Below are positions 1 through 64,000 of a DNA stretch of 64,000 nucleotides, one piece after another. Every line of letters starts with the position of its first letter. Within the stretch, counting starts at the first letter, position 1. The stretch spans positions 4,774,001 through 4,838,000 of the forward strand of contig CM102288.1 of NCBI GenBank assembly GCA_046563655.1. The letters run 5' to 3'. This stretch comes from Yuukianura sp. NJ FZ-2021 (Eukaryota). The position numbers were made by a program, and so were the translations under genes. Under the pieces are notes generated by a model. It had not been told where the DNA came from. It was given only the letters and a program-made list of their open reading frames with translations, and made no database searches.

Positions 1-3000
1 CTTGACGCTGAAGCAGGAATGTTGAAATGCGTTGCGTCCACAGAGGTGGCACTCTTGAGCGCCTGAATTTGGTCCACACTGAGGAACGACAAAAGTTTTG
101 GATTAGCCATAACTCGTTTGGCGGTGACATACGTCAAATTTCCAAGATGTGCTGGAGTTAGGCTCTGAATTTGTTGCGGTGTCATTTCCTGGACAGCCAG
201 ATGGTGGAGTCCTTCCAGGGCCAAGGGCGAAATTGATGCAAGTGCTTCAGGCGTTAATCCTAAACACACACAAAAAGCAATCGTAAGTTCTTCAGAAATC
301 TGTCACAATTTCAAAATCCGATGCATTTGAAAGACAAAATTAAAAAGCAGTTTCGAAGTATTGTCAACGTACCTGCCACTACAACCCCGACCGTATTGAC
401 ATCTTCAATCGTCCAAGCGTTCGGAGGACCAAAATTGGTGGGCTGGACAGCATAGTGTGCCAGAACAGATAACGTCTGAGGTTCACATCCTTGGAGCCTT
501 CCAAGTAAAGGACTCACGTACAAGAACATCGTCGGAGAAGAATCGAACATAATTTTCAACACAGTTTCGCTTAGGCCACAGACGATATTTCCAAGTGACC
601 ATATCGTGGCCCTCATCAAATGTTCTTCAACTGGACGAACTTGTGTAGTATCGAGGCCATTGTCTTTCGTAAACTTGTCACCAATCACCTTCAGCTGAAA
701 TCAGAATCCACAGAATTTCAAAAAACTTTTCCTTCGTTTTTTTTTTAAATTTGTTTTTACTAACCATTACAGGATCCGTAATTTGTGATCCAAGAACAGA
801 AACGCTGTCCAGGTTGAGCGGCACAGAAAGGTCAATGGCCGAAATGTCAAAAGGAGTCAAGTTGTCCTTGCTTCCAGAATCAATAGAACTGAACAATCCA
901 TTGGCAGCATTTGCATGTCCCGATGTTGACAGAGCCGTGACCAAATTTCCGAGTTCAATGAGGTTTACAGTAGTAAGAGCCTGGGTAGTTAAATTCAACT
1001 TCTGTTTGTACACTCGTAGTATTTCACGCTTCGCTGATTCACTCCAATCCACAAATCCAATTGTTTCAATGCAGTCACGCAAGTCATTTGGGTGCAGCGA
1101 TGCCAAATCCCGTGGTATGACACCGATTGCTGCAGGTCCGGCGGCTTTAATTCCCAGACATGTCAACTATTAGACAAAAACCAAACCAAAAGAATAATGT
1201 ATTCAAAAAGTTTAAATTTTACGGCGTAACGGCCAATTGGATGCAATAAAAATTCATACCTTAGGCTCCTGATTGTCCAAAATCGATCTTATACGTTCAT
1301 CATTTTTCACGGGACGAGCTGCTTGTGCTCCAGTTGGTGGTGGTTGCTGAGACTGGCCAGGTTTCGACTGTGGTGGCTGTTGAATTTTTGGTGCCGGTGG
1401 CTGTTGAAATTGTGGTGGCGGTGGCTGTTGAAATTGTGGTGCCGGTGGCTGTTGAAACTGTGGTGGCGATGGCTGTTGAAACTGTGATGGTGGCTGTTGA
1501 AATTGTGGTGACAGTGGCTGTTGAAATTGTGGTGGTGGTGGCTGTTGAAATTGTGGTGGTGGTGGCTGTTGAAATTGTGGTGGCGGTGGCTGTTGAAATT
1601 GTGGTGGTGGTGGCTGTTGAAATTGTGGTGGTGGTGGCTGTTGAAATTGTGGTGACGGTGGCTGTTGAAATTGTGGCCGTGATGGCTGTTGAAATTGTGG
1701 TGGCGGTGGCTGTTGAAATTGTGGTCGTGGTGGCTGTTGAAATTGTGGTGGTTGTGGCTGCTCTCTTGGAGGGGTCGATGGATGTGGCGTCCGTCCCGTT
1801 TGAGTAGCCATTGTTTCTGGCAAGTGAGGATGGACGATTGGAGGTTGTTGTTGTCTTGGATCCATTTGACCTTGAACCATGCCTGGAGGTTGTTGTTGTC
1901 TTGGATCCATTTGACCTTGAACCATGCCTGGAGGTGGTGGCATCGGAGCTTGCCTTCTGTACCTCTGAGAATCAAAATCCAGCGTTTCCTGGCCGCATAC
2001 CAAGGAATCTTGCGTCCGAACACAATCACCCATCGGTGCTTCTCTTGCAACTCGCCTTGCATTTACTGTATGCTGCATTTTCTGTACAAAGTTCACCATC
2101 ATTTCCGATCCCAGGACGTACTTACGCATCAGAGCCAAGAATGAGTCTCTGTAATCTGATGAATGCGGAAGCAAAGAGACGCAGGCACGTCCAAATGTAA
2201 CTGGCTCTGCCTTTTCGGGCAAGTGTACTGGAAAGTTGAGTCCAGATCCTTCAAGGAGCGGAGTAATGACACGCCCAATTTCAGCTACTGACAACTTTCC
2301 AATATCTTCCAGATTGAGAGCAACCAGCAAATCACCAATTACCACCAAATCTGCACTCTTCCAGGCTGACACATCCGGTCCAAACACGTTCTTCAGAGTA
2401 GCCGTCCATTCTTCCTGTCCAGTACGATCTAAACAACAGGATTTGGATCCTGGAAAAGTCTTGGACTCCAGAAGTTGTCGAACAGCAACTTTTGAAAAAT
2501 TTCCCTTGAGAAGATCGGCGTAGCAGAACAAATTCCCCATTTTCACTAGCGATGCAGTGTCAGGTAAGGCAGAGTCAACAGGTTGACCTGGTTGGTTCGA
2601 AATCGCTGAAATGTCATTCAGCAGCAGCGATCCATAACGCCTTAGCGCTGAAGTGTGAAGTAGAAGCAGCAGGTCAAAGTTCTCCATTTGTCCAATTTCA
2701 ATCAGAACTTCTCTGCGGATATTTTCTTGCAAGTTTTCCAGACCTTGTATTGGAATTCCACTGAAGATTTCACCTGAAAAGATGAAAAAAAAAATTAAAA
2801 ATCAAAAAGTAAGCATGCATGCTATGGTTGTGAAGCAATTGAGTGCTAAACGGATTGATTTTTTTTTTGCTTTATTTTGAACAATTTTACTTACCCCCGA
2901 TTAGCCCAATTTCATTCATCTCCAGTCGACTAAGTACATTAGTTCCAGTATCGCCAGGTTTAGTTGCGAGGTGCAACAAGAGAGCATCCAGAGCACAGTC

Positions 3001-4305
3001 CCTCAGGTTAATTGGAAAATTTAAATTAGGAATTTGCTTTCGATTTGCATGAAACTGATTGATGAACATGTCCAGAAATGGAATAATCTCGTCATGTGGA
3101 AGACTCTGGATCTGATGACAGTTGACTCCCATCAAGGCTAGACTGGCTAAATCACTTGTAGCATTTCTGGATCGGAGATTCTGGACAGACAGACTATCAC
3201 CTCCCAACAGAGTTTTCAACAGACTTGATAAGAAGTTGGTCGGCAGGAGTCTGACCTTGGCAAGGTTAAGTTCATTCCGACGGGCAGTAAAGTCTGTCAG
3301 AGCTCTCACAAATACTGGCATGTTTTTCTGTAGTATAGGAAGAGGGAAGACGGTCATCAGTTCATCAGGATCGTCTGTTCCAAGTATCATGGTCACTGCA
3401 TTGGGGTCATTGAGTCTCGGAATCAACTTGGCAGCGATGAATGCCTTTTGAGACGGCAGCATTCCAGAAGTCTGGCTCACGAGAGCTTTGAGAACTTGAG
3501 GATTCAAGGGCCTCCCCAGAGCAACACTTATGTTGAATGTTGGAATTCCTTTGATCAATTGTGGCTGGAGAGACAGGACGTAGTCGTGTGGACTGTGGCT
3601 GGGCAGTGTCGGCAAGAAGTCGGCCATTATTTGCCAAATCCGAAACGTACTGAGTGGCTGCGTGTTGACTTGTGACCCGAGATTAATGATTGAGGACATT
3701 TGAAGGGGGGCCCTTGGAGTGCCTGGGTTAACGAAACTGCTTCCGTTTGTAAATCCTGGTGGAAGTGGAGGAGACAATAGTTGAACTGGACTTGGTTGAG
3801 CGCGGAATGAGCCTCCAGGCACTTGAGGACCAAATGGCTGACCTTGCTGGAATCGTTGGTTTTGACCTTGTGGGGACTGTCGAAACGGTCTTTGTTGGAG
3901 CTGTGGTTGCTGACTTTGTCGTGACACTGGAACTTGACCTGGCTGGAATTGCGATGATCCTGGACTTTGTTGGAATGATGGTCGACTTCCTGGTGGAAAC
4001 GAAGTTCCTTGACCTTGCGGACCCTGCGGAAATGTTCCAGACTGGGATGATGGCCCTTGACCTTGTGGAAATGCTGTTGCTGATGGCGGTGGACCAAATT
4101 GTTGACCTTGGATTCGACATATTCCTACGAAAAAAGAAACAAAAGAAATTCAACACCAAACCAACACTACTTTTTTTTTTCATCAAAAATTGACACAATC
4201 AGTGAAATTCTTACCTAAACACAGTGAAAATAAAATCGCTGACTGCAGAATTGGCGTAACCCGCAATGGAGGTTTGTTCGTCCTCCAATTCGGATTGATC
4301 CACAT
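1..4305 (-). CDS. Stereocilin/otoancorin/mesothelin-superfamily secreted protein with Pro/Gln-rich inserts; 3' end lies beyond the left edge
   Basis: Manually spliced GT-AG exons 4305-4215, 4124-2895, 2773-1260, 1166-765, 694-373, 259-<1. The N-terminus MWINPNWRTNKPPLRVTPILQSAILFSLCLG|ICRIQG looks like a signal peptide. Repeated family-type motifs: 'LKNVFGPDVSAWKSADLVVIGDLLVAL', 'LIELGNLVTAL', 'FGPPNAWTIEDVNTVGVVVAG'. Confidence 0.7.
1375..1755 (-). repeat. Coding 24-nt tandem repeat, about 16 copies, encoding PPPPQFQQ
   Basis: Unit ggtggtggctgttgaaattgtggt repeated on the + strand with point variants and one 21-nt unit; in frame with ORF 1254..2732. Confidence 0.95.
1840..1935 (-). repeat. 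Exact 45-nt coding duplication (PPGMVQGQMDPRQQQ x2)
   Basis: ggaggttgttgttgtcttggatccatttgaccttgaaccatgcct occurs twice in tandem. Confidence 0.9.
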
Positions 4306-5880
4306 CTCCGTAGGGTGTTGACGACCTCGTGGAACTGGGAACAAACTGAATTGAACTTGAACAGAGTAAGAGATCCACCTTGTCCAGGAAGTCCAGAGAG
4401 CTCGACTGACGTGTGTGTTGGTTACTGAAGGTCAAAGGCTTCTTCCCTGACGAATCACTTGGACACGTCGACATCATGCCTCCCCTCCTACTAATCTCAC
4501 CTGTAATAGTCAAATTGAGACTTTTATGAACTTATCTCAGAAATTAAACTTCTCAACCAGGGTCAAGGAACGATTTACCTGATAATCAAATCCATCATCA
4601 GTCTTCCAGAGTCCCCTCGCTTTGCTGTTAACTTTGCAGTGACAATTATTGTTACTTACTCCAATTAGTTAACTATTCACTATTTAACCAATAACACAAA
4701 CATAATGGAATGGAGAGGAGAGTAAAAAAACATTTCAACTTTTCATGACTCATGTTCATATAAACTCAAATGAAAAATGAAGTTAGACGACGACGATTGA
4801 TGTAAACGGTAATGGGATCTTTCATGGTGACATTGAAACCTACCCCGCATTTTTTAAAGTTTTTGTTATGTGACGTAGATGAGTTTCAATTTTAGAAAAT
4901 TGGATTTTTTTTAAACTTTTTTTTTAAGAAAAAAGTAGAAGTGGAAAACGTTATTGAAAAAGTGAAAGTGATCTTGTAGAGGGATTAGTGATCTGTTTGT
5001 TGGCTGTGATTGTGGCTTACCAGCTTACCACCTCTACCCCATACAGTTAAAATTTCCCACAATCCAATTAGTAATTGAATTAAAACTTCATTGTCCCACT
5101 CCACCAGAAGAGAAAAGAGAATGTGGGAGAAAGCACTAAAACTTTTGCCCTTTTCTCAATTTACTCAACTTTTACATCATTTTCATTTAGAGTTCGTTTT
5201 CGTTTCCCACTGAAGTATATCAAGTGGAAAGATTACTTTCTCTCTCTCTCCCACCACCACTAGTGCAAAACAATTAAAAAGAGATCAACTAGCGACTTAG
5301 GGCAGTCACACACTCAATCCCTGCACTTATTCCTCCGCTCCATTTGACCTCTGACTTCTACAAACAGTCACAACGAGTTACGGAAAAAAAGAGACGAGGA
5401 ATGCTCTTGACCCACTGACAATGGCTACTTCCTGGAATTCAGTTCCTGGAAGGGTCAATGTCAGTGGCTTACAATGACCACAATTTTGTAGAGCGTGTAA
5501 TCGGAATTAACTGTCTCCTTTCACATTGTGCTTCCCCCGGGGTCAAGGCACTCTTTTCGTCTTTTCCAAAAACTACGTCACAAATTACAATGGAGAAAGC
5601 ATACGTCAGAGTCCCGTCAACAAATATGAGGATTTACACTGCCATTTTCAGGCTGGAACTTCCAGAAATTAGTTTTGCATAAGAGGCATTCCAGGATAGG
5701 CAGGGTTTCATTCATTTCTACTAAAAAAAAGTTTCCTGAATTCATATAAATCCATTTCGAAAATACTTAAGTAAATTGAATTCTGGAAATTCTAAAGACT
5801 AACATAAGACGTTTAAGATTGTCCTTCTCTCTACGAACTAAAAAAAATCAAACGAATCCTCACCGATTAAGGGGCTACAT

Positions 5881-7104
5881 TTACATTTTCTTGATGCAAA
5901 TTCCATATGGGCGAATGCTGCTTTCCTTTTCAGTGATCCAATACTCCCCCTGACCTCCAGTGTCTTCTGTAGTTAAAATCCGAATGTCGTCCGGATTCAC
6001 CCTGTTTTGAACCACGGCGATGTAATTTTCACCGTCAAGTTCGAACTTCGAACCATAACGTTCCGCTACAGAGATGTCCGGCGTAGTGTAAATTCCAACG
6101 CGAAACGCAAATCGTTTTCCCTTGCCGAGTAAAAATCCGTCTTCAGCAATGGACTTCATTTCGTGAAGATCTGTTCCGTGGTATGACACTGCAGATCAAA
6201 AGCGGTCAGTTACATCAACAATGACTTACAGTTACAATTACAGTAAATACCAAATACTTGTGTATGTTTATAAACGAAAAAAAAGGACCAACCTGGCCAT
6301 TCTCCTTTCACTGAAGAAATGCCCGATTTTCTTTTTCTACTGCAGCACGCCCCAAGCCAAGCTGTATAAAACATTTTTAAAATCAATACTAATAGAAAAA
6401 AGCGTTGTTTTGTTTTATATTTTGCGAATTCATGGCGTACCGTTACAGTCTTCGTAGCGGTCGAGAACGTTCAAAGCGATGCGGATCCATCCATACGGCC
6501 TGCGATATATAAACTTCCCTCGGAAATACACAGATTCGTCTTCGATGCCTGTAAAATCGTAGTCAAATCGCGAATCTCTGAAATCGGGTGACAAGTACTG
6601 CGTTACTGGACATCCTTCGGGTCTCATTTTCAAAACGAGATGAAGTATCGAGTCCGGTTGAATATTGTAGTGCTTTAAAGGACGCCCATCTTCCAACCGT
6701 TTACCAGCAAACAGGATGAGTCGCTGTTGATCCGCAGGAATTCCTTCTGTGTCTTGTATTTTCGACCGAATGTTCTCAATAGTGTCCATCTTGTTGAAGC
6801 CCAAAGTTATGGTTTTTCCACTCAAAGTCTTTACGTACAGGACTTTACTCCCTCGGAGTACCGAGGTCGCAGCCACTGGCTGTCTCTGGGGCGTGTTGGC
6901 GTTGCTCGGTTCGCAACTAACGTCGTCTTTCATCAGCTGAGTCAAATGTAATGAAAGTAGGTTGACCTCCTTAACGTCACATTCAGTCACGTGAACTACG
7001 CCGTAGTTACGTACGGACAAGGACACAGCCTGTTCTCTACTGGCGGTGATTTCTACTTTAGTTATTGCAGACAACGCAGCAGCCAACAGGTCATCAGACG
7101 CCAT
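5881..7104 (-). CDS. Ubiquitin-like domain fused to a NEURL4/Gig2-type ADP-ribosyltransferase (ARTD-like) domain
   Basis: Exons 7104(start may lie further upstream)-6441, 6361-6293, 6188-5881 join in frame. Ub domain: [12 protein letters not shown]...[27 protein letters not shown]...LHLVL. It is followed by [56 protein letters not shown]. Confidence 0.8.
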
Positions 7105-8085
7105 TGTCGAGCTGCGGTTTTCACGCAGTAGCTCAGTAGCTGCAATGCTGTCGCTGTGCACTTTGGTACTGTATCGGGTCTTCTGGAAGGATTCTGGAAA
7201 ATGAAGGAATGAAACGTTTACCATGTTGTTAAAGAAATACGACTAAACTTCCATGCATAACTTAATATTTCAAATTCTTAAAAATTAATCGAGAAGTACT
7301 CACATGTTCTACTTGACGATTGAGTATATTAATTACTAATTGGTCCTTGTCAAGGTCGTCGTCTCCTTCCCCGTTCGCTTTTTGGACAAAAGACAAAACG
7401 TGCTTAATATGTAACGTTTTCACAATGTTTTCTCTTTGTTTATCTTAACTACTTGACTTAAGGATTAGCCCGAACAGTGTGCCCACTCTCGCCGTTGTGT
7501 GTGGCCGGCCACATAGGCGGCTACCGCTAAATGTCGACGTATAAAACCACTATTAGATAAACTTGTCTAACCTACCACAACATGGCATAATAAGTTGTCG
7601 TACAGTGCAGCCTTTAACTGCTGTAAAAGTAAAATCGATTGTTGTAGCCGCAATTGCTCCTCCAGCACTGCTGGACCAGCAGCATTGTAAGACTACAATG
7701 GTAGTCGTTAAACCTTACTCTAACCTAAAAGTGTGTTCCTATCCTTTGTTTGGTGCATGGATTTCATATGCTCGCGCGGAAACAAAACGAATCTCACAAT
7801 GCCCCGAAACACTGCAAGATCTATGAACTTAAATGTATTTCAGTAAATTTTTGTGCCAATTTATTTACTATTTGCAAATTTTGAACGCTTATGGAGTTAA
7901 CCGACGCGTATGAAGTTCCTACGGATGTATACACGACATTCCGTATAAAATGAAAGCATTTTTAATTGAAAAATTAATTTAACTTAAAGTCAAATTTAAT
8001 AACAATTAATTTGTGTTCCTAATTTTAAAAAAGATAGCTCGCGATGGGTATTAGTTCAACAATTAGCCAAATTTAAAGGGTGAGT

Positions 8086-9854
8086 TCAACTTTTGGACAC
8101 AAATGTTCCATGAACCCCTTGAGGAATGTGGCAGTTGACATAGCCACGCCCAATTTCGGTCATTGACTTTGCGTCAAGAATCAGCAGAAAGTCTTTGCCT
8201 GCGTCAACACTTCCGTCAGTCACAACGGCACTTAGCAAAACACCATCATCTTCCGCAGTTCCATTAGGATTTGGCACAAAAACCGCCTCTCCAACATAAT
8301 ACGAGTTTGATTTCCGCCATGTCTTGACCTTTGTCGTCGTTTCTCCCCGAGTGTCAATCTTTGCTATACTGTTTCTCCAAATACCATTGGTCACTGATCC
8401 AGTACAGTAGAAATAGCGATACTGTTTGGCCAAGAACTGTCTGTTGATTGTCGGCAAGTCCAGACCAGGAAGACTCAGAATTTGCGGAGTCAGAACAATT
8501 TTTGAGCCTAACTTGACTGCTTTAGCAGAAGTTTTTACATCCGATATCAAGTTGACTTCCGTTGTTACATCCAGGTCACTGGTGACCCCCAGGGGAATGA
8601 CGAAGCGTTCGGCTTGTGGAAGGTCATCTTCTCGAAACGTTCCTCTGCGCAGATTGTCCACTGTCATGCTCTGGAGAACGGATGGATTTGGACTTGTAAA
8701 GAGGTCAATCACAATGTGACCGTTGACCTCAAAGGCATTGATGACATGCAGGAAGAAAAATGGAGTCACGGAGATGAAGTTCGTCTTGATCAGTTTCCCG
8801 CTCGATTTTTCAATTATGAGGAAGTTATTGGTCAAGTCGGGTCGCCAGTCGAGCCAATCAGAAATGGACTTGTTCTTGGTCAGGGCTCCACCCAGGACGC
8901 GTGACACGACGTACACGTACGGTTGCTCAATAATGACAATGTAGTTCTTGGTCATCGCAAAACTGTGATTGAAACTCATCAGTCCGTTCCAACTTTAACA
9001 AAAAATTGGAAAAATTATCAAAAACTACAAAATCAAAAACACAATCTCCAGATTTTGTTTCAAAATATACCTGGATGGCACTGAAGCTATAATTTTAGAA
9101 TTTTTGAAAGTGTTCATAGCTGAGTCGGTGGCTGCCACAGTAATCGGTGGAGTTCGGATAACGTTATACTTAAGTCCAGTCATGATTGAAGGACCGACGT
9201 TGTATGTCACCCCGTCGTCATCTGTCAACGGATGACATGTCATGGAGTTTAGGCCAAACAGTTTGAAACTGTCAAATTTTTCAGTAGTTTCCAAACTCTC
9301 CAAATCTATCGTCCGAAAATGACAAGTTTCATGAGAAGCAAACAATTTAGATCCCAATTGATATGCCGCCAAATTGCAATTGTCAGTGAGTGGTGGTACC
9401 TGTTTAAAAAAAAACAATCAAAATTTCTAAATTTTTCAACAAACTTAAAATTTCAAATTTTCTTGAAATTGTGATTTTCACTTACAATGTTTGGCATTAT
9501 TCGCGAAAAGAATCCGCGCCCCGGATCGGGAAATCCGCGTGTGCCGAATTCACAAACGGTTGGACGACCGCTCAACTCCGCTTTTGCCTTAGCGTCACTT
9601 TTGAGCAACTTTTTATGAAAAGTGATCTGCGTCGGCGTTATGTCAAACCTGCTGAGAACTGCGTATCCATCAAAGATGTGTTTCATCTGGAACGTGTTTC
9701 CGGTGACCCCGAGGTCAAAGACTCCTGGCCCTGACCTTACAAATGACCCCTCCAGCCATCCTGGAATGGATCCTTCAACTTCCGTGACCTCTGGTTGGTC
9801 CAATTCTTCAGTGGTCCTGAAGACACGAGCCAAAGGGAACTTGGAATCTCGCAT
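8086..9854 (-). CDS. Carotenoid cleavage oxygenase (NinaB/BCO/RPE65 family), copy 1
   Basis: Exons 9854-9486, 9399-9071, 8992-8086. Motifs GSIPGWLEGSFVRSGPG, HIFDG, EFGT...PDP and EDDGVLLS. Four Fe-binding His in TCHP, FNHSF, FLHVINAFE, GVHGTF. Confidence 0.92.
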
Positions 9855-10180
9855 GTTACCGATCTTATGCAACTTTTAACAAGAACTGATGGACTCATGG
9901 CATTACCACTCTCATTTTCTGTCTCGATCTTCAAGGATGCCCGGTTTTGGCTTAAGCACAAATTAGCACGACCTTCTTGGAAGTTGATTGAGAGTTCATA
10001 CATTCAAGATCGTCGCAGTTAGCAACTTGTTTTTTGTTTGCTTCTGAATTTGATCTTCCTACGTCAAGTCAGGCCATGGACAACATCTCTACACCCCAAA
10101 ATCCTCAAACGAATTCAAATTAACAAGAAGTGGGATTCCTATGTGACTTCACTCGAATCTTTGGCAAAAAAATTAAATCT

Positions 10181-10467
10181 GGAGTTTTCATTTATAAATA
10201 ATTTATAGAATTTATAGTTATTGTGTATAGAATTTAGAGTATATATAATTTACGCGTGTATAGGAACGTCACTTTTCAAACTTTTGGGAATTACAAAACT
10301 TGCAACCATGACTCATTGGTTCCATAAACGAGAAAAGTTTAGAAAGTGGCGTCACAGACTTGAAATCGACCAATCACGGAAGCCGTAACAAAGTGAATGG
10401 CAGGGTTTAAAGAGGCGGGACTTCCTGAATTCTATAAATTCTATAAATTGTTTATAACGCCAACTCC
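10181..10467. mobile_element. MITE-like element with ~36-bp imperfect terminal inverted repeats (family A, copy 1)
   Basis: Left ggagttttcatttataaataatttatagaatttatag; right ctataaattctataaattgtttataacgccaactcc (reverse complement ggagttggcgttataaacaatttatagaatttatag). A related copy lies at 28687-28986. Confidence 0.7.
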
Positions 10468-11326
10468 TTATTATGTATTTTGCTATGTACAAATATGTCC
10501 AAGCTGTTCTGCTTTCAAGAAAGGCAGACTGAGTTCTTCTCTAGTGACCTCGTGTGACCTTGAACTGTTCCTTCAGAGGAAGTTGAAATGTTTTAGAATT
10601 TGATTAAGCTGAGGTGCAATGAAGGGGCCTAGGGGCCTTGTCCTTCAACTTCCTTCGCTCCTTAATTGAATTGCGCCCTCAACACAACTTCCAAAGTGCC
10701 ACATGAAGTTGTTAACCTAATAAACCTCAAAACCTCAACCTAATCTCTCGCATCTTGAAGAATGAACATCTTCAAACACTTCCACAACTCTCCAATTTCC
10801 GCTTTTAAAATCCAATTTTTGGCAGAAAAGTGGCATGGATTTTTGAAAGTGTAAAAAAATATGCAAAAAATTCCATCTCCTTTTCCTCGTTGAAAAAAAT
10901 GAAACTCGTTATGGCTAGAGAACGGAGAAGGTCAGAAGGTCACGTTTCAAATTCAGTTCGGGGAATTGTATTCAGAATCATCGGAATTTTCCACACTGTG
11001 AGCAAATTCCGTGGAACCCTTAAGGGTCCCTACTCTCTAGTGTCATACTAAATCAGAGACAAAGTGAAAGTCGTAATGGAATTCACAGTGGGAAAGGAGT
11101 GGAGAAAGTCACGGTAATTGGACGCCGTGCTTTCTCTCTGTTGCAACTAAATTGGATCTAACAAGTCCCGTTTCCCATTTCATATTTTTAGAATTTCATA
11201 AATAAAATCAAACTGAACGGAAAAAGTTATTCCGCAGCTATTTTTGGCATCTATTTTCACAAATCAAATCATCACGTGTTTCAAAATTTCAAATTTTAAA
11301 TCATTTTCTTCCGTTGTTAACAATTT

Positions 11327-12238
11327 TCACAAATCGCAAATACATGGAACAGGAAATACAGTCAAGTATAAAACTCTGATAAAAGTCAGTCCGAGAATCA
11401 CTTTTTGCCACATTTTGCGTCTTTTGCGCGGTTGATAACGCAGGATTGTTGCGTCCATGGAGCGTAATCGGTAGAGCGGGAATCTTGAAATCACGTAGCG
11501 ATCTTCCACGACTTCGTATTCTGATGCCGGATCTTTACTGATGTCATATGACACCAGAATGCCCAGAGCCGCTAACAAAAACGGTGGCCAAAACCAGTGT
11601 CGCTTGTGTGGGAACAGGAATGACAGGACGCATGCGACGATACAGTTTTTGTAAATGAGTCGATGGACAAAGTTGGCCACAATCATGTATCGATGTAGTC
11701 TGCGTCCCATTTGCGCAGGTTCACACACGACATACGTCGTTTCCTGTTCCATCGCGACACAAATTGACGTCCATTCTTCCACTTTGTCATTCAGTTCACT
11801 CTCTTCGATAATCAGAATTCGTTCGTCAGTGTATGTCCAGAGTGACATCTCATAAAGATCATGTATCCCTGTTCGTGGCCACTCACATTCATGCACTCCA
11901 TCGCGCCGACGCGTAGTATCTCGTTTTCCTAGAGCTCGAAATGCGTCGTCCTTGACATAGGCATAGCCTTCGGGCAGTACTGGATAAATGGCGTTTGGAG
12001 GTCGATGAAGCCAAGAATCCGTCACATGATCCCCGATTTGGTTATGTCGACGGCCACTTTGGAAATAAGATTTGGCGAATCGCTGAATTTGTAAAGTACG
12101 GACTTGTTGGTAGAGCGGGAGGTCGAGAGAGTGATGCAGCCCTGTTGCCGAAGCATGCGTGTAGCCTCCGTGGCCATAAGCACTGTAACTGTTGAAATCA
12201 AAACTGCGCTGCTGCCGCTGTTGTGTCGAGTCGTCCAT
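11327..12238 (-). CDS. Divergent intronless TMEM11/PMI-like mitochondrial membrane protein with long N-terminal extension
   Basis: The C-terminal ~170 aa align by eye with TMEM11: [32 protein letters not shown] ~ [55 protein letters not shown] ~ DPCCKYQVEYDAYKLSRLPLHTL. Three hydrophobic segments; single ORF, first ATG at 12238. Confidence 0.7.
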   Translation of the reverse strand: [303 protein letters not shown]

Positions 12239-12862
12239 GATTGGTTTTCTTGTCACATTTCGGAAAAAAAGCAATAACTTGAGAAAAAACGAAGGCGGTT
12301 GTTTGAATTGATATTGAAGTTTGACAAAAACAAAAAATGGTAAACAATTCCTATGACTTTTTTTTCACTGTTCGCTGAACTTCTCCAAAGAAATTGCGGT
12401 TTTGATTTTTTTTTGTTTCGTAATATAAGACAAGATGAGTATCCTTTGGCTCGTGTGTATTCCAGAAGGCGTGGAATTCCATTTCAGAAATAAGGGAGGA
12501 ATTTTTTATTTGGTTACGTTTTGGAAAGAGACGTGGTGGAATTGTTTCTGTGTCCATCAAAAGACTCTTGTTCGGTCAAGTGAAAGTTCAATCCAGGAAA
12601 AATTCCAAAGGAATTTTACTTTCTGGACACTTTTAGTGATTTGTTTTCTCGAATTGTACGGTGAACCACACCCACTGACATTTCCGGATGCCTGTTCCTT
12701 GTCTTACGTTATGTTAAGTTAAAAAAACCTTACTTTCCTTGTGTTCTTGTTAAGTTAGGTTAAAAACATAACTTTCTATGTATTTTTTTAAGTTCAAAAC
12801 GTAACCTTCATGTGCATAGGATAATAGGATGCCTAATGAGCGCCCACAACTGATCTCTGCTC

Positions 12863-13614
12863 ATAAATTCCACAAGACAAAGCTGCAATCCCACATCGTT
12901 CGTCCATTTAATGAGCTCAGTCATCTAAACTTACTAAAAACTTTCTCTTATTTCAAGTACAAAATGTCCCAAAAGTTTCACTTTATTTTTCTAAAAGTCT
13001 AACTACAGAAACTCATACCCAAAAAAGAGAAAGTGAAGAGAAAATTGAAAGCAAAGATTGGGGCACCACCGTTGTCAAAGGAAGTATCGTTCATCCGCTC
13101 TTTATCAGCTTAAGTGCATGTGTAGGAGATTGATAATTGACGCCATCGGACGAGCAGATGGACAAGGTCGATACATAAAGTAGCTTAAAATTAGACATAA
13201 TCATCTCAATTCAATCTGAACTTTACGCATGACATCATCCTTTCAGGAATTGCAATTCCTAAATCTAAATCTAAATCTAAAACCATTGCCGCTTTCTCTA
13301 ATAATAATGTTCTCACCTGCATGCATGCACAGGCAACGTATCACTGCAATTCAATCAATCAATCTCGTGTTTAGATTTAGGTAGATTAGGCTGCAAACAT
13401 AAACTTTCTTCTTCATGGTTTGGTGCTCTACTGATGTCTTCATAAATTCCACAAGAAATACAGCCACCATCTACTTTACCATGCTGCAACGCTTCGTCTA
13501 AACTAACCAACTTCATCTTACTTCAAGTACACCATGTCCCAAAAGTTTCACTTTTTCAAAAAAATACAAAGTGAGGGAATTAAAACGCTAGAAAGAGAAA
13601 GCAAAGAGAAAATT
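12863..13614 (+). repeat. Pair of diverged ~180-bp direct repeats (12863-13045 and 13441-13614)
   Basis: Shared blocks cataaattccacaaga, ttcaagtaca..atgtcccaaaagtttcacttt and aaagagaaag..aagagaaaatt occur in the same order in both copies. Confidence 0.7.
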
Positions 13615-15080
13615 TCATTTGACTCTGTAGACTTTCCCTCCAGTCAGTTCAATTTCCTGAAGAGATTAGTTTGCCTAGAGGCTTCTGGTAGGTTGTAAAG
13701 TCTTGAACGAAATCCACTAAAAGAGACAAGAATGTGTGTCACTTTTGGCTTTTACTGCCCCGTGACCTCTGACCTCCTTTTCACTTTGACCTCCGAACCT
13801 CCATTTCAATTTTTTCTTCCATTTCAAATTCCTTTCTGTCGGAAACTGCCGCAGATTGAACATTTTTCAAATTCAAATCAGTGGAATGTCTCCGTGGAAA
13901 TTGCGGATGGAAGTCTCCCAAATTCAGAATCCAATAAAGTCCTCTTTTTTGAATCCACTGAAGTTCCTGTTTATTTGGGCGGAAGGAAAGTGGGTTCCCA
14001 CCCACCTACAACAACGGATCCCACCCGGTGGGTCCACTTTTCCATGGTGACACCCCCAGCAACAAAAAACACAACTTGATTAGATTTTTCATTCTAAAGT
14101 GGGTCGATTCCTCATCAAAGCTATTCCTCCCACGACCGCCAAACTCATTTCCACTTTTACTTTAAATCTCTTCAACTTCTTTTTATTTCCGACTAAATCT
14201 ACATTGTATGACATTGCTTTAGAAATTAAAATTAACAATTAATTTGCGTAATCTAATTAACGATTAGAAAACATAAAGAAAAGACTTTCCTCTTGACACT
14301 TCTGCGAAACTCGTCTGCTTAAAGAACTCTGAAAGTTCTGAGACTGTTGACACTAATAACTTTAGTGTATTAACCACTTTAGACTAACAATTAACAACAA
14401 AAGCATAACTCAGTCTAAGCGGTTTTACATAAGAGGGCACGTGCCGTTTTACTTTGCAAAAACTTTAAAAACTTACACAAAGCCAAACTCCAAAAGAATT
14501 GAACTAAAAGTTACAAAACTTTGAAATTCTTACGTCATCAAAATTAGGTTATAGTTTAATATGTATTATTAATTATATAATATAGAACTATAAACTATAA
14601 ATATGTTTATACTTCTTTTGACTATGTATAAAAAATCTTGTCTTTGTAGAATTTCTTTTTGTAGTTTCAAAAATTATTTTACTTTGCCAGCGTGGGATTT
14701 CGTAAGATTTATTTTATAAGCAACTTCAAAGAAACGATTTCTCATAAAAACAAAATTGAAACTTTTTTGTTTGTTTTTTTGAAAAAGCATCTGGTCTGAC
14801 TGTATACTTTGAAAATTTGTGAGTTTTTTAAAAAATAAGGTTAGGCCTTTGTCATTTTGACATCGTCATTTAAGTTTCATGCATTTGACACTTTCACTCC
14901 CACTCTCGCCACGACCCGTCTGCTCTCCAAAGATTATCAAAGTCTGTGCTTTAAATTTTCCAAATTGCTCCATCATCTGCTTTGTTCCAAAATAAAGTAC
15001 CTAAGAGTCTGTTGTTTTAAAAAAAGTTTTTTAGAAAAATGAAAATTTTGATAAAATTTTCAAGGAAAAAGTTTGAAAGT

Positions 15081-17392
15081 CTACAGCATGCTTTCACTTC
15101 TGTGTCCCGGTACGTAGGAGCAAATGATTTTCTTCGTCAACGCTCTCGGATTGAGTACTTTTGACCCGTCTGCAGCCGGCCTCCTCTTGTGACACTTCCC
15201 CTGACCATGACCTTGACCTTTGCTGTGACCTTGACCTTTGCTGTGACCTTGACCCCTGACCTGCGGTAACAGTGGGGCATGACTTTTTCTCATTCCGTTC
15301 TTCCTCGTCAGTGCCGTAGATGGCTTTGCACTTCCGTTGAGGAGCAAATCGGGCGACGTAGATGGCGACGGTGAGTTGTTGGTGACTTGCGCAGTTGATG
15401 CGTGGATGGTTGCATTGACATTGTTGTTGGTCAGCGACAAAGTGTGAGAAGTTGTGGTCGTAAGTGTGAGGAAAGTTCCGTTTCTGTGAAATATGAACTG
15501 CTTTCTCCTGCGTCCACAGAGTCTGAGAAACCCATTTCTGAACTTGGAGGACATGATGTTGTATAGAATAGGGTTGAGGGCTGAGTTGACATAGGCCATG
15601 ATACGGGCAAAGTAGAGGATGGTGTAGTAGGCTTCCGTGTGTGCCTGCAGAATAGATCCAATGTCAGTCACAAGTACTGCGAGTGTCAATATGCGGAAGG
15701 GAAGTAGACATAAGAAGAAGGTGAAGACGACCGTGCCCAGCATCAGCACAACTTGTCTCCGTCCACGGTTGTTTTCGTTCTTGGCATTGAGAGCTGACCT
15801 GTCCTGGGTCAATCTCTGGGCAATAATGCCATAAGTGACCACCAGAATCAGCAGAGGGATGAGGAAGAAGATGACGATGGAGAAAAGAGTGTAGAAATCT
15901 GGCCAAAACGAACCAGCACCTACGATACACTTGGGCTCCAGAGCACCGCTGTTTGGATTCCGAAACTCGTAGTAGTGCGTCATGAAGAACACGGGACTGA
16001 AAATAAAAAAAATCATCAAAATTTCAATTTTTGAAAAAATTAATTTTGAGTTGTTTTTGAAAATTTGAGAAAAAGTGGTGAAAGTAGGGAAAGTTCAGTT
16101 TCTTGGGAGAAGATTAAACAATATTGACATCCGCAATGCTTTCACTCCTCACAGCATGGTGGGAACCAATCAATTTCCAGAGCTTCTTTGTTCTCACTTC
16201 AGGTTTAAGTTAAGTTGTTTAAAAAACTGCTGTTTTGGAACTTTTTTAAAGTGTGTTTTGGACATGTTGATGTTTACCTTGTAATGATGCACGCCAGGAT
16301 CCAGACAATGACACAAATGTAGACTGCTCTGGCCTTTGTACAGACGTAATTGGCTTGCAATGGGGAGCAAATGGCGTAGTAACGCTCAAAGCTAATGGCG
16401 AGGATCGTGAGCACCGAAGCGTGACACACCGTCAACTCCAACACAGGAACCAAGTAACCTGCAAGGTTAAAGGTCAAAGGTCAGTTTCAGTTACAACTAG
16501 GCCAACATGGTACCGTTCACCTTAATCAAGGTCAAAGGTCAATCTAAGCTCTCCAATTCAAGAAAACGACCTATTTTCAACAGGTATGGCATAGGGTTTC
16601 GGTTTTTCATAAGAAAGTTGAACGACGTCAAGATTTGCAATTTTCAACTGACAACTGAAACTGGAATTTTACATTTCAAAAGAAAATGAAAAACCAGAAA
16701 TAAGTTAGTAAAACGTAGTTTTTCAAAACTTTTTTTTTCTGAAATTGTAACGTAAACTGCATTTTAATAGAAATCTAACAAAGTTACATAATCTCTTTCA
16801 GCAAAAAGTAAATCAAATTGCACCAGAAATGGAAGAATTCGGAGAAAGTTAGGAAAAATGTAAATTATATTTGAAAAGAGTAGCTTAAAGCCCTTAAAAA
16901 GCTGGAACGTGTGAAGCACTTGAACTTCAGGACGTGACCTTCAGGCGATTTGAGAGTTATGGGACACTTAAGGGCACCCGACGCCTTCTGCGCTCTTCCA
17001 AATTTTTGTTGGTGATTAAACTTACAGAGTGTTGGTCCTAGCATCCATATTTCCGGGTGATAAATGACTTCGAGCAGAGCCGTTGGTGTGACGAGCACAA
17101 GAACGAGGAGGTCAGCCACGCTGAGGTTGACCAGAAAAAAGTTGGTTGAAGTGCGCATGTCTCTGGAGCAACTGATGACCAGAGCTATCATGGTGTTCCC
17201 CACTGTGCCCACTGCCAGTATCGTCACAATGAAGATACACACTGTGATTCGGATGTACATCGGCAGGTCTTCTGGATACGGCTCCACAATGCCAGTTCCG
17301 TTGTGCAAAACGTAGAGACCGAGGTTGGCGTCAATGTGAATCTCAAGGTCGTCTGCCCGACTGGAACCGAGTTCAGAAATGGTCGAATTCAT
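15081..17392 (-). CDS. ETHR: Ecdysis-triggering hormone receptor-like class A GPCR
   Basis: Exons 17392-17026, 16458-16278, 15996-15081. Seven TM segments with GN, DMRTSTNFFLVNLSVADLLVL, ELTVCHASVLTILAISFERYYAIC.PLQANYVCTKARA, RQVVLMLGTVV..FFLCLLPFR, NSALNPILYNIMSSKFR, typical of arthropod ETH receptors. Confidence 0.85.
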
Positions 17393-18420
17393 TTTCTGCG
17401 ATTTCAAATTCTGAAAAAATATCAAAAAAGGACTCAAATTCTCCAATTCCGAGAATCTCACGACTGAACTGAACTGAAATCTCTTGACTTTCTGAATTCT
17501 CTGAAACACGTGAAAAGAATATTTTTGAATAAACTTTCTCTTTTCTCTCTCGTTGGTTTACAAAGTAAAATGGGGATTGTGCAACAGGTTTCGTTGAAAA
17601 TCTGGCAGATCAAATGATTATAATTTCAATTGAATCTCATTTGAACCTCACAACTCGTGCCGTCTAGAACAAACAGAAGTTAGTTCCATTATTTTTAGGA
17701 AAGAACTTTCTGAGAACACTGTTCAGATCCACGTTTCTTCCAAGAATCGTGCCTTTTACACTGTAGAAAATCAGCAAATTGTCATTCCTCAATGCCCAAA
17801 AATGGGCTAAAACTTTCTCCAACTTTCTCCATTGTCACATCCTCTTCCTCCACTTCCCTCATTGTTCAACGTCACCCAGTCCATAACAAATTATAAACTT
17901 CAAAATTAGTTCCGAAAAAGTTTAATTTTCAATTTCAAAATTTGAAAGTTCCTGTCTGATCAGAACGGAGGACCTTATGATGAAAAGGAGCTCAGGAACT
18001 GATCAGAATTGTTCGTCTTGTCTTTTAATCCCTCATGCATGAGTTCCCACTCACTTTCTCCCAGGGGAAGAGTGAGTCTGTAAAGTCTGTGGATTAGTTA
18101 AGGATCCGTCGAAGGATGAAGAGTGAAAGTAGTATGTGGATTCATTGATTCCGTTGAGGTAGGTCTATTGAGTTGGAAAATTGAATATGCTGTTGTAGGA
18201 GGAGGCTTAAGGACAATTTGGGTAGAGAACATCATCTCGTCTGCTTTCTTATTCCTTGGAAAACCTTATTCTCATTTAACTTTAGCAGTTCATTCAATTC
18301 CACTTTCTATTTACAGAAAGAGATTCCACATATGACTTTTCCTTGAAGAAAAAACTTAATCAGAAATGATGCCAGAGATCAAAAGATACCAAATGTGGAA
18401 CTCTTTTGAAAACACACATT

Positions 18421-18727
18421 GGGGATAGCCGACATTCTAAAACTCGACAATCCAATAGCCGACAATTTCAAAAGCCGCCAATCCTTAAACCGACAATTTC
18501 AACAGCCGACAATTCTTAAAGCTTACAAAACTAAAAACTGGTTAAAATTTAATCAGGTTAGGCTATTTAGATTGTGTTATGCTTGATTAACCTATGCTCT
18601 GTTGGGTTATGTCACATTAATGAAAATCACGTTTATGTAAACTATGTTTGATTAACTTAGATTATAATCAGTTTCTAATTTGTCGCCTTTAGACGTTGTC
18701 GGCTTTTGGATTGTCGGCTATGACCTG
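18421..18727. mobile_element. Non-autonomous element with inverted subterminal arrays of AGCCGACAAT
   Basis: About six copies of (a)gccgacaat-like units at 18427-18515, and reverse-complement copies ttgtcggct at 18680-18720. Confidence 0.6.
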
Positions 18728-21700
18728 GAACTGCTGACTTCAATTGATACTTTGTGGACATGATATGACCACTAATTTCTGAAAAATGTTGTTTTGACAT
18801 GTTGTGGACATTGTACAAGATGACACTGGCGAATGAATTGGGGAAAGCAGGGGTTTTGGGCGTGTGCTTTTCGGAAGATCTAATCCTTCTAAGTCCCTTG
18901 ATTTACCTCCGGCCTGCTAATTTATTTACCGTAAGATGTGTTTTACCAAGAAAACAAAGGACAGTTTCATACGATACAGAAAGGAACAACTACGAACGGA
19001 GTTCTTGGAATCACAGGTCAAAGGTCACCGCGGTCACTTGGGGTTTGGTTAATATTTAACCGCAAAAGTTCTCTAAACAAAAAGAAATACTTTTCCAAAA
19101 CGTAAACTTTCCAAAAAATCGTATTTTGTTTGAAGAACATCGCGTAACACCAAACTGAGGAATCTTCTTCCAACTTATTTTGAATCATGAAAAAACGGAA
19201 GAAAATGGGAAAGTTTTTTTGTGTGGCGTTGGCGTTTGGATTTATGACTTTTTTCGGTGAAAGTTTCAGTCGTTTGGTTTTGTGGTTTTGTTCCAAATCT
19301 GCATACTGAGAATCAGGAGTGGAGTGACCCATAGGCACGAGTGACCGCTGGCAAGTCGACAACCTCCAGGTCAGATTGACCACAACACAAAATCACACGA
19401 CGAAGGTGGCTTTGACAAACAACTTTCTCCGTCTTTTTTTACTTCCCTTCACATTTGACGTCCTTTGAGCTTTTCTTTTTTTTTGAGTTTCCGACAACAA
19501 AATGGAAAAGAGAAAAAGTCGTCAATATGAATGTGAGCGAATATGAGATTTTTTGAAGCCCCGAAGTGATTTGTGGTGGAAACAAAGAGCAGACTGACGC
19601 TATTTGACTTAACACAAGAACCTAACCAGAGTTTTCCTCAAAACCTAATCTATAGCTTTACCAAACCTAAACCCAACCTGCCATCGTCAACTTCTCTTCA
19701 AAAGTCGTATGCTCTCCCTGATCCTGACAGGATCCACTTCAACTTTCACCGTCAATAGTCCAATATGATGACGCTCATGAAAAATTCCAGCTCCTGGATG
19801 AGTCTTCAGCTACTCAACTTTCTAAATGGCCTCACTAACCTAAATAACCTCAAACACAAATTCTCCTTAACCTAACACTAACCTAAATTCTTAGCCGCAT
19901 GCTAACTACTCTTTTTCTTTTCACCAAGTCATTGTCATTTGATGACATCCGGAAGCCGTTGGTGGGAGAAAGCTTCCAGGAGAAAAGTGTCATTTCGTGC
20001 CTAAATCGTGGCGTCATTTAGTTCTATCACTTCTTAGCCTAAAGTTAGGTTGGTTAGGTTAGGATTAGGCTATGGTTATGTTTGTTTAGGCTAAAATCGG
20101 CTGTGTTAGGCTATTTAGGCATGAACAAAGTAATTGTGATGCTTACCTGGAGAAAGCAAGGGTTGATGATTACAACAAAGTGTAGAGTGGAGATTCGACT
20201 TTCACAGAAGAGAAAAGACTTACTACTAATTCTTTTTGTTAAAGTTACAACCTGCTACACTTTCCATGTTCTAATTCCTTGGAATTCAAATTTTGAATGA
20301 GGGAAGTTCAAAGTGAAAAGTTGAAATAAGCCGTGGAGTGCGAATCCTTTGTCCCCTGTAAAAATTTCTTTTGATCTTCTTTCTTCTTCCCTCCACTTCG
20401 TTCTAAAAAGCCAACTTCCGATGACTTTCCTTCAACACTTCTGAATGGAAGGCTCAATTAAATTCGACTCCTGAGTCTGATTCCTTTAGGTCAGGTTGTT
20501 AGCCTAAGCTTTGACAGAGCTTAGAAAAACGAGAACTTTCTGTAAAGAACTTTCGTCGACGTGTGAGCGAGAGCTGAGCTTCTGTGGAGTCTTTATCTGT
20601 ACTTTCTCCCTGAACAAAAGAACAAAGGGGATGAAAAGACATGGAGAAAAGGGCGCAAGGCTGTGTCTTCCCACAGAAAGTCCTACCACAACCAAGCCTA
20701 ACCTTGCCTAACTACTCAAACCTAACATGAATCTAACAAGTTCCATCAAATATTACCACCTAACCTGAATTTAACAAAAAGTCCATCACACAATCTAAGC
20801 TTACCTTAACTTAACAAAAAGTCCATCAAACTACCAGACTTTCCATCAAACGGGCTAAAGGAATATTTGAAGAAGCATGTAAAAGACAACTACTTACGAT
20901 TAGTGTTTGTCAAATTTCAGTAGCAAATTGGAGCTGTCCACTTCCATTAACGTAAACTGTCACGACGTCATTCCGTCAATACGTTTAGGTTTGGACAATT
21001 TTAGCCTAACCTAATTATTAACCTGAAAGTAGAGTTCCAGAAAGTTTGATGTGAAAAACATACTAAAGATGATGAAATTAGTTATTACATAAATCTAACC
21101 TAACATCACTAGATGATGAGCACCAATAAGATCAAATAATTTTGAGTAATACTAGGAATTCATTATTTACGAGGATCCCCAAATTGACACAAAAGAAGCT
21201 TTTTACAAAGGAGATGTTCATAATCTACTGTTTAGATTAGAAGCCCTTTTACGGTACCTATATCAATATCATTAACTAATTAAATTAAACTACTAATTAA
21301 ACTTTGTTCTCAAAACGTAAAAACATGCTGATGACAGTTGTTTTTCGTACATCCGAATTCCTACTTTGCTTGTTTCTCATTTGTAGTACGCCGGAAGGCA
21401 AACAAAACAGATTGACGCAACCACTTTCTATCCATTACATTGTGTGGAGAAAGTCGTTTTGCCGTTACTTGTTGTGTATAGTCGTTTTATAATAGTGTTA
21501 ATATAGCTTCTAATGGTTAACGGTAGCACTTTCAGTGTAGTATTTTTTTTTACTTTTAGTTTTGCTTTTGTACATCTTCTTTCATCAGTCTAAATTCCAT
21601 CTCTTTTTAAACTACGCATTTTCACCCGAGATACGACGCAGTTCTCCAGTGAAAGCTAAGCGTCACCTCCATTGTCCTCGCGTGAAAAATGAAAAGTACA

Positions 21701-22877
21701 ATGGGTGCTACTTGATTATGCTAACTCTCTTTTCAAACTTTTTCAATTTCCACATTACATCATACAAAGGCTTTTAGTCTCTTGTCACAAGACCACAAAT
21801 TGCAACGGAATAGAATTCTGAGCAGAGAAAGTGAACAATTGCTACAGGAGCTTAGCTTAGCCTAGGACTAAACCTTCACAAACAACTTTGGAATTAGCGA
21901 CACAACGCTCTCAAAGGAACCAAAACCCAAAGTACATAAACCACTTTAGCATTGTAACTACGCAACTCATAAAATCTATTTAAACTTAATCCCCACTTGA
22001 CAAAAATGCTAAAACGAAATTGCACACAAATTCAAATTTCTGCTACACTTATTTCTCGTGTACAAAAAAGGAGAATTTTTCCCTTGACATTTTGCTTTAA
22101 GCCTATAGGTTAAAAGTCTCCTTTAATTTCGAACTGGCACTGCACTGGCATTTTGAATTTGAAATTTTACTAAACGTTTGATTTTTATCTGAAATCATAC
22201 TTCGTAAAACAGAACAATGTTTTTTTTTCCATATTCACATATGTATTATAAACATATGTGATGTTTGGAACTTGTTATTTTGGGTTAGAATTTTCGAAGT
22301 GAAAGTAATAATTTATACGATGAGTCGATGAGTGTGTTCTTAAATGTGTTTGGTTTGAACCTTGGAAGTTAAGTGTTGACTATAGGGAGTTATTGGAGAA
22401 AGTTGTTTTCTCCATGGGCTTGTTGTGTAGTGCCATGATTTATAAATAAAGGTAGTAATTGACACGAGGTTTTAATTAATGTTGCTTAAGATTCATTACA
22501 TTAGAGTCAAAATAGCACTCCTCCCACTACACAAGGACGAACAACAGTGTTAATTGCACCACAGAAAACAGTGGACTAATCAACCAGGGACGCATAAATA
22601 ATCAACCTACTCACCCCACTTCATTCTTTAGTTTAACAAAATACAACACCTCCAAGAACTACTAAAAAACAGCATAATGTTCACATCAAATTCCAAACTT
22701 TCCACAGACTTTCACTTTTTTGAATTCAAAACACTGTCTAATGAATATTTACTGCCCTATTTTCTCTTGTTTTTGTCTACACTAATGATGGATCTCACTT
22801 CAGATTCACGTGAGCCAACGCTGACTTTGACTGCAATTGTAAGATACTACACAACTTTGTTTTTCATTTGATCTTTT

Positions 22878-23070
22878 TAGTAGCGAAAGCTACTTTATGT
22901 GTCGACCTTGTCTGTCGGTCTGTCTGGCAGTCTGACTTTTAGCCTACAAACAGCTTTTTCTTGTGTCACGCAAGATAACCTCCTTCCGGGTCAAAGGTCA
23001 ACTTTTTTTTCTTCTAATTTTACAATTCGTTCGCACAGTGCACTGTAGCCCACCCGTTGCTTTCGCTACT
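22878..23070 (+). mobile_element. DINE-1/Helentron-like non-autonomous element (family B, copy 1)
   Basis: T-run then tagtagcgaaagctact (short hairpin), gtctgtc microsatellite, gggtcaaaggtcaac core, and a 3' subterminal inverted repeat ttcgctact followed by t. Confidence 0.7.
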
Positions 23071-23670
23071 TATTTGAATTTCGGATTACAACCGATTTTT
23101 AATACTCACTTTCTCTACGTTTAAATTTTGGTTTTAATGAAAGTAAAAACTTTTTGGCGGTAAATAATTCCTTTCTTACGTCAGTTTTAAACCCAAAGGA
23201 CTTGTGGAATGGGGATGCTAACAATTGAATTGGAGTTTAAGAAAGAAGTTGGAAATTCATTAGAGCCGGTTGGAGTGTGGAGTCTAAAACTGTACTATGG
23301 TTTGGTTGAGTGATAATGACTATAGCACTGGCGGCAGTTTGTGAAGCAGTCTCCAGTTTCAGGATTCTAGAGCAGGAGAAAGTTGGATGACAGACAGCAG
23401 ATTCGCATCTAATTAACATGGAGAACACCATCCACTCCATTGTTCCTTACGACTTTTACTCTTCAAAACAATTTAATTCCATCCGCCCACTTTCTCCTTT
23501 TACAAAAATACAAATGAAAACAAGTCAAAAGACGAAAAGAAATAAGAGATCTGCTGATGATAGGGACAGTGTCAATGGAAGTTTTAGAGAAAGTATAAAT
23601 ATCCAGTTAATTGATTTCTACTTAACCTAGAAGTTGATTAACTATGTTGAGATGAAGATTAGCTTAAATT

Positions 23671-26600
23671 TTAAAACTTCATGTTCCTGTTGTGTTTCCT
23701 TATGGTTCCTACAATAGCCACGGAGATGAGGATGGTCGTGGCTGTGAGGGAGACGGCTGAAATGAGGCCCAGGAGAGAAAAGCAGTCCTTGGGAACTGGA
23801 CATCCAGAACCTATCGAAACAAACAACTTTCTCCATTACTTATAGTCCAGAAGCTACAACTTCAAGTACTAAATTTTAAGCCAAAAATAGTCGCCAGAAC
23901 ACTCAAAAAAGTTCAAAATTTCAGTTTTTGAGTTTCCAGTTGACTGAACCTTGAAGTATGAAATACAAATTAAGGTCGTCACTTTAATTGTAAAATATTA
24001 CCGAGGGTGGATCCGTAGACCGTGGCTGGTGGAGCAGACGAAGCGGCAGCAAAACTTCCAAAAGAAAATTCCGGGAAATCGTCTGGCCCCACCACATGAA
24101 CCACCCGACGGAGCTGGAGCGACTCTTCTGGCCCACTTGGTTGCCCCGCCATCCCATCAGTCATTCGATCCACCGCAGGGGCGGGGCTTCTCCTTGGTCG
24201 CTTCCGGTGCACCGGTTTCGAAGAAGCTTTGATGTCAATTCGCTGTGATGCTGCTGGAACTACAATTGCTTCGGTGATAATTGGCGCTGGACTAGTAGTT
24301 GGCTCAGTTACGTTGACTCTGACCTCTGGCAGCACCGTCGTTTCATCTACGGCATCTTCATCGTCATGCGCAGGAACAAGCAGCTTTAAAAAAAATTCAA
24401 AATGAGAAAAACTAAAAACTTAAAATTTCATTCTAGTCACAACTTGGAACTTCAGTAAAATTGAACTCATATTTCAGGAAATCGGGATTAAAGTCCAAAG
24501 TAAAAGTTCGTAAAATCGAAAACTTCTTTTTTGTTTCCAATTTCAAAAAACAAAGTTTGTTTGTTCAAGGTAATGTTTGAGTTGCATTTTGAATAGGAAG
24601 TGGATGTTAGTTCTAAAAAACAAGAGCAGGAGGTTTATTACTTTCATTTCAAAGGAAGGAAACAAGAGTCAAATCACTCGGAACGTGAAAGTAGAAAACA
24701 AGAAATTCGAAAAGAGAAAACTTTTAGTTCGAATTTGGAACAAGATTAAGGAAAAGGAAAAGCAAACGTAGGAAAAGGTTGTGGTTGTAGTCTATTAAGC
24801 TCCGAAAAAGCACCATTTCCACGTGCATCGTGTTCTGTTTTAACGAGGAACGTAAAGTCCCTTTGAACTTTCCATTAATGTCTCCCTACGAACATCCACT
24901 TATTGTTTTTCAGTCTACCAACTTCAAAAAGTCTTCAAAGGAAATACACTTTTTGAAACAACAACAGAAAAAAGAAGAAAAAATGAAAGTTTGAAATTTG
25001 AAAAAACAGAAAACTGACTTCAAGGAATTCGCCTGCTGGGCATTGGTCACAGACGCCTTTGCAGAGTGACACGGTGCACTCGAGGAAGAGATCCATCACA
25101 TCAGGAAACTTGAAGGCCTGTGGGATTAGATACAGAGATTGAATCTTTTTATGAGTTGGTCACGCAACGGAGGTCACAAGGTCACACATTCAAGCGTCAC
25201 AATGCCACTTACGCTTAATCTGGCAAAAGACATGACTCCGCCAGCGCCCTTCTCTTTGGTCCATCCGCCCATCAACTTCGGTTTCAAAGCACAACCACGG
25301 CTGAAAGAAAAGAGGAAACAAGAAAAATCTCACACAAAAAAAGAGAAAGTAAAAAAAACTCTGAAAAGAAAAGAGAAAACAGAAAATCTCAGGAGAAAGC
25401 ACAAAATAGTCTCAGTTTCTTTTTCTGGAAGGTGTTAAGTGATTGACAGAAACCGCAGATCTCACGCCTTTTCACCCGGTGAAAGCAAAACGCACACGCT
25501 TTCCGTCAGGTCATGATTAAAGTGTTAGGCTAGGTTAGGTTTTTAGGTTAGATTTTTTTCGGATTAGGTTGATTAGGTTAAGACAAGTTGATTAGGCTAG
25601 TTTTGGACTCACGCGTCACTGAGAAGGATCCTGTTGGCAGACGTCCCATCAGTAGCCACGCAGTTTCTCACGAGGATGTCGAATTCCGCATCTCCCTGGA
25701 CAGTGACGACTGCTGTAAGCATGTCTCCAATTCGAACGAGACCTTGAACAGGCGTGGCTCTCGGTCCATCTCCAGCCTAGAAAGTACAAAAGAGAGTCAA
25801 CAACTGCCTGCCCATGTCAACAATGTCCTTAGCCATCGGGATCATGTTTCTAATGGAATCGAATCCAACAAACGCCCTCTGCGTCATTCCCCAATTCACG
25901 TAAATCCCACTTCTAAGTACAGATACTTAAGCCCACTTTGTGCATGACCACAGGTCACTCAACCCAATGCACAAACAACCTGAATCTAAACTAACAACGT
26001 AAGCCCAACCTGACATTCCTGTCGCCTAGCAGGGCCAGCTTGAATTCCAAATTTTTCTAAAATATTCAAAGAAATCACAAAACTCATACCTTCAAAGGAA
26101 CGTCAACTTTGTACTTTTTCTACTTTTTCAAAAAAGCTTATCGAAAAATTTTTTTGAGAAAAAGATTATTTCCACGGAAGATGCTAGAAGATCTGATTGT
26201 CAATTTCTAATCTTCCGTACTCATTCACCTTTGACATCATAGGAACTCTTGGTCGGATTTTATGCAAGATACAATCATCTCTTTGTCAGATTAGGAAGAA
26301 GGAGAGGTTGCGGAATTAAAATGAGGTCAAAGCTGCTTTCTCCTTCAAAAAACCCAAGTCTATCTCTATGTTCCTAATCCCCATGCCAGGTTAATCTAAC
26401 CTACAATGAGCCTGTCACTACCCAGCTCCAGACATGGAAAGACGAGTGATCATTTGATTTCAATCTCTACTTTCACCTGCTTTCACTTTCTCTAGTTCAA
26501 GCCACGACCCTGCACTAATGAAAACTCAAAGGAAGGCGCAACAGAGAGTTCATGCTCCTCACAAAGATTTTTTTAGTGTTCTCAAGAAAATCTAAAACAC

Positions 26601-29600
26601 AATTCCCCAGAGACAGGAGCGGTTCAATTCAGCTTATCTTCCAACAAAAATCGGAATAATTAAGAACAAACAGAAGAAAAGAGAAAAGGGGGAAATTAAA
26701 TTTTAGGCTGCGCTTAGTCAAACCCAAAACCTACGCTTTAGAACTTCTCTCTCGTTTTCTCTTTTTCTGCGTGAATTCAATAAAGTCCAAGTTGAAATTC
26801 GACTCGAAGGAAATTTTTGTATTTTATGTATTCCCCCGAGTGACCTGTGGACTAAAGAGCTCTTGCGGAAATTAGTCGTTTGTTTAGGATCAAAGAGAAA
26901 CATAGCATTGCGTGGCCTATTTCTGGAGGGTTTGATGAATGAACAGCCATTTCTGCTTCTTCTTTCTTCTTCTTCAATCAAATTAACAGTAGGTTAACCT
27001 CGCCTAACTATTCTTTGGCTTCCTCAACCACAAACTTTGCGGTTTCTACATAAAATCGATCATTTCAGTTTCACGAAAGTGGCAAAAACCACAGACGCTA
27101 ACTGCAAAGGTGAGCAACGGAACCGGGAAGTTTAACTGCATTTTGCATAAAACCAAAATTTTAAAAAGAAACGCTTCAAACAAAAAAAAAACTCAAATTG
27201 GTTAAGTTTGGGTAAGAAATTCAGAAAAATTTAAGAAATAAAAATACGTTTGGAAAAACGTTTTGAGTATTGAAAATAGGGTTAGGTTTTCTAAATTCGA
27301 ATTCAAATCGAACGGAACGGTTAAGTACTTTTGGAAAATAGGAAATTTTTAGTAGATTTGTGTAAAAAAGACAGTTGTTAAAAATTTAAAACGCAAGGAC
27401 CAACTTAATTTAAGCTTAAGACGTGTTTAGAATTAGCTAGTGATCTGTTGGCGTCATTGGGGAGCATTTGAATTATGAGACTCTTGGGTTAAGTTTCCAA
27501 TTTGAAAATGTATCGCTTCCAATTTGTAACTTTTGAGAAATTTGGAGACTTTTTCCCGGAAAAGCGGCGTCTCTGTCTCATAAATCTTCATAATTTGAGT
27601 GGCAATGACGCATTGGCTTTCATGTGTACTTCCACCTCAACCGCATAAGTACTTGACGCCAATCTTTTTGCTGTTCAAAAACACTTCCCAGTAAAGGTTG
27701 ACACAGTATTAGTCTTTCTCTCAGGACAGCCACATAACCTAACCTAATGTACAATTTCATTGGACTTTGTGTAGGAAGAGATGGAGATAAAGCATACACT
27801 TCATGTCAATCTAAATGAGGCGAATCAATCACATTCAAGTCAATTTCAGTAGGAAATGAATCCATTTCTCACGAAAACGACATCATGAAAAATGACGTTT
27901 CAAATCAACTTCCTTATTTGCAAAAAAAAAAAAAAAAATGAAAAAGTGGAAACGTAGAAACTACTCCCAGAAATTTGAATTTCCAAAAAAAAAACTTGCA
28001 AAAAATGAACAGCTACCTAAGTTAGACCCTAACCATTTTTCAATTTATGCAAAACAGGAACAGTTTTAGTCAAGTTGAAAACCTAAGGAGGATTAGGTTA
28101 GGCTAACTAAAGTAAAAGTTTCAGCAAAGATTTCCACCCAATTAACCCAGTTTAACAATAAAAAGTTTTCATGTTTGATGTTTAGAAAACAAGATTCTAT
28201 CAATCTGTGAACTACAGATTGGGTTGTGTAACTTATGTGCATAACCATCAAAGTTTTCCAAGGAGAAAGGAAAAAGATTGTGAAAAGATCAAAAGTTTTT
28301 TTTTGTTGAAATTTTATGTTTGTTAAAAGGAAACTGGAAGGAGAAATAAGCGTGTTTTTAAAAAGTAAAGTAAAGTTTTGAAGACATAAAGTGTCAACAG
28401 TTGGAAAGTGGTTGTGAAATGACTTTTGGAAGGAAATGGAAAGCCCTCCACTTAAGCAACTGAAGCCCCTTAACTTTCAATCTGATTCTGGAAGTACTAC
28501 ATTATGCCAACTTTCAATTTCCAGAAAGTCCTCTGCCAAGGTCAAAGGTTAAGACTTTCTCTCTCTCCACCTAACATTTACATTACTCAATTCCATTCAG
28601 AACATCATAAAATATAAATAAATTATACATTATGAAGTCTGGTTGAGAACTTAAACGCAAAGGTTATTCAAAATTCAACACATTAGGGAGTTTGCGTTAT
28701 AAATAAATTATAGAAATTATAAAAAGTGTAGAATTTAGGAAGTCTGAACCAACCGCTTTGAAACGGCTCCTGGGATTGGTCGATTTTATATCTGTGACGT
28801 CACTTTGTACACGTACACGTATGTACACGTGCTATAATTCCCATAACTGTAAATTATTGGACGTGTTTATAAACTTTATGAATCTACAATGCGAAAAGTG
28901 GCGCCACCTTCAGCCATAAATTGTATACTTTCCATAATTCCCATAATTTTTATAATTTCTATAATTTAGTTGATAGAAACTATTCCGCATTAATTTCACC
29001 TTAGGTTTAAAAAATCTTGTTTTGCAAATATGCTTTTGAATGAAAGTTTTAGTTTGGAATGAGAAGATGAGCCTAGTTTTATGAAGTTGGGTTAATGATT
29101 TATGTTGAGTTATGTCAGGTAACCCACTGGTTGATAAATGGCTAGCTGTCAATGGCTGTTAATTGAAAGGGAAAGTGTTGTATAATTGTGGATGATGAGC
29201 TAGATATCGTGACATCTCTCCATCTATTCACTCATGATCAATTGTCGAGTGTTGGATGATGACACGGAGAGGTCCATTGTCCCGTCTGCCGCAGAATTGG
29301 TTCATCCCGGCAGTGGGAACATCCCAACACTACACTGTCAATCACACTTCTGATCCAAGAGAAATCCCTCTAACGGAACAATCTATTCTCATTACCACTT
29401 CCAACATCCAACATCAGCAGCATTTTGAATGTGCTGCCCAAGTATTCTAGGGAAAGTGGATTCTTCAGGTTGTTGGTCCGACGGGTCAATGGGCTAATCT
29501 GATTAACAATCACAATTCAGCAGTCATTCACTTTCTCTGCCACTCTCTGACTCAGCACTTTTACACTCACGATTGATCCAATTCTTAAAACTACAAAAGA

Positions 29601-32600
29601 AAATTACCAAAAAACTACACTCAACGCATATTGTTCAAGTTTTGACAAAAAAAAGCAACTAAATTAGTTTAATAACATATTAAATTATATAAATTAAAGC
29701 CATTCAAAAACATGAAATCGGGAGTTGAAGAAAGGGAAAGTCCCGAGTGGAAATTTCATTCATTTCAGATTTCCAAATGAAATTTTTCGTATCAAAAATC
29801 TAAAAATAGGAGCTGGGTTTTGGCCCTACCTCAAAAGAAACTAGGGATGAACGAGAATGGAGAAACTCCATTCAATTTTCCAAAGGTCAAACGCTATTTC
29901 TGAAGTTCAGAAACCATGAACTTGCGTGACCTTCAAATCAATTTCCCAACTCGTAGAACTTTAAATAGAAACTATGAAGAGGGAAATCTCTACGGGAGTT
30001 AAACGAAGCTTCCATTCCTTACTCCCTCTCAAAATGTCACATTCATTCACAAAATCCATTTCCTTTTCATCACTTTAAAATAATCATTGAGTTGAAGAAA
30101 TTTCACGTCTTTTTAATGCCAAATTAACTTAAGTTTGTCTTTTTTTTTGAAAAGTACTTAGCAGCTTAGCAAATTTCTCTCTTCATCTTTTGCCGAAAAG
30201 AGCTGTCAACTTTCTTTTGTGGGAAAATGTAGAAAAGACAAAGAGAGGCTAGTTTCTTTTTAAAAAAAAATTTCAAAAAAAAAATTCTGCAAAGGCGTGA
30301 TTGTTTCAAAAGCTTAAAAAAACTGTATACTGTCATGAGTCGTGCAAACCAATTTGTTATAATTTGAAGAAGAGTGAATAAGTTGGTCATTGCAGAAAAA
30401 TTGGCAAGGGTGTTTGTAAAATTTTTGCAAATTACAGTGGAAAAAGTGCAATATTGTTGTTTATTTACCAGATGCCGTCCAATTTCAATAGAAATTGGAC
30501 CATTTCCAAAAAAATGGCATACTGTTTGTCCATTTGATTTCTGATAAAGTGAAAGTGAGAAAATATTTTGCAAGTTGTCAAAGTATTTTCTGAGAAGTAC
30601 TAAGCTCAGAGGTCATGTTACTTCTCGCGAAGCTCAAAAGTTAACGTCAGGAGCAAGTGAAAGTCAAATGAAATCACTTCAATTGGCCCAACATCACAAC
30701 AAAGTCTTTTTTTCATTACTTCCAAGAATCTCATGCACAACAAACCACGATAGTTTCAAAAACTTATATCCCCCACGCGTGCTTCAATTTCAATTACAAA
30801 CTTGGCGCAAATTTTTGAAGTCACCATAGATTCTCAATGTGTTTGTGTCTAAACCGAATTTTTAGCCAGAAAACGCTTTTTCCTAACCTCCCACGCCACC
30901 AGTTACCATCAAAAATCTGTTTTTTAGTCTGAAAAGTCTGCTAATTCAGAGGAATAGTTGGGTGTAAGTAAAAAAAAACTCTCACCTGAATTTCAAGTGA
31001 GACGGATGCCGTGTCTCCACTGAATGTCAACAGTTTTTGTTCCAACATGTTCACACTCAACGGAAATGTCACCGTTTGTTCCAAGTTGCCTTCCCAGAGA
31101 CACCGAATTTTCCTAGCAGCGTCCCAGGCCTCTTGAACTCCCGGTTCATAGATGATGACGAGCAGAGCTTCAACGTATGCCTGCCCACCCTCAGTTAGGC
31201 CATCGTCAATGAAGGACACTCCGCACTCTCCTGTCGTCAGTTCGAACTGGTACATTCTCTCACTCGAATTGGCACCAACGAAATGACACTTGGGATCAGT
31301 GTAGTGACCCTGAAAATGCAACAAATCAAATTTCAAATCCAGAAATTTCAGAAAAATCCTGAGAATTTCTGAAATTATTGAAAAGCGAGTTCAATATGAG
31401 ATCGTTATAGAGTCTAATTTCAGAGAATTCAAAATTTTGAAAACAATTCCAATAACTGTATTAAATTGACGTTTTACCTTGGCATAAATGATGCCGTCAA
31501 AAACTGAGTCAAAAGTGACACGGACTGTCATCTTCTCCTTTCCACAGGCGACATCAATTGCGTCAATTTCTGGATGATGGTGAAGGTGAAGCAGACTTTC
31601 GGCTCTTCCCGTCGGCAGGAATGTTGTCGACGGCGGCAATTCTTCGGTCGTCGTCACTTCATCTTCCTTGGGCAGCTCAACTTCCGTCTCAGGGTTCCTG
31701 GCTGCAGCCTCGTTTAGTCCAACCTTCAAAAATTAAAATTCAAAAAACACAACTTCAAATTTAAATTTGAAATTTAGATTAGAAAACTAATCCCTAAATT
31801 CAATTTAGCTACTTCTTTAATTTCCAAACTAACAACTTCTGCTAAGTTACAATTCTACTAGACTGCGGGTTTTTAAACTGTTACTGCGCCGGGGATTAGA
31901 CTTTTTACTCAAAGTGTTATTATTGTTTGATGCAACCATGAATACTAAACTGCAAAGTACTAAAGTAAATGTTATTCCGGCGCAGACTGTTTGGATAAAG
32001 TGTTATTCCGGCGCAGACTGTTTGGTAATAATTGTTACTCCGGCGCAGACTGTCGTAACTGGTGAGTTAATTGTAGATGATTGTTAAGTTAGTACTGATT
32101 GAGATTAGTTTCGGTTGAATGGCCACTTTCCCTTCATGTCCAAATTGACACAATGGACGTAATTCTTGGTTGGAGATCCTTCCCAAGTATCAATTACGAA
32201 CAGATTGTGTCACTAACAACAACTCCACAAATGAACACAGGAATTTGCAATCTTAAAAATCTCAATTGCAAATTCACAACCACCCTCCTCTCTAAACCCA
32301 CTCATCTTCTTTTTTGTGCAAACTTTCAACTTGACAATTTTCCCAGAAGAAAGGAAGAGAACAATTGAAATGGGACAGAAAAGTAATGTCCAATTACACA
32401 ACTACCCAACTCCATCACTTAATTCTCGGCTTTAACTTTTTAACAGTTTCGGTAACGACTATCCACAATTTCAAAGTAATTACTACACATTAAGCCTCTT
32501 TCCACGTTTGGTAAACGTACATTTTCAACAAAAAAAAAGTGCCAAATTGCTTTTTTACGGAAGTTTTTAGAGTTCAATAGCCCATAACCAGGTTATAGAG

Positions 32601-35133
32601 TGGTGGACTCCCACACGAATTTTTTATCCTTAAAAAAACTAAATTTTGAAAAAAAGAGAAAAAAGTAAAAGTTTGAAAAATTGTTTTTCTTGTGATCCGC
32701 CAAAACTTTTGGAATCAAGGAGCTTCAAAATTGGAAATCCTAAACTAAAAAGAGAAAAATCTAATCAAAGTGAGATCATACTTTAAAAAAAAGGCAAAAA
32801 AAATTTTTAGTAAAAAAAAAGTAAAGAAAAAAATTTAGTCAAAAAAGTTTTTCAAATCTGGTTTTTCGTCGTTTGAATTTAAAATTAGTTTGAAAGTTTC
32901 AACGCTAAAAGTGAAAGTTGGAAATCAAATGAAGACTTCCAGGAACACGAAAGATTTTTGCCTGGATTTAAAAAAAAGAAGGTAAAAATGCGGAAATTTA
33001 ACGCCAAAAGCGTGGGAATCTAAAACTATAAGTGGTTTTTGAAAAAAAATAAGACAAAATCAGCACTTTTCCAATTTAGGCCAAACATAAATGAAGTTTG
33101 TCTCTTTCCGTTTCCTCCTTTCACTTCTTCTTCTTACTTGGAGTTGGAGTTCATAAGCCTGCTTCCATTTTTTTTAAAAACATGAGATTGTCCTTGATGT
33201 TGTTTACAAACTGCGCAATTTTTAAAAAGTTCCATTTTTTCGGGTTTCGAAAAGTAGAGCTTTCACTCCTACGTGAAAAACTTTTTCTCAAGATTTTTTA
33301 TACGAAAATGGAAACTGGCGAGCTATCTTATTATTTCCTTTTCAAATTCGAACTTTTCTGGGCTGTTGCTTTTCTTTTCCTCGCTTCCGAGCACTTCATA
33401 AGAGACGTAGAATTTGCAATTCCGAGCTGTGCAAAAAGTCTTTTGATGTCAAGATATCCAAAATGTGAAAGCTTGGTTTCTGCATTTCCATCGCTCCACA
33501 AAGTTACTGTTGGAGCATACACAGTTCTTAAAAGGTGACAGATGCTGTGTCCATTAATAACTTTAAAGCATGCAGCAAACTCAAATGTCAAGAATTGTTA
33601 CAATTCTGCTTTTAAAGAAATTTTCAAAAGAACAAACAAAACAACGCTGACCAAAAAACAAAGGCTGTCACAAACATATGCAAGTCGATCAAACTTTCTT
33701 AGAAATTTTGCAATGCAGAAAAAAGAATTCTTTGCTTTTAAAATGATTTCATTTCAAGATTTTTTTTGACCCGTGCCATGACTTTCAATTGCAAAGCATT
33801 TGTTAGAAAATGAAAGTGAAATTTGATTAAATCAAAGCAGATGAGTTGAGAGAAAAGCTCGAAGAGTGAAAGTGAGTAATCAGAGCACTTAGATTTTGTG
33901 ATTTGCAGATCCAAAGTGCTTTGAAATCCGCATGCCCCACCAAACCCACCATCACCCACAGCCACCTTGGTGGCTCTCCTGCTAAGGACAAACCTGTTGA
34001 ATAGACGGTTCCTGAGCAGAGGCTGAAGGCAGGCGTTCGACCGTGGATGACTGACGGGGAAGCGCTATCGCTGGAAACTTGAGCTGAGCTCGAGTGGAGC
34101 TGAGGACGCTTTGGGCTGGAACTGGATACAAGTATCCCACCTACAAAAACAAACCAAAACTCAAACAAAACAGAAACTTGGGGGAAAGTGAGCTTTTCTT
34201 TGTTAGCTTTTCATTTTTCATAAAATGTCTCCGTGAGAGGGAGAATTTGAAACTGGAGGTTATTGATTGACATGTTGTGTGCGGAATTAATTTGGGAGAC
34301 ATTGATTGAGTGGAGACGACATCATGAAACGTTGTGAAGCGACATGAGACATGACAACCTTTTGTTTGCAGAACGTAATGAAGCTGACATGAGTTTACAC
34401 TCCACTGCACTTTGCTTATTGCATCTTCCTTCCTTAAAGTACTATAAGAGGAAGTGAGGCTCATCCTCTCTTTTGTTTCCACTAATTTTACAGCTTCTCA
34501 AACTAAGGTCATCTCTTTTCGCAATTTGCCAAAATATTTGTAATTTGCAAAGTTATTGCAATTTAGAACAGAGTTAAGGTTGGGGTGGAGAGCTGTCGCA
34601 GTGGAAATGAACTGATCAAAGCTCATTTCCGATGACCTTTCACTTTTCAGTTCAAGTCCACTCTTTGTCATTTAAGAAAAATTCAAATTTTGAATTTCTG
34701 AAAAATTAATAAGAGTTCTTGAAATTTTGAAATTATAAAAATTTCTTGAAAATAATTCAAATTATAATGAAAACTGAACGCAATGTTACTCCGAAACGTT
34801 GAGTTTACAACAAAATGTGATCTTCATCTCTTCTTTCTTCAAAAAATCGGACACTCTTTGAAAAAAGTATTTCTACTGGCGTTGGAACTTTTCTCTGCGG
34901 GCAGAATTTTCAAAAAACTTTTACTTAAAAAAAAAGCCCTTCTTTGCTTCTTTGAAATTCTTTTTCGTTTTTTTTTTCTAATTTGAAAAATGTTTAAGCC
35001 TTACTTTTGGTACTTGTTGAGCTGCCGAAGCGACGAGCGTCGCTTGTTGGTTGTTCTGTTTCTGCTGTCTTCCGGGGAGCGCCGAAATTAGAAGTGCCGA
35101 ATAAGCCAATAGGAACACGAAGCTCAATTCCAT
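23671..35133 (-). CDS. ZP-domain (cuticlin-like) type I membrane protein, 9 exons
   Basis: Exons 35133-35005, 34140-33994, 31723-31478, 31309-30986, 25776-25613, 25300-25213, 25117-25019, 24383-24002, 23810-23671 join in frame. Signal peptide MELSFVFLLAYSALLISALP; ZP-N with 4 Cys (VACG, PKCH, GECG, IRCL); ZP-C (FDILVRNCVATDG...RGC...AFKFPDVMDLFLECTVSLC); furin site RKRPRR; C-terminal TM LLGLISAVSLTATTILISVAIVGTI. Confidence 0.9.
28687..28986. mobile_element. MITE-like element (family A, copy 2) in ZP gene intron
   Basis: ggagtttgcgttataaataaattatagaaattata...ggaagtc...ggctcc..gattggtcgattt..tctgtgacgtcacttt is the reverse-complement counterpart of 10345-10467; degenerate right TIR near 28950-28986. 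Confidence 0.65.
31970..32053 (+). repeat. Three-copy ~31-bp minisatellite (tgttattccggcgcagactgtttgg)
   Basis: Copies at about 31970, 32001 and 32033; an inverted partial copy ctgcgccgg lies at 31884-31892. Confidence 0.8.
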
Positions 35134-35410
35134 TTTGGAAAAAGTCCAACCACTTTCCACTTGGAAAGACTTTTTCAAAATATTTTCAAAATTTGAATTA
35201 GCACAACTCACAAAATTAACTCAAAGGCAAAAGCAAATGCTCCGGAAAATCGAAATTGGAAAAATAAAAATTATAATTTCAAAAACAGATTCCCACTACA
35301 ATTGTAAGTGGATAATGCTAGAAAATTGAAGGTAATTTGAATTTTTGAAGAGACTGAAGTTGTGGTGGGAAGCGTGTATGATTAAATGAAGATTCGTGCA
35401 GAATATTGTC

Positions 35411-35418
35411 TATTTATA
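35411..35418 (-). promoter_or_regulatory. Candidate TATA box of the ZP gene
   Basis: TATAAATA on the minus strand about 280 bp upstream of the ATG at 35133; positional inference only. Confidence 0.3.
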
Positions 35419-36833
35419 GGTGGGAGTCCATTGAGCATATCACTCACATTAATTCGGATGCTCTCCACTACCCCAGGGGGAAGTCACTTCCATTGTCAAT
35501 TCAATTTTCACCAACATTCAATCACTGCAGTCCCATTGTCTCCCGTATCCACCCAATCCTCATCCTTGTCCTCTACAAGTTTAGCACATTTCCTAAAATT
35601 TCAAAAAAAAAGAAGGAATTTCCTGGAATTTCCAAAATATTGAAATCTCGGAGTTCAGACTAAACCTAGTTTGTGGATTTCATTTTCCTAAATTCAAAAG
35701 TTTTCGTGGAAAATAGAATTTCGGTTTTCGCAGAAGTTTAACTTGTATTAGTAGATCCAAAGGATTTCAGTTTTTTTCTCTACACAAACAGGAAACAGAA
35801 AAGCTGCTTACGTAACTTTCAGGGTGAAACCAAAATTCAAAAAATAAATTCTCAATTTGTGAATTTTGAGGATTATCGTTGCAGTTCTAAAAAGTCGAAC
35901 ATGAAAATAAAAGTACACTCCAAATAGGATTCAATTTTTGAAGTTTGACATTCTTCTCTTCAATACATTGAATATTTCGGTCATCCGCCCGATACGGACA
36001 TTTCAAAATTTCGGACCAACCTGTTTCAGGCGGACATGGTGGAAAGGAAACGTATTTTAAAAGTACAGGAGGCGCAGTACATTGGAAAATCTTAGACTTG
36101 AGGATCGGATTTACACATAACAAATGGTTACACCGTGAGTGCATTTTCCTCCATCATTTCGGTCATGTCAAATCCAATTTTGGAAAAAAAAAATTACCGA
36201 AACTGGGAAATTGACACCTCTTTGGTGTAAATTCCGGCATGGGATTGTTATATGTTTGGTGTGTTGATTTACATGGGTGGGGTGATGCAGAGGGTGAGTT
36301 GTTGAACAGAGGGATGAAGTGAGTTTGTAAAAATAAGAAAGTGGCTGGCACAATGTGTACTTTTTGACGAGAAACGCTTTTGCGGTCTTTTGTGGATGGT
36401 AATTAGGATAATTCACACCTCTGCCACTTCATGTCTAATGAAATTCACCAATCAATCAAACACTTGTTACTCATCGCTGGTCCAATTCTACCGCTGCAGT
36501 TCAATATCCTGCCGCTTTCTGCTCCTCAAAAGGACAAACACTATTACGGAACTTATGATTACGAGTCAAAAATCTTTGGACCAAAAACGGAATTTGGGCC
36601 ATTGGAAATTATGGGCAAATGGAAAAGAAAGTGCAGAGTGAAACAAAAGATGAAACGCTAATTAATTAGGCAAGTGATGTAAGGGGAGATGGTGATTAGG
36701 ACATGGCCACTGCCTCTGCTTAAGAGGCGTGAAGTCATCTTCTTCAATGATTAATTACTAATTGTACGGTGGTGCATTTGTGCTTGGACGTTTCTGCACT
36801 TTTAAATAAGACCGGTAAATTGGAATGTTAAAA

Positions 36834-37072
36834 AGTAGCGAAAGATGAGCCGAAGTGCACCGCTGAAGAGCCCTAGTGCACCATTGGGAGCCGTAGCACA
36901 CTGTGGAGCCACAGTATGCTCTGCGCATAGTTACGGTTGAGCAGTTGACCTTTGACCCGGAAAAAGTTGACCAACGAATCCCGGAGAATGTTGGGCTGTT
37001 TTTCGATATAATTGACGCGGATAGACGGACAGACAGCAAATGATCCAGATATATGAAGTAGATTTGCTGTTT
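36834..37072 (-). mobile_element. DINE-1/Helentron-like element (family B, copy 3, diverged, inverted)
   Basis: The minus strand reads ..agcaaatctacttcatatat..ctgtctgtccgtc..aattatatcg..ccgggtcaaaggtcaac..gtgcacttcggctcatctttcgctact, the same ordered blocks as copies 1 and 2. Confidence 0.6.
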
Positions 37073-39461
37073 TAATAATAGTAGCGTCATTCCGATTTCT
37101 TGGTTAGGTTAGGTGAGGGGGAAGACTAACCTTTGAGGGGGGATGCGTTGTGTCATCCGGGGATGAAACGATGAAAGTGAAATCTGGTGATCTGATGATC
37201 GTGATGCTGTGATTTTGAAGATGAAGTTACATGATAGTTAAGGTGGCTCTTGCACCACCGCACCACCTTAATTCCAATTGCCCATATGAACCCAAACCAT
37301 CAATTACCCACACAAATACCTATCTAAAAATTACAAACTGTCAAAGGAACTAACACCGATGACCACAATCACGCTCCCTTTCCCTTTCAAAATCCATCAA
37401 AAACCAACAATTTCATGTCCGAAGTGATAAACTAACATCTCAATTTGCTAATTGTGATTTCATTAACTAATCGACACTCTTCTTGAACCAATTGACCAAG
37501 GTGTGGATTAGTTTGAAATTTGAAGATGATTGGAATTAATGGATGTTGATGTTTGAAGGCTTGGGTGCGCTTTCTCCTCCGCACTTTCCCTTTCAGAGCG
37601 GATTGTCTCGAGTGAATCGTGCGGATTGTGGATCAGTGGGCACTTGTTGCAGAGCAGACACCCTCCAGGCGAACAATGACACAAACGAACCACTTCCAAC
37701 AATCCACGAGTCATCCAGCACTGTGCTGGCAGCACATACTAGGTACAACAATTACATCATCAATCCACAACACAATCAGACAACCATTGTTCGGGCAGAG
37801 AGAGAGAGCACGTCAACTCAATTAAAACAGTCCACAACCATCCCACCAGCACATAGTTCAGCACTTTCGAGATCCCCGATCCTCGATCTGGGATCGGGGA
37901 TCTTAGCCAGCCAGAACGCGAGGTAAGGCCAAAGGATCGGGAATCGGATGTGTGAAACGGCAAGGTATTTTGTGATCTTTACTCGAAAAACCCGGGAATC
38001 GCAGCCAGCAAGAGCGCATGGAAGGCTCGAAAGATGGAGGATCGGGGGTTTGGCTCGGCGGAGCCAAAGTGAGGAACTCCGCACCAGCATCATCATCAAA
38101 ATCCAACCATACAGTACATTCCGCAGAATTAAACTTATCATTCTATTTATCCAAATTAAATTCCAAATCTTAAATTATCCAAATGAACACTGCAATAAGG
38201 AGGCTTTAAAGGAAATGAAAGTTGCCTAACTCAATGGATTCCCAAATGACTCTATTCTGTGACAGCCCAGAATAAACCTGTTACTCAAAATTATTGTCCA
38301 AATTCAAAAATAGAAACTTCCTTTTGTTGATCCTCACCGGCATTCCTCTTTGAAATGACAACAAACACACGAGCTGTATGGTCGATTGTTGGTATGTTTG
38401 ACATGCGATGTGACTTGACCTGTCATTTGTCAAGTGATTGATTCCTTTAATCCTGAATTCCTCATGATATGGCTTATGACAATTGGTTGAACTGTGGGTG
38501 GATAAGTGAAAGTGTTTGATGGGATTCTGTGGCCTGGGGTCCAATTATCCTGTGATTGATTGTGTGTTCTAATTGGTGTGATTTAAAGTGGAACAATGGG
38601 AAGGTGAGTATTCGTGATGCCGGAAGAAGACAAAAGATGATTCAGGAATAGGCAATCAGATGCGATTAATCACTGGCCAAAAGACTAAAATTAAACATGT
38701 CACACAGTGACACTTTAATTCCAAGTTTCAGCAGAGAAACTCCAAATTGCTACTTTAAACGATTTCTATCCACAATTATCTACTCAAATAACGTCACATA
38801 TTAACAATATGCATGCCACTTTTCCAAAACTTAACAATATTTAATTACTAAATAGATTGTAAAAGTAGTTTTAACTTGTCAAGGTCAAGGGTCAAAGAAA
38901 GGAGAAAGTTCTGCTGTTGTTTAGCGTCGCTCGCTTTCCCGCCGTTACAATCTGCGTAAACAAAGAGCGCCAAAAAAAGGAACGAGAAATTACATTTGAA
39001 TTTTGATTTTGTGTTTCTCTCATTCTCATTTGATTTGTTTATGCTCTCCATCAGCTGTTTAAAGGTAAGTGTTAATGATTAATACTCATCAATGTTTTTA
39101 AATAAGGTCAGTGTTTCTGTTTTCAATTAACTTAGGTACTGACCGCATGTTGCAACTGGCACTGACAAGAAAGTGGTGATTAGTATTAGTAAGCAAGCGG
39201 GATAATACTTGGATAATACCAAAGTTTTTCGTAGAAACTTACACTTGAATTTGAAGATAAGACGTAAGATGATTCAATAACTATTTAAAAGCATCTAATC
39301 TATGCATGTGTTTGATATTGCGTATTGTTTAGGTAATCCTCTGATCCTATAAATCCGATTCATGTAAGGATTTGATATTCCGGGAGTTTTCAGTGTTTTC
39401 ACATTGCACTGATTAGCTTTTTTAATTTACAGTCGCAGCGTTTACCTCCTCCATCTCGATA

Positions 39462-42400
39462 ATGGAAAAGGCGGAGAAATCTCAAATTGATATTGAAAAT
39501 GGCCTGGTGGCACTCAATCAAGTACATTCTCTAGCAGCAAAGTAAGATTTAATTAAGTGCTCTCATTTAACTTCAATCTATGTTTCCTTAATTTGTAAAG
39601 AATGTCTCAATTTGTGATTCCTTGCTTTGTCTTAGGCTTTGGTCTGAGAAAATACCTGTAGAAACGAATTACAGACAGAGACAAAAATCGAGTAAACAAG
39701 GGCAACAGCGTCGTATTACACCTGTTCAACTACCGCGAAGAGATGTTAAAGAATCGTCCAACTGTCAATCCAATTTTGAACAACGCCAGTTCTCGAATCG
39801 TCAGCCAGAGCAAGGACATGTACGCTTTGCAGCTCGGAATCCTGGAGCTCAGCCTCTTAGACCAGTTCTGGACTACGACTCAAATGCAAACCGAAAACGT
39901 GCCAATATCAAGTCTCTGCCTCTGAAACCACCAGATATTCAGAATATCAACTTATTTCCACCAATAGGCAGCACTCCACCAGCGGCTGCTGCTTCGGGCC
40001 AAAGAAACAAACCGAACGAAGTCAATCCATTCGCTCCTACAACAGAAGAGGCCAATTTTGATCCGAAGCAGGAACGAAAGAAAATATTTTCGGGTGTTCA
40101 GAAAATACAGACACGAATCAGTAGCACTGGGAGCCCAGAAAAGTCCACGACGTCCCAGTCAATTCAAATTTTAAGACGACAGTCTTCAGAAGGTACCGAG
40201 TCTCCGACCGCCCAGAAAACTGAACCGGTAGCTCGAAGTGGAATTGGCGGTCGCTCAGCAGAACTGTTCTCGCAACTTACTCCCGAACAGATCGACGAAC
40301 TCAAGAAATTAAGTTCCGCCTTCTCTCAAAGTTTGGACTCCAACCTCTGCCGATCAATTCTCGCCGAACTAACTCTACTCTGTCAACTTTTAGTGGCAAA
40401 CAATGATGATGAGGTCACAACAAGTTTCGGGAATCCACGAATTCTTACTACATTAGCTTCTCGTGTTTGGTTTGTTACGAAAACCTTTGAGTTACAGTTA
40501 CCACTAATTGCAAAACTGTCTCCTGATGTTATTCAGATGCTCATTGACTTTTATCCACACCGAATTCCTAAACAGATTCGCAAAAAGCTGGAGCTGATCA
40601 TCCACGACCGACTAGAGATTCAGCAGCGACAGCAAAATTCATCACCAAACAAATTCTCATCTTGTGTCGTTTTCCAGACGGAAACTGATGGACGAAACAA
40701 CTTTCCACATCATAAGGACTGTCAAGATTTTGGGAAGCAGCGGGACCTGTTCTACGCCATTCGTGAAATTTGGGCTTCCAGACAACTCCAGAACTCCAGT
40801 TCAGGCGTTCCGGTGTCTCCCAATACCTTTGACCCGGCGTATGGAAAAGTAAAACAGCTGTTTACCATCAACTCCTCATCGACTAACATGTCACGCCTAG
40901 CGTCACTGTTTTTATCTCAAAGTTTGCTGGATCTGAATACAATTGATGCGAATGACAACTTCGATCCCAGTAGCATTGAAAACGTTCAAAGAATTCTGGA
41001 ATCTAATCCGTCCAAATATGCAAAATTGCGTCAACGCCTCTTCACTGCTGCCAATTCAACATTCGAAGGAAACCAGCCAATTCTGGATCCAATGGCATTT
41101 CTCCAATATCTTCTCCGGGTTTCCAGTTCATACGAGTTCATACAGTACTTGATTGATCATGCGATTTACGAAATACAAAAGGTAACTTACATAACCAATT
41201 TCTAATTTAATCATAAGCAACTTAACTTGAAATTCTGAAATTCAATACTTTTCCAGGTTGAAGCAGAAGTCAGCAACGAAGTTTCCAGTGCTGAAGCGTT
41301 GACGCTGATGAGAAAAACACACCTACTTGCTCAAATGACAGGATTTCTATGGTTTCTGCCCTACAGAGATGAATCGTATAAGAAGCCGATTAGTCCCATC
41401 AACGTTGAAGTTTACCTTCGATCCCAAATTGCACTTCGAAGTCACCAAGCATTTCCGCTCAATCTGACAGAAATTTTGATTTCCTCAATAAGACAGAAGC
41501 GACTCGTGTTCACTCTTCCGTGGATAATTGAACTGCTAACAAGTGCAGACCAAGTCACATTTCACCTTCCAGCGTACAAGCCAATTCTGAGATTAATATC
41601 CTGCATTTATCGAGAACTGCTTCCAGTAAATTGTCAACCGAAGTATCCCTTCGCGTTATCTCCCGATAACAAAACTATCCTGCGATTCTTGTGTGGCAAG
41701 TTATTTGGACAACCGAATTTCCCAGACATGTACCTGTTCGGATCAGAAGCCACAACACTAACTACTATGATTCCAGATTTTTTGTGTCCACTGTCACCCA
41801 AACCAGCTGATGAGCCACGTCCACTCGACCTGGAAGATTCCATTGGTTCAACGTTTTTGCCCATTTGGTTTCGCGGCGAAATGAAGCAAATGATTACAAT
41901 TTTATCGACGAATGCAACAGTCCGCGGGAGTATACCTTCAGAGGCACCGGGAATTGTTAAACATATTCGTCTAGTTCCAGAAACGCAACGATTGGTGGAA
42001 AATAGTCCGCAAAAACTTGCTCCAACTGGGCATGTCCAAGAAGAGCTGGAGAATCGGTTTTTTATGATTCATCCTTCGTCGGTCAAGAAAACAGTGGACT
42101 TTGTTTCGGAAAGAATTGTTTCTGATTTTATCAAACAGCTCAGAAAAACGATTTTGGTGAATCTTAGGACTGAATTTACTCAAGCTGGGATTTTTGGCCA
42201 ATCAGCGTTGACCAAATGCATAGCTGAAGTGGAGAAACAAATTTCAGTTTTCTCAAGAAAACGCTGCACTGCGGCGGTCAAAATTCTGCTGGGTGACACA
42301 ACTTCTCCGGCAGTACTCGCCTTGTGCCAGAAAATTTGTGCGAGGAATACAAACACAAAGGTCATGGAATGGGTCAGTCACCATGTCACGATTGGTGGGT

Positions 42401-43122
42401 TTTACATTTTTAGCATTTGCATTTACTTGAATTTGAATTTAACATAACTTTTTTTTCTTCTTTTAGATCTTTTTCCAGAAGTGCCCGGAAGTGGACCAGA
42501 CATGTCGCTTAGCGATGTTAAAAACGTCGCCACTGTCCAAAGTTCGACGTCTGTCCAGTACAGTCCGACGGCAACGGCAGGATCGTTCTTCTTGGTTTTA
42601 AGAGCTCTACACACCACGATTCAACGAATCCACAACAAACTACCGATTGACGAACAGCTGATTGACCGGATACTGGACGATCCTCGTCTTGTCACCGAAA
42701 AACCATGGGTGACTCATCGAACCTTTGATTTGGCAGCGAGTCTCATCACTTTCTCTCCTTCTACGCTTACCTCTGAGAGACAACTCAAATTCATTTCATT
42801 TTGGAGAAAAATCAACACGGATCAATTTGGAAGCATCCTCTGTTCCAGGAATTTCGTTCTCTTTTCGATGTCTCCTAATCCGAGTACGACTTTTGACAAG
42901 TTGAGTTCGTTGGTCAAAGTACTGCTGAAACAGAAGCTGCTTGTGCCAGAAGACATTCAAGCGAGGTGCATGACCTTGATCCAGGAAGATTGGCCTTCCA
43001 GCATCAAATCCTCCGTTTCGCGATTTCTGAATGAAGTTGTCTCTGACATGGAACCAACGGAGGAGAGGGAAGTTGTGGACTGGATTGCTTGGTATTGTTC
43101 AGGAGAGGGAGAAGGATTTTAA
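39462..43122 (+). CDS. CDAN1: Codanin-1 (CDAN1 / discs lost) orthologue
   Basis: Exons 39462(start uncertain)-39541, 39636-41181, 41257-42394, 42467-43122. Motifs ELTLLCQLL, FQTETDGRNNF...FGKQRDLFY, LVFTLPWIIELL, ELENRFFMIHPSSVKKTVDFVSERI match codanin-1. Confidence 0.85.
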
Positions 43123-43254
43123 GTGAGGTCAAGTATAAAATATTATTGTTTACTTTATAAATTGTGATTTTATTTTATCAAAGTGATTTAGTAAAAGTTT
43201 ATATTTCGACCTCAGGTTTGGAATCCTTGGAGTTGGAGCCTAACTTTTTTTTAT

Positions 43255-43670
43255 TAGTAGCGAAGGCTACTTTATGTATAGACCCTGTCTGTCTGTGTGG
43301 TCGTCTGTCCGTGGCAATTATTTCGGAAATGGTTGAACTCTTCTGGGGTTCGAAACCGTTTTCACCGTTGAATATCCAGTGACCCCGGGATGTTCACTAT
43401 TGAATTTCATTTCCGTGGATCAACTGCCGGGTCAAAGGTCAACATCAACGAGTTTCATATCCGGCAAAACGGAAACTGACATCTACAAAAGTTGCTTATC
43501 TCCTCCAGACGAGGAACTTTTGTATACATCTACATCATCATGTGACCTCAAGTGACCCACAAGGTCGATTTCCTTTTCAACAGCAGTTCCACAGAAAATT
43601 CCGTTAGTACAGTACGATTCTCCTTGGTACGCCGCGGCGGTTCTCCACGGTGCATTGCGGCTCGCTACTT
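43255..43670 (+). mobile_element. DINE-1/Helentron-like non-autonomous element (family B, copy 2, longest)
   Basis: T-run then tagtagcgaaggctactttatgt, ctgtctgtctgt microsatellite, ccgggtcaaaggtcaac, and 3' gtgcattgcggctcgctactt. Confidence 0.7.
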
Positions 43671-44211
43671 ATCAACATCCGATTTATCGGTTTTGTTTGG
43701 GGTCAAATGGGCTCGGGTTGTGTTTGGCTGGTGTTATTTGAGCCTTGATCTCTGGAATCAGATATGGTGAATTTGATAGTAAAAGTGGGCGAGGCGATTG
43801 TGTGATGATGATGAGACTTCCTTCAAAATCTCTTGCATCACGCATGGATTGTTTGGATTTCGGAGAAAGCAAAAGCCCACTTTCCCTTCTGAATCCAATT
43901 TGGGTTGGATTCATTAGTGAGATTAAAGGGAGTTCCAATTGGTAGGCCAAAACACAGTCCACACTTGGCTAAACACTGACACAGTTCTGGATCCATGTCC
44001 ATCGAATACTCCGAAGTGTTTCAGTAGTCGTTTGTGATGTTGGAGGTTTACGTGGTCGTTTAAAATGTGGTTTGCGTGTGTGGAATTGATTAAAAAGAAT
44101 CTTGTGAATTAGGTGTGAAAAGTGAGATTCAGTGAGAAGCGTGTGGAAGATCTTGACAGGAGATAAAAATTATTGGTCGGTTTCCTCCCCTTGGACAATC
44201 CGAATTCCGAA

Positions 44212-47200
44212 ATGGAAAATTCTCAGGCAGAACACTGTGAGGATGGAGACGGGCAGGTAAGTTTAGCACAGTTTTCAGTTTAAAATTTTTAAAAAGCACA
44301 GGTTTTTAGCTTTTAGTGACTAATTTGTTAGGTTTTAACGAATTAAAAGGAAAAAGCTTAGAGTTTTGTAAATGTGAGGGTAGAAGTGAGGTGAAAGTAA
44401 AAAGGAAATGCGATGCGTCGAAATGTGACAGCGGAAGTAGCGTTACCGCGTAAATTGAAAGAGGCGTCTCTCAAGGTAAATCGATCAGAGTAATCCTAGC
44501 CCCAAAATTATGAAATTTTCAATTAATTGTAAGGATTTAATTAATTTGTAAAGATTATACGTCCTATTAAGCCCTCCCCAAGTTTGATGGCGTGAATTAA
44601 TAACATTTGACATAAGTTTACTTTGGTTTAGGTCCAGGATTGTTTGGACAAGGCTGGTATCAAGCATAATGAATTGGATGCGGTGCAGCAAGTACTTGCT
44701 AACTTGACCGAGTCAAAGGTCAAGGTCACCCGAGACGAGTGGATGGAGAAAGTCATCTTCCTGGAATTCAGAAGATGGCATATCATGTTCTTTGCAGCAG
44801 CCATCATCATGACAATCGGTAACTCTACTTTCTTTAGATGCTTTTACAATTATTAATTGCAATTTGCAAAAATCTTTAGTTGCCATTTTTTTTTGTTTCA
44901 AAAAGTGATTCTGCTGTGCTGCTGTTTCAAATTTCGGATTCCAAGGACAAAACAAGAGATTGAAGGAGATCATATTCGACGAAAGATTTTGCGAAAATTT
45001 CGCAGAAAACTGAAAACAATTCAGAACCAAGAATTGGATGACATGGACCTTAAGAGAGGTTAGCAGAGCACTAAAATCATAAATAACGTTTGAAATTTGC
45101 GAATTTGAATTTTGGCAATAAGAATTTCTGCAACATAACACTATAGCTTAAAAATTATGAAAGTGGTGAAACTAGAAAAAAAAAAGAATGAGAATTCAAT
45201 ACTTTGACTAATTCGAAACTTCATTCGGCATTTAAGCATGAAAAATTTCAAATTTCTTGAATCTGATAGCTGCTAAATGAAATCTAAAAATTAGAAAGTG
45301 CTGTCCTAATTATTTTAGAAAGTTTACACTTGACTTGAAGGAGAGACAGGAGGTCAATAAAAATAACGCCAAAGAATGTTTTGTGGACATGGCAACGACT
45401 GAGAATTGAGAATTTACAACTACGTAATCATGAAAAACCCGAACGGGTGGATTCCTTACGATTGAAATTTTGCACAACTCAGCCTATAACTCGCGAATCA
45501 CTGCGTTAAATTTCAAATTTGAGAACCATTTGCGGTTTTTCTAAAACTGTCAGACGAAGTGGGTGAGCCATTTCTTAGTCTCAATTCTCAGGGTGCCCCA
45601 ACTCTTGGTGACGTAATACGAAATTGTAAATTGTAAACAAGAAATTCGTCAACTCTGACCCAATCTTCAGGTGCATTTCCTGTAAGATTGGTTAGGCGCT
45701 CAAAAAACTACGACCACACTTTTCGCATTAGCATACGCTGCTCCACAGCTTGAGCATCTCCTTTTTGACGAATCTTCAACCGTTTTGCCATGCCTAGGCA
45801 AAGAAGGCAAAAATCCGAGGATTTCTGGAACGTCTTCCAGGAAACCTATGTTTTGTGGACGAAGGGTGCTGTTTTCGCCCGATAGGTTATGCTCAAGCTG
45901 TGGAGCAGCGTATGCTAATGCGAAAAGTGTGGTCGTAGTTTTTTGAGCGCCTAACCAATCATAAAGGAGATGCACCTGAAGTCTTATGGGAAATTGCGTA
46001 TAAGTGAATCTGTCCATCGTAATCTGAAGCAAGGTAGATGGTAGAAGTTAGAAAGAGTGCGACCTTTGTTGTTTACTTCTCTTATCAGCTGTAAACATTT
46101 GAGATTTGAGTGGAGTTTGGACTTTGACAGATTCAAATTTCATAAAATATTGAATGTAAGTTTGCTAAAAAAAAACACAGCCACTGTGTGACCTCTCGTG
46201 ACCTCCGTGCAATGGCCCTCAAGGGGGTGAAGGTAATTGAATTGGCTGGATTGGCTCCAGGCCCATTCTGCGGAATGCTCCTTAGGGATTTCGGTGCTTC
46301 CGTAATCCGAATAGACAAGGTGAGTTTCGCACGCATGGTCGTGAATCGTGATTTAACAGTTGTAAACTAATTAACACCAGCTTACAAATTTCTAAATGAG
46401 TAAAATACTTATTGGTATTAGTTTGGTGGAGGTTTGCCGGATAAACTGGCAAGAGGCAAACGATCAATTGCTGTCAACTTGAAAGATCCAAGAGGTCAGG
46501 ATCTCATTCGACAAATGGCGGCATCCTCAGACGTTTTAATCGAACCATATCGTCCAGGTTAGCTAATCTCTACTTCAACTGCCTTAGTAATTACTTCAGA
46601 TAACTAATTATTCAGTGTATTCAGTTTGTGTTGTTTTGTGTTTGAAGGCGTGATGGAGAGAGTTGGTCTTGGACCAAGTGACCTTATGACTCAGAATCCA
46701 AGACTCATCTATGCCAGACTGTCTGGATACGGACAGACGGGTCCATACTCACAAGCTGCCGGTCACGACATCAACTATCTTGCAATTTCAGGTGACATTA
46801 AACATTAAAATACATGCTAATCAATCACTGTGTAATTTTCAAGTAGATTCTCTGAATCTTCACTCTGTTTAGGAATTCTCTCAAAACTGGGACGGACAAA
46901 CGAACTTCCAACACATCCGCTCAATTTGGTTGCTGATTTTGCTGGTGGTGGACTCACTTGTGCCTTTGGAATTCTGCTCAGCTTATTTGAAAGACACACT
47001 TCCGGAAAAGGACAGGTCACAATTAGATCTGTGCTTAATCGTTTTATGGTTTAATCTGACTTCCTTTGATTTCTTAGATTGTGGATACTTCCATGACTGA
47101 AGGTGCTGCTTACATAAGTTCCTTCATTTTCAAAACCCAAGAACTCCCCATCTGGGGCAAACCACGGGGCCAAAACTTGTAAGATCGTCAATACTTTGAA

Positions 47201-48774
47201 AACTAACTGAAGTACTGAGCAACTTGTTCTAGATTGGATACTGGTGCTCCTTTCTATGACACGTATGAAACGAAAGATGGAAAGTACATGGCAGTTGGAG
47301 CACTGGAACCACAGTTTTATGCCAAGGTTGCTCCACATTCGAATATTTTCTATTTCAGTTTAATTTTTGTTTTAAATTTTGATTCTGTAGCTTATGGAAG
47401 GACTGAAGCTAGAAATTCCGCAGTTCTCTGATGCTGGGAAATCACGGGAGAAAATCAAAACGCAGTTTCTGTCCAAGACACAGGACGAGTGGGTAGCAGT
47501 GTTCGAGAAACTGGACGCATGTGTGACGCCTGTTCTAGAATTGGATCAAGCACAAAATGACAAACACAACGCTGCCAGGGGATCCTTCGTCCCGAATCCT
47601 CTGACTGAGCAGTATGAACCTCGTCCAGCACCGCTCCTGTCCAGAACTCCTGGTGAAGTGGCGTTGTCCCCTTCCGAACTACTGCCAGGAGAACATACAA
47701 AGGAAATTCTAGAAGAGCTGGGTTATGGCCCAGTTGATGTAGACAAATTTGTTACAGACGGAGTTGTACAAGTGACGAATAAATGAATTTTCAGTTCAAA
47801 ATTTCCAGTATTCTTGTCACACTAAAATGTTTTTTTCGTCTACACAATCATCTTCATCGGCATGCAAAAATGACTGATCGCCAAACTGAAACTGAAAAGT
47901 TTTTTTTTGTTATTTGCAGCTCTGGACAAAATTCGAGAGGAGTTTAAGTCTGACGTAGAAAGCGTAGTTCCAGCCGACACTGCGCCGTTGCAAGATGGAG
48001 TCGCTGGGCCGACTCCAAGTCCTCCACGACACGTCGCTGAAGCCACACGGAAAATGTCCTCTTCTACCTACAGAAGAGCTTCTCAAATTGACATTGGTGA
48101 GCACTCGCCGAAAAAAATTTACTATGAAACTTACTAAAAAAATATTTGCGAGTTTCGAATTTTCAATTTTTGCATTTTCAGAAATCTCCCTGGATGACAT
48201 GCGGGCACAAACACAAGGTTTTGGCGGACGCGTTCGTCATGGCTTCTCAAAGCTATTTCAACGCAGAGTGCATCAAACGGAGCCTCCAGAACGTGAATTA
48301 GTGGAAGAAAAAGACGCTAAGAAAACTCTAACAACATCGTCAAAGCCGCTTACCGCAAGCACTGCAGCTTCATCAGGAACCAAAACAACACAAGATCCAG
48401 CATCTTCTGGCGGAGTCAAATCAAAGGAGAAGAAGATTCCATCAGAGAAAGCAAAAGAAAACAAACCACTGACAGAAGTGGAGCCGAAGAAAACGAAAAA
48501 TAAGCCACTGACCTCTGCTGCCACCACTACTGTGACCCTGGAAAATGAAAAAGTGACCAAGAAAAAGCATTCCAAGCCACCAGCAGCCACAGCCACCAAG
48601 AAACAAACAACGCCGAAAGCCAAAGATCCACCACAACCTTCGCAGACTGAAAAGTCAAAAGAAGTCAAATTACAAAAACAAAAGGAAAAGAGTGGAGCAG
48701 AGAAAGTGGAGAAGGCAAAAGAGAAAGTCAGCAAACCGGATAAGCCTGTCTCCAGCACACCAAAACAAAAATAG
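44212..48774 (+). CDS. TMIE: TMIE (transmembrane inner ear) homologue with long Lys/Thr-rich tail
   Basis: Exons 44212-44256, 44632-44818, 44906-45058, 47920-48096, 48182-48774 join in frame. TM segment [22 protein letters not shown] is followed by the TMIE signature [19 protein letters not shown], continuing [14 protein letters not shown]. Confidence 0.8.
45390..45598. mobile_element. Small MITE-like element with short imperfect TIRs
   Basis: ggcaacgactgagaattgaga ... tctcaattctcagggtgccc, with a 13-bp perfect inverted core ctgagaattgaga/tctcaattctcag. Confidence 0.45.
45665..45981. mobile_element. Fold-back/MITE element with ~92-bp near-perfect terminal inverted repeats
   Basis: cttcaggtgcatttcctgtaagattggttaggcgctcaaaaaactacgaccacacttttcgcattagcatacgctgctccacagcttgagcat is matched by its reverse complement at about 45889-45981, with only about 3 mismatches, all near the outer end; spacer ~130 bp. 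Confidence 0.9.
46212..47786 (+). CDS. AMACR: Alpha-methylacyl-CoA racemase (CoA-transferase family III)
   Basis: Exons 46212-46319, 46422-46557, 46648-46791, 46873-47015, 47078-47178, 47233-47326, 47391-47786. Motifs [86 protein letters not shown]. Confidence 0.95.
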
Positions 48775-48794
48775 TAGTAAGGAGATTTTCAAAA

Positions 48795-48910
48795 GCGGCG
48801 ACAGTGTCGCTACAAATAAGTAACGACAGTGTCGTTACAAATTTGTGTTAAAAAAGCTTAAGACAAAAACAGTAGTAAGAAGTTTTAAAAAGTAGCGACA
48901 GTGTCGCTAC
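48795..48910. repeat. Three 19-bp palindromes GTAGCGACA-G-TGTCGCTAC just after the TMIE stop codon
   Basis: 48795-48813 gcggcgacagtgtcgctac; 48820-48838 gtaacgacagtgtcgttac; 48892-48910 gtagcgacagtgtcgctac. Confidence 0.9.
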
Positions 48911-50452
48911 AACTTTGTCTTCGAAAGCGTAAGTTGACCTTGACGCAATTAACTTTAAAACTATTACTTAAACATCAATTTTGTAAATTCTTTTTATTAT
49001 TCCGCCCGTTCCTTGTTATTTTTTTCGTATTTATAATACTTTGTAATTCGCATTTATTATTATTTGTTATTTAGTTCGATGATGAATGTCTGACTCTGCG
49101 AATAGCGCCTGACAGAGGAGAGGATGTTAAAACTGTTAAGGGCTAACAATCAATTAATCAATTATTAATTGTTAATTAAAGTTAACACCTTAGGAGGTCA
49201 AGGAAAGGGAGGAAACGTGACCTCTAACCTCGAGTGACCCTGTTCGGAACGGATTGAGATTGTCATGAAATACTCTTAAAGTCTAAGTCCGACAGAGGTC
49301 AAGAAGGTCAATTAAACCTAGGAAACAGGAGTTACTTTTTAATTTACGCTTGACTACTACACTTTGACCCCAAACGCTATTAACTTTGTAGCTACAATTA
49401 GTAAACAGTCGTGATTGCAATTAACTAATTAAAATCTAGTTAAACCTTCTCTATAATTTTCAGTTCACTCGTCCAGAGGTAGAAGAGGTCTTTTTCCAAA
49501 ACACCGAAAAACCATCGAACCAACAAAACCTCAACTGAACATGAGCCTCGTAATTACTTGTAATTAAATTATAATTACAACTAAATCATGATTACAATTA
49601 AATCATAGTTATAATTAGGCCTAAACCTAAAATTGTGCGATTCTTAAAATATGTCAATGTTACGGACCTCCCAATTCTCAGAATTTACAGAACTCTGTTC
49701 CAATTGATTAAAAAGCTTGGATAGGGAAACGGGGAAGGAGATAACTAATTAATTAGTAATGAGTTAATTAGAATTAAGTTTAATTAAGAATTGGTCATTT
49801 ACCATAACTCGTATAGGCTTCAAGATTTGAATTTAAATAAAATAGTATTATTGCAATTTATCAAATTGAAGGGAGGGATGAGGAAATTAGCCTTAAGAGT
49901 TTAAATTGTGAAGCAACTTGGAAATTAAAATCACAATTAATCTCCACTACGTTTTTTTTAGCAGTTTTGTTCCTAATTAATCAATTGATTTCGACTCAAT
50001 CAAGTGTTTGGCTGGCAGTGAGTTTCATAACAATTAACTTTAATTCTAAATTGTAATTAAGTATTTACTCTTTCTCAGAAAGATGCGAAAAAGGATGAAA
50101 TGTGGCTTGATGGCCTTGGATTCTGAAGAGGATGAGGTCTCTGAGCATCAGTTTGAACTTAAATCTTAACTTTTAATTACAACGTTAGCACGGGAGGGCA
50201 AAGGTCAAGTGTGGTCAAAGGTCAACAGAGCACCCTGAAACTGTTGGAACGGAATGTATCAAGAATTGGAAGGGTAGTGGATGGACATACGAAAACTGTT
50301 CTTTGTAAATCTTCGGTTGCAGTAAGGATTACGGTTAGCATTGTACCCATGGCACAAATTTGACGTGGGAAGTCCGAAAAACCCTCAAGTTATGGTAGGC
50401 CAGATTTATACAGTATTCACAGGAGGTACCAATAATGGTACCCCCATGTTTG

Positions 50453-50487
50453 CCAACGTTTCATGGTACCGTACCATGAAACGTTGG
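50453..50487. repeat. Perfect 35-bp palindrome (17-bp arms, 1-nt spacer)
   Basis: ccaacgtttcatggtac-c-gtaccatgaaacgttgg. Confidence 0.95.
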
Positions 50488-51670
50488 AATTTTTGAATTT
50501 GGCGCCTGGCGCGCGCTAATGCGGTTCCCGGTAAATTAAACTGCATGATACAATGAGTGACCGTAAACCTTACTTCAACCTAATCTTTTTTTATTTTCTC
50601 AAGGAAAAGCAACAAACTAAAGTCAAAGAGTGGAGGGATGGAGTGAAAGTGGTCGAAGAATGAGTCTAATAAGAGGCTTTCTTCCTCTTCATTCTAAAAC
50701 AGTAGTTCCCATTTGTTGTTTTGACCTGCTTTGTAACTTGCAGCTTTAAATTACACCCCCAAAGTGGGACAATGAGCCTCAATTGAAGCGACTTCCTCCA
50801 AAATTAAGTCCTATTATGCACCCATGTCTGAGAGAGAAAGAGGAGAAAGTCCCTTTGGAGAGAAAGTGAACCAAGATTTATGGGTTTATGAGTGTGGAAA
50901 TTAAGTGTTCGATAATCAATAAGGTTTGAGTGGGGATTAGGGACAATGTTTCGTAGTAGTTCGTGTACTCAACTGTGTCCACTGACCTCCGAACAGAATT
51001 GGATGCGTATTGATTCCCCACAAAACCCAATTCCGCCACTCCTGATCATAAATGTAGGCTCACGGGAGTAAATCCAAACAATGGGAGAAAACGTAAAGCC
51101 AACAGCTAAAGAAAGGCTAAAAAGAAAGTGGGTGGTGAGTAATCATTCATGATATATGGCTTCCATGCCGTGTCACGGAGGCTCTCTACGGAAAAAAACA
51201 ACCTTCACTTGGAGCACACTACACGTTCAAATAATCCAGAGGTGCCAAATATTGGCTACTCCTACTTCGTACCGAATTCAATTCTTAGCACTCCCTAAAT
51301 TTATAAACAACTCCGCAACAACCTCACCTCTTCACTCCCGAGGAAATCTACGAAACAATGGAATCATTTTCTCCACCAATCTCTTTCCACGTCGCGAAAA
51401 CGTTTAAACGTTATGTGTAATCGTTTTAAAAACGAAAACGTTTTAAACAAAATGCTGCGAATGTCCTCGGGGGTGAACGGGTCAAGGTTCCTCTGAAGCC
51501 TAAAATGAATGAGGAATGGGTTTTACTAGGTACTTGGAATGGCAAGGATCGATTGATAGGTTAAAGAAGAGTGACGTTACCTACCTGACCATTTTAGGAT
51601 GATCATTGACTTTTTAGAAATGTTTGTAGTAGCGATTATTACAAAAATTGAAAGCTAGTCACCGAAACAA

Positions 51671-52957
51671 TTAGCTCCTGGAGTGAGAATGACTGTGACT
51701 TGCAGAGTGACTGTGGCTGTGATGACTACTTGTGGAACAGTGTGGATTGTTCTGGGCAGCGGAAGAAGACGTCGACACAGGAGTTCCTGGGAACAGACAT
51801 CCGTTTAGTGTACAAATCAATTTCCTGGAACCGGCCGAGTCCCGATGTTCACACAGCCAAATCCCTTGCCACGTTCCGAGGTTCAGCTTCCCGTCACTAA
51901 TTGGTATTCTGAAAATAAAGAACACAAATAATCGTTAGCTTCGTAGTAATCAATCAACCACGCAAACTAAAAATGAACCAAACAAAACTAGGGAAAGAGT
52001 GACAAGTTTTGTGCCAAACGTACGACAATGATGAGCCAAGGAGACATGCCTTGACGTGAGCCGGCTGCAACCAAAATACGCCAGTTCTTAATTAAAGTTT
52101 ACAATCATAATTACAATTAACGAAATCCTACCATGTCATCCGGACCTTCACAACTGTGTTTGTAAGGCAGTCCCTGAGGAATAGAAAAAAACACGCACAG
52201 TAATTAGACGTAAACAAGTTTCAATCATGTCAAAGGGCAGTTTGAATCGATTCTAAGCAATTACCTCAGGCACTAATTTATCAAGCATCATGTTCATATC
52301 AACTCTGACCTGGAAATAATAAAATGAACGATATAAATTGGCGACACACGAGAAAATATTTAGTTCTAACTTTTTGTTTACTTACGTCTGGGTCCCAGCT
52401 TTCATTCTTTCATAAATAAAGACAAAGATTAATTAATTGAACGTATTATGTAAGTTTAAACAGAAACTATCCATTTCCAAATGTTTTGGCGTAGTTTTAT
52501 ACCAAAGTAGTCAAATATTCAACTGTGAAGATCGTTAAACTATTATTTGAGGAGAGTTGCTTACCAAAGCTAAGCTGGCCGATGTATGTAGTACTAAAAT
52601 GCATAAATCAAGAGATCCATAAATATTTAGACTGGATTTTGGGGGAATTGGAGTGAAAAGAGCGGAAACGAGCTGTGTATGCTTAATTATTAATTGGACC
52701 TTGTAATACTTACTTTGTAAATGGAAGATACCGACGGTAAAGTTACAGAGTTCTGGAACCTGTCGTAAAATTTCCTCAGTGACCAGGTGGACACCTAGAG
52801 TAAACATCATTTCTTATTATACTTTAATATCCACTTATAATTTAAATCTCAATTAAGTTAACTTTCAACTAGTCTGACCTCTGTGTTGTGGCCGGAGGTT
52901 GACCTTTTTCTGGAACCAAGCATTCCCTACTTGGATTCCTCGGCTCGACGAAGCCAT
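51671..52957 (-). CDS. UPF0047/YjbQ family protein, 8 exons
   Basis: Exons 52957-52879, 52794-52714, 52593-52565, 52406-52386, 52309-52265, 52173-52132, 52064-52024, 51908-51671 give ...[20 protein letters not shown]...[16 protein letters not shown]...[15 protein letters not shown], the YjbQ signature. Confidence 0.92.
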
Positions 52958-53858
52958 ATCACAAACTGTTTGTCTTGAATTGGATCAATCAGTGATCGAT
53001 TACAATCACAGGAGGGCCGCAACAGTCACTGTCCAATCGATCAATGGCAGGACAGGACAGGACTGTCCAACTTCTTTATCTGTGTCCACTGTCCGTCCAC
53101 TGTCCGTGTCCACCCAGCTGATCCTGCTCCAATTTGGACTTCTCACCAAGATCAAAAATGTCACATGATCACTTTCCACAAGCACCAATCATGAGAAAAG
53201 CAGAAACAGTTAATTCCGTTGAAGCTTAATTTAATTAATTACTGTTCACAATTAGCAGTTCTTGGAGTGAAGAGGCCCTTATGGTTAGTGAACACCTTCT
53301 GCCAGCAGAACAGTAGAGCGACCTTGAGCAATTGGGACACTGGAGTGACTAGAGGGCCCTTCACCTCCATGTTCTTTGTCCATGGGGCCTAGAGTTGTCC
53401 ATGCCTGAGGTGACTGACCTCTGCATGAAAGTGGGTCGGGAGGTCAGAGGGCACAGTGGCGTGTGTCCGTTTGTGTTGTTGAAGGAGTGATTCTTGTGAA
53501 TATTGAATGTCTGTCTGTGGGGGATGTGGTGAAAGTGGACAGGAGAAAGCAGGGAAAGTGGAGTTTCACTCCTCTCGTCCCTCTGCACACGGGCAATTTA
53601 GCCTTCGACTTCCAGTCGTTTTCTTCCGGGACAGTCTTTGGTCTAAACGTACTTTCTCTGGGCACAAGATGCCGCTGGAAGGTGGGCCACTGCCACGGTG
53701 GTGCCACGGACTCCGTGGAAACCAACGAGGCCAAACAAACAAAAATGTTTGGAGAAAGTCATCCTATGCATGGATTTCCAAATGTAAGAGTTCACTTTCT
53801 TTGATTTGCATAACATTTTTTCATAAGTGTTCTCCAATTGCATCTATTTCGGTCTAGA

Positions 53859-56800
53859 ATGCTGGAACCCACCAACCTTTACGTAGAGAAAGTCTGTCTT
53901 TCCCTCGTCCGTGAATATGTCATACGCCGGGTAAGACAATGACTATTCGATCCGCTGATTCACATATACGATTCCGTTGATCCGTGATTAGATCCCGCTG
54001 TGCTGATCTCGAACGGATTAGGTTTGACTAAGTTTATTTTTAGTTTCAACCTGGCTCAGCCGTAGCCAAAAAAAAATGTCTCACTTGACGAAATGCGGAT
54101 CAGCGGAATGAAAAACACAATCCAAATTCAAAATTTTCGAAATTTCGCCATCATATTTTTCATACTCCTTCCTGAATTTCCTTCGTAATTGTAACCTTTG
54201 CTCCGCCTAACCCCAAAATGTAACTTTTTTTTCTAGAATTTTTCGCGGACTTTGGCCGTGCTAAACGAAGAAACTGCTCCGCTGAATCCCAAGATAGGAT
54301 TCTACAGCAGTCGGCTGGAGCTGGGTCGTGACCTCGGCGTAGAAGGGCTCATGCGTGTCAACAAAGAGTCTCGTCACCCTCTCCAGTCCATGCTAGAGGT
54401 TCTGGTCAAATGCTTTTTGCAAGACAGGGAGCTTCTCCTTCGCAGTACTTTTGCCAATTCGTGTTTCTACACTTCTCGTGTCAAACAAAAGAAAAGGAAA
54501 AAGAAAGTGGGCAGAAACGTGGGGTTAATTGGGACTTTCTCGTCTCCTTCCCCGCCACCTTCTTTCAACTCCCACCAACAACACAGGCCCCACCAGCAGA
54601 TTCCAGTGGGACACCAATTTACACAAGGCCAATTGGATCACATTGTTCCTTGTTCACAGCACAAACACGAAATTGAACAGAAACAAGATGAGGAAGAGAA
54701 AGAACCGAGAAAAGTAAAAGCCAAGACGTCGAAGCGACAAAAAGTGAAAGCAGATGCTGGAGAAAAATCAGAATTCAAAGATGAAATGGAAAAGGTGAAA
54801 GCTGAATCAGAAAAAGTCTCTCCCAGGACAATTCTAGAACAGGAACAACCCATGGCCACTTTTGTTAGAAAACTTCAAGCAGGTAAAATTCAAAAAAATT
54901 TTAATTTCAAATTTTAAAATTCAACAATTTCGTTATGAAGTTAAAATGCTTTTTCAAAGTCCAAACTTTTTTATCTACCAAAAAAGCTTGTCTGTGCCAT
55001 TTTTTTGTTGCACGATGTTGAAGTTATTCAGTGAAAATGTTTATGGAGAAAATGTTTGTTTGACTTTCTCCTCTCTTGTGCGTTTTTTTTTAAATGAGGA
55101 AAGTGGGGGAAAGCAATTTGGTTCTGTCAGCGCTTTCTCCCGTGCAACAGCCATGAGCAGACTCTCGCAAGGGAAATGTTAGGTTTTTCACATTTCACAT
55201 GAACATACACAGTGAAACCCTATGCTAGTTGCTAGATTCTTACATTCCATATTTGTTCACTACAACTAAGGAGCTGGTGAGCTCCACATCTCCCATCTTT
55301 CCTAATTCAATTACTTTCCACTTATTCACAACTTTCCTTCGTTCTTCAAAGCAAACTCTCCATTTCAAAAGGAATTTCTTCAAAGAAAGACGCTTTCTCC
55401 TCTCTTCTCTCAACAAATCAAAAACTTTCTAAAAGCAAAGAAAGCAGAGAACTCTGGTTTGGTAGTTTAATTTTCTAAAAGTAAAGAAAGCGGAGAACTC
55501 TCGGTTTGGCAGTTTACCGGAATTTCGAAATTATGTAAACTTGTGAGACTGCTGCAAATATTTGTCAAATTGACAAGTGGAAGTGATTTTCGAAATTTCC
55601 AAAGTGTGTAATCATTTTTACAATTGTGACTAATTTGAAAGAGTGACAACTACTAATTAGCACACGTCAATCAATAAGGAAATGAATCCGATATTTCTTC
55701 ATCGGAGATCCCGAGGTTTGGTCTCACAGTCTTCTGTCCACACTAGTAATTTACTAAATAATTGACTCCATCCTCCTCCCATTCCTTGCAACCAATTGAA
55801 CCTGTTGATTTGGGCATGAGGGGGAGGGGGTGTAGTGGGGGAGGGGTAGTATTGGATTTCAATATTATTTGTGTCAACTTTCTCTTTTTTCAGAGGCTCG
55901 AATTACGGCCACGAACTCCAGAACGTCACTTTCTCTTGAGACGAGTCAAGAGTCTAGTCGAGAGGGTGACGACTACGATGGAGAGGGCTCTTGGATACCC
56001 GAAGACTCCAAGTCACGGTCACACCTTCAGCAGTCACAGTCACGCCTTGACAAGCGATCCACTTCACAGGCGGAAAAAAGTACTTCAGAGGTCAAGGGGC
56101 GCAGTGACAGGAGCAATTCAGACGCAGGAGCTTATGCAAGTGACCTCAAAAGTATCTCGGAAGTTAAATCCAAAACAGACAGAAGTCATTTTGAAAGGAG
56201 AAACTCGGACGCTAGAGGTCAAGAGGTCAAGAGTAACCTTGTTCTGGGACAAACTCTGTTGGAATCTAAGCAGAACTTACTCGTGAGTTTAAACTATTTT
56301 AAACCAACTTTAATTAAAATTGTCAAACTAACTAACTGTAAGTTTAACTTAATTGGTAGGCACAATCATCTCTCAGCCCAGAAGAGAATCATATTCGACA
56401 GCAAGTTCAGGAGTCGGAATCAGTGAATTCGTTTCTATCCGAATCTGCCCGAACATCTCCGAGTAAACCCAAACAAAAATCGATGTCTGGAAATGGAGCT
56501 ACTTCGCCCAGTAAAAGCAAAAGTCATAAGTCAGGAATGAAGGAAAAATCTTCCAGTACGACATCAAGTTCCTCTTCTTCATCAAAATCAACGACTGTGA
56601 CGACCGACCAAGGTTTGAAAATCCGTGATGTCGATAGTCTCCAGACTCCGAGCGACGAGTCAGGACACACGGACACTGGAGGGAGCCAATCATTGTCGAG
56701 CTCTAGCAGTTCCAAGAAGACGAGCAGCAAAAGTAAAACTAAGAATCCAGAAGTGTCCATTTCGAACAAGTTTTTTGAGCAGAGCAGTGTCACTTCTGAA

Positions 56801-58183
56801 ATGAGCGTCACAAGGTCAAGTGTGATCAAAACCCTTGACCAAGCAACTTGGCAGCGATTGAAGTCGATTGTGCTTGGGGAACGAGGAATTGTGCCGGAGG
56901 GGTGGGTGGGACAAGGATTTGCGTTCAACTATAACATTCCTTACGCCCTGGTCCAGAAGAAAGTAAGAATAAACTTTAATTATATATTAAAACTAATTAA
57001 AATTATAGTTAATCAACAATTTGCTTCTAGGGTGGACCATGTGGTGTGTTGGCAGCAGTTCAGGCGATGCTTCTGCGTAACTTAATGTTTGGTTCTGCAT
57101 TTTGTGACCCCAATGACCTCCCAATGGAGAACTTTGACCTCTGTGCTACTTCGTCTTCTCTGCCAGAGTTGAGCAAGAAACGATCTCTGGCTTTGATTGG
57201 TACGTTAACGCAGATTCTGTGGCGATGTGGATCTGAAGGCAAAGGAAGTGGGTCAGCCGACGAGCCACGAAGTGTCACGGTGGGGCTGACGAGCGGTGGG
57301 TCATTTGGTCCAGGCAGTGAACTCCGTGTTTTCAATAACGTCGATTCTCTGAAAATGTTCATCGAAGCCAATCTGTATCGGTTTGACTGTCTCGGATTGG
57401 TCTATTCCGTGGTGCTTTCAAGAGGAATCGAAGCGTAATAATTCCATAATTAAACTAAATTAAAATTCAATTTAAATTATATAATTTTTCTACTATAGTG
57501 TCCCGGAAGACATGGATTTCCAGAACAGTCCTCTGCTTGGTCAACATGGTTACTGCACCCAGGAGCTTCTCAATCTGCTCATCATGGGCCGTGCCATTTC
57601 AAATGCATTTGACAACGACGTGGTGCTGGACGATAAGCGTCTCAAAGGACTGTCGTCTCAGTCGGATATCGGGTTCCTGTCGCTATTTGAACATTACAAC
57701 TCATGCAAGGTACTTACTCAACCCAACCTTATGAAAGTGACCTAGCCTAATCTAAACCTTGCTGTGCTGCATGTAGGTTGGTTTGTTCTTCAAGAATCCG
57801 AAATTTCCCGTGTGGATTGTTTGCAGTGAAAGTCACTTTTCCCTGCTCTTTTCCGATGACATGGACCTCACTGCATCGTCTTCCGAAGAACAACGACCTC
57901 CCTTTGACCTCTTCTACTACGATGGACTCGCTCGACAAGATAAAATCATCAGACTCACCATCAGTAACATTTTAATTTTTACTTGTCAATTTTTAAAATA
58001 AATTGAAAATGTTTTAATGCAGTAACTAAATTTTTAGCTCCTAGGGCCGGCAATGACAGGGACAATATCCGAAGCGCCAGAATTAGTTTGGACGATGACC
58101 TGATTCCACCTCTGGACAAATGCATTCGGACCAAATGGAAGGGAGCAGAAGTGGATTGGAACGAAACTGAACCAATTCTTTAG
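53859..58183 (+). CDS. MINDY4: MINDY4 (FAM188B) deubiquitinase-family protein
   Basis: Exons 53859-53930, 54237-54882, 55894-56282, 56360-56962, 57031-57434, 57499-57709, 57777-57963, 58038-58183. N-terminal YVEKVCLSLVREY; catalytic-region motifs LVQKKGGPCGVLAAVQA, HGYCTQEL, CSESHFS, YYDGLA, IPPLDKCIRTKW...WNETEPIL*. Confidence 0.9.
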
Positions 58184-59856
58184 ATTCCACAACTGATCAG
58201 TTTTCCTCAACAATTAAAAATCCAATGAACCAAAAGTAATAAAACATTCCCAGTGACATTTTTCTCACTACTTTTTAAACTTTAATTAACTTAATTTAAT
58301 TATTTAAAAAGAGTGATTTTGTTTAAGATAACTTTTTGGAAAGTTTGGAAATGGAAAAGTGTGATTTTCCTACTAAAATTTTAATTTATTGTGTTTGCTA
58401 ATTTTTAAAGTGTCTTTTTTCTTTTTTAGAAAAATTTAGCTCATTTTTTGAAAAATTACTTCATCAAAACATGCGTCTCCTGCTGTTTATGATAATTTTC
58501 TAAAAAGTTTAAATGAAACGTGACTAAAGCTGGCTAAAGGCTAATCTTCCGAAATTACGCTAATCCTTGAGCCTCACACTCTGAATGGACATAAGTTGGA
58601 CAACGTCATTCCCACTTAAAGGCGTCAATTGTGCTTTTCGGAACTGAAAGCACAAGCACAAAGTACAAAGAGTACAAACGTAGTCAGTACAACAAAAAGT
58701 TTACCACCACGCACAAGTTGGAATTGCCAGCTTATGTCAATGTCATTAAAAACACAAAGTTAAGTTCACAAAACATAACTTTACATTAAACCCCTGCGGC
58801 TATGCTCGGAATTCTTGTCATGCATTTTCCATTTTCCTGACATTGCTTAAGTTAGAAAAAATGAAAAAGTACGGGGTGTTCCAGAGTTTAAAAATAGAAT
58901 TCATTAGAAGTGATCTCAAGGGCGGCAAATCCCTCATTTCCTTCTGTCAATACAGAAGTGGACGCACGTTATGAAATTGAAAATTGCCAACATACAATAC
59001 AGATTTTGGCTTTGACTGTAGCTAGATTTCTCAGGACAAAACATGCTTTCCCTTACTTAATATGAAACTTTTCTACGTGCTGAGAGGCAGGCACTTAAAA
59101 AAGTCTCATCTTCTGTCGAAGGGGAAACATAAACAAATAACCTATTTATTACCTAAATACTTTTACAACTTAAAAAAATTAATCCGGGAGTTAATCCAAA
59201 TTTTGGGTATTCCTGAGAGTTGTACAAAACAAAATGCCGCACAACCACAACTCATCTTTAAACATTTTGGTTTCTAAAAATAATATAAAATTTTGAAATA
59301 CGTTCCAGCTCTGCGGTTGTAAATTTGGAAAATCAGGACAGACGCTGCTGGCCATTTAAAAGCTCACATTGAGGCGCCAAAACCACAGACTCGTGTCAAA
59401 TCTCAAAGTTAATGAATGCCAGTTTACCAAACACAGTTAACTAACCTGCCTTGAGCATATATTACCATCACAAAAGTTAGTTACCTTAGTCGACTTTACA
59501 TCTTACATGCGTTACTACCGCGTTAACTGCGTTAGTTGATTTCAAGAACTTCCAGTTTGGAAAGACGCGTGATTTTGGGATTTTATGAAGAATTTTTTGT
59601 GGATTGTCCACTTTTCCATATTTTAAGTTTAAAGAATGACGCAGATATGGTGACCACAAAACCATAACTTGTCCTTCCGCTATCATCATAACCGCTTGAC
59701 AGTAATTAAGCAAATGTGGATTAATTTACGCTTCACACTTGCGCGTAACTAGGAATTAAGACAGCTCAGGCTTTAAGGTGCAATGATTTTTGCACTAGGA
59801 AAGGCCTCTGACGCTTCATCCAAAAAAAGATTTGACTCTGAGGTGACAAGTTCACT

Positions 59857-59863
59857 TATAAAA
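59857..59863 (+). promoter_or_regulatory. Candidate TATA box of carotenoid oxygenase copy 2
   Basis: TATAAAA about 220 bp upstream of the ATG at 60079; positional inference only. Confidence 0.3.
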
Positions 59864-60078
59864 GCCAACAAGACTTAAAAGCATTTCCATTACACAAGAA
59901 CTACACAAGCACAGAATACGCACAAAGTACAATTGCGAGGACGCAAGGTCACTCCAGAAACTATTGACACAACGCAAGGACGCTGAGAGAACAACGTTAC
60001 GTAGAAAAGGCGGAAGGCTTCAGATTTCGAGTTTTTGAAATTTTAGAGAAGTTTTGTAAAAAGAATTTTTAAGCAAAA

Positions 60079-61916
60079 ATGCCAGAAAATCAGATTTGCA
60101 AGCTGTTTGAAAATTCGCAAGAAACAGAGCAGCCTCAACACGCCAAAATCGAAGGTTCGGAAAATTAATGTGTATATTTCAAAATTTAAGATGAAAAATG
60201 AAAAACCGAAAATGAAAATTCTCTACTTTCAGGGTCAATACCGGAATGGATTTTTGGAACGTTTTTAAGAACAGGTCCCGCCAAGTGGGACCTAGACAAT
60301 GGCCAATTCAGTTTCAACCACCTCTTGGACGGATTTGCAATGATCTCAAAATTTGTGATTGACAGTTCTGTTCAAACAGTCACTTTAGAAAAGAAGTTTT
60401 TAAATTCCGATGCTTACTCGCGTGCAATCGCTGCAAAACGACCCGTCGTCACGGAATTCGGAACTCCGAGTTGCCCCGATCCAAACCGATCTTGGTTTTC
60501 TAAAATTCTATCAGCATTTCTCCCGATTGAACTCTCAGATAATAACTCAAGTGCTCTCTTTCGTCTCGGATCAGAAGTATTTACAACTTCGGAGACTTGT
60601 TTCTTCAGGTCACTTGACCCTGTGACCTTGACCTCTACTGAGAAACATGACACGAACAAATGCTTTGGAGTCAACATTGACTCTGGTCATCCTTTGACCG
60701 ATGACGACGGAACTACTTGGAACATGGGCTCGACTTTTCTCATGGGACTCAAGTACAACTTGTACAAAATTCCAGCGCAGAGTTCCTGCGCATGCGCAGC
60801 TCAGTCGGCCAAAGAGTTAATGAAAACGTCAAAAATTGTTGCTACGATTCCATCAAGCTGGAACGGCCTCATGAGCTACAACCACCAAAGTTTCATTCTG
60901 ACTACCAACTATGTAGTTTTTATTGAGCAGGTAACGCAGTTAACCTAACAAAAATAACCTAATTGAAATTAAAGTTAACCTAACAAACTTTTCTGTTCTT
61001 TTGCAGCCTTTTGTTATGAATATTGGAAAAGCAGCGAAATCGATTCTGCGAGGCTCTCCAACATTTTCGCAGTATGTCGAGTGGAGACCGGAACTCAGAA
61101 ACCGATTTTTCGTAATCGAAAAAGAATCGGGAAAAATTTTGAAAAATGAAATCTACGCCGCTGAATCTTTTTTCTTCCTACACTACATCAATGCCTACGA
61201 GGAGAACAATCAGGTTACAAAACACTGACGGGTTACGCGTCTAAGCACTCTACACTTTAACATAACCTTAATAAAATAAAACTAACATTTTCTGTTTTCA
61301 GATAGTCCTTGACCTCATCAGTTACAAAAATGCGGACTTATTTGATGACATGTACATGGACAAGTTGAGGTCAGGAAATATTGCAGAGGTCAACTCAGGG
61401 TCAGCCCATCGCTACGTCATTCCCCTTGGGGAGATTGATACAATGGACGAAAACAGGAACTTGGTGGAGGTGAAGAGTGAGGCAAAAGTGGTCCGCAGTG
61501 GGTCAACTCTCATCGTTTATCCAGAAGTGCTGACTTTTCCAGGAATCGAGTATCCAGTACTAAACAAATCACGAGCTGGAAGGAAGTACAAGTACTTCTA
61601 CGGCACTGGAACTCTAGGGAACTCCCCTTACACAAATTCCATTACTAAGTTTGACCTCTCTGCCAAAATCGGGGGGTCGCTTAGCTGGACTGGAACGGAG
61701 ACGCAGTATCCAGGTGAACCGCAACTGTTGCCAAACCCTGCTGGAAGAGCAGAAGATGATGCTGTGCTGATTTCGGCAGTAACTGACGTGGGGTCAAATG
61801 TCAATGACTTTTTGGTTTTTCTGGACGCGAGGTCAATGACCGAAATCGGACGAGCTAATTTTTCCCACAAACTGCCACAAGCACTGCACGGCCTCTTCTT
61901 ACCAGCAGATGCTTAA
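60079..61916 (+). CDS. Carotenoid cleavage oxygenase (NinaB/BCO/RPE65 family), copy 2
   Basis: Exons 60079-60154, 60233-60930, 61007-61213, 61302-61916. Motifs GSIPEWIFGTFLRTGP, HLLDG, VTEFGT..PDP, EDDAVLIS; His ligands SGHP, YNHQSF, FLHYINAYE, ALHGLF. Confidence 0.92.
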
Positions 61917-62419
61917 AAATTACTCAGGTCAAAGGTCAACAAACTGCTAAATTTTTTCATCTGTTTTATTCTAAATTATTATTCCATTTGAAATACAATT
62001 TTGGAAAAGAAACAATAAAGAGAAGTCCTTTCTAGTTAATGGCTCCATGTTCTCCCACAAGTTTTCAAAGTTCCGCAATGATCTCACATCTCACCTTTGC
62101 AGCAACAAAAAACGAAAAATTTTGAAATTTTGGAAATTATGTAGTACTTAACACCGCACTGTTAATATGACAAACACGAGCTATTGTACAACAATCGTGC
62201 CAACTTGGAATCTAATTTACCACTTCTCCGTTCACGTTGACCATTGAAGCATTACGCAATCTCAGATGAGGGTAGAAGCCACCGATGAAATTCATTTCAG
62301 CATCATTGGATCATGCAACAGAAATGTCGATTAACACACGGGCGTAAGTCTGTATGAATTGGTTATACTATAAATTTTGTATACTTTAAAAAAGTTGTGT
62401 TGTTTTCAGTGTTCGGACA

Positions 62420-63131
62420 CCCCCTTCCCCACTGGGGATGGGGGATGGGGATTTGGGGCTCAATCCCCGGGGACATCATACTCGAATTGGGGGTGGGGAT
62501 TTAAAATTAAATTCGGCTAAAATCGGACGGCCGACGGCGGCTCGGAACTCCATTTTGCGCGAACCGTTTGGATCCAATTTACAAACAATTGTAAATGTAG
62601 CAAAAAGAAACATTCTGCACAACATTTCACTGCAAAATTTCGGATTTTTCAAATTCATTAACTTTGTTTCCTTGATTTTATACATACAAAATACATACAA
62701 AACCATATAAATCATCAGTCCCACATATAATCACTTAAAACAATTATTGACTCAACCTAGCTTAACACCGAACCTCACATTACCTATGGACATCGCTAAT
62801 CAGCTGGTGGGTGTGAATTGCCGTACCAATTTATATATAGTGTAATTTAATCTAATCTGCTTACAAAATAATTGCGAGTTAAGCGAAATTAATTAATTAG
62901 CTTGTATAAAATAGGATGACAAAATAGTGTGATACGTTCCTGTGAGAAAGAGAACCATAACCAGAAAGACAACAGCCAAAAAGGTGCGCACAATCAATTA
63001 GGTTTAGAATTCCCGGCGGCCTTCTGCGCATGCGCAATGCCATTTTTCTGCTAAACCCCCAATTCCCCAAATCCCCGGGGATTTGGGGAATTCCCCAAAT
63101 CCCCGGGGACATCATCTAATCCCCGGGGATG
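62420..63131. repeat. Element or remnant bounded by clusters of TCCCCGGGGA / GGGGATTTGGGG motifs
   Basis: aatccccggggacatcat at about 62462 and 63098; palindromic ccccaaatccccggggatttgggg at 63065-63088. Confidence 0.6.
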
Positions 63132-63822
63132 GCCGAACACTGGTTGTTTTTAGAGGGTAGTACTTTTTACAATACCCTCCAGAAGAGTAATAAAACGAAA
63201 GATTGTATTTCATTTCGGTTGCTTTATTTGCGTCACTGCGCAAGTTGTTTCTGAGTAGGTTCAGACTACGGGTTCCCATGTTGCAATGTTTTTGACATTG
63301 AAACTTAGTTCTCAAAAATTAGCCGCCGATCAGAAACCGGTTTTTGGCAAGTCGTCGAGGTTGAAAAAAAATCATGATCGTATTTTTCAAAGATGTTACA
63401 GTAATAAACTTGGAACAAATAATATAGTGTAAGATAATAACATATTTTTACATTGTAATAACATATCAGCCTTGCATGTGTGTACTACATTGGATGTTTA
63501 GACAATCGATACATAAATTGAACGCCAACTTCTAATATTTTACAAAAATTTTGAGCAAATTGGTAACTTGAGTAGATTCATTAGGAATACGTGCAAAAAA
63601 AAAACTGAGGAAAACTGGTGATCCAAGGTGGTTTAAGTTTTTCTTTTTTTGTAAATATATAAAGCTACATAATGTGCCTTACTCATTGGATGTAAAGTTA
63701 GGATTGAGGAAAAGTGATGAGAAAATTACAACATAAATTGTCAATGTAAAATACCTTACCTAGGTAGTAGATGTTCCTGAAAATTGAAGTTTCAGTAGCG
63801 TTCTAAAGATTGCAGGTCAAAC

Positions 63823-63939
63823 ATGGCAGGATTTGCTAAAGTCTTTGGTATCCTTTTCCTTGTTGCCAATTGTTGGGACACTTCAGCTGCTGAATCCTCG
63901 AAAATTTTGACTCCGTCCCAACAACAGGCTTTGAAAAGG
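63823..63939 (+). CDS. First coding exon of a predicted secreted protein that continues beyond the window
   Basis: MAGFAKVFGILFLVANCWDTSAAESSKILTPSQQQALKR followed by a GT donor; hydrophobic signal-peptide-like start. Confidence 0.45.
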
Positions 63940-64000
63940 GTGAAAATTTGTTATTTTACTTCAGAATTTGAAAGAAAAATTGTTTGTAATTTAAAAATAT

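Follow-up and report, generated by a model that had tools for sequence, protein, structure and literature searches.

Ubiquitin-like domain and PARP-fold ADP-ribosyltransferase in one springtail gene, a probable arthropod member of the AACRN/AACRNL family

A stretch of 64,000 nt from Yuukianura sp. NJ FZ-2021 (assembly GCA_046563655.1, contig CM102288.1, positions 4,774,001 to 4,838,000), called the window in the following, contains an interrupted gene on its reverse strand (Table 1). With a probability of about 0.7, this gene is an intact arthropod member of the AACRN or AACRN-like (AACRNL) family, in which a header, a ubiquitin-like domain (UBL) and an ADP-ribosyltransferase (ART) domain of PARP fold are combined, and its product is most likely an intracellular NAD+-dependent mono-ADP-ribosyltransferase acting on itself and on host proteins. 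The architecture had been presented as novel, which does not hold: it is published for AACRN and AACRNL (ADP-ribosyltransferase-associated Crinkler and Crinkler-like; Xu et al. 2026, PMC12957317) with Arthropoda among the phyla listed, and annotated Ub-ART proteins exist for Folsomia candida and Daphnia pulex. The gene adds a member to a published family that already has annotated representatives among arthropods; its architecture is not a discovery. This family was named only in 2026 and studied in one fish with a degenerate UBL (PMC12957317). The window locus adds an invertebrate in which the UBL is nearly intact, the copies are old and under purifying selection, and transposon ends are not visible; it bears on host co-option, a question left by the authors of that study.

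Table 1. Positions of the gene, its exons and its protein features in the window
Feature	Position	Strand	Remarks
Exon 1	6441..7104	-	residues 1-221: header, UBL and first part of the ART domain
Intron 1	6362..6440	-	79 nt, phase 1
Exon 2	6293..6361	-	69 nt, WLG ... GEWP
Intron 2	6189..6292	-	104 nt, phase 1, within Val of VSYHGT
Exon 3 and stop codon	5881..6188	-	ART catalytic core
Start helix of the header, [12 protein letters not shown]	7060..7104	-	family-wide, without Pfam match
UBL	6622..6840	-	residues 89-161; Pfam PF00240, E 7.9e-24
P162-E163 in place of Gly-Gly	6616..6621	-	domain ends R-P-E, not R-G-G
H248, NAD+-binding histidine	6178..6180	-	H in 254/254 aligned rows; equals fish H168 by published primer
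Y278, first Y of H-Y-Y	6088..6090	-	Y in 250/254 rows; equals fish Y196
Y289, second Y, 11 residues past Y278	6055..6057	-	Y in 211, F in 42 of 254 rows; equals fish Y207
E326, putative catalytic acid	5944..5946	-	E in 185, D in 31 of 254 rows (E/D 216); start of late beta strand

Splicing of three exons was foreseen in the original prediction and is borne out by the sequence. Both introns begin with GT (6440 and 6292) and close with AG (last base at 6362 and 6189), all four junctions thus being canonical, the GC content of the introns is 25% and 33% versus 45-49% in the exons, and a paralog on contig C4 has both introns at identical positions and in identical phase. The spliced frame comprises 1041 nt with its sole stop codon at the end and encodes 346 AA, not approximately 300 AA as estimated before. 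Since the spliced protein aligns with full-length homologs over residues 3-345 (P0024: 47% identity), homology confirms both splice junctions, and the predicted gene model is regarded as more than a chance arrangement. The motifs were located as reported, i.e. YRRPYGW at residue 200, YHGT at 247, GIYTT at 276 and GEYW at 325. The ATG taken as start codon is backed by N-terminal similarity among the homologs. A further in-frame ATG at 7222-7224 (-), 40 codons upstream of 7104, could lengthen the N-terminus; the C4 paralog has about 20 additional residues ahead of the conserved N-terminal helix.

The header, for which no Pfam match was obtained, extends from residue 1 to approximately 85. A loose pattern describing its start helix fits 112 of 263 homologs, including Hydra and rotifer-like proteins, and in the relative P0005 the header is modelled as helices with short strands (pLDDT 87-93 over residues 1-40; model residues 1-45). 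The helix was considered as a link specific to Glomeromycota, which was discarded because Hydra and rotifer proteins carry it too. The UBL had been described as near-canonical ubiquitin. This is correct for the body of the domain, in which 50 of 72 residues (69%; PDB alignment) are identical to ubiquitin with one residue inserted, but incorrect for its C-terminus, where R-G-G is replaced. Among the ubiquitin-equivalent positions, L8, K6, K11, K29, K48, H68 and V70 are retained and K27, K33 and K63 are altered. An RGG-like pattern is found in 98 of 263 homologs and in the C4 paralog, the only one of the three intact host copies which retains it. The ubiquitin-ART fusion had been recognized correctly; the loss of the di-glycine and the conserved header had been overlooked.

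For the ART domain, conservation of the active site was determined in 254 rows covering this domain out of 266 sequences (12 were dropped). H248, Y278, Y289 and E326 are all present in the window protein; at the position of E326, the C4 paralog (L003, G000:C4:4259333-4259635) has Asp. Because it is conserved and placed at the start of a late strand in the model, E326 is read as a putative catalytic acid, which would be equivalent to the PARP1 glutamate. The Pfam PARP match of exon 3 alone is weak (E 0.04), and a search of PDB sequences with exon 3 and with profile A2 returned nothing significant (best E 0.07, 0.03; PARP16 E 0.08). As a fold search with the full-length model returned ubiquitin-like chains only, the ART domain was modelled alone, whereby the relative P0062 (50% identical, pLDDT 91) stood in for the window protein. 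This ART-only model matches PARPs with a Foldseek E of 1e-6; PARP10, PARP16 and PARP15 are found at Z 11.4-11.9 and rmsd 3.6-3.7 over 132-150 residues (PARP10: Z 11.9, rmsd 3.7, 139 residues), and diphtheria toxin follows as a weaker match at Z 6.6 and rmsd 4.5 over 101 residues. The ART fold, for which a check had been proposed, is thus seen in a relative of the window protein, and the earlier claim of an intact ART of the H-Y-E type is supported. PARP10, PARP15 and PARP16 (ARTD) share fold and H-Y-E-type active site with the family, whereas sequence identity is 12-14% and the PARP regulatory domains are absent from the window gene. Likewise, it has neither the translocation nor the receptor-binding part of diphtheria toxin.

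The assignment to AACRN/AACRNL rests on published primers and on architecture. PMC12957317 defines AACRN by an N-terminal UBL and a C-terminal ART domain, the same order as in the window gene, and gives a type example from Acaulospora colombiana. The mutagenesis primers of that paper, when translated, read GEWPVSY[H]GTS, GRGI[Y]STPYIEEA and AYL[Y]AKSF, and the window gene was tied to the family because these encode the same motif context around H248, Y278 and Y289: GEWPVSYHGT is identical and GIY-TP(+11)Y matches. The spacing in the window protein compared to the fish enzyme is 30 versus 28 residues between H and the first Y and 11 versus 11 between the two Y. Patchy occurrence, including Arthropoda and Glomeromycota, and several copies with pseudogenes are further common traits. 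In a strict AACRN, the UBL closes with RGG, whereas that of the window copy closes with R-P-E; AACRNL is the form with a degenerate UBL and RGG lost, and the window copy has lost RGG but has kept the UBL close to ubiquitin. By its sequence, it therefore falls between the two forms, being 69% ubiquitin-like without RGG. E326 and the conserved N-terminal header are additional features not mentioned in the accessible part of PMC12957317.

Among arthropods, the annotated Ub-ART proteins of Folsomia candida (LOC118438812, XP_035715465/6) and Daphnia pulex (EFX82967) are 332-363 AA long and contain GIY-TP and GEYW. The Folsomia protein is 36% identical to the window protein over the full length, and intron 2 is probably common to both; it has kept RGG, and its UBL is more degenerate (Pfam 34 bits versus 84 for the window gene). 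The claimed resemblance to NEURL4 is real at motif level, since the NEURL4 ART (PMC8932523, PMC3417536, PMC9027952) also has Y-x-x-P-x-G-W-x-R followed by W-x-V-x-Y-H-G and belongs to the H-Y-[EDQ] clade, but it is distant. NEURL4 itself was ruled out, because the tandem Neuralized repeats are absent from the window gene and the host possesses a separate NEURL4-type gene (L046, G000:C7:6893000-6902999), which combines several Neuralized repeats with an ART-like exon at the C-terminus and is located approximately 200 kb from the C7 paralog; its ART-like exon scores weakly against the profile of the family (12.8 bits; E 0.0016 among 485 fragments). To the Crinklers (CRN) of oomycetes, the family is linked loosely. 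A ubiquitin-fold module ahead of an enzyme domain is common to both (PMC5289972), whereas the Crinkler motifs LXLFLAK and HVLVVVP given there are absent from the window translation, and its UBL is near true ubiquitin and internal in the protein. A weak match to Pfam Crinkler was obtained for 5 of 88 family members and none was reported for the window exon; in the review file of PMC12957317, a reviewer objected to the Crinkler name. A preprint on fungal PARPs (10.64898/2026.07.25.740670) deals, as far as its available part goes, with other families.

The ART activity of the window protein is predicted from the fish member, a mono-ART for which mono-ADP-ribosylation dependent on H-Y-Y is described (PMC12957317); accordingly modelled, the window enzyme would modify itself and host proteins inside the cell. 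A restriction to single ADP-ribose units is not certain, as H-Y-E is described as the signature of polymerizing enzymes and NEURL4 is reported to make chains. In relatives with RGG, host deubiquitinases could free the ART domain. In the window copy, which has no di-glycine, the UBL would neither be cut off by deubiquitinases nor be conjugated. Because the hydrophobic patch and the position of K48 are kept and the di-glycine is lost, the UBL may serve as a fixed docking or degradation handle, which would keep a potentially harmful enzyme short-lived. The host probably retains the gene for a stress or immune role and not as a mobile element. The fish substrates EZH2 and TRAF6, which come largely from transfection and were criticized by a reviewer (review file of PMC12957317), should not be carried over to the window enzyme without test.

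The host genome (98.7 Mb, 22 contigs; 41 matches to the arthropod cuticle family Chitin_bind_4) was searched with exon 3, and five loci on four contigs were obtained. Three are intact, i.e. the window gene and Ub-ART paralogs on C7 (383 AA) and C4 (347 AA) with 48-50% protein identity, and two are broken by stop codons and frameshifts, which answers the question of a paralog count raised earlier. A query with the first half of the ART domain matched only the three intact loci. Between the intact copies, dN in exon 3 is 0.25-0.28 and dS is 0.91-1.63; calculated by simple counting over 100 codons with dS near saturation, these values are a rough sign of purifying selection on three dispersed copies. 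Beside the broken C1 copy lie a NACHT-like long ORF (L011 1-2922) and an imperfect palindrome of 700 nt (L011 6576-7280). Just upstream of the window gene, an RPE65/carotenoid-oxygenase gene is located at 8086-9875 (-) of the window (Pfam E 3e-58), and ORFs at ~60202-61913 (+) look like a second copy of it. At 10192-10457 of the window, the two AT-rich 26-nt arms of an inverted repeat are 96% complementary and separated by 214 nt, and they could represent a small non-autonomous element.

Two readings compete with that of an intact host enzyme. For fish AACRNL beta and gamma, an 'epigenetic parasite' residing in hAT or mariner elements with terminal inverted repeats was proposed (PMC12957317), and the host copies could similarly be selfish and spread with neighboring DNA transposons. 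Besides this published model, the five loci, dispersed, non-syntenic and in two cases broken, agree with such a view, as does the palindrome, which is ~1.3 kb from the broken C1 copy. However, the intact copies are old (dS ~1 or more at the identities given above), and similarity between loci is confined to the gene, no flanking DNA being common to the copies. Of 64 inverted-repeat pairs within 900-12100 of the window, the 25 longest include no convincing pair of ends around the gene; the best repeats are 20-32 nt long with 71-85% match and do not pair as ends, and the neighbors are ordinary host genes. A transposon-linked model fits poorly, because the copies are old and terminal repeats were not found, and a purely selfish reading is disfavored since these old copies are under purifying selection; it is regarded as improbable. 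Still less probable is a silent or decaying relic, or a fungal contamination of the assembly. Decay would be in line with the lost di-glycine, the one-residue insertion in the UBL and with a few positions at which the window copy deviates although they are conserved in the rest of the family, but the frame is open over three exons, all four active-site residues are present and dN is well below dS. Contamination is opposed by a GC3 of 0.47-0.52, which resembles the 0.40-0.51 of neighboring genes, by the position at 4.78 Mb on the contig among intron-bearing genes of animal type, and by the three intact copies on three contigs. The intact intracellular ART remains preferred over both.

The lineage specificity suggested earlier is not supported; the spread is patchy, paralogs are present and the best matches are fungal. 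A protein search with exon 3 gave 19 matches among 91 candidates, 17 of which are named Glomeromycota proteins with 53-61% identity. Wider searches yielded 460 and 1695 proteins (the best 120 were listed each time) and 2145 clusters at 50% identity. Species names were looked up for 20 proteins, and most of the 150 listed representatives are unnamed. Named relatives with Ub-ART or ART comprise Hydra, Rotaria, Adineta, Porites, Coregonus, Daphnia pulex and Folsomia candida among animals and Dictyostelium, Balamuthia, Pharyngomonas, Caulerpa and Xylaria outside; the Ub-ART protein P0046 of Acaulospora colombiana is 49% identical over the ART domain. The six best full-length matches (four named Glomeromycota, two unnamed) score 273-283 bits, compared to 225 for Hydra and 193 for Folsomia. 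Scans with two short patterns confirmed 0 of 89 pattern matches in viral contigs and 1 of 45 in prokaryote genomes, the latter a 20-residue match with E 1e-4, which was taken as chance.

A tree of the ART domain was calculated from 48 rows and 180 columns, for which 25 Glomeromycota rows were chosen from >90. Its backbone is poorly resolved. Support for a group of the host copies is weak (80/23), while a branch with 73/94 separates the host copies and Folsomia from all other rows. The best tree places Hydra and rotifers with Dictyostelium (87/89) and Daphnia apart from host plus Folsomia. AU tests rejected neither a single arthropod clade (p-AU 0.335) nor a grouping of the host with Glomeromycota (p-AU 0.27), hence horizontal transfer is neither demonstrated nor rejected by the tree. 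A sister group seen with FastTree (0.86), which consisted of one Funneliformis protein, one from an amoebozoan and one from a protist, was gone once taxa were added and was therefore discarded.

The best lead on the origin is intron 2, which favors a mycorrhizal donor. Its position is identical in the three intact copies of the host. Out of 21 metagenomic loci, 18 cover its site; four have an acceptor at the exact host position, with the donor visible in three, and 14 read through. These four loci are 66-77% identical to proteins of Rhizophagus/Glomus type. The two Folsomia isoforms differ by 15 residues ending exactly at the intron 2 site (VSYHGT), from which we infer that Folsomia uses the same acceptor. 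Among the loci covering the site of intron 1, the window gene and the C4 paralog are the only ones to have it; the C7 paralog, L012, L013 and L015 lack it.

Two origins were weighed. The family may be old in eukaryotes and vertically inherited, with frequent loss and local expansion, in which case its likeness to fungal proteins would reflect slow evolution and dense sampling of Glomeromycota; this is given not quite even odds. It would account for the occurrence in Amoebozoa, Heterolobosea, a green alga, unclassified protists, ascomycetes, Glomeromycota and several animal phyla, for the large number of clusters and for the header helix in Hydra and rotifer proteins, and it agrees with the arthropod clade that was not rejected and with host plus Folsomia on one side of a branch. 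However, animals are not one group in the best tree, as Hydra, rotifers and Daphnia lie elsewhere, Folsomia is the only named arthropod among the best 120 matches to the host profile, and PMC12957317 marks three possible cross-phylum transfers. Alternatively, an ancestor of the springtails may have received a copy with its intron from an arbuscular mycorrhizal fungus of Glomeraceae type, this copy being duplicated and domesticated afterwards, which is tentatively considered and rated only slightly lower. The Glomeromycota proteins leading both the exon 3 and the full-length matches speak for it, as do the same-base intron in four of 18 scoreable metagenomic loci, all Rhizophagus/Glomus-like and none among the 14 others, the acceptor implied by the Folsomia isoforms and the position of Daphnia in the best tree. 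Transfers from Rhizophagus to Folsomia are reported in general, Rhizophagus being named the source of 87 (PMC5490193). Against this origin, no supported nesting of host copies in Glomeromycota was obtained, and over-sampling and short branches of this group inflate the best-hit ranks. The intron 2 survey covers metagenomic loci, mostly unnamed where intron-less; two of its four positive loci, L012 and L015, look like near-copies, and in L014 the acceptor alone is visible. Finally, the exon ends in CAG, and parallel intron gain is possible. An exon end of CAG is a likely site for such a gain.

Taken further, an AACRN gene with its intron would have moved from a Glomeraceae-like fungus to fungus-grazing springtails and been tamed there by triplication and by loss of the di-glycine in two of three copies, whereby a fusion open to cleavage would have become a host ART tethered to its UBL. 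This complete scenario is rather unlikely; if true, the function of the ubiquitin module could be tested directly on the natural pair of copies, one with RGG and one without. The shared intron 2 offers a cheap test of the transfer from fungus to springtail. The remaining interest of the locus lies in a UBL that is intact but for its di-glycine, in the natural pair of copies that differ in RGG, in the glutamate and the header, both neglected so far, and in this shared intron.

Two further observations concern the host genome. Two full-length matches to COX1 (L006 G000:C4:7555540-7556880, L007 C10:1261863-1263203) have identical scores and 12 TGA codons each; no tRNAs were found at these loci. 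As they lie inside large contigs, they may represent mitochondrial DNA copied recently into the nucleus or artefacts of the assembly. PARP-domain genes (21 matches genome-wide) form clusters on G000:C3 at ~1.33-1.36 Mb and 7.08-7.11 Mb, which suggests a separate PARP expansion.

Follow-up and report, generated by a model that had tools for sequence, protein, structure and literature searches.

Evidence for a complete AMACR gene nested on the same strand within an intron of TMIE in Yuukianura sp.

Analysis of a 64,000-nt stretch of DNA from Yuukianura sp. NJ FZ-2021 (assembly GCA_046563655.1, contig CM102288.1, positions 4,774,001 to 4,838,000; hereafter the window) indicated that a complete AMACR gene almost certainly lies on the same strand inside an intron of TMIE, with its entire coding sequence between two consecutive TMIE coding exons. 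TMIE is a partner of the touch and hearing channel in worms and mice, and AMACR is a racemase of lipid metabolism. The same order, codanin-1, TMIE 5′ exons, AMACR and TMIE 3′ exons, was found on an independent contig from a distant species (locus L012).

Gene models of the host and the nested gene

The features of the locus, in window coordinates, are as follows.

44212-44256, + strand: TMIE coding exon 1, with the ATG at 44212; a 45-nt first exon is also found in L012
44632-44818, + strand: TMIE exon 2, in which the transmembrane helix begins (PF16038 positions 1-25, a weak match; tblastn with O. cincta TMIE P0001)
44906-45058, + strand: TMIE exon 3, covering the end of the helix with the CCC and FRIPR region and followed by a phase-1 donor at 45059 (PF16038; 96% identical to L012)
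45059-47919, + strand: phase-1 host intron of 2,861 nt at an ancient position (same position in loci L001, L005-L008 and L011-L013)
45356-45361, + strand: AATAAA 298 nt past the host donor, a weak lead that might serve a short TMIE mRNA as poly(A) signal
45665-45981, no strand assigned: MITE- or foldback-like inverted repeat, present in the window only, whose 108-nt arms are 92% complementary
46084-46092, + strand: E-box word 128 nt upstream of the AMACR ATG, a candidate promoter element that does not exceed chance
46212-46319, + strand: AMACR exon 1, with its own ATG (Pfam, open frame)
46422-46557, + strand: AMACR exon 2 (Pfam, open frame)
46648-46791, + strand: AMACR exon 3, His121 motif (Pfam, alignment)
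46873-47015, + strand: AMACR exon 4, Asp151 motif (Pfam, alignment)
47078-47178, + strand: AMACR exon 5 (no Pfam match alone; aligned in full-length BLASTP)
47233-47326, + strand: AMACR exon 6 (Pfam; fused to the last exon in L012)
47391-47786, + strand: AMACR exon 7, stop TGA at 47784-47786, protein end ...VTNK without PTS1 (Pfam, alignment)
47778-47783, + strand: AATAAA spelled by the last two AMACR codons, 136 nt upstream of the TMIE acceptor, a candidate poly(A) signal
47920-48096, + strand: TMIE exon 4, the orphan exon of the initial annotation (matching phase 1 after ...ttgcag; first 15 residues 93% identical to L012)
48182-48774, + strand: TMIE exon 5, with a conserved head and a Lys-rich tail, ending in the stop TAG (homologue matches)

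Joining the five TMIE exons gave one open frame of 384 aa on the + strand, with one membrane helix followed in the alignment by a Cys cluster and the FRIPR motif. Its assignment to the family rests on a score of 79.5 bits against a curated PF16038 cut-off of 27, and exon 3 matched model positions 27-76 of 85 with an E-value of 1.6e-22. The initial annotation had predicted a donor after 45058 (border GAG/gttagc) joined in phase 1 to an acceptor at 47920, and these coordinates hold. It had also described the exon at 47920 as lacking a start of its own; indeed, the frame upstream is open only from 47874, with no Met before the conserved block. That this exon belongs to TMIE is supported by homologous proteins that cross the junction: O. 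cincta ODN06047.1 and A. fusca CAG7717590.1 run on into both downstream exons and share with the window the core, the junction peptide and the exon 4 and 5 motifs, and Orchesella TMIE also has the Lys-rich tail. A strict version of the junction motif was present in 31 of the 152 TMIE homologues examined. Exons 4 and 5 comprise 256 open codons in the window and about as many in L012, and their splice sites are in the correct phase.

As first described, all seven AMACR exons fall within the 2.86-kb gap, with their own ATG and stop; they form an open 373-aa frame interrupted by six GT-AG introns of 54-102 nt. The CoA_transf_3 domain (PF02515) was found on six of the seven, and full-length similarity together with placement among animal AMACRs identified the gene. 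Identity over the full length was 62% to F. candida XP_021958754.1 and 61% to O. dallaii CAL8121982.1, springtail proteins that were found by a two-sequence profile search; the last exon alone as query returned no springtail protein (nine matches of 905 candidates). The His121 and Asp151 motifs, which we take to be the catalytic His/Asp pair of AMACR, are kept as in Folsomia and Orchesella. In a quick tree, the AMACRs of the window and L012 clustered with those of Folsomia and Orchesella (SH-aLRT 99). By homology, then, the inner gene is an intact springtail AMACR orthologue, with predicted racemase activity. Horizontal acquisition of AMACR was ruled out by the same quick tree.

The nested AMACRs differ from their springtail relatives at the C-terminus. 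Peroxisomal targeting by PTS1 depends on a C-terminal tripeptide, which is AKL in F. candida and SKL in O. dallaii, whereas both nested copies end in TNK, do not match the PTS1 pattern and are a few residues shorter C-terminally. Among 116 new AMACR homologues, 103 fit a relaxed PTS1 pattern and 65 the strict one. Inspection by eye for a PTS1 reached by stop read-through or a late splice revealed none. Loss of the signal in both nested genes raises the testable idea that nesting altered the enzyme's place of work.

Conservation and origin of the nesting

Both frames are open in L012 (TMIE 371 aa, AMACR 373 aa), and the distance from the AMACR stop to the TMIE acceptor is 121 nt there and 133 nt in the window, close to the 130 bp first given. 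An assembly error could have placed AMACR inside TMIE, and the 317-nt inverted repeat inside the host intron of the window might have favoured one. L012, however, is an independent assembly of a distant species and has the same layout without an inverted repeat (none in L012 3400-7600; no second copy occurs within the window). Because this independently assembled relative shows both the nesting and the upstream neighbour, a misassembly has a negligible probability and is effectively refuted at the sequence level, so that the layout can be regarded as real DNA. Synteny in relatives was among the checks that the initial annotation proposed, and its reading of same-strand nesting is supported, with exon models of both genes on the + strand.

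The two loci are separated by a deep split. Between the window and L012, AMACR was 72% identical with pS 0.75 and dN 0.21, synonymous sites being saturated, and the head of TMIE exon 4 was 93% identical with pS 0.94. As judged from the frames, both genes are intact since that split. According to PMC3814207, selection would tend to remove intron-rich same-strand nesting because of mis-splicing; here such nesting has been kept across a split deep enough for synonymous saturation.

Comparison of introns suggested how the arrangement arose. The inner gene has six introns in the window and five in L012, unlike an intronless retrocopy; all five of L012 are at positions common to the window, and two AMACR intron positions presumably match human AMACR. 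We fetched 13 loci, of which five (L002-L004, L009 and L010) lacked a match to the downstream exon and do not enter the intron count. Both flanking exons were present in the other eight, with AMACR between them only in L012 and absent from seven. The same TMIE intron without AMACR measured 94 nt in L001, 74 nt in L013, about 70 nt in L008 and 65 nt in L011, and about 2.9 kb in L005-L007. L001 and L013 grouped with springtail TMIEs (SH-aLRT 90, quick tree), so that these two springtail-like loci have an empty intron of 74-94 nt in contrast to the AMACR-bearing intron of the window. In O. dallaii, TMIE and AMACR are recorded on contigs of different size (7.9 and 2.1 Mb). Since the host intron occurs at the same position without AMACR in seven loci, the intron-bearing AMACR most likely came later: a DNA-level copy with its introns most likely entered a once-short intron in a forebear common to the window and L012.

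A search of openly accessible articles found AMACR and TMIE together only in human or mouse genetics, as judged from the listings, and gave no report of nested genes in Collembola genomes; database annotations could already show the AMACR/TMIE nesting.

Passage of TMIE transcripts through AMACR

Non-coding conservation between the host introns of the window and L012 did not rise above chance, the score being reached by 110 of 300 shuffles for the 5′ part and 298 of 300 for the 3′ gap; therefore neither a promoter nor a regulatory element is shown. The two species share a 9-nt word, reached by 79 of 300 shuffles, that fits the E-box pattern, and this pattern showed no enrichment (12 matches in the window, where 8.75 were expected, and one in L012, where 0.97 were expected). 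CAGCTG is described as a housekeeping motif in PMC8842121. The AATAAA at the end of the AMACR frame occurs at the same place in L012 (6432), with a chance from codon use alone of about 0.11. AMACR thus has a candidate E-box and a candidate AATAAA in both species, neither above chance. Rfam gave no matches in the window or L012.

The explanation that we favour, and consider probable on sequence grounds, is that TMIE and AMACR form overlapping transcription units, with AMACR introns removed pairwise and the AMACR poly(A) site bypassed. AMACR would very likely be transcribed from a promoter of its own, situated in the 5′ portion of the host intron, while its RNA would end at a poly(A) site just past the stop, probably specified by the codon-embedded AATAAA. 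TMIE would be transcribed from an upstream promoter, and its transcripts must, as pointed out at the outset, get past the AMACR 3′ end. The six AMACR introns might be recognised across the intron and removed in pairs as polymerase passes, an inner-first order that we favour slightly in TMIE transcripts. Because AMACR exon 1 has no acceptor and the last exon no donor, the TMIE donor at 45059 and acceptor at 47919 would be the sole unpaired sites, and they would then be joined in cis; cis splicing to exon 4 across the predicted 45058-47920 junction is, like the AMACR promoter, highly likely. Drosophila introns of 60-70 nt are reported to splice fast, and long exon-defined introns to be able to splice faster than short ones (PMC5762160), which leaves the sequence of removal uncertain. 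The host donor matched U1 at six of nine positions, no more strongly than the AMACR donors (five to seven).

The limiting step would be whether the AMACR poly(A) site or the TMIE acceptor, some 130 nt downstream, is used first. Cells that express TMIE, probably sensory ones, would bypass the poly(A) site, possibly in an ELAV-like manner, as in the ELAV-dependent bypass reported at Drosophila ewg and nrg (PMC8055025). There, distal-exon splicing in neurons requires that an internal poly(A) site be passed, as proposed for TMIE, but the site lies in the same gene, whereas at TMIE it belongs to a different one. On this analogy the participation of ELAV is conceivable though rather doubtful, and it is weakened because the gap between AMACR and TMIE exon 4 is much less U-rich in L012 (30% T, one run) than in the window (38% T, three runs). 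Without bypass, a shorter RNA would encode a 129-aa TMIE that keeps the membrane core. Retention of the host intron ends the protein with ...KRG and a stop after 129 aa in the window; the initial annotation had noted this immediate stop, but it is not conserved, L012 reading five residues further.

In the initial annotation, by contrast, the 12 internal AMACR splice sites and the poly(A) signal all had to be skipped by TMIE splicing, which was taken to imply either mutually exclusive tissue expression or regulated read-through. This requirement is not established, as six self-contained short introns could be removed pairwise. Masking all 12 sites and the poly(A) site so that the 2.86-kb intron leaves in one step would need the silencing of six short introns with ordinary signals, and no conserved silencer appeared in the intron stretches compared between the window and L012. 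Nested pairs in Drosophila are reported to diverge in expression (PMC5174743, PMC3814207), which would suit such exclusivity, and among the ten acceptors of the locus in the window that of the host has the most U-rich tract (14 of 16 pyrimidines); this advantage is missing in L012 (10 of 16), and we regard direct skipping as unlikely.

Far less probable is a split gene, in which the TMIE 5′ transcript would end in the intron, at the AATAAA at 45356 or the AMACR site, and be joined by trans-splicing to AMACR-promoter read-through RNA that extends through exons 4 and 5. Insect mod(mdg4) and lola are trans-spliced, and read-through AMACR RNA with its own introns removed would bear an unpaired acceptor. 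A poly(A)-type hexamer does lie 250-300 nt past the host donor in both species (ATTAAA at 247 nt in L012), but such hexamers are common in AT-rich DNA, and the donor and acceptor lie in collinear order, separated by 2.1-2.9 kb, a spacing at which this intron is by all appearances cis-spliced in L005-L007. If trans-splicing did occur, the promoter of a metabolic gene would supply the tail of a mechanosensory channel subunit. In a milder version of this improbable reading, a regulated switch at the codon-embedded poly(A) signal would set how much short and long TMIE is made, and the insertion would also have deprived AMACR of its peroxisomal signal. It is still more improbable that the short TMIE ending in the intron is the functional form and that exons 4 and 5 are a relic or AMACR 3′ UTR. 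The short form would keep the part of TMIE that has been modelled in the structure of worm TMC-2 (residues 15-62 of 117; PMC10895266); against this, exons 4 and 5 are open, phase-correct and conserved at the protein level with synonymous sites saturated, and the immediate stop on retention is not shared.

A point against the preferred overlapping units is that in-frame chimeric splices are possible in both species, from the TMIE donor to AMACR exon 3 or 4 and into TMIE exon 4 from the donor of AMACR exon 2 or 3. A conserved full-length in-frame TMIE-AMACR fusion was rejected, as no suitable acceptor is common to both (none of 66 AG sites in the window; one of 26, pyrimidine-poor, in L012), and no AMACR match occurred among the 152 TMIE homologues examined.

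Comparison with known nested genes

Same-strand nesting is a known class, of which AMACR/TMIE is an intron-rich member rather than a new class of system. In Drosophila, 71.27% of nested genes are reported on the opposite strand and about 29% on the same strand (Lee and Chang 2013, PMC3814207), which supports the initial statement that most nested genes are antisense for that genus; for mammals the bias is described as only slight (PMC11694760). Drosophila same-strand nested genes likewise lie whole within one intron, on the strand of the host. Of these, 72.5% are reported to be single-exon, the median intron number among those with several exons is one (PMC3814207, PMC5174743), and they tend to be young, testis-biased duplicates (PMC3814207; Assis 2016, PMC5174743). 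Nested AMACR, in contrast, is a conserved metabolic enzyme gene with five or six introns; it takes up 55-70% of the intron around it and stops about 130 nt short of the host acceptor. In mammals, nested genes are reported to be able to cause host intron retention, exonization and early polyadenylation, leading to short isoforms (PMC11694760, PMC3192792). Those host/nested pairs mostly involve very long introns, and such a short isoform is only predicted for TMIE.

The locus is compact (<5 kb) and its empty ancestral state is known from springtail-like loci, which makes it suited to minigene and long-read tests of host passage. Nested loci of this kind also trip gene predictors, such that TMIE may be truncated or AMACR dropped.

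Structure and age of the nested arrangement

Exon-by-exon translation of the window bore out the gene anatomy of the initial annotation, a five-exon TMIE gene (384 aa) whose third intron (45059–47919; 2,861 nt, phase 1) holds a seven-exon AMACR gene (373 aa); the six AMACR introns, all GT-AG, are 54–102 nt long. In Pfam comparisons, TMIE exon 3 spanned positions 27–76 of the 85-position TMIE model, and six of the seven AMACR exons matched CoA_transf_3. The joined AMACR was 62% identical to Folsomia AMACR and 61% identical to that of Orchesella; because springtails supply the nearest named relatives of TMIE and AMACR alike, the window is springtail-like.

The exon at 47920 had also been assigned to TMIE, and the TMIE proteins of O. 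cincta (ODN06047.1) and A. fusca (CAG7717590.1) indeed run through the junction, matching window exons 4 and 5. No Met precedes the conserved head of exon 4 in the window or in L012, a distant relative; this exon is therefore translatable only once spliced to an upstream phase-1 donor. A strict junction motif was present in 31 of the 152 TMIE homologues examined, and named homologues among the top matches came from Timema, Rhodnius, Polyplax, Periplaneta, Ranatra and Nezara; many matches ended near the junction and were fragment-like. In the O. dallaii TMIE model the start of exon 4 is missing and the remainder is present. The 24 residues absent relative to O. cincta, directly past the same junction, reflect a possible alternative acceptor or prediction error.

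Synteny in a relative, proposed as a check on the nesting, was found in L012, one of 13 TMIE loci obtained by a metagenome scan. Its gene order and orientation are those of the window (codanin-1, TMIE 5′ exons, AMACR, TMIE 3′ exons) with the TMIE and AMACR frames open, making misassembly very unlikely; judged from these sequences, the nesting is real and old. AMACR is 72% identical between the two (pS 0.75, dN 0.21, with synonymous sites saturated), and TMIE identity is 96% in exon 3, 93% in the exon-4 head and 74% in the exon 4/5 junction region. In L012, TMIE carries an additional intron and AMACR has one intron less; the five AMACR introns of L012 are all at window positions.

Intron comparison covered the eight of 13 loci with both flanking exons, leaving out five with no downstream-exon match. 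A phase-1 intron occupied the identical place in all eight and contained AMACR only in L012; its length was 94 nt in L001, 74 nt in L013, ~65–70 nt in L008 and L011, and ~2.9 kb in L005–L007. Quick trees grouped TMIE of L001 and L013 with springtail TMIEs (SH-aLRT 90) and joined the window and L012 AMACRs to those of Folsomia and Orchesella as one clade (SH-aLRT 99). The O. dallaii TMIE and AMACR proteins are recorded on contigs whose lengths are 7.9 and 2.1 Mb. Because the intron is common to eight loci and empty of AMACR in seven, AMACR appears to be the later arrival, and parsimony suggests that it most likely moved, introns included, into an already existing short TMIE intron. A plain retrocopy origin was rejected, as the nested AMACR bears introns. 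Two F. candida AMACR models differ by one residue precisely at the position of window AMACR intron 4, which hints that this intron predates the move; two further AMACR intron positions presumably match human AMACR. L013 carries an apparent frameshift within TMIE exon 3 (10082–10100), reflecting either a fault in the assembly or a disrupted allele.

Proposed expression of TMIE past AMACR

The 12 internal AMACR splice sites counted initially form six short introns that could be removed pairwise, and the proposal that TMIE splicing must skip them was not established. Were these introns spliced out on emerging, no site lying between the donor and acceptor of TMIE would stay unpaired, as the first AMACR exon lacks an acceptor and the last lacks a donor. 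A Drosophila study describes quick splicing of introns of this length class and reports that long exon-defined introns can splice faster (PMC5762160). Host sites stronger than the inner AMACR sites were not found in both species (window and L012). Predicted mis-splicing of TMIE into the closest AMACR acceptor causes a frameshift in the window and L012, and predicted splicing to AMACR exon 3 or 4 is in frame with loss of 82–130 N-terminal enzyme residues; no acceptor giving a full-length TMIE-AMACR fusion was common to the two. An inverted repeat with 108-nt arms lies in the host intron of the window (45665–45981), not in L012, and could fold in TMIE pre-mRNA.

We infer that the AMACR 3′ end is a harder obstacle to TMIE transcripts than the AMACR splice sites. 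The AMACR stop lies 133 nt from the host acceptor in the window and 121 nt in L012, and in both the last two AMACR codons form the sole AATAAA of that neighbourhood, which codon use alone yields with a chance of ~0.11. Cleavage here would compete with host-acceptor recognition. The closest known solution is the ELAV-driven poly(A) site bypass described for Drosophila ewg and nrg (PMC8055025); the stop-to-acceptor gap is U-rich in the window only, not in L012, which counts against this likeness. Were cleavage or retention to prevail, the RNA would encode a 129-aa TMIE (123 aa in L012). Because this short form keeps the membrane helix, Cys cluster and Arg-rich elbow, failure to splice TMIE may be cheap; the helix-to-elbow part is the portion of TMIE resolved in the worm TMC-2 complex (PMC10895266). 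The immediate stop on intron retention noted initially is present in the window but is not conserved, being window-specific relative to L012.

The initial view that most nested genes are antisense fits Drosophila, where same-strand genes form a known class of ~29% (PMC3814207); mammals show only a slight strand bias (PMC11694760). Interference of nested genes with their hosts is documented (PMC3192792; PMC5174743). AMACR-in-TMIE is a further case of same-strand nesting, not a new system; it is intron-rich and long conserved, whereas 72.5% of Drosophila same-strand nested genes are single-exon and the remainder have a median of one intron (PMC3814207). Our literature search found no report of TMIE/AMACR nesting, which is useful as a test case.

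The nested AMACRs end in VTNK (window 47772–47786, L012 6426–6440) and lack a C-terminal PTS1. Among 116 newly found AMACR homologues, a PTS1-like C-terminal tripeptide was present in 103 by a relaxed pattern and 65 by a strict one, both patterns following the PTS1 consensus; Folsomia and Orchesella AMACR are among those that carry it. The His and Asp motifs are retained, and the sequences suggest that the enzyme may be non-peroxisomal in these lineages.

Non-coding conservation and neighbouring genes

The AMACR promoter is expected within the 513–1,153 nt preceding its ATG. TTGTT and CAGCTG words, housekeeping-type motifs in Drosophila (PMC8842121), occur in this putative region in the window and L012; the shared word before AMACR was not above chance, being matched in 79 of 300 shuffles. 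In contrast, DNA upstream of TMIE was clearly conserved (0/300 shuffles).

Non-coding blocks conserved between the window and L012
43775–44164 (L012 2982–3568): at least four short blocks upstream of TMIE
49016–49098 (L012 7659–7741): 3′ of TMIE, 85% over 84 nt
49237–49261 (L012 7871–7895): 3′ of TMIE, 100% over 25 nt

The upstream blocks are likely the TMIE promoter or enhancer. Both 3′ blocks, kept despite saturated synonymous sites, had no Rfam match and are candidates for 3′ UTR or enhancer elements. Directly past the TMIE stop, a short repeat of partly palindromic sequence occurs in three copies (48790–48926).

Other genes and open frames in the window (by Pfam)
1257–4149, minus: higher-GC region with a pair of long open frames, 515 and 420 aa; neither has a Pfam hit at E 0.001
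6433–7242, minus: ubiquitin-like
8089–9875, minus: RPE65/carotenoid-oxygenase family
11330–12364, minus: mitochondrial morphogenesis regulator
15084–17557, minus: rhodopsin-family GPCR
39.5–43.1 kb, plus: codanin-1
51674–52966, minus: UPF0047/YjbQ family, downstream of TMIE
57.0–57.7 kb, plus: MINDY-3/4
60202–61913, plus: RPE65/carotenoid-oxygenase family

Exons matching the UPF0047/YjbQ gene also lie downstream of TMIE in three Periplaneta-like loci (L005 8921–9097, L006 8981–9157 and L007 16434–16610), in the opposite orientation relative to TMIE from that in the window, which suggests that the linkage of the two genes is old in hexapods.
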